Program-made: the position numbers and the translations under genes
Assembly (NCBI GenBank): GCA_043808035.1
Contig: JAZDFH010000054.1
Coordinates: 1-35,788, forward strand
Length of the DNA stretch: 35,788 nt
Source: a bacterium
Lineage (GTDB): Bacteria > Patescibacteriota > Minisyncoccia > UBA6257 > Colwellbacteraceae
Direction of reading: 5' to 3'
Notes under the pieces: generated by a model
The model's input: the letters and a program-made list of their open reading frames with translations, nothing else
Told to the model about the DNA's origin: nothing
Database searches by the model: none
Shown: one piece after another, positions 1 to 35,788 of the stretch
Numbering within the stretch: the stretch's first letter is position 1
How the letters are laid out: the number at the start of each line of letters is the position of its first letter

Positions 1-66
1 CACTCGTAATGTGATTATCGTTCATTGTTATTGTCATTAATACTCATGGTATGATAATCACCCAGC

Positions 67-91
67 AAAAAGGAGCTTTCAGCTCCTTTTT
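67..91 (+). terminator. Hairpin plus T-run (intrinsic-terminator-like) upstream of rplU
   Basis: AGGAGCT (71-77) / AGCTCCT (81-87) perfect 7-bp stem with loop TTC. It is extended by A4 (67-70) pairing with the T-run 88-91. It could terminate an upstream gene or act as an rplU leader element. Confidence 0.5.
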
Positions 92-184
92 GTGTTGGAA
101 TGGGTTTTTATTTCAGGCTACTTGTGTGTTGGACAAGACTCATAGTTGCAGAAGGGAATCTTTTATGATATAAATATGGGCATT

Positions 185-493
185 ATGTTTGCAGTTGTTG
201 AAATAGGCGGAAAACAATATTGTGTCGCGCCACAAGATAAGATCAAAGTGGAGAAGCTTGACGTGAAAGAAGGGGAAACGGTTTCCTTTGACCACGTTCT
301 TTTGGTGAACGATAAAAGTGATGTTGCTATTGGAAAGCCGTATGTTGATGGTGCGAAGGTGACTGCCCGTATTGTGGGGCATGGCAGGGACGCTAAAAAG
401 ATAGTTTTTAAGTATCATAACAAAACGCGGTTTCGTAAGAAAAAGGGGCATCGGCAGCATTTTACGGAGCTGGAGATTACTGAAATTAAATAA
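185..493 (+). CDS. rplU: 50S ribosomal protein L21
   Basis: From Met at 185 the product reads MFAVVEIGGKQY...KKKGHRQHFTELEITEIK, which matches the canonical L21 N-terminus and the GHRQ motif. The track ORF begins at a TTG at 146, and 176 is an alternative in-frame ATG. Confidence 0.9.
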   Translation: MFAVVEIGGKQYCVAPQDKIKVEKLDVKEGETVSFDHVLLVNDKSDVAIGKPYVDGAKVTARIVGHGRDAKKIVFKYHNKTRFRKKKGHRQHFTELEITEIK

Positions 494-499
494 CATTGT

Positions 500-527
500 A
501 AAAAAACGGGGGATACCCGTTTTTTTA
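500..527 (+). terminator. Intrinsic terminator after rplU
   Basis: A-run, then CGGG (507-510) / CCCG (516-519) stem with a 5-nt loop, then T7 (520-526). It lies 7 nt after the rplU stop. Confidence 0.6.
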
Positions 528-609
528 TGCTGTTTAATTCATCATTTTTTTGTGTCGGTTTATCGGTAGACTTGCGGGAAGCTTAATGGAGTATGTTATA
601 ATCGGATTG

Positions 610-2022
610 ATGTTAAAGGTACATAATACATTAACGCGGACAAAAGAGACTTTTATTCCGTTAATAAAGGATAAAGTTAGTTTTTATTACTGTGGACCAA
701 CGGTTTATTGGACTCAACATATTGGGAATTTAAGAGGTTCTCTGTGTGCAGATACTGTTGTTCGGTCATTACGATATCTTGGCTATGAGGTCACGTATAT
801 ACGCAATTATACCGATGTTGGACATTTAACATCCGATGAAGACACGGGTGAAGATAAGATGGAGAAGGGTTCTCGTAGAGAGGGTGTTTCTCCTCAGGAA
901 ATTGCGCAGAAATATATTGCAGGATATGAAAGAGATACGCAAGCTTTGTGTTTGGTTGAGCCAACGGTGAAGTGTCGCGCTACATTTCATATACGGGAAA
1001 TGATTACAATGGTTCAGACGTTGCTCGACAAGGGGTATGCATATGCAACAGACTTGGCGATTTACTTTGATGTCTCGAAAGCGAAGAATTATACTGCTCT
1101 TTCCGGGCAAAATATGGAGGAATTAGTTGTCGGTGCGGGAAATGGAGAAATAAGTGATCCGGGGAAACGAAACGCAGTTGATTTCGTGATATGGTTTTTT
1201 AAGGCGGGAGCTCACAAGAATGCATTGCAATATTGGGAATCGCCTTTTGTATCGTCCCTTGTGCAGAATGGGGAAGGGTTTCCTGGTTGGCATATCGAAT
1301 GTTCGGCAATGAGCAAAAAATATCTTGGGGATACGATGGATCTTCATATGGGAGGGATAGAACATATTCCGATTCATCATACGAACGAAATTGCGCAGAG
1401 TGAATCGGCGAACGGGAAACAATTTGTTCGATATTGGTTACATAATGAACATTTATTGGTGAATGATAGAAAGATGGCAAAGTCTGAAGGAACCGGATTT
1501 ACTGTTGATGACTTGAAAGAGAAAGGATATGAACCTCTTTCGCTTAGATTCTTTTTTTTACAGGCTCATTATCGATCAAAACAAAATTTTACTTGGGAAG
1601 CATTGACCGCGTCTGTAAACGGTTTGGAGCGTTTCCGTCAAAAATTTTGTGCGCTCGGGGGTAGCAATGGTTCTGTTGATGCTCTATGGAATCAAAAATT
1701 TGTTGCTGCGGTAGAGGATGATTTTAATATGCCGGAAGCTCTTGCTGTCGCATACGATGTTTTGCGGAGTGATTTGTCTCATGGCGATAAACGTGCAACG
1801 CTTTTATCTTTTGATACCGTATTGGGGTTACAGTTGGATACGGCATGTACGGCGGAGAGCGAAGTTACAGCAGAGGTACGGGAATTATTGAAAGAAAGGG
1901 AGTGTTTTCGGAGTCATAAACAGTTTATTCAGGCTGATGCTGTGCGTAAGAAAATAGAAGCGTTAGGATATGAGATACAAGATATGGAAGAAGGGGTTAC
2001 AGTTAAAAAGAGTGATATATGA
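610..2022 (+). CDS. cysS: Cysteine--tRNA ligase
   Basis: Class I aaRS motifs HIGN (HIGH) and KMAKS (KMSKS), plus YCGPTVY and GWHIECSAM. The homology-consistent start is MLKVHNTLTR at 610; ATG 586 and TTG 550 are in-frame alternatives. The stop overlaps the dnaB start (ATGA). Confidence 0.93.
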   Translation: MLKVHNTLTRTKETFIPLIKDKVSFYYCGPTVYWTQHIGNLRGSLCADTVVRSLRYLGYEVTYIRNYTDVGHLTSDEDTGEDKMEKGSRREGVSPQEIAQKYIAGYERDTQALCLVEPTVKCRATFHIREMITMVQTLLDKGYAYATDLAIYFDVSKAKNYTALSGQNMEELVVGAGNGEISDPGKRNAVDFVIWFFKAGAHKNALQYWESPFVSSLVQNGEGFPGWHIECSAMSKKYLGDTMDLHMGGIEHIPIHHTNEIAQSESANGKQFVRYWLHNEHLLVNDRKMAKSEGTGFTVDDLKEKGYEPLSLRFFFLQAHYRSKQNFTWEALTASVNGLERFRQKFCALGGSNGSVDALWNQKFVAAVEDDFNMPEALAVAYDVLRSDLSHGDKRATLLSFDTVLGLQLDTACTAESEVTAEVRELLKERECFRSHKQFIQADAVRKKIEALGYEIQDMEEGVTVKKSDI

Positions 2023-3380
2023 ACACAGGTAAGAATATAAAACTTCCTCCGAGCGATGTGGAAGCGGAACAATCTGTTCTTGGCGCCTTGATGATTGATA
2101 GAGATGCGGTTTTTTCGGTTGCCGATATTCTTGCACCAAGACATTTTTATAAAAAAGCTCATGGTATTATTTATGAATCCATGTTGGCGTTATGGGGCCG
2201 GAATGAACCGATCGATATTTTGAGTGTCACATCAGAATTAAAAAAAGTGGATAAGTTGAAGGATTCTGGAGGATCCAGTTATTTGACCGATCTGGTCAAT
2301 AGTGTTCCGACAGCGTCTCATGTTGAGCATTATGCGAAGTTGGTTAAAGAAAAAAGTGTATTGCGTGATTTGGTGAGTGCCTCTGCGGAAATTACGAATC
2401 AGGTTTTTTCGCATACGGATAGCATTGATGATCTACTCGATGGTATTGAACAAAAGATTTTTGCTATTTCTCAACAATCAATTGCGAAGAATTTTGTTCA
2501 TATCAAAGAAGAGCTTGCAACTGCCTTTGATCGAATTGAAAAGTTGAGCAGTGATGAAGGGAAGGGTATTCGAGGTGTACCGACAGGGTTTCCTTCGCTT
2601 GATAATATACTTTCCGGGCTGCAGAAGTCTGATTTGATTATTATTGGAGCACGTCCGTCGTATGGTAAAACGTCTCTCACTCTCGACTTTGCCAGACAGG
2701 CTGCGGTTGAACATGGGAAATCGATTGGTTTTTTTTCCCTTGAAATGAGCAGAGAACAAATTGCAGATCGTCTGATTGCCGCACAAGGGCAGATTGATTT
2801 ATGGAAATTGCGTACAGGGAGAATAAAAGATGATAGGGATTTTCAAATGATCCAAGTGGCGCTCGATAAATTAAACAACGCGGCGATTTATGTTGATGAC
2901 ACGCCATCTCCGACGATAGTGCAGATGCGTTCAATGGCTCGGCGATTACAGGCGGAAAAGAAGGGATTGGATCTCATTGTCGTTGATTATTTGCAGCTGA
3001 TTCGTCCACGGACGTCTTCGGATAATACGGTGACGCAAGTAACGGAGATATCTCGAGGGCTGAAAGGAATGGCCAGAGAACTTGGCGTGCCGGTTATCGC
3101 AGTATCTCAACTTTCTCGGAACGTGGAACAACGTGGAAAAAACGAATCACCGCGTCTTTCTGATTTAAGAGAGAGTGGAAGTATTGAACAGGATGCCGAT
3201 GTTGTTATGTTTGTTCATCCGAAGAATAGAGGGAGGGAAGATTTGTCGGAGGAAGAACAAGCTGTTGTTGACATTGTCATCGCGAAACATCGAAATGGAC
3301 CGGTTGGCTGTATACAATTATATTTTGATAAGGAAAGAGCGAGTTTTCGATCAATTGATGTCTATCATGATACATTATGA
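2019..3380 (+). CDS. dnaB: Replicative DNA helicase DnaB
   Basis: N-terminus LPPSDVEAEQSVLGALMIDRDA, Walker A GARPSYGKTS, Walker B LIVVDYLQL, and SQLSR. Length is 453 aa with no intein. It overlaps both neighbours by 4 nt. Confidence 0.95.
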   Translation: MNTGKNIKLPPSDVEAEQSVLGALMIDRDAVFSVADILAPRHFYKKAHGIIYESMLALWGRNEPIDILSVTSELKKVDKLKDSGGSSYLTDLVNSVPTASHVEHYAKLVKEKSVLRDLVSASAEITNQVFSHTDSIDDLLDGIEQKIFAISQQSIAKNFVHIKEELATAFDRIEKLSSDEGKGIRGVPTGFPSLDNILSGLQKSDLIIIGARPSYGKTSLTLDFARQAAVEHGKSIGFFSLEMSREQIADRLIAAQGQIDLWKLRTGRIKDDRDFQMIQVALDKLNNAAIYVDDTPSPTIVQMRSMARRLQAEKKGLDLIVVDYLQLIRPRTSSDNTVTQVTEISRGLKGMARELGVPVIAVSQLSRNVEQRGKNESPRLSDLRESGSIEQDADVVMFVHPKNRGREDLSEEEQAVVDIVIAKHRNGPVGCIQLYFDKERASFRSIDVYHDTL

Positions 3381-3979
3381 AATTACCAGACGAGATACAG
3401 CAGTTTGTTGACCTTTTTTCAGCTCTACCGGGGATTGGACCTCGTCAGGCAGTTCGGTTAGCATTTTATTTTATATATAAAGGACCCCAGTATCAGGAAT
3501 TAATGAGTACTCATTTGCAATCACTGAAAAATATCAAATTTTGCAGACGATGCTTTTTTGTGCATGCCAATACAGGTGAGCTTTGTGATATTTGTCGTAA
3601 TCAGGAGAGAGACGTTCGAAGTATTGCTATTCTTGAGAAAGAGACAGATGTTATTTCTCTTGAACGATCACAAGCGTTTCATGGACGGTATATGGTTATT
3701 GGTTCTTCGAAGAGAGCAGGTGCACTTGATGATTTTCAGAAGGGAAGACTATCGTCTTTGAAAACTCAAATTAAAGAACTGCAGGGAGGCATGGCGGATG
3801 AGATTATTATTGCCGTAAACCCGACGACTGCCGGTGATATAACAGTGTCTTTTGTTGCAGAAGAGATGCGTCCTTATGCGCATCATATCACCAAACTGGG
3901 TCGGGGGATTCCAACAGGAGGAGAAATCGAATTTGCGGACGCAATGACGCTCAAAGAAGCCTTGACAAGAAGAAAGTGA
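3377..3979 (+). CDS. recR: Recombination protein RecR
   Basis: HhH motif LPGIGPRQAVRLAF, C4 zinc finger CRRC...CDIC, and a Toprim segment IIAVNPTTAGD. Length is 200 aa. Confidence 0.92.
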   Translation: MKLPDEIQQFVDLFSALPGIGPRQAVRLAFYFIYKGPQYQELMSTHLQSLKNIKFCRRCFFVHANTGELCDICRNQERDVRSIAILEKETDVISLERSQAFHGRYMVIGSSKRAGALDDFQKGRLSSLKTQIKELQGGMADEIIIAVNPTTAGDITVSFVAEEMRPYAHHITKLGRGIPTGGEIEFADAMTLKEALTRRK

Positions 3980-4026
3980 TTTATTACTGTCTTTCAATAA
4001 AAGGTTAAACAAGATAAACTTATTTT

Positions 4027-4533
4027 ATGATGACATACCAAGATGATTTACATAATGAAAATAGTGATGCTCCATTAGAGGAAGAAAAAATAGATGTCGA
4101 TATTGTTTCGTTGCAAAATGAGAAAGATGAATATTTAAAAGGATGGCAGCGAGCGAAAGCTGATTTTATTAATTATAAGAGAGAGGAATCTGAACGATTG
4201 GAGCGTGTTGCGCAGTTTGGGAATGAAGAACTGATTAGGGATTTGCTACAAGTGTTGGATAGTTTTGATTTAAGTCTTGCAATGCTTGAGAAAGAAGGTC
4301 ATGTTGAAAAGGGGGTATATATGATTAAGGGACAGCTTGAGGATGTATTGCGTCGGAAAGGACTTGATCGTATACGTGTTTCAGTTGGTGAAGCGTTCAA
4401 TCCGCATTATCATGAAGCGGTGGTTATGATTGACGGAGAAGGTGAATCCGGTGCTGTTGCGGAAGAAGTTGAAGCTGGGTATCGGTTACATGGAAAAGTT
4501 ATTCGTCCGTCACGCGTAAAAATAATAAAGTAA
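4027..4533 (+). CDS. grpE: Nucleotide exchange factor GrpE
   Basis: GrpE-type coiled coil with GWQRAKADFINYKRE and a C-terminal beta domain GYRLHGKVIRPSRV. It lies directly upstream of dnaK. Confidence 0.9.
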   Translation: MMTYQDDLHNENSDAPLEEEKIDVDIVSLQNEKDEYLKGWQRAKADFINYKREESERLERVAQFGNEELIRDLLQVLDSFDLSLAMLEKEGHVEKGVYMIKGQLEDVLRRKGLDRIRVSVGEAFNPHYHEAVVMIDGEGESGAVAEEVEAGYRLHGKVIRPSRVKIIK

Positions 4534-4551
4534 AATAATAAAATAAAAACC

Positions 4552-6426
4552 ATGAGTAAAATTTTGGGTATTGATCTTGGAACAAGTAATTCTGCAATGG
4601 CTGTTATTGAGTCAGGTGAACCAAAGATTCTTGAGAACGCCGAAGGAAATCGAACAACACCGTCAATTGTAGCTATTTCGAAAACAAATGAACGATTGGT
4701 TGGACAGATAGCGAAACGGCAATCGGTTACCAATCCGAAAAACACTATTTTTTCGGTGAAGCGACTTGTTGGACGAAAGTTTTTTGATCAAGAAGTGATC
4801 GAAGATAAAAAGCTTTTACCATACGATCTGCGAGAAGCTTCCGATAAAGGTATTGAAATTCAAATGAGCGATAAGTGGTATAAGGCCGAACAGATATCGG
4901 CAATGGTACTTGCGAAACTGAAAGCGGATGCGGAGGCTCGATTGGGAGAGAAGATCGAAGAGGCTGTCATTACGGTACCCGCATATTTTGATGATTCTCA
5001 ACGACAAGCGACTAAGAATGCAGGAGAGATTGCAGGATTCAAAGTTCGACGTATATTGAATGAACCGACTGCGGCGGCACTTGCATACGGATTGAATAAA
5101 AAAACTGACGAACAGATTGTTGTCTATGATTTTGGTGGTGGTACGTTCGACGTTTCTGTTTTGGAAGTTGGGGTGGATACTGTGGAAGTGAAATCTACAG
5201 GAGGAGATACTCATTTAGGCGGAGACGATTTTGATAAAGTCATCAGTGATTACCTTACAGTGGAATATAAGAAGCAAGAAGGTATTGATATTTCGAAAGA
5301 TTCGCTTGCGTTACAGCGATTAAAAGAAGGTGTTGAACGGGCAAAACATGAGTTGTCAACTTCGACAGAAACGGAGATAAATTTGCCATATATCAGCTCT
5401 GATGCGGCAGGACCGAAGCATTTTTTATTAAAGTTAACTCGAGCGAAATTGGAAGACCTCGTCAGGGATCATATCGACAGATCTATCGCTATAACCAAAC
5501 AAGTAGTGCAAGACGCTGGATTCAAAATAGAAGATATCGATGAGGTTATTTTGGTTGGCGGGCAAACACGTATGCCTGCGATACAGGAAGCGGTTAAAAA
5601 ATTATTCAATAGAGAGCCGCATCGAGGTATTAATCCTGATGAGGTTGTCGCGGTGGGAGCAGCAGTACAGGCAGGAATTATGCAAGGAGACGTTAAAGAT
5701 ATTTTACTTCTTGATGTAACTCCTCTTTCTTTGGGGATCGAAACGTTGGGAGGAGTATTTACGAAGCTTATCGAAAAGAATACGACTATTCCGACAGCTC
5801 GGACGCAAGTATTTTCAACGGCTGCGGATAATCAAACATCTGTTGAAGTGCATGTTTTACAAGGAGAACGAGAGATGGCAACGGACAACAAGACACTTGC
5901 GAGATTTATTTTGGATGGAATTCCTCCTTCTCCTCGTGGTGTTCCTCAAGTTGAAGTTACGCTTGATATTGATGCAAACGGTATCTTGAGTGTCAAAGCG
6001 GTTGATAAAGCATCTGGGAAAAGTCAATCTGTTAGAATTGAGGCATCAACATCTCTTTCAAAGGACGAGGTTGAGCGTTTAAAACAAGAAGCGGCGAGTC
6101 ATGCCGAAGAGGATAAAAAGAAACGCGAAGTCGTTGACGCGAAGAATAAAGGCGAGACATTGTTGTATACGGCGGAAAAATCTTTACGCGATGCAGGCGA
6201 TAAAGTTCCTGCAGATGTGAAAGAAGCTGTTGATAGCAAGATAACCGAATTAAAGAAAGCTCTTGAAGGGACTGATGGTGCTGAAATTGAACGTACAACG
6301 AATGCGCTATCTTCTGAACTTCAAAAAATTGGGCAATCGATGTACGATAATACTAAGACGGAGGAAAAACCAAATGAGTCTGATGCTCCGTCTAGCGAAA
6401 CAGAGGATGATTCGAATAAATCTTAA
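4552..6426 (+). CDS. dnaK: Chaperone DnaK (Hsp70)
   Basis: Hsp70 signatures [19 protein letters not shown] and [10 protein letters not shown]. Length is 624 aa with an acidic C-tail. Confidence 0.97.
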
Positions 6427-6466
6427 ATAAGCGTATTCGATATATCATATCGGCTGCCAATATTTT

Positions 6467-7504
6467 ATGGAAACACGTATTCCTTCTCGAGATAAGCAGT
6501 CATTGATTGCACAAAATAAAGAGGACATCGATATTAACCGTTCGGTGTGGAAAGTCTTCACTGTTATCAGTGTGACCATTTTAACTGCATTTGTAGCGGG
6601 GTACCTTATTAGTATCGGACAATTTTGGTATGGCTTTTTTGCAACGGTATTGTTTTTTGTTATATTTACTTTGCAAACATTTCTTATCAAAAGTTGGGTT
6701 CAAATCTTTAAGAGTATTTTTTTGGAGTCATGTGCTTTTATTGGACCTTTTTTCTTCCTTGTATCGTGGGATTATTTGTTGACCGCATGGCTTGGATTAT
6801 TTATTTTTTTGTTATTGAGTTTCCGAGGAAGTAGACAAGAACTACATAGTTCTTTAAAGATTCATTTTTGGAGAACAGCTCGAGCGTCTTTATCTTATAG
6901 TATAATAGGTGTTTTATTCGCGATCAGTCTTATGTACATATCTTTGTTTATTAACAATGGAGTTTTTATAGGGCAGAAAACATTTGTTCAAATATTGCAG
7001 TCAAGTGATTTTGTTATGGCGAAATTAATACCGGGATTCTCGTTTAACAAAACCCTTGATGAAACATTACACGCGACTATAACGGCAAATAGTAGGATAG
7101 GGAATCAGATTCTTGAGTTTGTTAACACGAACAATAAGTCATCGATAGATATTATGCTTCTTCCTGATGATCAAAAGGAGAAGATTATAAGTCAGATGGT
7201 TCCTGAAATATCCAAGAATATTCAATCGTCGATGGGAAATTCATTCAATCCTGATGTGTCCATCGCTGACAATATATATAATAGTTTTGTTGTATCATCT
7301 ATAGAGAAATTATCTCCAGAGCAGCGAGCATATATTGGTCTTTCGACGATACTGCTTATTATAATAACAGTGAAGAGTATGGCGGTTGTTTTGTATATTC
7401 CTCTTATTTTTATAGCGTTTATTTTGTATGAACTTTTCATAGCGGCGGGCTTTATGGTTTTGAGAGTTGAACCATGTAGTAGAGAAATACTTATCTTGAA
7501 ATAA
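6467..7504 (+). CDS. Polytopic membrane protein of unknown function (between dnaK and dnaJ)
   Basis: 345 aa. Clusters of hydrophobic helices at both ends flank a polar middle segment of roughly 130 aa. I recognised no family motif. The gaps to dnaK and dnaJ are 40 nt and 33 nt. Confidence 0.7.
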   Translation: METRIPSRDKQSLIAQNKEDIDINRSVWKVFTVISVTILTAFVAGYLISIGQFWYGFFATVLFFVIFTLQTFLIKSWVQIFKSIFLESCAFIGPFFFLVSWDYLLTAWLGLFIFLLLSFRGSRQELHSSLKIHFWRTARASLSYSIIGVLFAISLMYISLFINNGVFIGQKTFVQILQSSDFVMAKLIPGFSFNKTLDETLHATITANSRIGNQILEFVNTNNKSSIDIMLLPDDQKEKIISQMVPEISKNIQSSMGNSFNPDVSIADNIYNSFVVSSIEKLSPEQRAYIGLSTILLIIITVKSMAVVLYIPLIFIAFILYELFIAAGFMVLRVEPCSREILILK

Positions 7505-7537
7505 TAAAAGAGCGGTTTATAGTAATAGAAACATATC

Positions 7538-8611
7538 ATGAAAGATTATTATACAATTTTGGAAGTTAAGAAAGACTCCTCTCCAGAGGAGATAAAGAAA
7601 GCGTATAGACGACTGGCTCATAAATATCATCCTGACAAGGCTGGAGGAGATGAGGCAAAATTTAAGGAGATCAATGAGGCATACCAAGTACTTTCGAATG
7701 TTGAGAAAAGACATCAATATGATCAATTCGGGCAGACATTTAGTGGTGGACAAACACCGCCAGGAGGCTTCGGAGGGGCAAATGCCGGTGGATGGAATGT
7801 TCATACGGGAGGGTTTGAAGATATTTCCGACTTGGGGGATATCTTTGACGCGGTTTTTGGGTCGGGTGCTCGTCAAAAGCGTCGCACATATCATCGTGGC
7901 GCGGATCTTGAATTACCTGTCTCTATTACACTTAAAGAGGCGCAGAAGGGGAAAAAGGTTGACTTTAGTTTTGAGACGTATGTCCTGTGCACGTCTTGCA
8001 AGGGCATTGGCTATGATGAGTCTGCGGGTACGGCACAATGTGAACGATGTGATGGGAAAGGTGAGATTCGTGAAACACAGAGCACATTTTTTGGTAATTT
8101 TGCTAAAGTAGTTCCGTGTAAAAAATGTGGCGGTAATGGGAAAATTCCGAACAAAGTATGTAGTACGTGTAAGGGATCTGGACGTATACGTGGTAAACGA
8201 GATGTGCAAGTTGAGATCCGACCAGGAATAGAAGATGGACAGATTATTAAAATGGTCGGTATGGGAGAAATCGGAGAAAAACAAGCCGGAGCGGGGGATT
8301 TATATGTGAGAGTAAGTGTTAAATCTCATTCTCTTTTTACACGTCGAGGCAATGATCTTCTTATAAAGCTTTCAGTCAGTCTTATTGATATCTTGTTGCA
8401 AAAGAAGATAGAGGTTCCATTGCTTAACGGCGAGCACAAGACTATTGAAATACCTGCAGGCTATAATATAAATGAATCATTGCGCATTAAGGGAGAAGGC
8501 ATGACGGTATACAATGATTTAGTGGTGATATTTGAAGCGCGGACACCGAAAAAATTAGATAAGCATGCGCGGGCGTTACTCGAAGATCTTGCAAAACATA
8601 TCAAAGAGTAG
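7538..8611 (+). CDS. dnaJ: Co-chaperone DnaJ
   Basis: J domain with HPD (KYHPDK), a G/F-rich linker, and four CxxCxGxG repeats (CTSCKGIG, CERCDGKG, CKKCGGNG, CSTCKGSG). Confidence 0.95.
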   Translation: MKDYYTILEVKKDSSPEEIKKAYRRLAHKYHPDKAGGDEAKFKEINEAYQVLSNVEKRHQYDQFGQTFSGGQTPPGGFGGANAGGWNVHTGGFEDISDLGDIFDAVFGSGARQKRRTYHRGADLELPVSITLKEAQKGKKVDFSFETYVLCTSCKGIGYDESAGTAQCERCDGKGEIRETQSTFFGNFAKVVPCKKCGGNGKIPNKVCSTCKGSGRIRGKRDVQVEIRPGIEDGQIIKMVGMGEIGEKQAGAGDLYVRVSVKSHSLFTRRGNDLLIKLSVSLIDILLQKKIEVPLLNGEHKTIEIPAGYNINESLRIKGEGMTVYNDLVVIFEARTPKKLDKHARALLEDLAKHIKE

Positions 8612-8678
8612 TATAGATTTGTAAAATATTCTATCCTTAGTGGAAGAATTTTGTTGTATTGGTTATAATTGTATATAA

Positions 8679-8751
8679 CCGCCCATAGCTCAGTTGGTAG
8701 AGCAACTGCCTTTTAAGCAGATGGTCCTAGGTTCAAATCCTAGTGGGCGGA
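8679..8751 (+). tRNA. tRNA-Lys (anticodon UUU)
   Basis: Cloverleaf folded by hand:
- acceptor stem CCGCCCA/TGGGCGG, 7 Watson-Crick pairs
- T8 A9
- D arm GCTC-AGTTGGTA-GAGC
- anticodon arm ACTGC-CTTTTAA-GCAGA (27:43 is A-A)
- variable loop TGGTC
- T arm CTAGG-TTCAAAT-CCTAG
- discriminator A, with no encoded CCA
The 1:72 pair is C:G rather than the usual G:C. Confidence 0.9.
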
Positions 8752-8757
8752 CAAGTT

Positions 8758-9606
8758 ATGCCTAAGGAGAATGAATTAACGATTGTAATGATTCCTGGAA
8801 TGTATTCGACCGACCTAACAAATGAGTGGGGTCGGTACATCGAGTTATTTTCAGAAAAAGGGATTGCGTGTCATCCTCTACGGCTAAAGTATCATCGTGA
8901 TTCTTCGATTGAAAAACCGCATCCTCAATTGGGGACAGTGAGTGTTCGTGATTACGTTGATGACTTAGAAAGACAAATACAGGCTTTGGGATTGGAAAGA
9001 AATGTCATGATTATTGGGCATTCGATGGGAGGGCTGTTGGGGCAGATACTTTTGAGTCGTGATAAGAAGAATTTGTATGTGGGTGGAGTTTTTCTTGCTC
9101 CAGCTCCTGCGGCAGGTGTTTTCACTTTGTATCCTTCTGTGGTGTTGAAACACTTTGTCCATGTCATATTGCAATGGGGGTTTTGGAGAAAAACCATTCG
9201 ACAGCCAAAAAGTGAAATACAACTCAATAGAGAACAAAATCAGACAGGGATTGAATATAATGCCGCAGTTGATGCTCGTCGCGGGTGGGAATCAGGGAGA
9301 GCAATCTTTGAGATAGGTCTTAATTTTTTGGATTTTAGAAAAGCGACATATGTAGATATGTGCAATGTAAACGTTCCTCTTTTGTTTATTTGTGGCACAA
9401 AAGATGATAATGTTCTTTCAAGGATTGTGTATAATACTTTTAATAAGTATGTACAGCGGCAGGGCAGTGGACGGACTGATTATTTGGAATTAAGTGGATA
9501 TGGGCATATGCTAATGAAGCAATCTGGTTGGGAAATAGTGGCGGAATATATTCTTCATTGGATTGAGAATATTCTGGAAAATGTATCTTCTCAGAAAGAA
9601 GGCTAG
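8758..9606 (+). CDS. Alpha/beta-fold hydrolase (lysophospholipase/esterase-like)
   Basis: Nucleophile elbow GHSMGG and a C-terminal GYGHM His region. I moved the start to Met 8758 because the track start 8743 lies inside the tRNA. Confidence 0.8.
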   Translation: MPKENELTIVMIPGMYSTDLTNEWGRYIELFSEKGIACHPLRLKYHRDSSIEKPHPQLGTVSVRDYVDDLERQIQALGLERNVMIIGHSMGGLLGQILLSRDKKNLYVGGVFLAPAPAAGVFTLYPSVVLKHFVHVILQWGFWRKTIRQPKSEIQLNREQNQTGIEYNAAVDARRGWESGRAIFEIGLNFLDFRKATYVDMCNVNVPLLFICGTKDDNVLSRIVYNTFNKYVQRQGSGRTDYLELSGYGHMLMKQSGWEIVAEYILHWIENILENVSSQKEG

Positions 9607-9633
9607 GCACCTCTTCCACTATTGATTTTTTTG

Positions 9634-9642
9634 TGGTATAAA
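9634..9642 (+). promoter_or_regulatory. Extended -10 promoter candidate for secDF
   Basis: TGgTATAAA lies 31 nt upstream of the secD ATG, in the 67-nt gap after the hydrolase gene. Confidence 0.35.
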
Positions 9643-9673
9643 TACAACCGATTTTGTTTGAATAAAAAATAGT

Positions 9674-10936
9674 ATGAAAAATATTCGATCACCGAAGACA
9701 ATTTTAGTAATTATTTTACTTTTGACCATTATGTCTGGTTTTTTTATTGTGCCGGGTTTTATTGGAGCGAAATATTCACCATGGAGATTGGGTTTGGATT
9801 TAGTGGGAGGTAGTGTTCTAGTATATAATGTCGATTTAACAGGGATACCTGAGAGTGAATATAGTTCGACTCTTGAAGGGTTGCATGGAGTTATCGAGAG
9901 TAGGATTAATAAATATGGAGTTGCGGAACCGCGGATAACGGTTGCGCAGCAGAACGGAGAATATCAATTACTCGTAGAATTGGCAGGGATCAAAGATCTT
10001 AAAGATGCGGTACGTGAGATTGGTGAGACACCGAGCCTTGATTTTCGAGAAACGTTGAAGATGGAGACGGAGCAAGGAGAGTCGGTCGCTGTTTGGCAGA
10101 GGACGGAATTGACAGGGAGACATATTGCAAAAGCACAGATTGGGTTTGATCAAGCATCGAATAATCAGCCTGTCGTGCAGCTTGAGTTTGACGAAGAAGG
10201 AGCAAAAATTTTTGAACAATTAACAGAAAAAAACATTGACAAACCGATAGGTATTTTTGTTGATGGAGAGCTTTTTGAAGCTCCTTCTCCTCGAGAAAAG
10301 ATTTCCGGAGGGAAGGCGGTTATTTCAGGAGGCTCTCAAGGATTTACTCTTGATCAGGCGAATCAGTTGGTAGGGCGATTAAATGCGGGCGCACTTTCTG
10401 CACCTATTACACTCATTAACCAGAGGACAGTCAGTGCTTCTGCAGCGGAAGGTGCGTTATATGCAATTATCTATGCTGGGTTTATAGGGACACTGCTTGT
10501 CATGCTTTTTATGATTCTTCATTACCGTTTCTTTGGTTTATTCGCATCATTTGCGTTGCTGATTTATATTATTTTGACACTTGGAATATTTAAAAGCCTT
10601 CCGAATTTCACTATGACGCTTGCCGGAATTGCAGGGTTTATCCTTTCGATCGGTATAGCGGTTGATGCTAATATTCTTATTTTTGAACGGATGAAGGAAG
10701 AAATGAAAAAAGGACTTTCGAAGACAGCTGCGATGGAAATGGGATTTAAAAGGGCATGGACATCTATTAGAGATTCGGATATCGCAACTATTATCTGTGC
10801 AGTTATTTTGTATTATTTTACTACGAGTTTTATGCGTGGCTTTGCGTTAACACTTGGTATCGGTGTCGCTTTGAGTATGATTTCGGCAGTTTTTGTTACT
10901 AAGCAGATGTTGAAAATGTTTATAAAAAATGGATAA
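9674..10936 (+). CDS. secD: Protein translocase subunit SecD
   Basis: LGLDLVGGS motif, an extracytoplasmic domain, then a 6-TM region (GIAGFILSIGIAVDANILIFERMKEE). It overlaps secF by 8 nt. Confidence 0.9.
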   Translation: MKNIRSPKTILVIILLLTIMSGFFIVPGFIGAKYSPWRLGLDLVGGSVLVYNVDLTGIPESEYSSTLEGLHGVIESRINKYGVAEPRITVAQQNGEYQLLVELAGIKDLKDAVREIGETPSLDFRETLKMETEQGESVAVWQRTELTGRHIAKAQIGFDQASNNQPVVQLEFDEEGAKIFEQLTEKNIDKPIGIFVDGELFEAPSPREKISGGKAVISGGSQGFTLDQANQLVGRLNAGALSAPITLINQRTVSASAAEGALYAIIYAGFIGTLLVMLFMILHYRFFGLFASFALLIYIILTLGIFKSLPNFTMTLAGIAGFILSIGIAVDANILIFERMKEEMKKGLSKTAAMEMGFKRAWTSIRDSDIATIICAVILYYFTTSFMRGFALTLGIGVALSMISAVFVTKQMLKMFIKNG

Positions 10937-11846
10937 AAACATGATGAATATTATTGGACGGAAAAATATTTTTTTAACGATAGGGGGTGTCTTAGTCGGA
11001 CTTTCTATTGCTACTATGGTGATATTTGGTTTTCAATTGAATATTGATTTTTATGGAGGTTCGTTGTGGCAGTTACAGATTCAGAATGCGTCATCTGAAC
11101 AAGTGCGTTCATTTTTTGCTTCTGATTTAAAGCTTCAGGTTTCTAATGTTTCTTATGACAAGAAAGCTGATACGTATAGTATTGCATTTGCAGAGATTAC
11201 AGATGCACAAAGGCAAGGATATTTATCTCAATTGCAAGATGAATTCGGTACAGTGAAGGAAATGGATTTTTGGTCAATTAGCCCTGCTGTCTCTTCAGAA
11301 TTAAAACAAAAAGCAATGAGCGCAATTGCATTTGTTTTGTTGGGTATTTCCTTGTATGTTGCGTTTGCTTTCCGTAAGGTCTCGAAGCCGATCAGTTCAT
11401 GGAAGTATGGCATTATAACGTTAGTGACATTATTCCACGATGTTGCAATCCCTGCCGGTTTATTTGCCGTAATGGGAGCATATAGGGGCATTGCTGTTGA
11501 TATTAATTTTGTTGTTGCGTTGTTGGTAATAATGGGATCTTCAGTACATGATACTATCGTTGTATTTGATCGTATCAGAGAGAATTTATTGTGTGCAGGG
11601 AAAAATTATTTATTTACCGACATCGTGAATAAAAGTGTTAACGAAACGATGCAGCGTTCTATTAATACATCGATGACTATTGTCGTCGTATTGCTAGCGT
11701 TATACTTTTTAGGGCCATTAAGTCTTAAATTCTTTATTTTAACAATTTTAGTTGGAACAGTGGCGGGGACATATTCTTCAATTTTCATTGCAAGTCCTTT
11801 ACTTGTAATCGTAGAGAATTTGTCGAGAAAGAGAAAGAATGTTTAG
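10929..11846 (+). CDS. secF: Protein translocase subunit SecF
   Basis: IDFYGGSLW (SecF-type GIDFxGG) and a TM region with HDTIVVFDRIREN. Length is 305 aa; in-frame ATGs at 10941 and 10944 are alternative starts. Confidence 0.9.
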   Translation: MDKNMMNIIGRKNIFLTIGGVLVGLSIATMVIFGFQLNIDFYGGSLWQLQIQNASSEQVRSFFASDLKLQVSNVSYDKKADTYSIAFAEITDAQRQGYLSQLQDEFGTVKEMDFWSISPAVSSELKQKAMSAIAFVLLGISLYVAFAFRKVSKPISSWKYGIITLVTLFHDVAIPAGLFAVMGAYRGIAVDINFVVALLVIMGSSVHDTIVVFDRIRENLLCAGKNYLFTDIVNKSVNETMQRSINTSMTIVVVLLALYFLGPLSLKFFILTILVGTVAGTYSSIFIASPLLVIVENLSRKRKNV

Positions 11847-11898
11847 AGTTTGTTTATAATAGGAAATTATGCGATTATAAGGAATACTAAGAAAGCTC

Positions 11899-11927
11899 TT
11901 GACTTTTTTTGAGAAAAATTGTATCAT
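11899..11927 (+). promoter_or_regulatory. Sigma-70-type promoter candidate
   Basis: TTGACT (11899-11904), a 17-nt spacer, then TATCAT (11922-11927). It ends 12 nt before the ATG at 11940. Confidence 0.45.
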
Positions 11928-11939
11928 CATCTTAATTAA

Positions 11940-12779
11940 ATGCTCATAAAAGGAATCGAAATTGATAATTTAATAAATAATGCGCTTTTGCCACTTGATA
12001 GTAGATCTGCTGAAGTGATACGGTATAGGTATGGTTTAGAGAACGAGAAGGGTAAGACGTTGGCATGTTTAGGCGAAGAATATAAATTAACAAGAGAAAG
12101 AATTCGTCAGATTGAGGCCGCAGCACTTGTTGAGACACGGAATGCCATTTTGAACGCAGAAGATGCTCGTCGTTTTGTGGAAACGGTGCACCATTATCTT
12201 AATTGCATCGGAGGTGTTCGACGGAGTGATATGTTGGTTCGTGATGTCAAGGTATTATGGGGAGTTGCTCGTTCAGAGAAATTATTTTCGAATCAACTGC
12301 ATTTTTTAGCAGACATTCTTGATGACCCGTATATTATACGCAGCAATAGTGATTGGCATCGGACATGGTATAATAACGAAACGTCGTTACAGACGGCGAA
12401 GGAAATTATTCGTCACTTACTTGAAACGGACAAACATGATTTTGAGTACTTTATGAAAAGAGTAGTGAAGAAATTTTCGTTGCCGGAAGCGATGGTGTTG
12501 AACTATGTTTCCATTTCAAAGCATTTTGCGATTGGTCCATATGGACATCTTGGCGCAAAACATTGGATGCATGTCAATCCAAAAACAGTTAGAGATAAAA
12601 GCTATCTTGTTTTGTGGAAGGCGAAGAAACCGTTACATTTTAGAGAGATTGCACAACAGGTCAATAACTTGAAGAGAGTCAAGAGAGCGCATCCCGCAAC
12701 TGTTCATAATGAACTTATTAAAGATCCGCGATTTGTCTTGGTGGGTCGCGGAGTGTATGCTCTAAAAGATGATCAGTAA
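11940..12779 (+). CDS. Sigma-70 region-4 HTH protein with C-terminal HARE-HTH-like domain
   Basis: Residues ~15-68 (LDSRSAEVIRYRYGL..GKTLACLGEEYKLTRERIRQIEAAAL) match the sigma-70 region 4 pattern. Residues ~215-278 (KKPLHFREIAQQV...HPATVHNELIKDPRFVLVGRGVYALKD) match the HARE-HTH pattern seen in the RNAP delta N-domain. Sigma regions 1.2-3 are absent. Confidence 0.8.
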   Translation: MLIKGIEIDNLINNALLPLDSRSAEVIRYRYGLENEKGKTLACLGEEYKLTRERIRQIEAAALVETRNAILNAEDARRFVETVHHYLNCIGGVRRSDMLVRDVKVLWGVARSEKLFSNQLHFLADILDDPYIIRSNSDWHRTWYNNETSLQTAKEIIRHLLETDKHDFEYFMKRVVKKFSLPEAMVLNYVSISKHFAIGPYGHLGAKHWMHVNPKTVRDKSYLVLWKAKKPLHFREIAQQVNNLKRVKRAHPATVHNELIKDPRFVLVGRGVYALKDDQ

Positions 12780-14040
12780 ACTGGTTTTTGCAATTGTTTC
12801 TTATGGTCTAAGCGTTTTCATTCTCCCTCTGCTTCTTTTTTTATGGCTCCGAAGATGGGTTCTTTTAAAGCAACATGACAAGTGGATAGAGAGTATTGAT
12901 TGGATTATCCTTGAGCTTAAACTCCCCGTTGATAACATCCGTACACCAAAGGCGATGGAACAAGTATTCGCCAGTTTATATGGTATGTTCAGTTTTGGAA
13001 TCTCTTTTAAAGATAGGTGGATGAAAGGGAAGCTGGAGTCTTGGGCATCCTTTGAACTTGTTGGTTTTTCTTCAAGTATGCATTTTTTTATTCGGGTTCC
13101 GAAACAATTTCAAAAGTTGCTTGAATCGTCAATTTATTCCCATTATCCAAATGCGGAGTTGCAAATCACAGAGGACTATGTCCATCGATTTGGGCAAGAG
13201 ATACCTAATACGGAATATGATATCTTTGGTACTGATTTTGTGCTGTTGAAAGACGGTGTATATCCATTAAAGACATATCGTGATTTTGAGGCAATCGAAG
13301 AGGAAAAACGTCTTGACCCATTGGCAACGGTAGCCGAGATTATGGCGGACTTAAAAGATGACGAAATGATTTGGCTGCAATTCCTTATTCGTCCCACCGG
13401 TACTAAATGGAAAGAAAAAGCGAACGATATTATACAAGACATTTCCGGTCGTCCGAAGCCGCCGAAGAAAAAATCGAATATGGAAGGCGCGCGCGAGTTT
13501 GCGAAAAATCTTGCAACCGCCGCGGTGAAACATCCAGAATGGAGTGAAAGTGAAACGAAACAAGTAGGAAGTCCGCCGCGACCGTTAATGCCAGGAGAAC
13601 AGGATCTCTTGTTTAAAATTGATTCAAAAATCGGGCAAATAGGATTTGAATCAATTTTACGATTTATGTATTTAGATAAAAAAAATTCATTTACCGAGCC
13701 AAATGTATTGGCAATGATGGGTGTTATGCGGCAATTCAATGGAGTAAATGAGTTTTTGCCGAATAAAAAAACGCTTACCACTCCAAAAGCTACAGGTCTT
13801 TTTTTCCGTAAGTCGCGGATTCTTGGAAGAAAGAAAAAGTTATTTGACGCATATTGTAAACGAGCGATGCCCGTTGAGCCTCGGCGATTTGGTTTGTTAC
13901 GATTAAAGACATCTATTTTAAGCGTTGAGGAGCTTGCGACATTGTATCATCCGCCAATTTCTTCGGTTACCGCTCGGACGTTGCAATACGTCGGTTCGAA
14001 GAAAGGTGGACCGCCTTCTGATATTCCGATAGTGAAATAA
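12769..14040 (+). CDS. N-terminally anchored membrane protein, unknown family (partner of the downstream ATPase)
   Basis: 423 aa. A hydrophobic N-terminus (LVFAIVSYGLSVFILPLLLFLWL) is followed by a large soluble region with a Lys/Pro-rich segment (GRPKPPKKKS). It overlaps the upstream gene by 11 nt and lies 8 nt from the ATPase gene. Confidence 0.8.
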   Translation: MISKLVFAIVSYGLSVFILPLLLFLWLRRWVLLKQHDKWIESIDWIILELKLPVDNIRTPKAMEQVFASLYGMFSFGISFKDRWMKGKLESWASFELVGFSSSMHFFIRVPKQFQKLLESSIYSHYPNAELQITEDYVHRFGQEIPNTEYDIFGTDFVLLKDGVYPLKTYRDFEAIEEEKRLDPLATVAEIMADLKDDEMIWLQFLIRPTGTKWKEKANDIIQDISGRPKPPKKKSNMEGAREFAKNLATAAVKHPEWSESETKQVGSPPRPLMPGEQDLLFKIDSKIGQIGFESILRFMYLDKKNSFTEPNVLAMMGVMRQFNGVNEFLPNKKTLTTPKATGLFFRKSRILGRKKKLFDAYCKRAMPVEPRRFGLLRLKTSILSVEELATLYHPPISSVTARTLQYVGSKKGGPPSDIPIVK

Positions 14041-14048
14041 TACTTATT

Positions 14049-15494
14049 ATGAAAGATCATATTACTATTTTAGGGAAAACGACATTTCGTAACCATTGTG
14101 CTTCGTTTGGTATCAAATCTGATGATAGACGGCGGCATACATACATTATCGGTAAGACGGGAGGAGGGAAGACGACGATGATGGAAAATATGGTAATTTC
14201 TGATATTTTAGCAGGGCATGGTGTTGGCGTTGTAGATCCGCATGGCGATTTTGCCGAAAAATTACTTCGATTTATTCCAGAAGATAGGATTGAAGATGTA
14301 ATATATTTTAATCCATCAGATATTAATTATCCCTTTGGTTTTAATCCTTTAGAGAAAGTTGGTAATGAATATCGTCATTTGGTTGCTTCCGGGCTTATGG
14401 GCATTTTTAAGAAAATTTGGCCGGATGTTTGGTCTGCGAGGATGGAATATATTTTGAATAATTCACTGTTATCGTTACTCGAATTCCAGGGATCGACTTT
14501 CCTTGGCACTATGCGTTTGTTATCTGACAAGCAATATCGGAAAGAGGTTGTGAGTCAGTTAACAGACCCTGTGGTGAAAAGTTTTTGGGTTAATGAATTC
14601 GCTAAATATACACAACGACTTGAGTCAGAGGCAACGGCGGCAATTCAAAATAAAATAGGGCAATTTGTTTCGAATCCATTGATTCGAAATATTCTCGGGC
14701 AATCACATTCAACAATCAATATTCGAAAGATTATGGACGAAGGGAAGATTTTGATTGTCAATTTGTCGAAAGGGAGAATAGGAGAAGATAATTCTGCGTT
14801 ATTGGGAGCAATGCTTATTACTAAAATGCAGCTTGCTGCAATGGCACGTGTTGACGTCCCTGAATCTGAAAGAAAAGATTTTTATTTGTATATTGATGAA
14901 TTTCAAAATTTTTCCACTGATTCATTTGCGAGTATTCTCTCAGAAGCCCGTAAATATCGGCTGGATCTTATTCTTGCGCATCAATATATTGATCAGTTAG
15001 AGGATACTGTTCGTTCTGCCGTGTTTGGAAATGTAGGGACGTTGGTGACATTTCGTGTTGGGGCCGAAGATGCTGAATTTTTGGAAAAGGAGTTTGAGCC
15101 TGACTTTATTGCGAATGATCTTGTGAATTTAGCGAAATTTCATGTTTATATCAAATTGATGGTTGATGGTATTGCATCTCGCCCATTCTCTGCTCAAATT
15201 TTGGAGCCGCCGTTGCCGCAAATTGAATCGTTTGCGGAGACGATTATAGAAAATAATCGTCGATGGTATGGAACTCCTTCAAGTGTGGTAGAAGAAAAGA
15301 TTGGAGCAGAGTTTCGTAGAGGATATAAAGATATTGCGGAGAAAGCTGAACGGCGGACAGAGCAATCCCTTGATGCTGTATTAAAGTCAGAAAGCAGTAA
15401 GGACGCCACTCCTGTCCATGAGAAAAAGAAAGAGAGAAAAGAGATTGATACTGACGCTCTTCGGCGCATACTTGATACAAAAGACACAATCTAA
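14049..15494 (+). CDS. TraD/TraG/VirD4-like (type IV coupling protein-like) P-loop ATPase without TM anchor
   Basis: Walker A GKTGGGKT. A hydrophobic strand plus DE (FYLYIDEFQNF) is followed by ARKYRLDLILAHQ, as in TrwB/TraD-type NTPase domains. There is no N-terminal hydrophobic segment, and the C-tail is charged. Confidence 0.85.
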   Translation: MKDHITILGKTTFRNHCASFGIKSDDRRRHTYIIGKTGGGKTTMMENMVISDILAGHGVGVVDPHGDFAEKLLRFIPEDRIEDVIYFNPSDINYPFGFNPLEKVGNEYRHLVASGLMGIFKKIWPDVWSARMEYILNNSLLSLLEFQGSTFLGTMRLLSDKQYRKEVVSQLTDPVVKSFWVNEFAKYTQRLESEATAAIQNKIGQFVSNPLIRNILGQSHSTINIRKIMDEGKILIVNLSKGRIGEDNSALLGAMLITKMQLAAMARVDVPESERKDFYLYIDEFQNFSTDSFASILSEARKYRLDLILAHQYIDQLEDTVRSAVFGNVGTLVTFRVGAEDAEFLEKEFEPDFIANDLVNLAKFHVYIKLMVDGIASRPFSAQILEPPLPQIESFAETIIENNRRWYGTPSSVVEEKIGAEFRRGYKDIAEKAERRTEQSLDAVLKSESSKDATPVHEKKKERKEIDTDALRRILDTKDTI

Positions 15495-15507
15495 TTATAA
15501 TACTATT

Positions 15508-16089
15508 ATGTTGACAATAAATGATTTAAAAAATGGAAGTTCTATTGTTATTTTAGGAGATCCTTACATAGTAATGAGCGTGAAACATTTACATGTTGGT
15601 CGTGGAAGTTCAAGTGTTCAGACTCGTATTAGAAATCTGAGGACGGGGCAAGTTTTTGAAAGAAACTTTAAACCGGCGGATATGTTCGAAGAAGCTGATA
15701 TTAAAAAAATGACGGCATGTTTCATTTATATTAGTCGTGGAGAATATTGGTTTCATGAAGATGGTAAACCGTCAAACAGATTTATGTTGCTTGAGAATGC
15801 GGTTGGAGAAAAAGCGGTTTTTTTGAAGCCAAAGATGAAAGTAACGGCCTTACTGTTTACCGAAAAGGGTGATCAAAGAGTTTTGGCTATTGAATTGCCG
15901 ATTAAAGGAGACTACGCGGTTGTTGATGCTCCACCTCCTGTTCGGGGTAATACTGCACAAGGAGGGACAAAAGTAGTTACCATTGAAGGAGGAGCAACAG
16001 TTGATGTACCACTCTTTATCAATACGGGTGACGTTATTCGTGTGAATACCGATACGGGTGAGTATGTTGAACGAATTGAGAAAGCGTAG
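15508..16089 (+). CDS. efp: Elongation factor P
   Basis: MLTINDLKNG..., with tip loop HVGRGSS (Arg32), then RIRNLRTGQ and the OB domains. I set the start at ATG 15508; the in-frame upstream stretch overlaps the ATPase gene. Confidence 0.93.
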   Translation: MLTINDLKNGSSIVILGDPYIVMSVKHLHVGRGSSSVQTRIRNLRTGQVFERNFKPADMFEEADIKKMTACFIYISRGEYWFHEDGKPSNRFMLLENAVGEKAVFLKPKMKVTALLFTEKGDQRVLAIELPIKGDYAVVDAPPPVRGNTAQGGTKVVTIEGGATVDVPLFINTGDVIRVNTDTGEYVERIEKA

Positions 16090-16248
16090 TATTGCAAAGT
16101 TTGTATGTTTGCGAGCTCGTAGACAAATGGATATATATGATTATGTTACTTCAAATGATCAAAATTTGAAGATAAAATGTATTTTGATATTTTATTGAAA
16201 GCCTCATGTCTTCATTGTGTGATGTAATAGTCGGGGTTATATGTTTGC

Positions 16249-17385
16249 ATGCGAAATAATATTCAAAAATTCAATAGAGATTCTGGATTTATTCGCAAAA
16301 CAGTATTTGTCGGTCTCTCTGGTGGTGTTGATTCATCTGTAACAGCACTTCTTTTACAAAAACAAGGGTTTGATGTCGTTGGTGTCCATTTGCGTTGTTG
16401 GAATAACAATGGATGTGATATTAGAGAGGCGGAAGATGCTCGGCGAGTTGCCGAACATCTTTCTATTCCATTTTATGTTTTTGATATGGAGGATCGATAT
16501 CGAAAGAGGGTTGTCGACTATATGATTACGGAATACAAACAGGGACGGACACCGAATCCTGATGTTATGTGCAACAAGGAAATTAAATTCGGGCTCTTTT
16601 TAGAAAAAGCTCGTTCGTTGCATGCAACATATATTGCGACTGGACATTATGTCAGGTTATGCAATAAAAAAAGTATGAAAACGGGAGATATCATTCATAC
16701 GTTATATAAGGGGAAGGATATTCATAAAGATCAAAGCTATTTTTTGTGGACATTAACACAAGAACAATTAAAGTATTGTTTATTTCCGATAGGTATATAC
16801 ACGAAAAGTCAGGTACGTGTCATAGCGCGTATGTCAGGTTTGCCCACGGCAGAGAAAAAGGACTCTCAAGGGATTTGTTTTATAGGGAATGTTACACTAA
16901 GGGACTTTTTACATATTTATCTCCCGGAGAAGCAAGGAGAGGTATGTACGCGGGACGGTAAGTGTATTGGGAAACATGCAGGGGTACAATTCTATACTAT
17001 AGGGCAACGGCATGGATTTACGATTACTAAACGGACACCTGATATCAGTCCTCATTATGTTGTTCGTAAGGAAGTAAAGACAAATACATTGATTGTTGCC
17101 GAAGGATCTCAAGACGCAGCATTATATCGAAATCGTATTGCGATACATTCGGTACATTTTATCGATCCAATATTTTTTAAACGTTTTAAAATCAAGAAGG
17201 TGCTGTCTGTATTTGCCCGTGTACGGTATGGTCAGGCGCTTGCCCCAGCTGTTGTTGCGTTAGCTGATGATCTGCGAGCAGAACTTATTTTTGAAACACC
17301 TCAACAGTTTATTGCTGCAGGGCAATCGGCAGTTTTTTATAAAAAAAGTGGTGAAATGATTGGAGGAGGGATTATTTCCGAATAG
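16249..17385 (+). CDS. mnmA: tRNA 2-thiouridine(34) synthase MnmA
   Basis: PP-loop LSGGVDSS, NPDVMCN catalytic Cys region, and KDQSYFLW. Length is 378 aa. Confidence 0.93.
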   Translation: MRNNIQKFNRDSGFIRKTVFVGLSGGVDSSVTALLLQKQGFDVVGVHLRCWNNNGCDIREAEDARRVAEHLSIPFYVFDMEDRYRKRVVDYMITEYKQGRTPNPDVMCNKEIKFGLFLEKARSLHATYIATGHYVRLCNKKSMKTGDIIHTLYKGKDIHKDQSYFLWTLTQEQLKYCLFPIGIYTKSQVRVIARMSGLPTAEKKDSQGICFIGNVTLRDFLHIYLPEKQGEVCTRDGKCIGKHAGVQFYTIGQRHGFTITKRTPDISPHYVVRKEVKTNTLIVAEGSQDAALYRNRIAIHSVHFIDPIFFKRFKIKKVLSVFARVRYGQALAPAVVALADDLRAELIFETPQQFIAAGQSAVFYKKSGEMIGGGIISE

Positions 17386-17389
17386 TAAG

Positions 17390-18664
17390 ATGAAACCGCA
17401 CGAAATAGGGTTTTATGGAGGACTTGCTTTTATTTTGGGTGTCATAGGTGCTCATTTTTTCAATTCTGCATATATCGCTCTTATTTTTTCGTGCTTACTT
17501 GTGTTTTGTTTTTATTTTGGACGACGAGTGCGGTTGGGAATTTTGATAGGGTGTGTCTTTTTTTTCGCATTTTTTTATACACATTTTTATAATTTTTGGG
17601 CGACGGTTGATTTTCCGTCATCGGAGGCGACTATAGTTATTGATGCTGTTGTTGTGGACTCTCCTCAAATGGCGGTTGATGGGCAAACATTTATTGTTTC
17701 GCTCAAAAAGCCGTACAGAGGAAATGTCATGGTATATGGTCCTTTATATCCTCGTGTACAGGCTGGTGATATTGTACAGGTAACAGGCGATGTTATATTG
17801 CCAAGAGATAAAAAAAGCTGGATACATGCATATAATTTTGTCATACAGAGAAGAGGAACGTCATTTGTATCGGTCTTGTTTTCATTTCGAATGATCATAC
17901 AAGAAAAGATTACAAGAGTGTTGCCTCCTCATGCCGCGGCTTTGCTTTCAGGAATTTTATTCGGAGAACGTGCGTCATTTTCAAAAGAATTATATGACGC
18001 CTTGGTAAAGAGCGGTACGATACATATTGTTTCTATGTCTGGATATAATGTTTCGATTATTACGGCAAGTATCATTAATTTTTTTTCATATTTTTGTGAG
18101 CGGAAGAAGGCGATGTATATTGCAGGTATCACGGTTCTTGTTTTTGTAATTATGACAGGAGCTCATGCGTCAGTCGTTCGTGCGGCATGCATGGGATTGT
18201 TAGTGTTATACGCAGAACTCGCTGGCAGAATATATTCTTTTCGTAACGCGTTAATTCTTACTGCCGCTGGTATGTTATTGTTCAACCCTCTCTTAATCAC
18301 GAATGTTGGATTTCAGCTCTCATTTATGGCGCTGGTTGGTATTGTGTATGGAGAACCTTTATTAAGAAAACTTTTTCGTTGGGAAAATAAAGATGGATTT
18401 TTCGGATGGAGGAAAAATTTTTTACAAACTCTCGCGGCTCAATGCGCAGTACTTCCTATACTGATTTACACATTCGGATCGGTATCTATTTTTTCGGTTG
18501 TGGCGAATGTCTTAATTATTTCGATTATTCCAGTGACTATGTTTTTAGGTTTTGGTATTATTGTATTTGGTTTTATATCGTATCATTTTTCTTTGATATT
18601 AGGATTAATAACATATATTTTACTTTCATATGAGATATTGGTTATACGCTTTTTTGGGGCTTAG
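17390..18664 (+). CDS. comEC: ComEC/Rec2 DNA-uptake channel, N-terminal part (OB/DUF4131-like + Competence domain)
   Basis: Polytopic membrane protein with Competence-domain-like segments (SGTIHIVSMSGYNVSIIT, HASVVRAACM). ATG 17390 lies just after the mnmA stop. It ends at TAG 18662-18664, immediately after a T6G4 run. Confidence 0.85.
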   Translation: MKPHEIGFYGGLAFILGVIGAHFFNSAYIALIFSCLLVFCFYFGRRVRLGILIGCVFFFAFFYTHFYNFWATVDFPSSEATIVIDAVVVDSPQMAVDGQTFIVSLKKPYRGNVMVYGPLYPRVQAGDIVQVTGDVILPRDKKSWIHAYNFVIQRRGTSFVSVLFSFRMIIQEKITRVLPPHAAALLSGILFGERASFSKELYDALVKSGTIHIVSMSGYNVSIITASIINFFSYFCERKKAMYIAGITVLVFVIMTGAHASVVRAACMGLLVLYAELAGRIYSFRNALILTAAGMLLFNPLLITNVGFQLSFMALVGIVYGEPLLRKLFRWENKDGFFGWRKNFLQTLAAQCAVLPILIYTFGSVSIFSVVANVLIISIIPVTMFLGFGIIVFGFISYHFSLILGLITYILLSYEILVIRFFGA

Positions 18665-19466
18665 CGTTATTACGATTTTTTTTGGGATATTGATCGGTGT
18701 GTTCGGTCCCAGTACGGCTGTAGACGTATATTTTTGTGATGTCGGTCAAGGGGATGGGGCGTTAGTTGTTTTACCTGGCAACGTAAAGATCGTTGTTGAT
18801 GGTGGTGTGGATGAAAGGATGGTATCGTGTCTTACACGTTATTTACCTATTCATGACAGAGTGATTGATCTTGTGATTATTTCGCATCCTGAAAAAGATC
18901 ATTATGCAGGGCTTATATCTGTATTAAACCAATATCGTGTACGTACGTTATTGTATAATGGGAGAGACGGACAAGGAGATTATTGGGATGAATTTGAACA
19001 TCAATTGGAAGTAAACAACGTTCAAAAAATAGCAGTAAGCGCCGGTGATACTGTACAGTATGCTGACTATACTTTGAAGTTCTTATGGCCATTCTCTACA
19101 AATAATGAGTCAAATAACGACGATTCTCTGATCTTGATGTTTGAGGGGCAAGGGATAAAAACTCTTTTTACCGGTGATATTGGTTTTGCTTCGGAGAATG
19201 TCATAACCGATATGTATGACGTTACAATTGATGTTTTAAAAGTTTCGCACCATGGTTCAGTCTATGCGACGGGAACGTATTTTCTACATGAAGCGAAACC
19301 CTATGTATCGATTATTTCCGTAGGAGAAAATTCGTATGGACATCCGCATCCATCATTGATACAAAGATTACAGTCAAGTGGGAGTGAAGTATATCGGACA
19401 GATATCGATGGGGATGTTCATCTTGTATATAAGGGTGGTATACTGGAAGCGTTTTCTCAAAAATAA
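18630..19466 (+). CDS. comEC: ComEC/Rec2 C-terminal part (TM helix + metallo-beta-lactamase domain)
   Basis: CDVGQGDGALVV, ISHPEKDHYAGL and VSHHGS are MBL-fold motifs of the ComEC C-domain. It overlaps the preceding ORF by 35 nt in the +1 frame. Confidence 0.85.
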   Translation: MRYWLYAFLGLSVITIFFGILIGVFGPSTAVDVYFCDVGQGDGALVVLPGNVKIVVDGGVDERMVSCLTRYLPIHDRVIDLVIISHPEKDHYAGLISVLNQYRVRTLLYNGRDGQGDYWDEFEHQLEVNNVQKIAVSAGDTVQYADYTLKFLWPFSTNNESNNDDSLILMFEGQGIKTLFTGDIGFASENVITDMYDVTIDVLKVSHHGSVYATGTYFLHEAKPYVSIISVGENSYGHPHPSLIQRLQSSGSEVYRTDIDGDVHLVYKGGILEAFSQK

Positions 19467-19586
19467 TCAGTATAGTTGTGGTTACATAAGCAAAGATTTT
19501 CTGTATGAAGAAATTAAGAAGTTGTATAAATCAACTTTATAATCATCAGTGTATTTTAAACGGAGGAATGGTATAATGGAGCCGTT

Positions 19587-20981
19587 ATGCGAATATTATC
19601 AAGTGAATTAAACAACAAAATTGGAGAAAAGGTTGAACTGGCAGGATGGATTGCTTCGCGAAGAGATCATGGGAAGCTTATTTTTATTGATATCCGTGAT
19701 CGTGAAGGAATAACGCAAGTTGTATTCTTACCTAACAATGTCTCTGCTCATGAAGAGGCTGAAAAGTTGCGTCCCGAGTGGGTTATTCGGATTAAAGGTG
19801 ATGTTGTCGCTCGTCCGGACAAGATGAGGAATCCTGATATTGTCAGTGGTAACGTCGAAGTTGTTGCGGAAGAATTGACAGTCTTAACTGAAGCTGAGAC
19901 ATTACCATTTGATGTTATGACAGATGGACTGGATATTGGAGAAGACTTACGTATGCAATATCGTTATCTTGATATCAGACGTCCTCGTATGGCAAAAAAT
20001 TTGCGTAATCGATTTAAGGTATTGAACTTTTTTCGGTCATTTTTGGCGAATAAAGGATTTGTCGAGATTGAAACTCCTATTTTGACGAAATCGACACCGG
20101 AGGGCGCACGTGATTATCTTGTCCCATCGCGTTTACAGTATGGTTCTTTTTATGCGCTTCCGCAGGCACCGCAACAGTACAAACAGCTTTTGATGGTTGC
20201 CGGGATTGAGCGATATTTCCAAGTCGCTCGATGTTTCAGAGATGAAGACACGCGAGGAGATCGACAAGCGGAGTTTACTCAAGTTGATATGGAAATGAGT
20301 TTTGTGCAGCGTGAAGATGTTATGGAGATTATTGAAGAATTATGCACAACACTCGTTGAGACATTATATCCTTATAAGAAGATTTCACAGAAACCATGGC
20401 CGCGACTTAATTATGACGATGTGATGGAACAATATGGGACTGATCGACCAGATTTAAGAAAAGATAAGAATGATCACCATGAGCTTGCATTTGCATGGGT
20501 TATCAATTTTCCGCTTTTCGAAAAAGAGAAAAAAGATGGGCACTATTCTCCGGAACATAATATGTTTACTGCTCCACTTGATGAAGATATATCGTTGCTT
20601 GATACTGCGCCTCACACAGTAAAGTCTTGTCAGTACGATGTTGTTCTGAATGGTAATGAAATCTTTGGCGGTGCTATTCGTATCCATGATCCGAAATTGC
20701 AGGAGAGGATTTTTGAAATGATAGGCTTTACGGAGGAGAAGAAACAGCAGTTTTCTCATATGTTGAAAGCTTTTGCATATGGTGTTCCGCCTCATGGAGG
20801 TATTGCATCCGGCTTTGATCGACTTCTGATGGTTCTCGAAAATGAACTTAATATTCGAGAAGTCATTGCTTTCCCTAAGACAGGAGAGGGAAGAGATTTA
20901 ATGATGGATGCACCGTCATCAGTTGATACTATGCAGTTGAATGAATTGCATATAGAAATAAAAAAGGAAGACAAAAAATAA
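19587..20981 (+). CDS. aspS: Aspartate--tRNA ligase (bacterial type, GAD insertion absent)
   Basis: N-terminal OB domain, bacterial-type QAPQQYKQLLM, motif 2 FRDEDTRGDRQAEFTQVD, and motif 3 GGIASGFDRLLM. It is only 464 aa. Confidence 0.93.
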   Translation: MRILSSELNNKIGEKVELAGWIASRRDHGKLIFIDIRDREGITQVVFLPNNVSAHEEAEKLRPEWVIRIKGDVVARPDKMRNPDIVSGNVEVVAEELTVLTEAETLPFDVMTDGLDIGEDLRMQYRYLDIRRPRMAKNLRNRFKVLNFFRSFLANKGFVEIETPILTKSTPEGARDYLVPSRLQYGSFYALPQAPQQYKQLLMVAGIERYFQVARCFRDEDTRGDRQAEFTQVDMEMSFVQREDVMEIIEELCTTLVETLYPYKKISQKPWPRLNYDDVMEQYGTDRPDLRKDKNDHHELAFAWVINFPLFEKEKKDGHYSPEHNMFTAPLDEDISLLDTAPHTVKSCQYDVVLNGNEIFGGAIRIHDPKLQERIFEMIGFTEEKKQQFSHMLKAFAYGVPPHGGIASGFDRLLMVLENELNIREVIAFPKTGEGRDLMMDAPSSVDTMQLNELHIEIKKEDKK

Positions 20982-20984
20982 TAT

Positions 20985-21584
20985 ATGAATAAGAAAGAGA
21001 GAACGTTGATTGTTATCAAACCTGATGGTGTACAGCGTACGTTGATGGGGGAGATTATTACTAGATATGAACGTATAGGATTGAAACTGGTTGGAATAAA
21101 AATGCTTGTTCCGAGTGCTGATATGGTAGAAAAACACTATACGCTTGACCCTGAATGGAGACGGTTGGCAGGAGAAAAGACTATCAAGGCTTATCAATCG
21201 AAAGGGAAGCAACCGCCGTCAGATGATCCATTCGAAATTACAGCAAAAATTTTGGCAGGGCTTAAAAAATATATGACGAGTGGACCTGTTGTTGCGATGG
21301 TGTGGGAGGGTGTGCATGTAGTCAGTATTGTACGGAAGATCACTGGAGGCACAGAGCCACTTACATCTGATGTTGGAACTATTCGTGGAGATTATGTTCT
21401 TGATTCGTATCAATTTGCAGATACAGACGGGCGAGCTGTACGAAATTTAGTTCACGCATCAGGTTCTGTCGAAGAGGCACAAAAGGAGATAGCTCATTGG
21501 TTTGATGAAAAAGAGTTAATAAACTATCGTTTGGTTCAGGAGCAAATTTTGTATGATGTGAATATAGATGGGATTTTTGAATAG
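20985..21584 (+). CDS. ndk: Nucleoside diphosphate kinase (long form)
   Basis: IKPDGVQR, YMTSGPVVAMVWEG, and the catalytic His in NLVHASGS. At 199 aa it is longer than the usual ~140-150 aa because of internal insertions and a C-terminal tail. Confidence 0.9.
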   Translation: MNKKERTLIVIKPDGVQRTLMGEIITRYERIGLKLVGIKMLVPSADMVEKHYTLDPEWRRLAGEKTIKAYQSKGKQPPSDDPFEITAKILAGLKKYMTSGPVVAMVWEGVHVVSIVRKITGGTEPLTSDVGTIRGDYVLDSYQFADTDGRAVRNLVHASGSVEEAQKEIAHWFDEKELINYRLVQEQILYDVNIDGIFE

Positions 21585-21693
21585 ACTGCCCCGTGTTTAT
21601 GATTGTATAACCTGACTGGAAAACGTATCGTGACTCAATCCTGCAATACTATTTGTGGCTATACATTCCCAGTATTTTTTTATTATGTCATTA

Positions 21694-21702
21694 TGGTATA
21701 CT
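21694..21702 (+). promoter_or_regulatory. Extended -10 promoter candidate for the HD-hydrolase gene
   Basis: TGgTATACT lies in the 245-nt ndk/HD intergenic region. The predicted TSS is ~21709-21710, at the 5' arm of the inverted repeat. Confidence 0.4.
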
Positions 21703-21709
21703 GTATATG

Positions 21710-21837
21710 AGCTCCATTCCAGATATTTCTAGCTCAAAATCTTTCACAAGGGAGAACAACAGTACTATATGTCCTTGGACTGTAGTTGAGTTCACCCACC
21801 TGGCGATATAGCTGGGACAGATAATTGGAATGGAGCT
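21710..21837 (+). promoter_or_regulatory. Candidate structured 5' leader whose closing helix sequesters the start codon
   Basis: Perfect 12-nt inverted repeat AGCTCCATTCCA (21710-21721) / TGGAATGGAGCT (21826-21837), separated by 104 nt. The 3' arm contains the ATG at 21830. Confidence 0.35.
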
Positions 21838-22444
21838 TTTTGAATTATATAATCATGGCATGAGAAACGATAAAAGTTTATTTGATCATATTCTAAACAG
21901 GGGTCTTGCACATGTAGTGCGATTTAACAGCAATCCTCAACATTTTTCAGAGTCTGTTGCGGAACATTCGTTTTACGTTACTTATTTTACCACTATTATC
22001 GTTCATCTTCTGGAATCGATTGAAGAAAATATTGATAGTGAACGGGCAATGATGATTGCACTTATTCATGATATGGAAGAAATGTTCAGTGGAGATATTT
22101 TGACACCGTTCAAACACCACAATAAACACGTTTCAGAAGCTATCAAGAAAGTAAATGAAGAGATGATTCCTGAAGCCTTTGATGGACTACCTGATGCATT
22201 GAAGCAAAAATTTGTTACTTTATGGATGGAAGACGCAAGGCAGGAAACGAAAGAAGCGTGTGTGGTGAAGATTGCGGACAAGCTTGCATTGATTTCAAAA
22301 TGTTACGAAGAGATAAAAGCGGGGAATACATTTTTTGAACCGATTTATAAAAAAGAATTAGAAAAATTGTATACGAGAGAAGAAGTTTGGTGGCAAAGAA
22401 TCAAACACGAAATTTTACCTATTGTTTCTGAAAAGTCTGCTTAA
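21830..22444 (+). CDS. HD-domain phosphohydrolase, YfbR-like 5'-deoxynucleotidase family
   Basis: SESVAEHS ... LIHDMEEMFSGDILTP ... VKIADKLALISKCYEEIKAGN. This is the H..HD..D ligand pattern, collinear with YfbR-type enzymes. Confidence 0.82.
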   Translation: MELFELYNHGMRNDKSLFDHILNRGLAHVVRFNSNPQHFSESVAEHSFYVTYFTTIIVHLLESIEENIDSERAMMIALIHDMEEMFSGDILTPFKHHNKHVSEAIKKVNEEMIPEAFDGLPDALKQKFVTLWMEDARQETKEACVVKIADKLALISKCYEEIKAGNTFFEPIYKKELEKLYTREEVWWQRIKHEILPIVSEKSA

Positions 22445-22513
22445 GGAATAAATATCTTATCGCAAATTTTATGTTTTATTGTGTCATATTTTATATGGCA
22501 CTTTTTAATGTGT

Positions 22514-22534
22514 AGGTTTTTAAAACCTTTTTTT
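22514..22534 (+). terminator. Weak AT-rich terminator hairpin between convergent genes
   Basis: AGGTTT (22514-22519) / AAACCT (22523-22528) stem with a 3-nt loop, followed by T-run 28-34. Confidence 0.4.
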
Positions 22535-22578
22535 ATGGAAGAGATTATTCAAAAAGACTTTAACAATAAAACGTATAA

Positions 22579-23304
22579 TTACGTGTCAATGGTTTTATTT
22601 TTTTTGCTCTCTTCGAGGAGTTTTTTCTGCTCTTGTTCTTCTTTTTTGATCGTTTTTTCTGCTACTTTTCTTTTGACGTAAAAATTCATGAGAGAGAAAT
22701 TAATGGTTCCTATAAAGATAATGCCAATCGCATTTACTACGAAAAGCAAAAACGCGTTACTAACGATGCCCCAGTCGAGCATCGCGATGCCAATACCAGT
22801 GACGGCCAGGGGAGGAATAAGTGCAACAGAGATTGCGATACCGGGCAATGTTTCGTTGAGTCGCGGTTTTACCAAGGCGAATGATGCGGCAAATCCTGCA
22901 ATAATGGCAATGACAGCGTATGCGAGAGATGGTTCTGTCCTTGCAATGATTTCAGGATTGAGAACAATTTTATGGTTTACGACAAAGAACAGTGCAGGGA
23001 GTATTGCCGCTCCGATGCTGATAATAATCGATTTCAGGATGGTTGAGGTTGACCGAGAAATTAGTTTTGCGTCAGACATTGTAATACCGAGTGCAAGGCT
23101 TAAAATAGGAGACAGGATTGGCGCAACCAACATACTTCCGATGATAACAGCTCCGCTTCCTAATAACAGTCCGAATGTTGCCATCAAAACAGATAGAACA
23201 ATCATCAGGAAAAAATCAGAAGAAGGGGTACTGGTACTAATCAATCGTTCTACGGCATTCGATTTATCTTCTTCTGATAAATTTTCAAATAAAGAAATAA
23301 ACAT
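22579..23304 (-). CDS. DUF389-like hydrophobic membrane protein
   Basis: The only complete minus-strand gene. It has multiple TM helices, the motif GSMLVAPILSPILSLALG (reminiscent of the DUF389/TIGR00341 family; recognised by eye only), and a Lys/Glu-rich C-tail. Confidence 0.8.
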   Translation of the reverse strand: MFISLFENLSEEDKSNAVERLISTSTPSSDFFLMIVLSVLMATFGLLLGSGAVIIGSMLVAPILSPILSLALGITMSDAKLISRSTSTILKSIIISIGAAILPALFFVVNHKIVLNPEIIARTEPSLAYAVIAIIAGFAASFALVKPRLNETLPGIAISVALIPPLAVTGIGIAMLDWGIVSNAFLLFVVNAIGIIFIGTINFSLMNFYVKRKVAEKTIKKEEQEQKKLLEESKKNKTIDT

Positions 23305-23398
23305 ATACCAAGTTTAGCATATTCTGTTTTTCAAAAAAAGAATGCATACAGTACAGTACTTCTCATATACTTTATTATCTGTTAAGATAATCACATAT

Positions 23399-23779
23399 AT
23401 GGATAATATAAATGCGCAAATACATATTTTGATAGCGGAAGATGAAATGGCAATGGGAAGGGCTCTCCAAATGAAGTTGCAACATATGGGATTTGTCGTT
23501 GAATCGGTTTTAAACGGAGAAGAAGCTCTACAGGCACTTGAGGTAAAACAATTTGAATTGTTATTATTGGATCTTATGATGCCGCTTGTTGATGGTTTTC
23601 GTGTGTTGACCACAATGAATGAAAAAAACTTGAAGGTTCCCGTGATCGTTATGTCAAATCTTGGGCAAACGGACGATATTAAACGAGCGAAAGAAATGGG
23701 AGCAGTTGGATATTTTATAAAGTCAGAGACACCCATTAAAGATTTGGTAACAGAAATTGGGAAAGTCTTGGGCTTATAA
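23399..23779 (+). CDS. Stand-alone response-regulator receiver (CheY-like) 1
   Basis: ILIAEDE acidic pocket, LLLDLMMP phospho-acceptor Asp, VMSNLGQ, and FIKS Lys. There is no output domain. I preferred the start at MDNINAQ (23399) over 23342. Confidence 0.88.
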   Translation: MDNINAQIHILIAEDEMAMGRALQMKLQHMGFVVESVLNGEEALQALEVKQFELLLLDLMMPLVDGFRVLTTMNEKNLKVPVIVMSNLGQTDDIKRAKEMGAVGYFIKSETPIKDLVTEIGKVLGL

Positions 23780-23822
23780 AAAGTTATTACCACTCTTTTT
23801 TTTGGCTACGTATCAAATGGCG

Positions 23823-23831
23823 TGCTATACT
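23823..23831 (+). promoter_or_regulatory. Extended -10 promoter candidate upstream of receiver 2 / pil genes
   Basis: TGcTATACT lies 27 nt upstream of ATG 23859. Confidence 0.35.
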
Positions 23832-23858
23832 GTATACAGTTAATGTAAAGAGCAAATA

Positions 23859-24317
23859 ATGATGATGAGCACGACGAGTGTTTTTGTTAGTTTTCGATAT
23901 ACAGAAATAGGTATCTATATTGATGGAGGAGACGCTTCTTCCGGTGGAAAGCAGTCAAGGCGTGTTTTTGTGGTTGAAGACGAGCAAATCATGGCGCGGA
24001 CATTGGAGTTAAAATTAAATCGATCGGGATTTGAGGCAAAATCTGCATTTGATGGAGCGACTGCTTTAAATATACTCAAAGATGAAAAGTTTGATCTTAT
24101 CTTATTAGATTTAGTTATGCCGAAGGTTGATGGATTTGCTGTGCTTTCGGAATTGAAGGCTCGTGGTAACAAAACGCCGGTTATTGTGATTTCTAATCTT
24201 GGACAAGAAGAGGATATAGAACGAGCGAAAAAACTTGGTGCAAAAGAATATTATGTAAAATCGTATACATCCGTTTCCCAGATTATTGATCATGTAAAAG
24301 AAACGCTTAATGCATAG
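23859..24317 (+). CDS. Stand-alone response-regulator receiver (CheY-like) 2 with ~35-aa N-terminal extension
   Basis: VFVVEDE, LLDLVMP, VISNLGQ and YVKS. It is a paralogue of receiver 1 and has no output domain. Confidence 0.85.
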   Translation: MMMSTTSVFVSFRYTEIGIYIDGGDASSGGKQSRRVFVVEDEQIMARTLELKLNRSGFEAKSAFDGATALNILKDEKFDLILLDLVMPKVDGFAVLSELKARGNKTPVIVISNLGQEEDIERAKKLGAKEYYVKSYTSVSQIIDHVKETLNA

Positions 24318-24341
24318 TAAGGTAATGATACATATATAAAT

Positions 24342-26018
24342 ATGGAACTGACAGATAAAAATATAAGAGAAGTTTTAATAGAAGGAGCTTATGTTGCTGA
24401 AGAAGATATGCAGCAATCCGAGAAAGCTTCGAAAGCGCATCATACGTCTTTGATGGAAGAATTGTTAATGGCTGGACTTGTTACCAAGGACTTACTTGGG
24501 CAGGCGGTGGCGGAGCATCTGGGTATTATTTACGCTGATCTCAACTCACACCAACCACCGCGTGAGCAGGTTTTAAAAATTCCTGAAGTTTTCGCAAAAA
24601 AATACAAAGTTGTTTTATTTCAAGAGGAGGACAAGACTGTGACCATTACGAGTGATTCTCCAGAAGCGAAAGGATTGCAAAAAGAAATCGAAAAGCTATT
24701 TAAAGGGAAGAAGATCATCTATGCATATTCGTTGAGTGATGATATAGATTTGGCATTTGTTCATTATCGAAAGGCGCTTGAGACGAGGTTTAGTAAAATT
24801 ATTAAGAAACAAAATCGTGTTGCTCCGGAGATTCTTGAAGAAATTCTCGATGACGCAGTTATTTACCGAGCATCTGATATTCATTTTGAACCGCAAGAAA
24901 TAGAAGTGGTTATTCGTTTTCGTATTGATGGTATTTTGGAAGAAGCAGGTAGAGTTGCAAAGGAATATTATGAAGGTGTCTTGAATCGTATCAAAGTGCA
25001 ATCGCATCTTCGTACAGATGAACACTTTACAACGCAAGACGGTGCAATCAGGCGTGTGACTGAAAGAGGACATTCAGTCGATTTGCGTGTTTCTATTATT
25101 CCTACGATTGATGGTGAAAAGGTTGTTATGCGGTTACTTGCTGCATACGTAAGAGGTTTTACTATGAGTGATGTCGGTTTAGGTTATACTGATCAAAAAA
25201 AGTTACTTGACGCATCGCATAAGCCATTCGGTATGATTTTGGTTACTGGACCGACCGGATCTGGTAAAACCACCACTCTTTATAGTGTTTTGAAGTTATT
25301 AAATCGACCCGAAGTCAATGTAACGACCATTGAGGATCCTGTCGAATATAAAATTCAGGGAGTCAATCATATTCAGGTAAATGAAGCAACTGGATTAACC
25401 TTTACGAAAGGATTACGTTCCATTGTACGTCAAGATCCCGACATTATTCTTGTTGGTGAGATTCGAGACCTTGATACCGCAGAAATTGCGGTTAATGCCG
25501 CGCTGACAGGACATTTATTGCTTTCAACATTTCATGCGAATGACGCCTCAACATCCGTTCCTCGTCTTTTGGATATGGGTATAGAGCCGTTTTTGCTTGC
25601 TTCGACGCTTGAGCTTATTATTGCACAACGGCTTGTTCGTCGACTTTGTGAGAATTGTCGATATAGTAAGATGATTGACAGAAATGATCTAAAAAGATGG
25701 ATTCAAAATCCTGAAGCATATTTTCCGCAAGAAAAAATTACGGTATATGAAGGAAAAGGATGCAACGTTTGCAATGAAACGGGGTTTAAAGGAAGAATTG
25801 CGATTTTCGAATTTATTCAGACCAGTCCGGAGATACAAGATCTTATTTTAAGTAATCCGTCGACAAAACAGTTATGGGATCTTGCGAAGTCGCAAGGAGC
25901 TCATTCGCTTTTCGAGGATGGCATCGAAAAAGTTAAACAAGGTATTACGACTGTGCAAGAATTGTTGCGGGTTGCCGCTCCGCATTACTTTAAAGATCGT
26001 CACGATGACGAAAAATAA
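24342..26018 (+). CDS. pilB: Type IV pilus assembly ATPase PilB (GspE family)
   Basis: N-terminal T2SSE_N-like domain, Walker A GPTGSGKTTT, Walker B ILVGEIRD, and the tetracysteine motif CENC...CNVC. Length is 558 aa. Confidence 0.93.
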   Translation: MELTDKNIREVLIEGAYVAEEDMQQSEKASKAHHTSLMEELLMAGLVTKDLLGQAVAEHLGIIYADLNSHQPPREQVLKIPEVFAKKYKVVLFQEEDKTVTITSDSPEAKGLQKEIEKLFKGKKIIYAYSLSDDIDLAFVHYRKALETRFSKIIKKQNRVAPEILEEILDDAVIYRASDIHFEPQEIEVVIRFRIDGILEEAGRVAKEYYEGVLNRIKVQSHLRTDEHFTTQDGAIRRVTERGHSVDLRVSIIPTIDGEKVVMRLLAAYVRGFTMSDVGLGYTDQKKLLDASHKPFGMILVTGPTGSGKTTTLYSVLKLLNRPEVNVTTIEDPVEYKIQGVNHIQVNEATGLTFTKGLRSIVRQDPDIILVGEIRDLDTAEIAVNAALTGHLLLSTFHANDASTSVPRLLDMGIEPFLLASTLELIIAQRLVRRLCENCRYSKMIDRNDLKRWIQNPEAYFPQEKITVYEGKGCNVCNETGFKGRIAIFEFIQTSPEIQDLILSNPSTKQLWDLAKSQGAHSLFEDGIEKVKQGITTVQELLRVAAPHYFKDRHDDEK

Positions 26019-27462
26019 AAAACCATTTTTCCAAAAAATAAAAGATCTTTTACTCTCTGAACGAGGTGGTAAGAGCACTGGTATGTTCGCCAATTTTGGG
26101 ATTTCCGAGGAACGGGAATATTTTATTGAAAACCTTGCGATGCTTATTTCATCTGGTATGAGTATTCTATCCGCTATCGATGCTATACGAGCCGAGATGA
26201 GATCAACTCGTATGCGTCATGCTCTTACTGACATCAGAGATGATGTTGACGCCGGTTTTACGATTTGGCGGGCTCTTGATAGAACAAAACTGGTAAAGCC
26301 GCATGTCATTTCTCTTATCAGAATTGGAGAAGAAGCGGGACGATTAACTGAAAATTTAAAGGTTGTTGTCGCTCAACAGCGAAAAGACAGTTCCTTCAGG
26401 TCTAAGTTGCGTTCAGCAATGATGTATCCAATCCTCGTTCTTGTCGTAACTCTCGTTGTCGGTATTGGTATTGCATGGTTTATTTTGCCTCGTCTTACCA
26501 ATGTTTTTTCATCAATGCATCTCGAATTGCCTCTTTTTACGAGGATTTTGATTTGGGTTGGTACTGTGTTACAGTCATACGGAATCATTATCATACCTGT
26601 TTTTTTAGTTGTGCTTTTTGTGCTTGGTTATTACATCTTTATATATCCAAAAACAAAGTTTATTGGTGAGATCATTTTAGCCCACATACCGGGGGTAAAG
26701 ACACTTATTATGCAAGTCGAAGTGTCACGGTTTTGTTATGTGTTGGGAACATTGCTTAATTCAGGTATGCCTGTCGTGGAATCATTAAATTCTCTTAAAG
26801 ACGCTACGACATCGATTATGTACGGTAAGTTTTATTCATATTTACGAGAAAGCATTGAAGAAGGAAGGACATTTCAGCAAAGCTTTGGAACATATCCGAA
26901 GTCAATCAAAATTGTACCTCGGCCTGTTCAGCAGATGATTATTGCAGCTGAAAATTCAGGAACGCTTGCCGATACGCTAATTCGAGTTTCGGAAATTTTT
27001 GAAGAAAAAACGGAAACTACAACAAAAAACCTTTCGGTTATTATGGAACCGATGTTGCTTTTCATTGTATGGGGTGGTGTTGTTGGTGTCGCTTTGGCTG
27101 TCATTATGCCGATTTACAGTTTGATCGGTGGATTAAATAAGGCAAAAACCGCACCCGCAAAACCACCTGTCAGTCAGCCTGTTCCTACTGCGAGTGGTAC
27201 TCCAGGAGGACATTCTTTGCCTGTGACAGAAGCGCCTGCCACTGCTCCCGCACAGCCCGTTCTATTGGTTGAGATTCTTGAAACACCGGAAGGTTCATTG
27301 AACGTGAGAAGTGCTCCTGGTGTTGATGGAAATGTTGTTGCTCGTGTTTATGCGGGAGAAGTGTATGAATATCAGGAAGAGCAAAACGGATGGTACAAAA
27401 TTATTTTACTTGATGGTAGCACGGGTTGGGTTTTCGGTAACTATGCGAGTCCAACACAGTAA
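26005..27462 (+). CDS. pilC: Type IV pilus platform protein PilC (GspF family) fused to a C-terminal SH3b-like domain
   Basis: Two GspF repeats (LISSGMSILSAID..., LLNSGMPVVESLN...) with three hydrophobic segments. ATG 26005 overlaps the pilB stop. The C-terminus has a Pro/Ala-rich linker followed by LNVRSAPG...GWYKI...GSTGWV. Confidence 0.9.
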   Translation: MTKNKKPFFQKIKDLLLSERGGKSTGMFANFGISEEREYFIENLAMLISSGMSILSAIDAIRAEMRSTRMRHALTDIRDDVDAGFTIWRALDRTKLVKPHVISLIRIGEEAGRLTENLKVVVAQQRKDSSFRSKLRSAMMYPILVLVVTLVVGIGIAWFILPRLTNVFSSMHLELPLFTRILIWVGTVLQSYGIIIIPVFLVVLFVLGYYIFIYPKTKFIGEIILAHIPGVKTLIMQVEVSRFCYVLGTLLNSGMPVVESLNSLKDATTSIMYGKFYSYLRESIEEGRTFQQSFGTYPKSIKIVPRPVQQMIIAAENSGTLADTLIRVSEIFEEKTETTTKNLSVIMEPMLLFIVWGGVVGVALAVIMPIYSLIGGLNKAKTAPAKPPVSQPVPTASGTPGGHSLPVTEAPATAPAQPVLLVEILETPEGSLNVRSAPGVDGNVVARVYAGEVYEYQEEQNGWYKIILLDGSTGWVFGNYASPTQ

Positions 27463-27488
27463 TAACGTAAGTTTATTATATCATTACA

Positions 27489-27941
27489 ATGTATTTTTCT
27501 TCTAAAAAAGGTTTTTCTCTTCTTGAAATGCTGCTTTCTATAGCAATCATTTCTTTGATAGGAGGGTTAAGTTTACCTATTTATTATTCTTTCCAAGCGA
27601 GGAATGACCTTGATCTTGCAACTGACGTTATTACTCAGGTGGTTCGGCGAGCAGAAATACTTTCTCGAACTATGACATATGACGATGGATGGGGGGTTTA
27701 TATAACTTCCGGCACTGCTACCTTGTTTAAAGGTAGTGACTATACAAGTAGAGATACATCATATGATGAGATATCCAGTATTGCACCAAGCGTTCAGATA
27801 AGCGGAGGTGCGGTTGAGATCACTTTCATAAAGATGACAGGGAATCCTATCTCGGCGCCAATCACTATCACTTTAAACTCTACAAGCGCAAACAATATCA
27901 GTATAATTACTATTAATGAGAAAGGGACTATCAGTTTTTAG
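27489..27941 (+). CDS. Minor pilin, GspH/FimU/FimT-like
   Basis: Class III signal MYFSSKKG|FSLLEMLLSIAIISLIGG (Gly-1, Glu+5). This is followed by a GspH-like pattern (ARNDLDLATDVITQVVRRAEILSR). Length is 150 aa. Confidence 0.8.
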   Translation: MYFSSKKGFSLLEMLLSIAIISLIGGLSLPIYYSFQARNDLDLATDVITQVVRRAEILSRTMTYDDGWGVYITSGTATLFKGSDYTSRDTSYDEISSIAPSVQISGGAVEITFIKMTGNPISAPITITLNSTSANNISIITINEKGTISF

Positions 27942-30900
27942 AAAAGATAAAAACATAAGTTCGTTTCGAGAAAAGTTTTTTTTCTATTTTCGTCGAAATG
28001 AAGGAATGAATTTGATTGAGGTTATCCTTGCAGGATCGATTTTTGTTATTGGTGTAACTGCCTTGGTAAGTATGTTGTTATACGGTCAAGAAGGTACTGT
28101 CTCCGGAGGGGAACAGTCTCGTGCGGTTTTTTTAGCTGAAGAAGGACTCGAAGCGATACGTAATATTCGTGATGAAGCATGGAATGAAATAGAAGCCGGT
28201 ACAGGAGCGGTTATGGTAGGCGGAAGTGAATGGGTATATGTACCTGGACCGGGGGAAGTTATAGACAGTTTTTATACACGGACAGTAACTATCGAAGATG
28301 TGTGTCGAGATAGTAGTAATCTTATTGTTGATTGTCCTGGAAGTTATACTGATTTGTATACTAAAAAAGCGACAGTCGATGTTACGTGGAAAAAACGTGG
28401 AGTTGATAGAGATGTAGAACGAGTGACATATCTTACGAATTGGGCATCAAGAGATTGGGTACAGACTGATTGGGGCGGAGGGCCAGGACAAGCGCTATGG
28501 TCTGATGTAACAAAATATGATACGGATCTCGCAATAGCTGAAAGTGAATCTGCGGGGCAGATACAGCTTACTCGCGAGGTGGGTGTTGTATCCGCTTCGT
28601 GGGATTTCGAAGTGGCTGATGATTATACATATACTCCTGCCGACATTGAGGTTGCTGGTGGATATGCGCAACTTAAAGGTGATTTTACGGAGTATACCAA
28701 TACATGGCCGTTCGATGTTGCGGGAAATTATACGTATGATTCGGGATTGATGGCAGTTTCAGGTGGTTCTGCTGTATTGATTAACGTTCCTGCCAGTTCT
28801 ACGACTACGTGGACATTCGATACTCCTGGTGAATATACATACGATCCAGCAAAAATAGGAGTCTCCGGAGGTTTGGCGAGTATGAAAAAAACATATGACG
28901 TTAATACAAAAGGGATATGGCATCTTAATGACGCAGTCGGTGCTACAGAAATTTCTGATGATTCTATTAATGCTAACAATCTTATAATTAATGGCAATCC
29001 GACATTGGGAGCTGGAGGGAAGTATGGTACCGGTGTTTTGTTTGATAGTAATGGTGATTATGGTGAAATAATTGATGCAAATCAGACAGGACTTGATGTG
29101 ACGGGACCACTCACGATTGATGCATGGGTCAAGAAGGCTGCTTATTCTGGTAGCGATTATATCGTTCGCAAGTGGACATCGAGTAATAACAGATCTTATT
29201 ATTTGTTAGTTACGAATACTGGAGCGTTGCAATTTTATGTACGTAATGGTGGTACACAAGGAGCAATCACATCTTCTGCGGGAGTGGTTCCTGTTGGTAC
29301 ATGGGTACATGTCGCTGCGGTATATGACGGATCTTTCCTCCGACTTTTTGTTAACGGGATAGGTGTTGCATCCGCGGTACCATATTCTGCCGATATTCAA
29401 GATGGTACCGCCCCGTTTAATATTAGTTATAGCGGCACGAGCAGTTTTAATGGAACGATTGATGACTTGCGAATTTCGTCGACAGCACGGTGGACGAGTA
29501 ATTTTACGCCTCCCTCTCAAGCGTATGGAGAATATGCAACTGATAAACCGACAACTTTACCGACGTCGTCTGTCACCGCGCCGTATGTTTCTCAATGGAC
29601 TAGTTTTACAGAGACAGCGACAAAGAATGGTGGAGAGATATATTACCAGTTATCAGATGATGATGGTTTGACGTGGAAGTATTGGGCAGGGAGTAGCTGG
29701 AGTGCTGCCGGAGTTAGCGACTATAATACGGCGACGGTGATAAATACCAATATCACGAGTTTTTCTGTCAGTAATAAAAAAATTATTTGGAAAGCATTCT
29801 TTGTAAGTAACGGTACTCAAGAAGTAATCTTGGATACTGTGTCGATTGCATATTCGAATGGTACTTCCGGATATGCAACAAACTCTCCTCCAATCTATCC
29901 AACAGCATCGTTTGAGCAACCAGAACTTACGGAGTGGGTAAGTTTTTCCGAGACAGCGACAAAGAATGGCGGAGAGATATATTACCAGTTATCAGATGAT
30001 GATGGTGCGATATGGCAATATTGGGATGGAGACAGTTGGGCGGTTGCAGGGAACAGTGATTATGATACTGCGACAGATGTTAATGCCAATATTCGTGAAT
30101 TCTCTACAACAAACAAAAGCATTTTATTTAAGGCATTTTTTGAGAGCGATGGAACACAGGAGGTTTCTCTCGATGGCGTTACTGTAGGCTACTATGCAGC
30201 GCCAGATGTTTATACACAAGGATTATGGCATTTGGATGAATCAAGCGGTTCTTTTATTGATGATTCAGGCAATGGTAACCATTTGACAGTAAACGGTAAT
30301 CCTACGTATGCTGTCGCGGGAAATTTTGATACGGCGATTAATTTTGACTCGAGTGGAGATTATGGATCCGTCGATGATTCGTCCCAAACAGGGCTTGATG
30401 TAACAGGGGCATTAACTATCGATGCGTGGGTATATCGACTCGCGAACAACAGTGGTGACTATATCATTCGCAAATGGACTTCTGGCAATGATCGGTCATA
30501 CCGATTATATACGCAAACGAGTGGAAGATTTATTTTCGAAGTACAAAACGGAGGTTCAAATGCGGTTATTACTTCAAATAGCGGAGTTTTGAACCCCAAT
30601 GAATGGCATCATATCGCTGCGGTTTATGACGGATCATATCTGCGTCTTTTTGTTGATGGGACATCTGTTGCAACGCCTATTTCATATTCGGACGGTATTC
30701 AGGATGGTGGGGCTCCTTTATGGTTAAGTAGTAGTGGTTCTGGTAGTTTTACCGGGTATATCGATGAAGCGAGAGTTTCAAATATTGCACGATGGATAAG
30801 TGATTTTACACCATCTGCTATTCCGTATAGCAACGTTGCTTCATATCCTTTAGACGGACCGTCAATTAATCCAAACAATTCTTTTGAAGCGGCAACCGTA

Positions 30901-32529
30901 GAGGAATGGAACGCTTTTATCGAAGAAGCTGAAAAGAATGGTGGAGAGATATATTATCAGTTATCAGATGATGATGGTGCGATATGGCAATATTGGACAG
31001 GCAGCAGTTGGACGGTTGCGGCAGGTCCGGTCGATTATAATACCGCAGAAGAAGTAAATATCAATATTGCCGATTTTTCGACATCCAATAGCAAGATTAT
31101 GTTTAAAGCATTCTTAGTAGGGGATGGGATGCAGCTTGTTCGATTGGATACGGTACGCGTAGCATACACGAGTCAAGGAGGTTCTTATTATGGAAATCAA
31201 TTTTTGACAACAAGTATTAATCCAAGCTCTTCAATCAATAATGACAATCGAAAATTAAGTTACCGATTTACCGCGCAATCGAGTAAAACAGTTGATAGAG
31301 TCAGTATTTATCAAGAAGCTTCCAGTGGTACGAGTACGTTCCGGGTTGGTATACAAGTTGATGATGGAAGTGGTAATCCTTCAGGAACGTTTTTAGGGTC
31401 TGCAACGTATAGTGGTGGAAATGGATGGAATACAATAAATATTTCCCCTGATGTTGATGTAACTTCAGGGGGGACGTATCACATTGTTATTGAGCGTGAT
31501 AGTGGATCTGGTTCTCGACAATATCGCTACTCACTTCCTGACAATAATATAACTTCATATGACAATACTGATGACGTTGCTATGGATGTTTTATGGACGG
31601 CGAATGGAGGTGGAAGTTGGATTGTGCAAGGGTGGCAGCCGATTTATATTTTGCAGTTTACTGATGGTTTTTCGGATGGGAACCCATATTATGATTCTTT
31701 GCAAGATGATACGACATATACCGTCATTTATGGGAATCAGCAATTCGGAGAAAATTTTACAGTGACAGGAGGGGATAAACAAGTTTCTGCTCTTGGATTT
31801 TATGTACGCAAAAGATCATCTGGTATTCCTGAAGATGATTTGTATGCAACGGTATATGATATGTCTCTTGGAGAAGATATTGATTCGGGTGTTGTTGTCC
31901 CTGCCGGTGCGATATTACAGACTTTCAGTTGGCAGAGTCTGCATTTTGCGGCGAATCTAACATTGACGGATGGACACCAATATCGAATTTCATTAAGTTC
32001 CCCGAATACGACGATAACAAATGGATATGATATATATGTAATGCAGACGGCAAACAGTAGTATTTATTATAACACCGGGTATGGAGAAACATTGGCGCGA
32101 TATTGTCGTTCTACGACAGGTGGTAGTAGTTGGACGTACTACAATTATTATGATATGGCATTTCGGTTTATCGATTATAGCGCGGCTTCATCATTATATT
32201 CTGAGTTAGGTTATCTTATCTCTTCGGCTCTCGATATGGGAGATGTGTCGCCCGTGCAAGCGATTGAGTGGGATGAGAGTATCCCTACATGCATACCGCA
32301 ATGTGAGATTAATGTGCAGGTACGAACGGCACCGGATAGTGGTGGCGTTCCAGGATCATGGACTGATTGGTATGGCTCTGCGGGAGCAGGGTCGTTTTTC
32401 GCGACATCGACGGGTTCAATAATCCCGAGCGCAATAAATGGCAATAGATGGGTACAATACAAAGCAACACTTATCGGGGATGGAGCAGATACGCCTATTT
32501 TAGAAGAAATGCGTATAAATTATCGTTAA
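27916..32529 (+). CDS. Giant PilV/GspI-like prepilin with two LamG (Laminin_G_3) domains and repeated modules
   Basis: ...FRRNEG|MNLIEVILAGSIFVIGVTALV has Gly-1, Glu+5 and a hydrophobic helix. Only start 27916 retains the leader, because 28006 is the +1 Met.
Domain layout:
- LamG_3-like segments at ~28915-29493 and ~30223-30795 (TIDAWV...VAAVYDGS.LRLFV.G...F.G.ID..R.S..ARW)
- three ~90-aa modules containing KNGGEIYYQLSDDDG
- three 35-aa repeats near 28600-28900
- two ~170-aa tandem modules at ~31185-32180. Confidence 0.85.
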   Translation: MRKGLSVFRKDKNISSFREKFFFYFRRNEGMNLIEVILAGSIFVIGVTALVSMLLYGQEGTVSGGEQSRAVFLAEEGLEAIRNIRDEAWNEIEAGTGAVMVGGSEWVYVPGPGEVIDSFYTRTVTIEDVCRDSSNLIVDCPGSYTDLYTKKATVDVTWKKRGVDRDVERVTYLTNWASRDWVQTDWGGGPGQALWSDVTKYDTDLAIAESESAGQIQLTREVGVVSASWDFEVADDYTYTPADIEVAGGYAQLKGDFTEYTNTWPFDVAGNYTYDSGLMAVSGGSAVLINVPASSTTTWTFDTPGEYTYDPAKIGVSGGLASMKKTYDVNTKGIWHLNDAVGATEISDDSINANNLIINGNPTLGAGGKYGTGVLFDSNGDYGEIIDANQTGLDVTGPLTIDAWVKKAAYSGSDYIVRKWTSSNNRSYYLLVTNTGALQFYVRNGGTQGAITSSAGVVPVGTWVHVAAVYDGSFLRLFVNGIGVASAVPYSADIQDGTAPFNISYSGTSSFNGTIDDLRISSTARWTSNFTPPSQAYGEYATDKPTTLPTSSVTAPYVSQWTSFTETATKNGGEIYYQLSDDDGLTWKYWAGSSWSAAGVSDYNTATVINTNITSFSVSNKKIIWKAFFVSNGTQEVILDTVSIAYSNGTSGYATNSPPIYPTASFEQPELTEWVSFSETATKNGGEIYYQLSDDDGAIWQYWDGDSWAVAGNSDYDTATDVNANIREFSTTNKSILFKAFFESDGTQEVSLDGVTVGYYAAPDVYTQGLWHLDESSGSFIDDSGNGNHLTVNGNPTYAVAGNFDTAINFDSSGDYGSVDDSSQTGLDVTGALTIDAWVYRLANNSGDYIIRKWTSGNDRSYRLYTQTSGRFIFEVQNGGSNAVITSNSGVLNPNEWHHIAAVYDGSYLRLFVDGTSVATPISYSDGIQDGGAPLWLSSSGSGSFTGYIDEARVSNIARWISDFTPSAIPYSNVASYPLDGPSINPNNSFEAATVEEWNAFIEEAEKNGGEIYYQLSDDDGAIWQYWTGSSWTVAAGPVDYNTAEEVNINIADFSTSNSKIMFKAFLVGDGMQLVRLDTVRVAYTSQGGSYYGNQFLTTSINPSSSINNDNRKLSYRFTAQSSKTVDRVSIYQEASSGTSTFRVGIQVDDGSGNPSGTFLGSATYSGGNGWNTINISPDVDVTSGGTYHIVIERDSGSGSRQYRYSLPDNNITSYDNTDDVAMDVLWTANGGGSWIVQGWQPIYILQFTDGFSDGNPYYDSLQDDTTYTVIYGNQQFGENFTVTGGDKQVSALGFYVRKRSSGIPEDDLYATVYDMSLGEDIDSGVVVPAGAILQTFSWQSLHFAANLTLTDGHQYRISLSSPNTTITNGYDIYVMQTANSSIYYNTGYGETLARYCRSTTGGSSWTYYNYYDMAFRFIDYSAASSLYSELGYLISSALDMGDVSPVQAIEWDESIPTCIPQCEINVQVRTAPDSGGVPGSWTDWYGSAGAGSFFATSTGSIIPSAINGNRWVQYKATLIGDGADTPILEEMRINYR
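29611..29667 (+). repeat. Intragenic near-identical DNA repeat, copy A
   Basis: 57 nt (gagacagcgacaaagaatggtggagagatatattaccagttatcagatgatgatggt). It differs from copy B at a single position. Confidence 0.9.
29950..30024 (+). repeat. Intragenic near-identical DNA repeat, copy B
   Basis: 29950-30006 matches copy A at 56/57 positions. 29962-30024 matches copy C at 61/63. Copy B lies 339 nt (113 codons) after copy A. Confidence 0.9.
30934..30996 (+). repeat. Intragenic near-identical DNA repeat, copy C
   Basis: 63 nt (aagaatggtggagagatatattatcagttatcagatgatgatggtgcgatatggcaatattgg). It has two C/T third-codon-position differences from copy B. Confidence 0.9.
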
Positions 32530-32535
32530 GCGTTT

Positions 32536-33063
32536 ATGCATCATAGAGCATTGAAATTACAAAGAAATAAACAAGGATTTACCTTAATAGAATTGTTATT
32601 ATATATTGGTATTTCCGCAGCGATGCTTACGATTGTCATTTCATTTTTATCTGTTTTGATGCAATCACGTATAAAGAATCAAACAATTGCTGAAGTTGAG
32701 CAACAAGGTGTACAGGTATTGCAATTGATAGACCATACCATTCGTAATGCGGAGGGTGTAATAGCTCCGCTTTCAGGAACGACTGATAGTATATTACAAC
32801 TTGATGTCCTTGATGTTTCAGCTGATCCGACTATTTTCGATGTTTCTGGTGGTTCGATTCGAATTACCGAAGGAGTAGGAAGTCCGATCGTATTAACATC
32901 GCCGCTTGTAACTATTACTAATATGCAGTTTACCAATTTATCTCGTACAGGAACGCCGGGGACAATCAGGATTTCTTTCACTTTGTCTCGCGTAAGTGTT
33001 GATGGAAAAAGTGAATACAATTATTCAAAGGAATTTTATGGGAGTATGAGCATAAGGAGATAG
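32536..33063 (+). CDS. Minor pilin, GspJ/PilW-like
   Basis: Class III signal ...LQRNKQG|FTLIELLLYIGISAAML (Glu+5). Length is 175 aa. The beta-rich body ends ...TIRISFTLSRVS..., as in PulJ-type pseudopilins (pattern-level call). Confidence 0.75.
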   Translation: MHHRALKLQRNKQGFTLIELLLYIGISAAMLTIVISFLSVLMQSRIKNQTIAEVEQQGVQVLQLIDHTIRNAEGVIAPLSGTTDSILQLDVLDVSADPTIFDVSGGSIRITEGVGSPIVLTSPLVTITNMQFTNLSRTGTPGTIRISFTLSRVSVDGKSEYNYSKEFYGSMSIRR

Positions 33064-33133
33064 TACGAAAAACATGATTCGTTTTGAATTTTGGAATCAA
33101 GAAACTTGTTTTTGAATTTTAATGTTTGATACA

Positions 33134-33142
33134 TGATATAAT
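33134..33142 (+). promoter_or_regulatory. Extended -10 promoter candidate internal to the pilin cluster
   Basis: TGaTATAAT ends 7 nt before ATG 33150. It lies in the only sizeable gap (86 nt) of the pilin gene row. Confidence 0.4.
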
Positions 33143-33149
33143 AAAAAAT

Positions 33150-33539
33150 ATGAGCAAAAGAGGAGGATTTATTACTCTCATGAGTGTCATCATTATGGTT
33201 GCCGTTGCTGCTTCTCTTGCAATATCGGTTATTTTGATGGGAGTTGATTCTTTACGGACTGGTCAGTCTATTGAAGCAGCCAATGAGGCAACTGCTATTG
33301 CTGATGCATGTGCTGAAGAATCGCTTGAACAAATTAGAGTGTATAATTTTATAGGAACTCAAAATTTAACGATTGGCAGTGGAACGTGTTCATATACGAT
33401 TACAAATGATGGTGGAGAAAATAGAACAATTGAGATATCAGCAGTGGCGTTGTCTGTTACTCGGCGTGTTCGTATTATTACGGACGTCATCACTCCTGAA
33501 ATTCATATTGCAACCTGGCAAGATGTTACATCATTTTAA
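33150..33539 (+). CDS. Minor pilin, GspK/PilX-like (no Glu+5)
   Basis: MSKRGG|FITLMSVIIMVAVAASLAISVIL has a hydrophobic helix after Gly-Gly, with Met at +5. It is followed by AIADACAEESLEQIR, a PilX_N-like pattern. The track ORF starts at TTG 33126. Confidence 0.7.
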   Translation: MSKRGGFITLMSVIIMVAVAASLAISVILMGVDSLRTGQSIEAANEATAIADACAEESLEQIRVYNFIGTQNLTIGSGTCSYTITNDGGENRTIEISAVALSVTRRVRIITDVITPEIHIATWQDVTSF

Positions 33540-33607
33540 CAAAGACAGGTTTTGTATAAAAATGCGTGCTATTATTAATTGTAAGAAAGTAGATACGAGA
33601 TAAAGGC

Positions 33608-35251
33608 ATGTATACATCTCATTCTTCAAAAGATCAAGCTTCTGCAGAATTAGTTTCAAAAAATTCTTTTTTCCGTACAGTTATCTTGCTTATTATTATT
33701 GCTATTTTAGTTGGTATTTTTGTTTTTCTAAAGACACCAACATTACAACGTTTAGGTCGAAAACATGATACTCAACGGTGGGCTGACGTTAATATTGTTT
33801 TGAATACCTTTTATGCGTATTTTCTTGAGCATAAATTTTTCCCACCCAATGTAGATGACAACTTACGTATTATCGGTACAGCGTATGATGGTTGCAGTGT
33901 TATATGTGGTGGTAAAGAAGGTACTCCTCTGGAATTAATTCATAGTGGTACGGGGTTTGATAATGGAATATATCAAAATATTGTATATAACAAGAGCAGT
34001 AATGCTTTGGTGCTGGAAGATTCGGAAAAACCTGGAGTATACACATCTCCGATTGTTGATGCAGATCTTGTCTCGACATGGGATTTTTTAGGATGGACTC
34101 CGTATGCTCCTTATGGGAAAGAGTTACTTGACGAAGGAGTTAAAGAAGATGGATATATCGAAGGGGATGTTGATATGGACAAAACAGTAACACTTTTTCA
34201 TTTTAATGATCTAATCGGGTCTACGATTTTTTATGACTCTTCAGGAAGTTACTTAGACGGTTTATGTCTCGGATCAATGTGCCCGACAGGAGGCGCAGAA
34301 GGGGTTTTTCACGGAGCAGTTTTATTCGACGGTGGTGATCTTCTCGCTGTTCCTCATGATGAGCGGTTTAATGCTATCCAAGGGTTTACTTTTTCAATGT
34401 GGGTGCTACCATATTCATTCCCTCGTTATGCGCCGATAATGTTGAAAACAAGTGATGATTCTTTTAATGATGGATATGGTATGTATTATGATGGCGATAC
34501 TAATGATTTGTGTGTATTTGTATCTGGAAATTCTTTATCAGTCGTGTGTAGCCCTTTTTCTCGTCGTGGTGCATTTTCACAGATAGGTGGAACGTATGAT
34601 GGGCATAAATTGTCACTTTATATAAACGGAGAGGAACGGGGAAGTACTGTCGTTGACGGTAATTTTAAGGCAAATGATATGCCGCTTTTAATTGGAGGAG
34701 GGGATAATACTACTGGCTGGCATGGGTTGATAGACGAATTTGTTTTTTTTAATAAGGCAATTACTGCTCGCGAGATGGAATCAATATATACAAGAGGTGT
34801 TATGACAGTAAAATATCAAGTTCGTTCATGTACCAATAATTCATGTAGCGAGGTGCAATTTGTAGGGGCTGACAATAGAACGGATACGTATTTTTCAGAA
34901 AGTGACAATAAGAATCCATCTTTTTCCCAAAGACGGTTATTCGTCCTATCAGATAGTAGATATTTTCAATATAGAGTATATTTTGAAACCACTGATAAAC
35001 GATTTTCCCCTCGAGTTGGTGCTATACAAATAGGATATGGTTATGGTGGAGTGAATGGTGAACAAACTGCCGAACAGTGTGTAAATTTGTCGCCGTTTTT
35101 AGAAGGAAAATTTATAGACAAATTACCGATTGATCCTAATACAGGAACAGTGCACAGAACACAGTATGCTATAAAAAAAACTACGAGTGGGCGTATCTAT
35201 GTTGAAGCGTGTTACCCGGAAGGAGATACTACTATCAGGGTAGTGAAGTAA
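33608..35251 (+). CDS. Pilin-paralogous membrane-anchored protein with inserted LamG domain
   Basis: - N-terminal hydrophobic helix FFRTVILLIIIAILVGIFVFL, without Gly-1 or Glu+5
- RKHDTQRWADVNIVLNTFYAYF and LRIIGTAYDGCSVICGG, which parallel the short pilin at 35312
- LamG_3-like segment at ~34186-34795 (FTFSMWV...IGGTYDGHKLSLYINGE...GLIDEFVFFNKAIT)
- C-terminal pilin-like end ...KLPIDPNTG...RIYVEAC. Confidence 0.8.
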   Translation: MYTSHSSKDQASAELVSKNSFFRTVILLIIIAILVGIFVFLKTPTLQRLGRKHDTQRWADVNIVLNTFYAYFLEHKFFPPNVDDNLRIIGTAYDGCSVICGGKEGTPLELIHSGTGFDNGIYQNIVYNKSSNALVLEDSEKPGVYTSPIVDADLVSTWDFLGWTPYAPYGKELLDEGVKEDGYIEGDVDMDKTVTLFHFNDLIGSTIFYDSSGSYLDGLCLGSMCPTGGAEGVFHGAVLFDGGDLLAVPHDERFNAIQGFTFSMWVLPYSFPRYAPIMLKTSDDSFNDGYGMYYDGDTNDLCVFVSGNSLSVVCSPFSRRGAFSQIGGTYDGHKLSLYINGEERGSTVVDGNFKANDMPLLIGGGDNTTGWHGLIDEFVFFNKAITAREMESIYTRGVMTVKYQVRSCTNNSCSEVQFVGADNRTDTYFSESDNKNPSFSQRRLFVLSDSRYFQYRVYFETTDKRFSPRVGAIQIGYGYGGVNGEQTAEQCVNLSPFLEGKFIDKLPIDPNTGTVHRTQYAIKKTTSGRIYVEACYPEGDTTIRVVK

Positions 35252-35311
35252 TTCTAATTTCTTTTTATTTACTGTATTATTATATGTAACAAATAATGAT
35301 TTTTTATCGAT

Positions 35312-35668
35312 ATGTTTGGATATACACGTTTTAAAAAAAACATTGGAAATAATAGAAAAAAATTTTTTCGCAAAAAGGAAGGTTTTACCTTACTCGAAAT
35401 TCTTTTAGTAGTAACCGCTATTTCCATTCTTGCGAGTGTGGCCATTATGGCGATTAATCCCGCTTATCAATTAAAAAAGGTGCGGGATTCGCAGAGGGTG
35501 GCTGATATTCAAACACTTGCGAATGCCATTTATCAATATGCGGTTGATAATGGTGATATCCCTTCTTCAATTGACACGATATTGCGTATTTTAGGAACCG
35601 ATACAAACGGATGTAACGTAAACTGTGGTGGTGTCGCAGGAGATGTCACAGTATTTTCCAGTCCGTAA
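35312..35668 (+). CDS. Short type IV pilin (candidate major subunit)
   Basis: 24-aa basic leader MFGYTRFKKNIGNNRKKFFRKKEG|FTLLEILLVVTAISILASVAIMA (Gly-1, Glu+5). Then VRDSQRVADIQTLANAIYQY and CNVNCGG. The mature length is ~94 aa. Confidence 0.8.
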   Translation: MFGYTRFKKNIGNNRKKFFRKKEGFTLLEILLVVTAISILASVAIMAINPAYQLKKVRDSQRVADIQTLANAIYQYAVDNGDIPSSIDTILRILGTDTNGCNVNCGGVAGDVTVFSSP

Positions 35669-35692
35669 AGTAGCCTGAAACAAATTCTCATA

Positions 35693-35788
35693 TCATGAGC
35701 TGTTTGTAATATTTTGGAAGAGTTTATTTCGAGCCTCATATGTTTTTTTCGCAGCATCAATATGAGATTCTTGCATTACTCTTCTTTC
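35693..35788 (-). CDS. Possible 3' end of a minus-strand gene running off the window
   Basis: The reverse strand is open from the window edge (...ERRVMQESHIDAAKKTYEARNKLFQNITNSS) to a stop whose plus-strand complement is 35693-35695. At 31 codons it is too short to identify or to exclude chance. Confidence 0.2.
   Translation of the reverse strand, partial: ERRVMQESHIDAAKKTYEARNKLFQNITNSS

Follow-up and report, generated by a model that had tools for sequence, protein, structure and literature searches.

Two adjacent genes in the 35.8-kb window (the whole stretch of DNA analyzed here) probably encode one functional coupling protein (T4CP) of a DUF8128 type that is made in two pieces and serves T4SS-type translocation. 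A first-pass annotation had proposed a T4CP-like motor, fixed in the chromosome, with a membrane anchor provided in trans by a second protein, and this proposal is supported by the family to which the motor belongs, by hydropathy and by homologs in which the two proteins are fused.

Organization of the locus

The features of the locus, in window coordinates, are as follows.

11899..11927, + strand: promoter-like site TTGACT-17-TATCAT in the spacer between secF and the HTH gene (consensus scan, 10/12 matches)
11940..12779, + strand: gene for a 279-aa Sigma70_r4 + HARE-HTH DNA-binding protein, first of a conserved trio (Pfam)
12769..14040, + strand: ORF of 423 aa, DUF8128 (PF26449) protein
12778..12852, + strand: single transmembrane (TM) helix of the DUF8128 protein, about residues 4-28 (Kyte-Doolittle hydropathy)
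13924..14037, + strand: conserved DUF8128 C-terminal motifs (alignment)
14049..15494, + strand: ORF of 481 aa, TM-less VirD4/TrwB-family (T4CP) ATPase, the probable motor half (Pfam, BLASTP, Foldseek)
14151..14174, + strand: Walker A motif GKTGGGKT, residues 35-42 of the ATPase (sequence)
14880..14984, + strand: Walker B region FYLYIDEFQNF (residues 278-288) and ARKYRLDLILAHQ strand (residues 300-312) of the ATPase (sequence)
17360-19466: comEC, two genes downstream of the ATPase gene

The sequence bears out the coordinates that the annotation had given for the two ORFs and their separation by 8 nt (...GTGAAATAA tacttatt ATGAAAGAT). Both are real genes, since homologs are numerous: more than 8,000 for the ATPase, and for the DUF8128 protein 258 in a word-indexed search and 3,654 cluster representatives in an exhaustive hmmsearch. 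The annotation had named secDF and efp as the flanking genes. The core neighbors are indeed there, but secF is not the immediate upstream neighbor of the 423-aa ORF; that position is held by the Sigma70_r4 + HARE-HTH gene, which had gone unmentioned and whose end overlaps the start of the 423-aa ORF by 11 nt. Judged by its sequence, the promoter-like site could drive transcription of the three genes as a unit, but such sites are not significantly more numerous in the region than in shuffled controls, which makes it weak evidence for a promoter.

By Pfam, the window also contains cysS, dnaB, recR, grpE, dnaK, dnaJ, secD, secF, efp, mnmA, comEC, an Asp/Asn-tRNA ligase gene, ndk and a pilB/pilC/pilin cluster. 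No relaxase, VirB4, VirB6 or integrase turned up when almost all of the larger ORFs in the window were scanned with Pfam, in agreement with the earlier description of a region free of mobile-element hallmarks. No repeat boundary was found at the pair, and GC content is even throughout the window. Neither the 35.8 kb nor the roughly 13-kb loci of relatives contain T4SS, relaxase or channel genes.

The ATPase belongs to the T4CP family

Pfam, pairwise alignment to TrwB and fold all place the 481-aa protein in the VirD4/TrwB coupling-protein family. The Walker A, FYLYIDEFQNF and ARKYRLDLILAHQ motifs that the annotation had read in it are all present, and 47 homologs show no variation at the key residues (G35, K36, T37, G38, G40 and K41 in the first; D283, E284, Q286, R301, K302 and Q312 in the region formed by the other two, which aligns to the Walker B region of TrwB). 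The ATPase scores 51.4 bits with the Pfam model TrwB_AAD_bind, whose cutoff is 20.5, and T4SS-DNA_transf and TraG-D_C also exceed their cutoffs; FtsK_SpoIIIE (13.5) and AAA_10 (15.7) fall under theirs. TrwB and DotL are the sole relevant sequence matches in the PDB. BLASTP aligns the ATPase with TrwB over 311 aa (1e-10), beginning just past the TrwB TM domain and with an identity of just 22%, and finds no match to TrwK/VirB4. The best folds for the ATPase model are DotL (1.7e-10) and TrwB (about 1e-8), and full-length TrwK is absent from the top 50 Foldseek matches listed. The ATPase scores 211 bits against the T4CP of an Embleya element and 28 bits against its VirB4 partner; for phage G, the corresponding scores are 153 and 24 bits. 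Assignment to VirB4, FtsK or HerA was rejected because T4CPs match better by both sequence and fold, and the ATPase falls with neither HerA nor FtsK, a possibility that the annotation had raised against its own reading.

Like TrwB, VirD4, TraD and DotL, the ATPase has Walker A and B motifs, a TraG-D_C region and the T4CP nucleotide-binding motor, in which an all-alpha domain is inserted into a RecA-like nucleotide-binding domain. By Kyte-Doolittle hydropathy the 481-aa protein has no TM segment, in contrast to TrwB with its two TM helices, and its 423-aa partner has a single N-terminal one, as had been proposed. This partner, the anchor, is encoded separately and also carries a large cytoplasmic domain that is not part of classical T4CPs. 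Another difference from these is that relaxase and T4SS genes are not nearby. HerA and FtsK-SpoIIIE belong with the ATPase to the ASCE P-loop ring-translocase superfamily and give secondary Pfam and fold matches, but the ATPase is without a HAS-barrel, a NurA partner, FtsK alpha and gamma domains and a 4TM region.

The DUF8128 protein resembles the VirB4 N-terminal domain

The large domain of the 423-aa protein, which the annotation could not assign to any family, is Pfam DUF8128 (PF26449). We found no mention of DUF8128 in the literature searched. The TM helix is part of a long helix that AF2 predicts for residues 2-42 and is followed by a basic stretch, RRW..K..K, a charge pattern that places the large domain (roughly 380 residues) on the cytoplasmic side. 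At the C terminus are two conserved motifs, VEELATLYHPP (residues 386-396) and KKGGPPSDIPIVK (residues 411-423), with E388, A390, H394, P396, P416 and P420 invariant; the second motif is duplicated past a spacer in longer variants. The same motifs stand directly ahead of the ATPase domain in Embleya T4CPs and, as read from the alignment, are the junction with that domain in fused proteins.

The AF2 model of the DUF8128 protein (pLDDT 90.1, pTM 0.86) has a predicted fold that most resembles the VirB4 N-terminal domain (NTD), a likeness at the level of fold only. Foldseek, a check suggested in the annotation, returned VirB4-class proteins as the sole structural matches outside the DUF8128 family: the 12 best PDB matches are all TrwK, with E values down to 4e-6, and the VirB4-class protein gp155 of phage G matches at 8.6e-8. 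No P-loop ATPase other than TrwK is among the matches listed. TM-scores for this likeness are low (0.34-0.38), and at the sequence level DUF8128 is not detectably similar to VirB4 NTDs, hhalign finding nothing against TrwK alone and no match to a 30-sequence TrwK-NTD profile. VirB4 (TrwK of R388) and the window pair share the logic of a membrane-proximal N-terminal domain of roughly 400 aa and a C-terminal hexameric ATPase, although the window motor is in the T4CP clade and not the VirB4 clade. TrsD is an example of a VirB4-NTD-like module that exists as a separate gene (PMC12102498).

Fused homologs join the two halves in one protein

The nearest relatives of both proteins outside Patescibacteria are found on plasmids, in conjugation clusters and in a phage. 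In conjugation clusters of Embleya and Streptomyces, DUF8128 and the ATPase are fused in T4CPs of 812-819 aa. In the 812-aa Embleya T4CP, hhalign places the DUF8128 profile on residues 77-393 (91.7% probability, E 8e-7), and the C-terminal domain shares 31% identity with the window ATPase. Gp156 of the Bacillus jumbo phage G (825 aa) has the same fused architecture (hhalign 97.9%, E 5e-13), and in phrog_5156 profile positions 61-226 match the DUF8128 protein and positions 402-806 match the ATPase (E 8e-63). Because DUF8128 forms a single polypeptide with the ATPase in the actinomycete T4CPs, gp156 and phrog_5156, it is the cognate N-terminal domain of this motor. The actinomycete fusions also have a single N-terminal TM helix and then a basic stretch.

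We favor the reading that the window pair is the N-terminal half and the motor half of one DUF8128-type T4CP. The fusions contain the same modules in the same order, and both halves are homologous; the fusions are one polypeptide, whereas in the window the break falls between the two domains. Fusion was seen in none of the 78 Patescibacteria pairs that were measured. The settings also differ, in that the fusions are on mobile elements beside VirB4-class ATPases and a Replic_Relax protein (the Embleya T4CP has these and a PrgI protein as neighbors) and the window pair is amid core genes. Where the context of fused homologs is informative, the adjoining genes are of the VirB4-class ATPase or relaxase type and not competence genes.

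The pair is conserved and vertically inherited in Patescibacteria

Neighborhoods were counted in the 83 closest, non-redundant related loci, for which 6-kb flanks were fetched. The co-conservation on which the annotation had made its proposal depend is found: the ATPase gene is directly downstream of the DUF8128 gene, on the same strand, in 80 loci (median gap in the set, 25.5 nt). The three loci in which the two do not adjoin count against our preferred reading. The Sigma70_r4/HARE-HTH gene is directly upstream of the DUF8128 gene in 80/83 loci and secDF is upstream of the pair in 63/83. comEC is inside the fetched flank in only 19/83.

DUF8128 occurs in at least 570 GTDB species genomes, and those listed are all Patescibacteria, the ultra-small CPR bacteria. 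The pair is flanked in relatives by core genes (secDF, efp, mnmA, dnaK/dnaJ), with no ICE in this wider context, and its secDF-efp position is constant across dozens of divergent species. Median identity of the ATPase to its relatives is 64% (70% for DnaK), higher than that of SecD, EF-P or MnmA. A search of 2.9 million viral contigs gave one partial match. Inheritance of the unit is vertical, purifying selection on it is strong, and it is not a resident mobile element.

Near-universal "orphan" T4CPs were reported in Patescibacteria in 2025, with homologs in 2,918 of 3,035 genomes and just 148 of them near virB4 (PMC12102498). "Uncharacterized system," the annotation's term for the pair, was therefore too strong; the find is real but only partly new. 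VirB4 is present in 2,417 of the 3,035 genomes, and the wider distribution of T4CP homologs counts against our preferred reading.

Orthologs in Southlakia epibionticum

In S. epibionticum, a member of the Saccharibacteria (Wang et al. 2023), as in the window, a Sigma70_r4 + HARE-HTH gene (SEML1_0294) is directly upstream of a T4CP gene (SEML1_0293) with the same Pfam set, and both are flagged as core and Patescibacteria-enriched (PMC10633639). Unlike the window ATPase, SEML1_0293 has 921 aa, with T4CP domains at residues 402-719, and judged by protein length and synteny it is probably a DUF8128-ATPase fusion. Its flanks also differ from those in the window and consist of a CRISPR locus, a GNAT gene and an alpha/beta hydrolase gene.

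The annotation had advised looking up Tn-seq data for a cultivable relative. In S. epibionticum, SEML1_0293 was called non-essential, its normalized reads dropping only about four-fold (5817 to 1372), and T4SS genes are essential (PMC10633639). SEML1_0293 is therefore not an indispensable energizer of that T4SS. A second T4CP-like protein, SEML1_0142, is essential, which counts against our preferred reading. SEML1_0294 is also essential (PMC10633639 Table S1), as is a canonical FtsK with 4TM, alpha, motor and gamma domains. comEC (SEML1_0777) is far from SEML1_0293 and non-essential, and the word ComFA is absent from the S. epibionticum annotation tables.

Alternative explanations

It is unlikely that the pair has a housekeeping role independent of any T4SS, in which the tethered motor and the Sigma70_r4/HARE-HTH protein act on the cell's own nucleic acid (in DNA anchoring or segregation, transcription-linked membrane tethering, or nucleic-acid export or import, e.g., via the adjacent SecDF/Sec). 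The trio occurs more widely than VirB4, the ATPase is as well conserved as housekeeping proteins typically are, secDF is often upstream (63/83 loci), and the HTH gene, with its essential ortholog, is tightly linked (80/83 loci; 11-nt overlap in the window). Exaptation of Patescibacteria T4CPs was also left possible by the authors who described them (PMC12102498). However, the essential FtsK of S. epibionticum makes an FtsK substitute unnecessary, the non-essential ATPase ortholog and the essential HTH protein are not strictly one machine, and reduced genomes can keep gene order without a functional link. The annotation had suggested a hand-off of substrates to or from ComEC and the type IV pilus, for which we find no support. 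A split translocase exapted for ComEC DNA uptake or the pilus in natural transformation, in place of a ComFA-type motor, seems to us less likely still. It would fit the position of comEC in the window and within 6 kb in 19 loci, the missing ComFA entry, and a shared accessory role for comEC and the T4CP ortholog, neither of which is essential. Yet comEC is not near the pair in most loci, nor in S. epibionticum (SEML1_0293 vs SEML1_0777), the conserved core order efp-mnmA-comEC accounts equally well for the proximity, and the informative fused homologs are in T4SS or conjugation clusters rather than beside competence genes. We know of no T4CP that works with ComEC.

That the ATPase instead belongs to the HerA/DUF87 class and powers DNA repair or anti-phage defense is very improbable, even though Pfam DUF87 exceeds its cutoff on the ATPase (38 bits), Foldseek matches HerA at 5e-8 to 1e-4, and PADLOC gives mad8 at 5e-15 and HerA at 2e-8. 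T4CP models and structures score higher in every comparison, and the T4CP-specific regions TrwB_AAD_bind and TraG-D_C are matched. There is no NurA, Sir2 or other nuclease partner at the locus, DUF8128 has no PADLOC match, and the locus keeps one fixed and universal place among core genes, unlike a variable defense island. The least probable explanation, a remnant of an integrated conjugative element that is in the window by chance, is largely refuted. It would account for the plasmid, conjugation-cluster and phage relatives outside Patescibacteria, but the same secDF-efp slot is occupied in dozens of divergent species, integrase, relaxase and repeat boundary are missing, GC content is even, the sequence is under strong purifying selection, and the viral contigs gave only the one partial match.

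Proposed mechanism

T4CPs are hexameric. In the two-piece T4CP that we favor, the DUF8128 protein would hold the ATPase ring to the membrane from the cytoplasmic side, in the way that the NTD of VirB4 holds its hexamer, and ATP hydrolysis would drive the substrate, either DNA or protein, into a channel in the membrane. Since no T4SS, relaxase or channel gene is near the pair, coupling to a T4SS is something we infer; the likeliest channel would be an MPF-FATA-derived T4SS, encoded elsewhere on the chromosome in most Patescibacteria. The 279-aa protein has Pfam matches to Sigma70_r4 (3e-10) and HARE-HTH (1e-5) and has no sigma region 2. If co-transcribed with the pair, it would be a candidate nucleic-acid-binding adaptor or regulator.

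Organization of the locus

Two adjacent ORFs lie in the window exactly where the first-pass annotation had placed them, 8 nt apart. That annotation named secDF and efp as flanking genes but missed a third gene (the HTH gene), which lies between secF and the upstream ORF and overlaps it by 11 nt. The features are:

11899-11927: promoter-like site in the spacer between secF and the HTH gene (weak evidence)
11940-12779, + strand: HTH gene, 279 aa, Sigma70_r4 and HARE-HTH domains (Pfam)
12769-14040, + strand: DUF8128 protein, 423 aa (ORF call)
14049-15494, + strand: ATPase of the type IV coupling protein (T4CP) family, 481 aa (ORF call)

The HTH protein has no sigma region 2. The overlapping and nearly abutting ORFs, together with the promoter-like site, for which the evidence is weak, suggest that this trio forms a three-gene operon.

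Pfam scans of nearly all the larger ORFs in the window identified cysS, dnaB, recR, grpE, dnaK, dnaJ, an alpha/beta hydrolase, secD, secF, efp, mnmA, comEC (in two ORFs), an Asp/Asn-tRNA ligase, ndk, an HD hydrolase, two response regulators, and a pilB/pilC/pilin cluster. There is also a tRNA-Lys gene, and GC content is even along the window. As first annotated, the 35.8 kb contain no mobile-element hallmark: the same scans found no relaxase, VirB4, VirB6 or integrase. Three annotated related loci likewise have no relaxase or mating-pair-formation genes. Homologues with an assigned name belong to Candidatus Colwellbacteria, Wolfebacteria, and further Patescibacteria of the Parcubacteria group.

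The downstream protein is predicted to be an intact coupling protein motor

The ATPase has the motif arrangement originally ascribed to it, with a Walker A sequence (GKTGGGKT) at residues 35-42, FYLYIDEFQNF at residues 278-288, and ARKYRLDLILAHQ at residues 300-312, and 47 aligned homologues share the key motif residues without exception. Its Pfam matches include TrwB_AAD_bind (51.4 bits, cutoff 20.5), T4SS-DNA_transf (31.7 bits, cutoff 20.1) and TraG-D_C (24.3 bits, over the curated cutoff). An all-alpha domain is inserted in the nucleotide-binding domain: the TrwB_AAD_bind match covers residues 17-337, and the AF2 model (pLDDT 81, pTM 0.80) shows a block of helices over about residues 106-230. 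The only T4SS-related PDB sequences that match the ATPase are TrwB (3e-6) and DotL (0.04). By BLASTP, it aligns to TrwB, the T4CP of R388 (R388 proteins taken from NC_028464), at 1e-10 over 311 residues, starting at TrwB residue 112, just past the TrwB membrane domain. In fold searches with the model, DotL (1.7e-10) and TrwB (about 1e-8, TM up to 0.62 on the target) rank first, with alignments spanning 410-448 columns, followed by HerA, Cag-beta/VirD4, and the VirB4 C-terminal domain. We conclude that the 481-aa protein is, as judged from its sequence, a catalytically intact T4CP motor.

Taken together, the Pfam, PDB-sequence, BLASTP, fold, and same-element comparisons place the ATPase with T4CPs and not with the HerA or FtsK clades, membership of which would have undercut the original reading. 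FtsK_SpoIIIE scores 13.5 bits, under the cutoff of 24, and no FtsK structure is among the fold matches listed. A HerA assignment, and with it a HerA-type role in defence or repair, has some support in the DUF87 match (38.2 bits) and the HerA fold matches. However, DUF87 is weaker than the T4CP models, led by TrwB_AAD_bind, the HerA folds rank below DotL and TrwB, and there is no nuclease among the HTH, DUF8128 and efp neighbours. Nor does the protein belong to the VirB4 clade: AAA_10 is under its cutoff (15.7 bits, cutoff 27.5), P-loop_TraG gives no match in the Pfam scan, and BLASTP finds no similarity to TrwK, the VirB4 of R388. Where a T4CP and a VirB4-class ATPase are neighbours on the same element, the window ATPase scores far higher against the T4CP, with 211 versus 28 bits in an Embleya element and 153 versus 24 bits in Bacillus phage G.

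In PADLOC, the mad8 model of the MADS defence system covers most of the ATPase (5e-15), a hint that mad8, too, is a T4CP/HerA-class ATPase.

The upstream protein belongs to DUF8128 and resembles VirB4 at the level of fold

The 423-aa protein, first described as a large domain of no assignable family, belongs to DUF8128 (PF26449.1), a precomputed Pfam assignment that the database also gives to 118 of the 119 further homologues listed. Literature searches found no mention of DUF8128 or PF26449. A hydropathy scan found one TM segment (about residues 4-28) with a basic stretch after it, which places the large domain in the cytoplasm. The same scan found no TM segment in the ATPase. In contrast, TrwB has two TM helices in its own polypeptide. 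The DUF8128 protein is thus predicted to supply the membrane anchor, carrying the pair's only membrane helix. DUF8128-type T4CPs would be a class whose membrane attachment is unlike the TrwB paradigm.

The AF2 model of the DUF8128 protein (72 sequences; pLDDT 90.1, pTM 0.86) starts with a long helix at the N-terminus and continues as an alpha/beta domain. Its best 12 PDB matches are all R388 TrwK/VirB4 (E 4e-6 to 1e-4, probability 1.0), with low TM-scores of 0.34-0.38, and the next are unrelated ferredoxin-like and FAD-oxidase folds at E 2e-3 or worse. The match most likely falls in the VirB4 N-terminal domain (residues 15-400; PMC9259494), because that list includes no further P-loop ATPases and because full-length TrwK is absent from the listed top 50 matches of the ATPase model. 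Phage G gp155, an independent VirB4-class protein with Pfam P-loop_TraG and AAA_10, is matched by the model as well (8.6e-8). Thus the fold search gave matches to TrwK and gp155, whereas profile-profile comparison gave no similarity to VirB4: with hhalign, the 72-sequence DUF8128 profile scored probabilities below 1% against TrwK, a 30-sequence profile of the TrwK N-terminal domain, and gp155. A profile search of PDB sequences with DUF8128 and Pfam scans of all 72 members (model set without PF26449) yielded nothing relevant. Because these sequence-based comparisons are negative, we confine the VirB4 link to the fold level, where the models make a relation probable; homology is unproven.

Some DUF8128 proteins (P0385, P0384, P0376, P0366, P0315, P0371; 532-566 aa) have a low-complexity C-terminal extension. 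One PPxNLP copy closes the core domain and a second ends the extension, a pattern that suggests a short linear docking motif.

The trio is a conserved core feature of Patescibacteria

A relative of the 423-aa protein occurs in at least 570 genomes (one genome per GTDB species scanned), and the closest 80 genomes with one are all Patescibacteria. An exhaustive hmmsearch with DUF8128 returned 3,654 clusters at 50% identity. The pairing noted in the window recurs: in 80 of 83 non-redundant loci the ATPase gene is directly downstream of the DUF8128 gene on the same strand, with a median gap from stop to start of 25.5 nt across loci. The Sigma70_r4/HARE-HTH gene is directly upstream in 80/83, secF is upstream within 2.5 kb in 63/83, and efp is within 3.5 kb downstream in 40/83. 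Within these loci the identity of the ATPase comes near that of DnaK and exceeds that of SecD, EF-P and MnmA.

Median identity of each protein to the window copy, in the same loci
DnaK: 70%
ATPase: 64%
SecD: 52%
MnmA: 52%
EF-P: 46%
DUF8128: 37%
HTH protein: 35%

The ATPase is missing beside DUF8128 in three loci (L077, L037, L066). In the first of these, from a Minisyncoccia genome (4834-10472), the HTH gene and the DUF8128 gene are followed by nusA, tig and clpP in place of the ATPase.

Given this conservation of the locus, with only a single partial match among 2.9 million viral contigs in IMG/VR, we conclude that the trio is a vertically inherited core feature and not an integrated element. 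That conclusion argues against the unit being an ICE remnant, and a phage or ICE origin of the locus is also disfavoured by the plasmid matches, all of which are below 60% identity.

The two genes encode halves of one protein

Our main new result, supported by four lines of evidence, is that the DUF8128 gene and the ATPase gene encode the halves of one protein. PHROG 5156, an 824-position profile with no assigned function, matches the DUF8128 protein over positions 61-226 (6e-16) and the ATPase over positions 402-806 (8e-63). In phage G gp156 (825 aa), residues 30-319 correspond to DUF8128 (hhalign 97.9%, E 5e-13; 5e-17 in the fold search with the DUF8128 model) and the C-terminal ATPase is 27% identical to that of the window. 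Plasmid-borne T4CPs of Embleya and Streptomyces (812-819 aa) align through residues 77-393 to DUF8128 residues 47-422 (hhalign 91.7%, E 8e-7; three sequences only). They share the motifs ELA..H.P and PP..IP with DUF8128, begin like the window DUF8128 protein with one TM helix and then an arginine-rich stretch, and end in an ATPase 31% identical to the window ATPase. The Embleya gene is part of a genuine conjugation cluster, with a PrgI-family protein, a VirB4-class ATPase, a Replic_Relax protein and an NlpC/P60 hydrolase as neighbours. In Southlakia epibionticum, SEML1_0293 has 921 aa, with T4CP domains at residues 402-719, and is directly downstream of SEML1_0294, which encodes Sigma70_r4 and HARE-HTH domains (PMC10633639 Tables S1, S2). 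Because its size (423 + 481 = 904) and synteny fit, we infer that SEML1_0293 is a fused DUF8128-T4CP form.

The window pair has the same N-terminal DUF8128 and T4CP ATPase modules as the fusion class, but as separate genes. The fused homologues (phrog_5156, gp156 and the Embleya T4CP) thus support and sharpen the earlier proposal that the coupling protein is split, its anchor being supplied in trans, and we conclude that the unit is a split, chromosomally fixed DUF8128-type T4CP. In close relatives, no fusion was found among the best 150 of the 3,654 hmmsearch representatives (315-566 aa), the longer of which bear low-complexity tails without ATPase domains, and none of 78 Patescibacteria pairs measured was fused.

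A further DUF8128 homologue (hhalign 98.7%) is encoded on an 898-kb replicon of Pontibacillus sp. ALD_SL1 (NZ_CP062975.1), with fragments of an ATPase homologue directly downstream and T4SS genes, including a VirB2-like pilin and a VirB4-like ATPase, 7-15 kb away. A 999-aa DUF87 protein nearby was rejected as a fused homologue, the true ATPase homologue there being the fragmented one. This "plasmid" (L090/L091) is typed as non-mobilizable and carries clpX, a PBP, ribonucleotide reductase (two ORFs), and a flagellar operon; it looks more like a chromid or small second genome. A 708-aa Bradyrhizobium T4CP was also rejected as a fusion, its N-terminus having no similarity to DUF8128. In the plasmid collection, the nearest relative of the ATPase from outside Patescibacteria (42% identity) is encoded by a Sulfitobacter mediterraneus plasmid (L089, 6980-8167). 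It is a TM-less orphan of 395 aa without a DUF8128 partner, flanked by a recombinase and transposases.

Discussion

Widespread orphan T4CPs in Patescibacteria, and this ATPase family, have already been published and are not new here. In a study of 3,035 Patescibacteria genomes, Quinonero-Coronel et al. (2025) found 5,713 VirD4-type T4CP homologues in 2,918 genomes (96%), only 148 of them near virB4; VirB4 itself was present in fewer genomes (2,417), and the authors wrote that exaptation of the T4CP "cannot be ruled out" (PMC12102498). We found no prior description in the literature of the two-gene architecture, of the identity or fold of the partner, or of the linked HTH gene, and literature searches on HARE-HTH and sigma returned nothing relevant. 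A near-universal T4CP with no published role is here half a protein and now has a name and a partner; its missing half is an unstudied Pfam DUF, conserved at a fixed chromosomal position. Annotation pipelines name only the ATPase; DUF8128 could be relabelled a T4CP N-terminal/anchor domain.

The published Tn-seq of S. epibionticum separates the members of the unit. SEML1_0293, a core, Patescibacteria-enriched gene, is non-essential (normalised reads 5817, 2940, 1372), and SEML1_0294, annotated as "RpoS", is essential; the second T4CP-like protein, SEML1_0142, is also essential, and comEC (SEML1_0777) is non-essential (PMC10633639). An essential DNA-binding gene thus accompanies the pair as a third member, and SEML1_0293 and SEML1_0294 are concrete targets in a genetically tractable Patescibacterium.

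What we infer for the function of the pair is that the DUF8128 protein would tether a ring of ATPase subunits beneath the membrane. A parallel may be the N-terminal domain of VirB4, through which subunits contact one another and the membrane protein VirB3 is bound (PMC9259494). A single TM helix per subunit would hardly make a conduit by itself, so the motor probably feeds another channel. The strongest candidate would be the MPF-FATA-derived T4SS encoded elsewhere in most Patescibacteria, given that all fused homologues with an informative context adjoin VirB4-class ATPases. The linkage to relaxase or mating-pair genes that is typical of classical T4CPs is present for fused homologues but absent at the window, and the S. 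epibionticum T4SS cluster has no recognisable coupling protein (Wang et al. 2023; PMC10633639). Being essential, the HTH protein must have a role beyond the ATPase; it could be a nucleic-acid adaptor or regulator.

Two observations count against a simple T4SS picture: the T4CP orthologue is dispensable where the T4SS is essential, and the T4CP is more widespread than VirB4. The unit may handle just some of the substrates, or act in a separate route, and a housekeeping role independent of the T4SS is an alternative. The suggestion that the pair hands substrates to or from ComEC and the pilus is unsupported: it draws on loose proximity, and comEC falls inside the fetched flank of just 19/83 loci. 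We also considered a substitute for FtsK, with the TM partner, the motor, and the HTH protein as analogue of the gamma domain, and dropped it; S. epibionticum has a complete, essential FtsK (SEML1_0096, scored as growth-deficit at the first time point and as essential from then on; PMC10633639).

The DUF8128-type T4CP described here, a motor with a VirB4-NTD-like domain, is a single polypeptide in actinomycete plasmids and a jumbo phage and is divided between two genes in Patescibacteria. It is relevant to the origin of T4CPs from VirB4 and suggests an evolutionary link between the two. TrsD, another VirB4-NTD-like protein, is encoded by its own gene near virB4 (PMC12102498). It is improbable, in our estimation, that the unit is an ancient, vertically inherited DUF8128-T4CP translocase that has kept a VirB4-type N-terminal domain and, with the essential HTH protein, acts as a DNA or RNA motor between Patescibacteria and their hosts. 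If true, the first part of this reading would make the unit a surviving intermediate form linking VirB4 to classical coupling proteins, and the second would tie it to recent claims that Patescibacteria feed on host nucleic acids via T4SS-like structures.

Other features of the window and related loci

The window comEC consists of two overlapping ORFs, 17360-18664 (DUF4131 and Competence) and 18630-19466 (metallo-beta-lactamase domain). The same split in relatives L003 and L005 indicates that it is probably native to the lineage and not a frameshift. The PilC-like platform protein (25882-27462) has two T2SSF domains and a C-terminal bacterial SH3 domain (residues 472-521), which is probably unusual for PilC. 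Inside the pilin cluster, 27916-32529 encodes a 1,537-aa protein with Laminin_G_3, Laminin_G_2 and DUF4082 domains. Its gene begins within the preceding N_methyl pilin gene (27489-27941), and the protein is a possible pilus-associated adhesin. Between dnaK and dnaJ lies a 345-aa ORF (6467-7504) with no Pfam match, and a Colwellbacteria relative (L005) has a 332-aa ORF without Pfam matches at the same position. Introns are known in Patescibacteria rRNA genes, and in one related genome (L001, 13404-15812) the LAGLIDADG homing-endonuclease ORFs that lie downstream of this conserved block may sit in introns.

Follow-up and report, generated by a model that had tools for sequence, protein, structure and literature searches.

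The window, that is the whole stretch of 35,788 nt analysed here, contains a series of pilus genes, one of which is an uninterrupted ORF of 1537 codons (Table 1). Four minor-pilin genes in conserved order follow PilB-PilC, and this giant gene is the second of them. The H-, J- and K-like labels of its neighbours are taken from gene order and from the missing Glu+5, not from profile matches. Beyond its helix, the protein in the K-like slot matches the HMM of the pilin head described below (E 8.5e-7). The next gene encodes the 547-aa pilin-like protein with LamG_3, and in the related locus L003 a 570-aa homologue with N_methyl and LamG_3 lies after the giant gene. The 118-aa pilin at the end of the series is the probable major subunit. 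A prepilin peptidase gene was not found within the window.

Table 1. Pilus genes of the window and segments of the 1537-aa protein
Feature	Position	Strand	Basis
PilB-type assembly ATPase	24342..26018	+	Pfam T2SSE E 4.8e-117, plus MshEN
PilC-type platform protein, C-terminal SH3_3	25882..27462	+	Pfam T2SSF x2 E 1.6e-46, SH3_3 E 6.8e-15
150-aa minor pilin, first (H-like) slot	27489..27941	+	Pfam N_methyl
Giant gene, 1537 codons	27916..32529	+	sequence reading
30-aa basic leader of class III (prepilin) signal, ends in Gly-1	27916..28005	+	sequence
Pilin module, residues 31-177	28006..28446	+	AlphaFold2 model, homologues, sequence
Conserved linker W-x-QTDW-GG-x-GQ-x-WSD	28447..28548	+	common to large family members
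Three 35-aa repeats, motif W-x-F-[DE]-x4-YTY-[TD]	28549..28896	+	motif scan, relatives
LamG_3 (concanavalin A-like) domain 1, residues 328-539	28897..29532	+	Pfam PF13385, best stretch 388-525
M1, ~113-aa beta-sandwich module (ETATKNGGEIYYQLSDDDG), residues 540-652	29533..29871	+	
M2, second ~113-aa copy, residues 653-763	29872..30204	+	63-67% identical to M1
LamG_3 domain 2, residues 764-977	30205..30846	+	Pfam PF13385, second stretch
M3, third ~113-aa copy, residues 978-1094	30847..31197	+	sequence, AlphaFold2
T1, ~170-aa DUF4082-like beta-sandwich module, residues 1095-1265	31198..31710	+	Pfam, AlphaFold2
T2, second ~170-aa module, residues 1266-1425	31711..32190	+	weak similarity to T1
Conserved C-terminal module, residues 1426-1537 (ends ...RINYR), plus stop codon	32191..32529	+	
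175-aa minor pilin, third (J-like) slot	32536..33063	+	Pfam N_methyl
137-aa pilin-like protein without Glu+5 (GGFITLMSV), fourth (K-like) slot	33126..33539	+	sequence, synteny
547-aa pilin-like protein with its own LamG_3	33608..35251	+	Pfam PF13385 E 1.6e-22
118-aa GspG/PilA-like pilin	35312..35668	+	N_methyl, sub-threshold GspG E 7.6e-9

No in-frame ATG, GTG or TTG lies between 27916 and 28006, so that the start is either 27916 or a leaderless Met at 28006. The earlier note had described a class III signal with a long basic leader from the first of these, and it can be read directly from the ORF as MRKGLSVFRKDKNISSFREKFFFYFRRNEG/MNLIEV, with Gly-1, Met+1 and Glu+5 around the predicted cleavage site (slash). 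The leader contains 9 basic and 3 acidic residues, and the cleavage-site context ...RRNEG/MNLIEVILAGSIFVIGVTALVSMLL runs into a hydrophobic stretch of about 20 residues, as in a class III signal. By a rough regex count, the median leader length in the family is about 10 aa, and leaders of at least 30 aa occur in 9 of 212 sequences. In the homologues examined, all leaders end in Gly. Orthologues that begin at the Met at 28006 had been named as the outcome that would speak against the signal; orthologues keep a leader and Gly-1, and this objection therefore falls. The leader region shares 26 nt with the pilin gene before it, and the identical overlap is found in a small orthologue, L033.

Only one contig is recorded with the exact 1537-aa protein, the ORF is repetitive internally and its leader lies in the upper tail of the family. 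These observations would fit an artefact: a repeat-rich region might have been assembled as a chimera or in collapsed form, or the start might be miscalled and the true one lie at Met 28006, lacking leader and Gly-1. The longest DNA repeat in the ORF, however, spans 152 nt at 77% and 66% identity, and repeats that are at most 77% identical make a collapse unlikely. The frame stays open for 4.6 kb. Relatives from independent samples agree with this protein in head, module grammar and C-terminal module, and P0048 is identical in two independent assemblies. With the leader and Gly-1 present in all relatives and the overlapping start seen again in L033, an artefact is highly improbable, and we conclude on sequence grounds that the ORF is not one of assembly.

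The pilin head combines Met+1 and Glu+5 with a hydrophobic alpha1-N, a long helix, a six-stranded sheet, a Cys130-Cys140 loop and a terminal TYLTNW motif. In the AlphaFold2 model (mean pLDDT 83, blocks over residues 31-170 at 87-97), a helix at residues 33-91 is followed by six strands across residues 95-173, which gives a predicted lollipop fold. We found 44 homologues of the head, mostly pilins of 140-320 aa. The N_methyl profiles (PF07963 / TIGR02532) do not match the 1537-aa protein at E <= 0.1 nor at E <= 1; Pfam N_methyl is matched by 25 of the 31 members of the head family. No I-type profile is matched at its curated cut-off (18-22 bits versus 44-52; PilV TIGR02523 gives 18.1-21.7 bits versus 52.2, with sub-threshold E values of 0.0029 to 0.00022, and GspI 13.6 bits versus 44.35). 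Across the head family, the weak profile matches point consistently to I-type pilins, with sub-threshold matches to ComGE in 29 of 31 members, to XpsI and PilV in 23 each and to GspI in 15. A Foldseek search of the head model against the PDB returned a best E of 0.077 and no pilin among the top matches, a test that is limited because solved pilins are mostly helix-truncated. The head belongs to a Patescibacteria family whose small stand-alone members, of about 146-212 aa, are encoded in the same operon slot, and it is orthologous to ordinary minor pilins of about 146 aa in that slot. The pilin-like N-terminus proposed in the earlier note is thus borne out by the class III signal, the lollipop model and the homologues, which are mostly small prepilins. 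We conclude that the 1537-residue protein is a real type IV minor pilin of the prepilin type, onto which extracellular lectin-like modules are grafted.

The position of the giant gene is conserved as well. The cassette order, whole or in the part covered by the contig, is kept in nearly all of 28 GTDB loci. In 20 of them the giant gene has a homologue of the 150-aa pilin (H150) upstream, and a homologue of the 175-aa pilin (J175) is present in 26, in most directly downstream. The order PilB-PilC-H150-giant-J175-K137 is repeated in two relatives, and linkage to PilB/PilC is kept in related loci that reach far enough upstream. Two small orthologues, P0021 and P0009, are likewise found in this slot and have the same overlapping start. 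The second slot in the four-gene set supports the GspI/PilV position that had been assigned to this gene, in line with the I-type profile matches, all of which stay below their cut-offs.

A protein that carries a pilin signal is not necessarily built into a filament. In archaea, the sugar-binding proteins of the "bindosome" carry class III signals and are a precedent for signal and alpha1 helix serving only as export signal and membrane anchor, in this case for a 1350-aa stalk that would extend from the cell body through the envelope. The atypical signal (30-aa leader, Met+1, no N_methyl match) would agree with such a role, as would the neighbouring 547-aa LamG protein, whose pilin-like helix comes without Gly-1 or Glu+5, and a thin pilus may have difficulty in passing or bearing about 150 kDa of modules. 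Against this stands Glu+5, which is needed for packing of filament subunits; this residue, Glu35, is invariant in the 31-sequence alignment of the head family and is also the most frequent residue when counted roughly over a wider set. The gene is fixed in a minor-pilin cassette adjoining pilB/pilC across many lineages, its small orthologues are ordinary pilins, and Streptococcus sanguinis pili do incorporate bulky modular pilins (PMC8179133, PMC9934059). We consider it unlikely that the protein is a surface protein that never enters a filament.

After the head, about 1350 aa are made up of three short repeats, two LamG_3 domains, three M modules, two DUF4082-like modules and one conserved C-terminal module. 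The linker that precedes them is seen in P0001, P0046-P0049, P0085, P0111, P0120 and P0122, and AlphaFold2 confidence is low in it. The motif of the short repeats occurs three times with a period of 35 aa (Trp codons at 28600, 28705 and 28810) and is found again in relatives. Pfam Laminin_G_3 is matched twice and far above its gathering cut-off (E 1.3e-41, 142.7 bits versus 27.6). The two LamG domains are 53% identical, and Laminin_G_2 and Laminin_G_1 also match at residues 862-954 in the second. Against the PDB, the first gives weak sequence matches only, to S-layer protein 4qvs, pappalysin and an arabinanase (5hon). The three ~113-aa modules are 60-67% identical, each with KNGGEIYYQLSDDDG; the DNA copies of M1 and M2 are spaced by 339 nt, and M1 has no sequence relative in the PDB. 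T1 and T2 are weakly alike (z 5.7) and recur as a pair in P0046, P0047, L010 and L025. DUF4082 (PF13313) matches T1 at residues 1108-1202 with E 1.3e-5 and 25.6 bits, below the gathering score of 28.4, and relatives with the same module pair have precomputed PF13313 matches. The C-terminal module is weakly akin to the 113-aa module (z 6-8; hhalign E 0.0026) and not to the 170-aa modules. The module series that the earlier note had read from the sequence, namely three 35-aa repeats, two LamG_3 domains, three ~113-aa modules with a common motif, two tandem ~170-aa modules and a related C-terminal module, therefore stands in all its parts.

For residues 968-1537, AlphaFold2 predicts four beta-sandwich domains. 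M3 forms a beta-sandwich (pLDDT 92-96 in 10-residue blocks), T1 is all-beta, and most 10-residue blocks of the C-terminal module lie at 86-96. The model resembles multi-domain arrays in phage baseplate and tail proteins, neuropilin, botulinum HA70, BcsB and the carbohydrate-binding modules of glycosidases. These fold matches reach E 8e-6 in the PDB and 3.6e-11 in BFVD at low TM-scores of 0.1-0.25; they indicate beta-sandwich arrays of binding proteins and no more.

The giant gene belongs to a large family. The C-terminal module is found in 745 cluster representatives (50% identity clusters, E <= 1e-3) and forms the very C-terminus of 125 of the 134 proteins sampled; it is present even in P0001, a minimal relative of 315 aa. 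The earlier note had called for a survey of the fusion; 93 of the 134 have the pilin head in addition to the C-terminal module (median length 1015 aa, maximum 2277 aa). Module architectures differ among the relatives: head and C-terminal module are constant, and the middle set is exchanged. The 1537-aa protein is therefore one typical, large member of a widespread modular pilin family and not a one-off. To regard a pilin-borne adhesin as unusual was overstated, since the fusion is common in Patescibacteria and the concept was published in 2021-2024.

On balance, we favour the reading of the protein as a giant, modular minor pilin in the type IV pilus of a member of the Patescibacteria (CPR), with tip-displayed modules that bind surface glycans or another substrate, and hold this to be rather probable. 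Prepilin peptidase would remove the leader, and the head would join an H-I-J-K-like priming complex, which initiates the fibre and comes to lie at its tip. This would present the flexible module chain at the distal end of the pilus, where LamG and other carbohydrate-binding-module-like domains could bind glycans of a host or partner surface, or another substrate, multivalently. In an ultrasmall Patescibacteria cell, the protein probably serves as an adhesin carried by the pilus. Of the earlier proposal of an adhesin fused directly to an I-type minor pilin, the lectin-like modules on a prepilin are observed; tip location, formation of a tip complex and binding of glycans or a host are what we infer.

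A genuine pilus subunit could also use its modules for purposes other than adhesion to host glycans, such as capture of environmental polysaccharides or particles, contact with its own envelope, aggregation or Com-like DNA uptake. The strongest sub-threshold matches of the head family include the competence pilin ComGE, ComEC genes are present in the window, and DNA uptake has been proposed for CPR pili (PMC5220378). However, profile searches (Pfam, NCBIfam) detected no catalytic or DNA-binding domain in the 1537-aa protein. In glycosidases, LamG_3 and similar modules bind plant and algal polysaccharides, according to a reference cited in PMC10066038, and the arabinanase 5hon is among the PDB matches of the first LamG domain, yet lectin-like minor pilins affect host binding in the one CPR system tested (PMC11623550), and the shuffling of modules among relatives fits a diversifying recognition of partners. 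A role outside host-glycan adhesion thus appears quite improbable.

Returning to the adhesin, relatives keep head and C-terminal module constant and swap the modules in between; the variable middle therefore likely sets binding specificity. A further, tentative and rather doubtful, extension is that the second-slot (I-type) minor pilin in Patescibacteria acts as host-range determinant of the pilus. It would be built like a phage receptor-binding protein, with a constant head in the tip complex, a constant C-terminal module and a lectin-like middle reshuffled between lineages to track the surface glycans of partner cells. If this were true, the family could be read as a marker to predict the host that a given episymbiont binds. 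Most Patescibacteria are not culturable. The gene and its family provide a concrete candidate for the host-recognition device of these ultrasmall cells, with hundreds of sequence clusters that share head, C-terminal module and operon slot around a variable lectin-like middle. Adhesive modules on minor pilins are already an established principle, so that the value here is incremental: the contribution is the description of a family and of a large example, not a new mechanism.

Modular pilins were catalogued in 2021 by Raynaud, including pilins with PF13385, many of them from CPR phyla (Magasanik-, Falkow-, Wolfe-, Gracili-, Sacchari- and Parcubacteria are listed), and the carbohydrate-binding grafts in that list include LamG_3 (PMC8179133). 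The protein described here shares their defining layout, an N-terminal pilin module with grafted binding modules that are not pilus-specific. In contrast to the catalogued proteins, for which a match to IPR012902 (N_methyl) was required, it lacks this signature, and with 1537 aa and 11 extra modules it exceeds the largest case of 860 aa. As far as we found, the conserved C-terminal module and the fixed slot of this family are not described in that survey.

PilY1/PilC of type IVa pili is likewise a large modular adhesin displayed at the tip by core minor pilins, and shares N-terminal module types with modular pilins (PMC8179133). It is a non-pilin defined by a C-terminal beta-propeller, whereas the protein here has a pilin N-terminus and no Pfam or NCBIfam match to the propeller domain. 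CofB of ETEC and TcpB of V. cholerae also consist of a pilin head, a linker and beta-repeat or beta-sandwich domains, are located at the tip and mediate binding (discussed in PMC8179133). They differ in being type IVb pilins with a homotrimeric tip, only two extra domains and unrelated sequence.

PilC of S. sanguinis (Ig-like and ConA-like; with PilA and PilB) is a minor pilin bearing a lectin module of the ConA/LamG superfamily, for which glycan binding was shown experimentally in 2023 and a tip complex was modelled (PMC9934059). The first LamG domain has no sequence match to PilC in the PDB, and PilC carries two extra modules versus eleven here. In the S. sanguinis model, PilA is the I-like subunit; it bears no graft and stabilises PilC, and the modules are on other subunits. 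Here the grafted subunit itself sits in the I-like slot, a difference that counts against the favoured reading. In the episymbiont Nanosynbacter lyticus TM7x (Saccharibacteria), also a member of the Patescibacteria, the subunits and domains are others (PilX1 and PilX2), with one accessory domain each versus the long chain here. Both are minor pilins of large size that end in a lectin-like domain of jelly-roll or beta-propeller type, and were proposed in 2024 as tip adhesins, with sugars affecting host binding, which is inhibited by rhamnose (PMC11623550).

The giant gene is an unbroken reading frame, and its product begins with MRKGLSVFRKDKNISSFREKFFFYFRRNEG|MNLIEVILAGSIFVIGVTALVSMLL, in which a leader of 30 aa (net charge about +6), Gly-1, Met+1, Glu+5 and a hydrophobic helix can be read. 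Gly-1, Glu+5 and the helix, read from the sequence, make up the class III signal with a basic leader that an earlier note on this DNA had described. We could not find an in-frame ATG, GTG or TTG between 27916 and 28006, which leaves a leaderless Met at 28006 as the sole alternative start. This start is unlikely, as all relatives carry a leader ending in Gly, in place of the leaderless orthologues that the earlier note had considered, and the 26-nt start overlap with the upstream gene recurs. The start at 27916 is supported by two small orthologues, P0021 and P0009, which begin within the gene before them, with overlaps of 26 and 50 nt. Leaders in the head family are about 10 aa long at the median, and 9 of 212 have at least 30 aa (rough regex count); the leader of the giant pilin lies in the upper tail of this range. 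The longest internal DNA repeat of the gene is 152 nt, with identities of 77% and 66%, so collapsed repeats are unlikely. Given these divergent repeats and the existence of relatives, we reject mis-assembly as unlikely, and an artefact of either assembly or start site is extremely improbable.

A homologue search with residues 1-221 returned 44 matches, nearly all of them Parcubacteria-type proteins of 140-320 aa. These head homologues have clear leaders (e.g. ...KG|FSLVEV); several contain Pfam N_methyl, and one is source-named PilV. In the head family alignment of 31 sequences, Glu+5 and the motif EEGLEA-R-IRD show no or almost no variation, and TYLTNW closes the domain. The AlphaFold2 model of the head, built on this alignment, is a confident lollipop (mean pLDDT 83) with a helix at 33-91 and six strands. 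The N_methyl profile matches 25 of the 31 family members; the giant pilin lies below its reach. We conclude that the giant protein very probably belongs to the pilin family. Its type is less firmly assigned. Sub-threshold NCBIfam matches across the family favour I-type minor pilins, namely ComGE (29/31), XpsI (23/31), PilV (23/31) and GspI (15/31), with GspJ and GspK at 4/31 each, and no score of the I-type models reaches the curated cut-off. A Foldseek comparison of the head model with the PDB yielded no significant solved structure, so the I-type fold is not confirmed by this route, and the family profile found marginal, unhelpful matches among PDB sequences (LigA, E 0.007; geopilin, E 0.02). 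The I-type label is thus supported, short of proof, by slot position and consistent weak profile matches. The interpretation in the earlier note is thus partly supported: its architecture and slot stand, and its tip-adhesin function is plausible.

The window, with a GC content of about 0.39 and tightly packed housekeeping genes nearly all on one strand, has the appearance of a genome segment from Patescibacteria (CPR). From the two response regulators to the 118-aa pilin, the genes follow each other as listed in the table with gaps of 7-70 nt or overlaps, which supports an operon; a promoter/terminator scan showed no enrichment compared to shuffles and is uninformative on this point.

Pilus gene run, internal modules of the giant pilin and upstream ComEC ORFs
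Feature	Position	Strand	Remarks
ComEC, competence-domain membrane part	17360-18664	+	
ComEC, metallo-beta-lactamase part	18630-19466	+	
Response regulator	23342-23779	+	stand-alone
Response regulator	23859-24317	+	stand-alone
PilB			T2SSE
PilC	25882-27462	+	T2SSF + SH3_3
150-aa pilin (H150)	27489-27941		
Giant pilin	27916-32529	+	1537 aa
Pilin head (PIL)	residues 31-177	+	
Three 35-aa repeats (R)	Trp codons 28600, 28705, 28810	+	W-x-F-[DE]-x4-YTY-[TD]
Two Laminin_G_3 domains (L)	residues 328-539, 764-977	+	Pfam E 1.3e-41, 142.7 bits vs cut-off 27.6; 53% identity between domains
Three ~113-aa modules (M)		+	mutual identity 60-67%
Two ~170-aa modules (T)		+	weak mutual likeness, z 5.7; DUF4082 match sub-threshold
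C-terminal module (C), 112 aa	end of giant pilin	+	
175-aa pilin (J175)	32536-33063		
137-aa pilin-like (K137)	33126-33539	+	no Glu+5
547-aa LamG_3 pilin-like	33608-35251	+	
118-aa GspG/PilA-like pilin			

Of 28 loci in GTDB species representatives, nearly all keep the order PilB-PilC-H150-giant-J175-K137 among the homologues, either completely or as far as the contig covers it. Two large relatives occupy the same slot in their loci, and in operons otherwise identical exactly this slot holds the small head-family members P0021 (146 aa) and P0009 (212 aa). Judged by homology and gene order, this shows the giant pilin to be orthologous to an ordinary core minor pilin, with modules added as decoration. 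Set beside this conserved slot, a membrane-anchored surface protein outside any filament, to which the hydrophobic helix could also belong, seems rather unlikely.

The 137-aa protein of the fourth slot (GGFITLMSV) matches the head HMM with E 8.5e-7 over residues 12-116; as the match extends well past the helix, it looks like a head paralogue and is possibly a K/PilX-like cap. The 547-aa protein starts with a hydrophobic helix that lacks both Gly-1 and Glu+5, continues with a stretch like alpha1-C of the major pilin and then a LamG_3 domain (residues 242-389, E 1.6e-22), and resembles a pilin at its C-terminal end. The C-module HMM is not significant on it; a similar stretch after LamG is seen by eye. 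At the related locus L003, the gene next after the giant gene encodes a 570-aa homologue with N_methyl and LamG_3. PilC has a Pro/Ala-rich linker and, at its C-terminus, an SH3_3 domain (E 6.8e-15), an addition weakly matched in another CPR locus (L034, 4184-5617). The TTG listed as its start lies inside pilB, with an overlap of 137 nt; translation therefore probably begins at an ATG further downstream. The response regulators (RR) lie directly upstream of pilB; RR-PilB-PilC recurs in loci L001 (RR 6161-6529) and L034 (RR 2123-2485), and in some related loci large PAS/dCache histidine kinases lie downstream of the pilins.

Self-similarity of the giant pilin was analysed by windowed BLAST and shuffled Smith-Waterman z-scores; whole-protein self-BLAST returned the identity match alone and no internal repeats. 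The 35-aa repeats, both LamG_3 domains and the ~113-aa and ~170-aa modules of the earlier note were each recovered in place. The C-terminal module is likewise present, but its weak kinship is to M and not to the T modules. This M-C relationship (z 6-8, hhalign E 0.0026) is tentative because the hhalign probability is just 11%. Profiles of M, C and T found nothing significant among PDB sequences, and the first LamG domain gave weak matches to an S-layer protein, pappalysin and arabinanase. AlphaFold2 models residues 968-1537 (mean pLDDT 79.6) as four all-beta domains with low-confidence linkers between them. Foldseek relates this model to multi-domain beta-sandwich arrays in the PDB with E down to 8e-6 (phage phi812 baseplate, Douge central-fibre proteins, neuropilin, reelin, botulinum HA70, BcsB and carbohydrate-binding modules of an Akkermansia glycosidase), and in BFVD to phage tail, minor-tail and host-specificity proteins with E down to 3.6e-11, at low TM-scores of 0.1-0.25. 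The model shows a predicted resemblance in kind to binding-type beta-sandwich chains, from which neither homology nor ligand follows.

A first full-length search found four true relatives (P0046-P0049, 1056-2414 aa) because LamG-rich candidates filled the word filter. The apparent rarity of the fusion disappeared once the C-terminal half and the C module served as queries. Residues 968-1537 retrieve 95 Patescibacteria proteins sharing M, T and C modules, several source-named prepilin, PilV or PulG, and the C module alone retrieves 745 cluster representatives (50% identity) at E <= 1e-3 and 320 at E <= 1e-10. Among 134 newly sampled representatives, 125 carry the C module at the extreme C-terminus and 93 the same pilin head; the fusion is common in Patescibacteria. 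These 93 proteins have a median of 1015 aa and a maximum of 2277 aa; 54 of them are 1000 aa or longer, and 8 are 1500 aa or longer. The minimal relative P0001 (315 aa) consists of head, linker and C module. Between constant head and C module the middle varies freely, e.g. PIL-R-L-M-C, PIL-R-R-M-M-T-T-C or PIL-L-L-...-L-L-C; other architectures have long stretches without module assignment. Record-named lineages are Falkow-, Magasanik-, Campbell-, Ryan-, Wildermuth- and Dojkabacteria and Paceibacterota.

P0048 (2414 aa, locus L014), otherwise a clear family member, has Gly in place of Glu at +5 (NKG|QSILGV) and is identical in two independent assemblies. Internal tandem C modules, 3-6 each, occur without a pilin head in P0286 (4391 aa), P0246 (3686 aa), P0164 (2736 aa) and P0292 (1391 aa); by its distribution the C module is a mobile beta-sandwich module, not limited to pilins. 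Many head-family members of about 200 aa end in a ~55-aa Cys-rich domain (C..YC...G...GTCR.N..QC..N.E....GD..C....CC..P; P0003, P0005, P0008, P0009, P0011, P0016, P0017 with two copies, P0022, P0026), for which a few carriers give weak defensin or gamma-thionin-like Pfam matches. This domain is a different, miniature graft in the same slot.

A prepilin-type head, a conserved minor-pilin slot and about 1350 aa of beta-sandwich modules including two LamG_3 domains are observed. By analogy with type IV filaments (PMC9934059, PMC8179133), the leader would be cleaved, the head would join the priming complex of core minor pilins, this complex would end at the fibre tip, and the module chain shown there would bind surface glycans. 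We hold this full chain to be moderately probable, and a putative tip-adhesin function plausible. That modules are shuffled between a constant head and a constant C module points to the middle as the part that sets binding specificity. ComEC is encoded by two overlapping ORFs that precede the pilus operon by a few kb, which is relevant to a DNA-uptake reading of CPR pili. We regard it as quite improbable that the giant pilin, as a pilus subunit, binds something other than a host or helps in DNA uptake. A PilY1-like identity is rejected, as the protein has a pilin N-terminus and no PilY1 domain.

The premise of the earlier note that adhesion normally comes from a separate non-pilin protein is right for classical diderm T4aP but incomplete, since modular and lectin pilins are known. 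In a limited literature search we found no paper on the head + C-module family specifically. Raynaud et al. 2021 defined modular pilins and counted more than 1200 of them in 264 architectures, with PF13385 among the carbohydrate-binding grafts and many representatives from CPR phyla (PMC8179133). The lectin pilin PilC of S. sanguinis is ConA-like, with demonstrated glycan binding, and is modelled at the tip with its I-like partner PilA (PMC9934059). For the Saccharibacterium TM7x, the lectin-like minor pilins PilX1 and PilX2 are proposed adhesins, and rhamnose inhibited host binding (PMC11623550). Any newness is descriptive and may comprise a very large family defined by head and C module, its fixed I-like slot, its cassette-like middle and the escape of many members, the giant pilin among them, from N_methyl-based surveys. 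In contrast to the largest modular pilin of Raynaud et al. 2021 with 860 aa, the giant pilin has 1537 aa.
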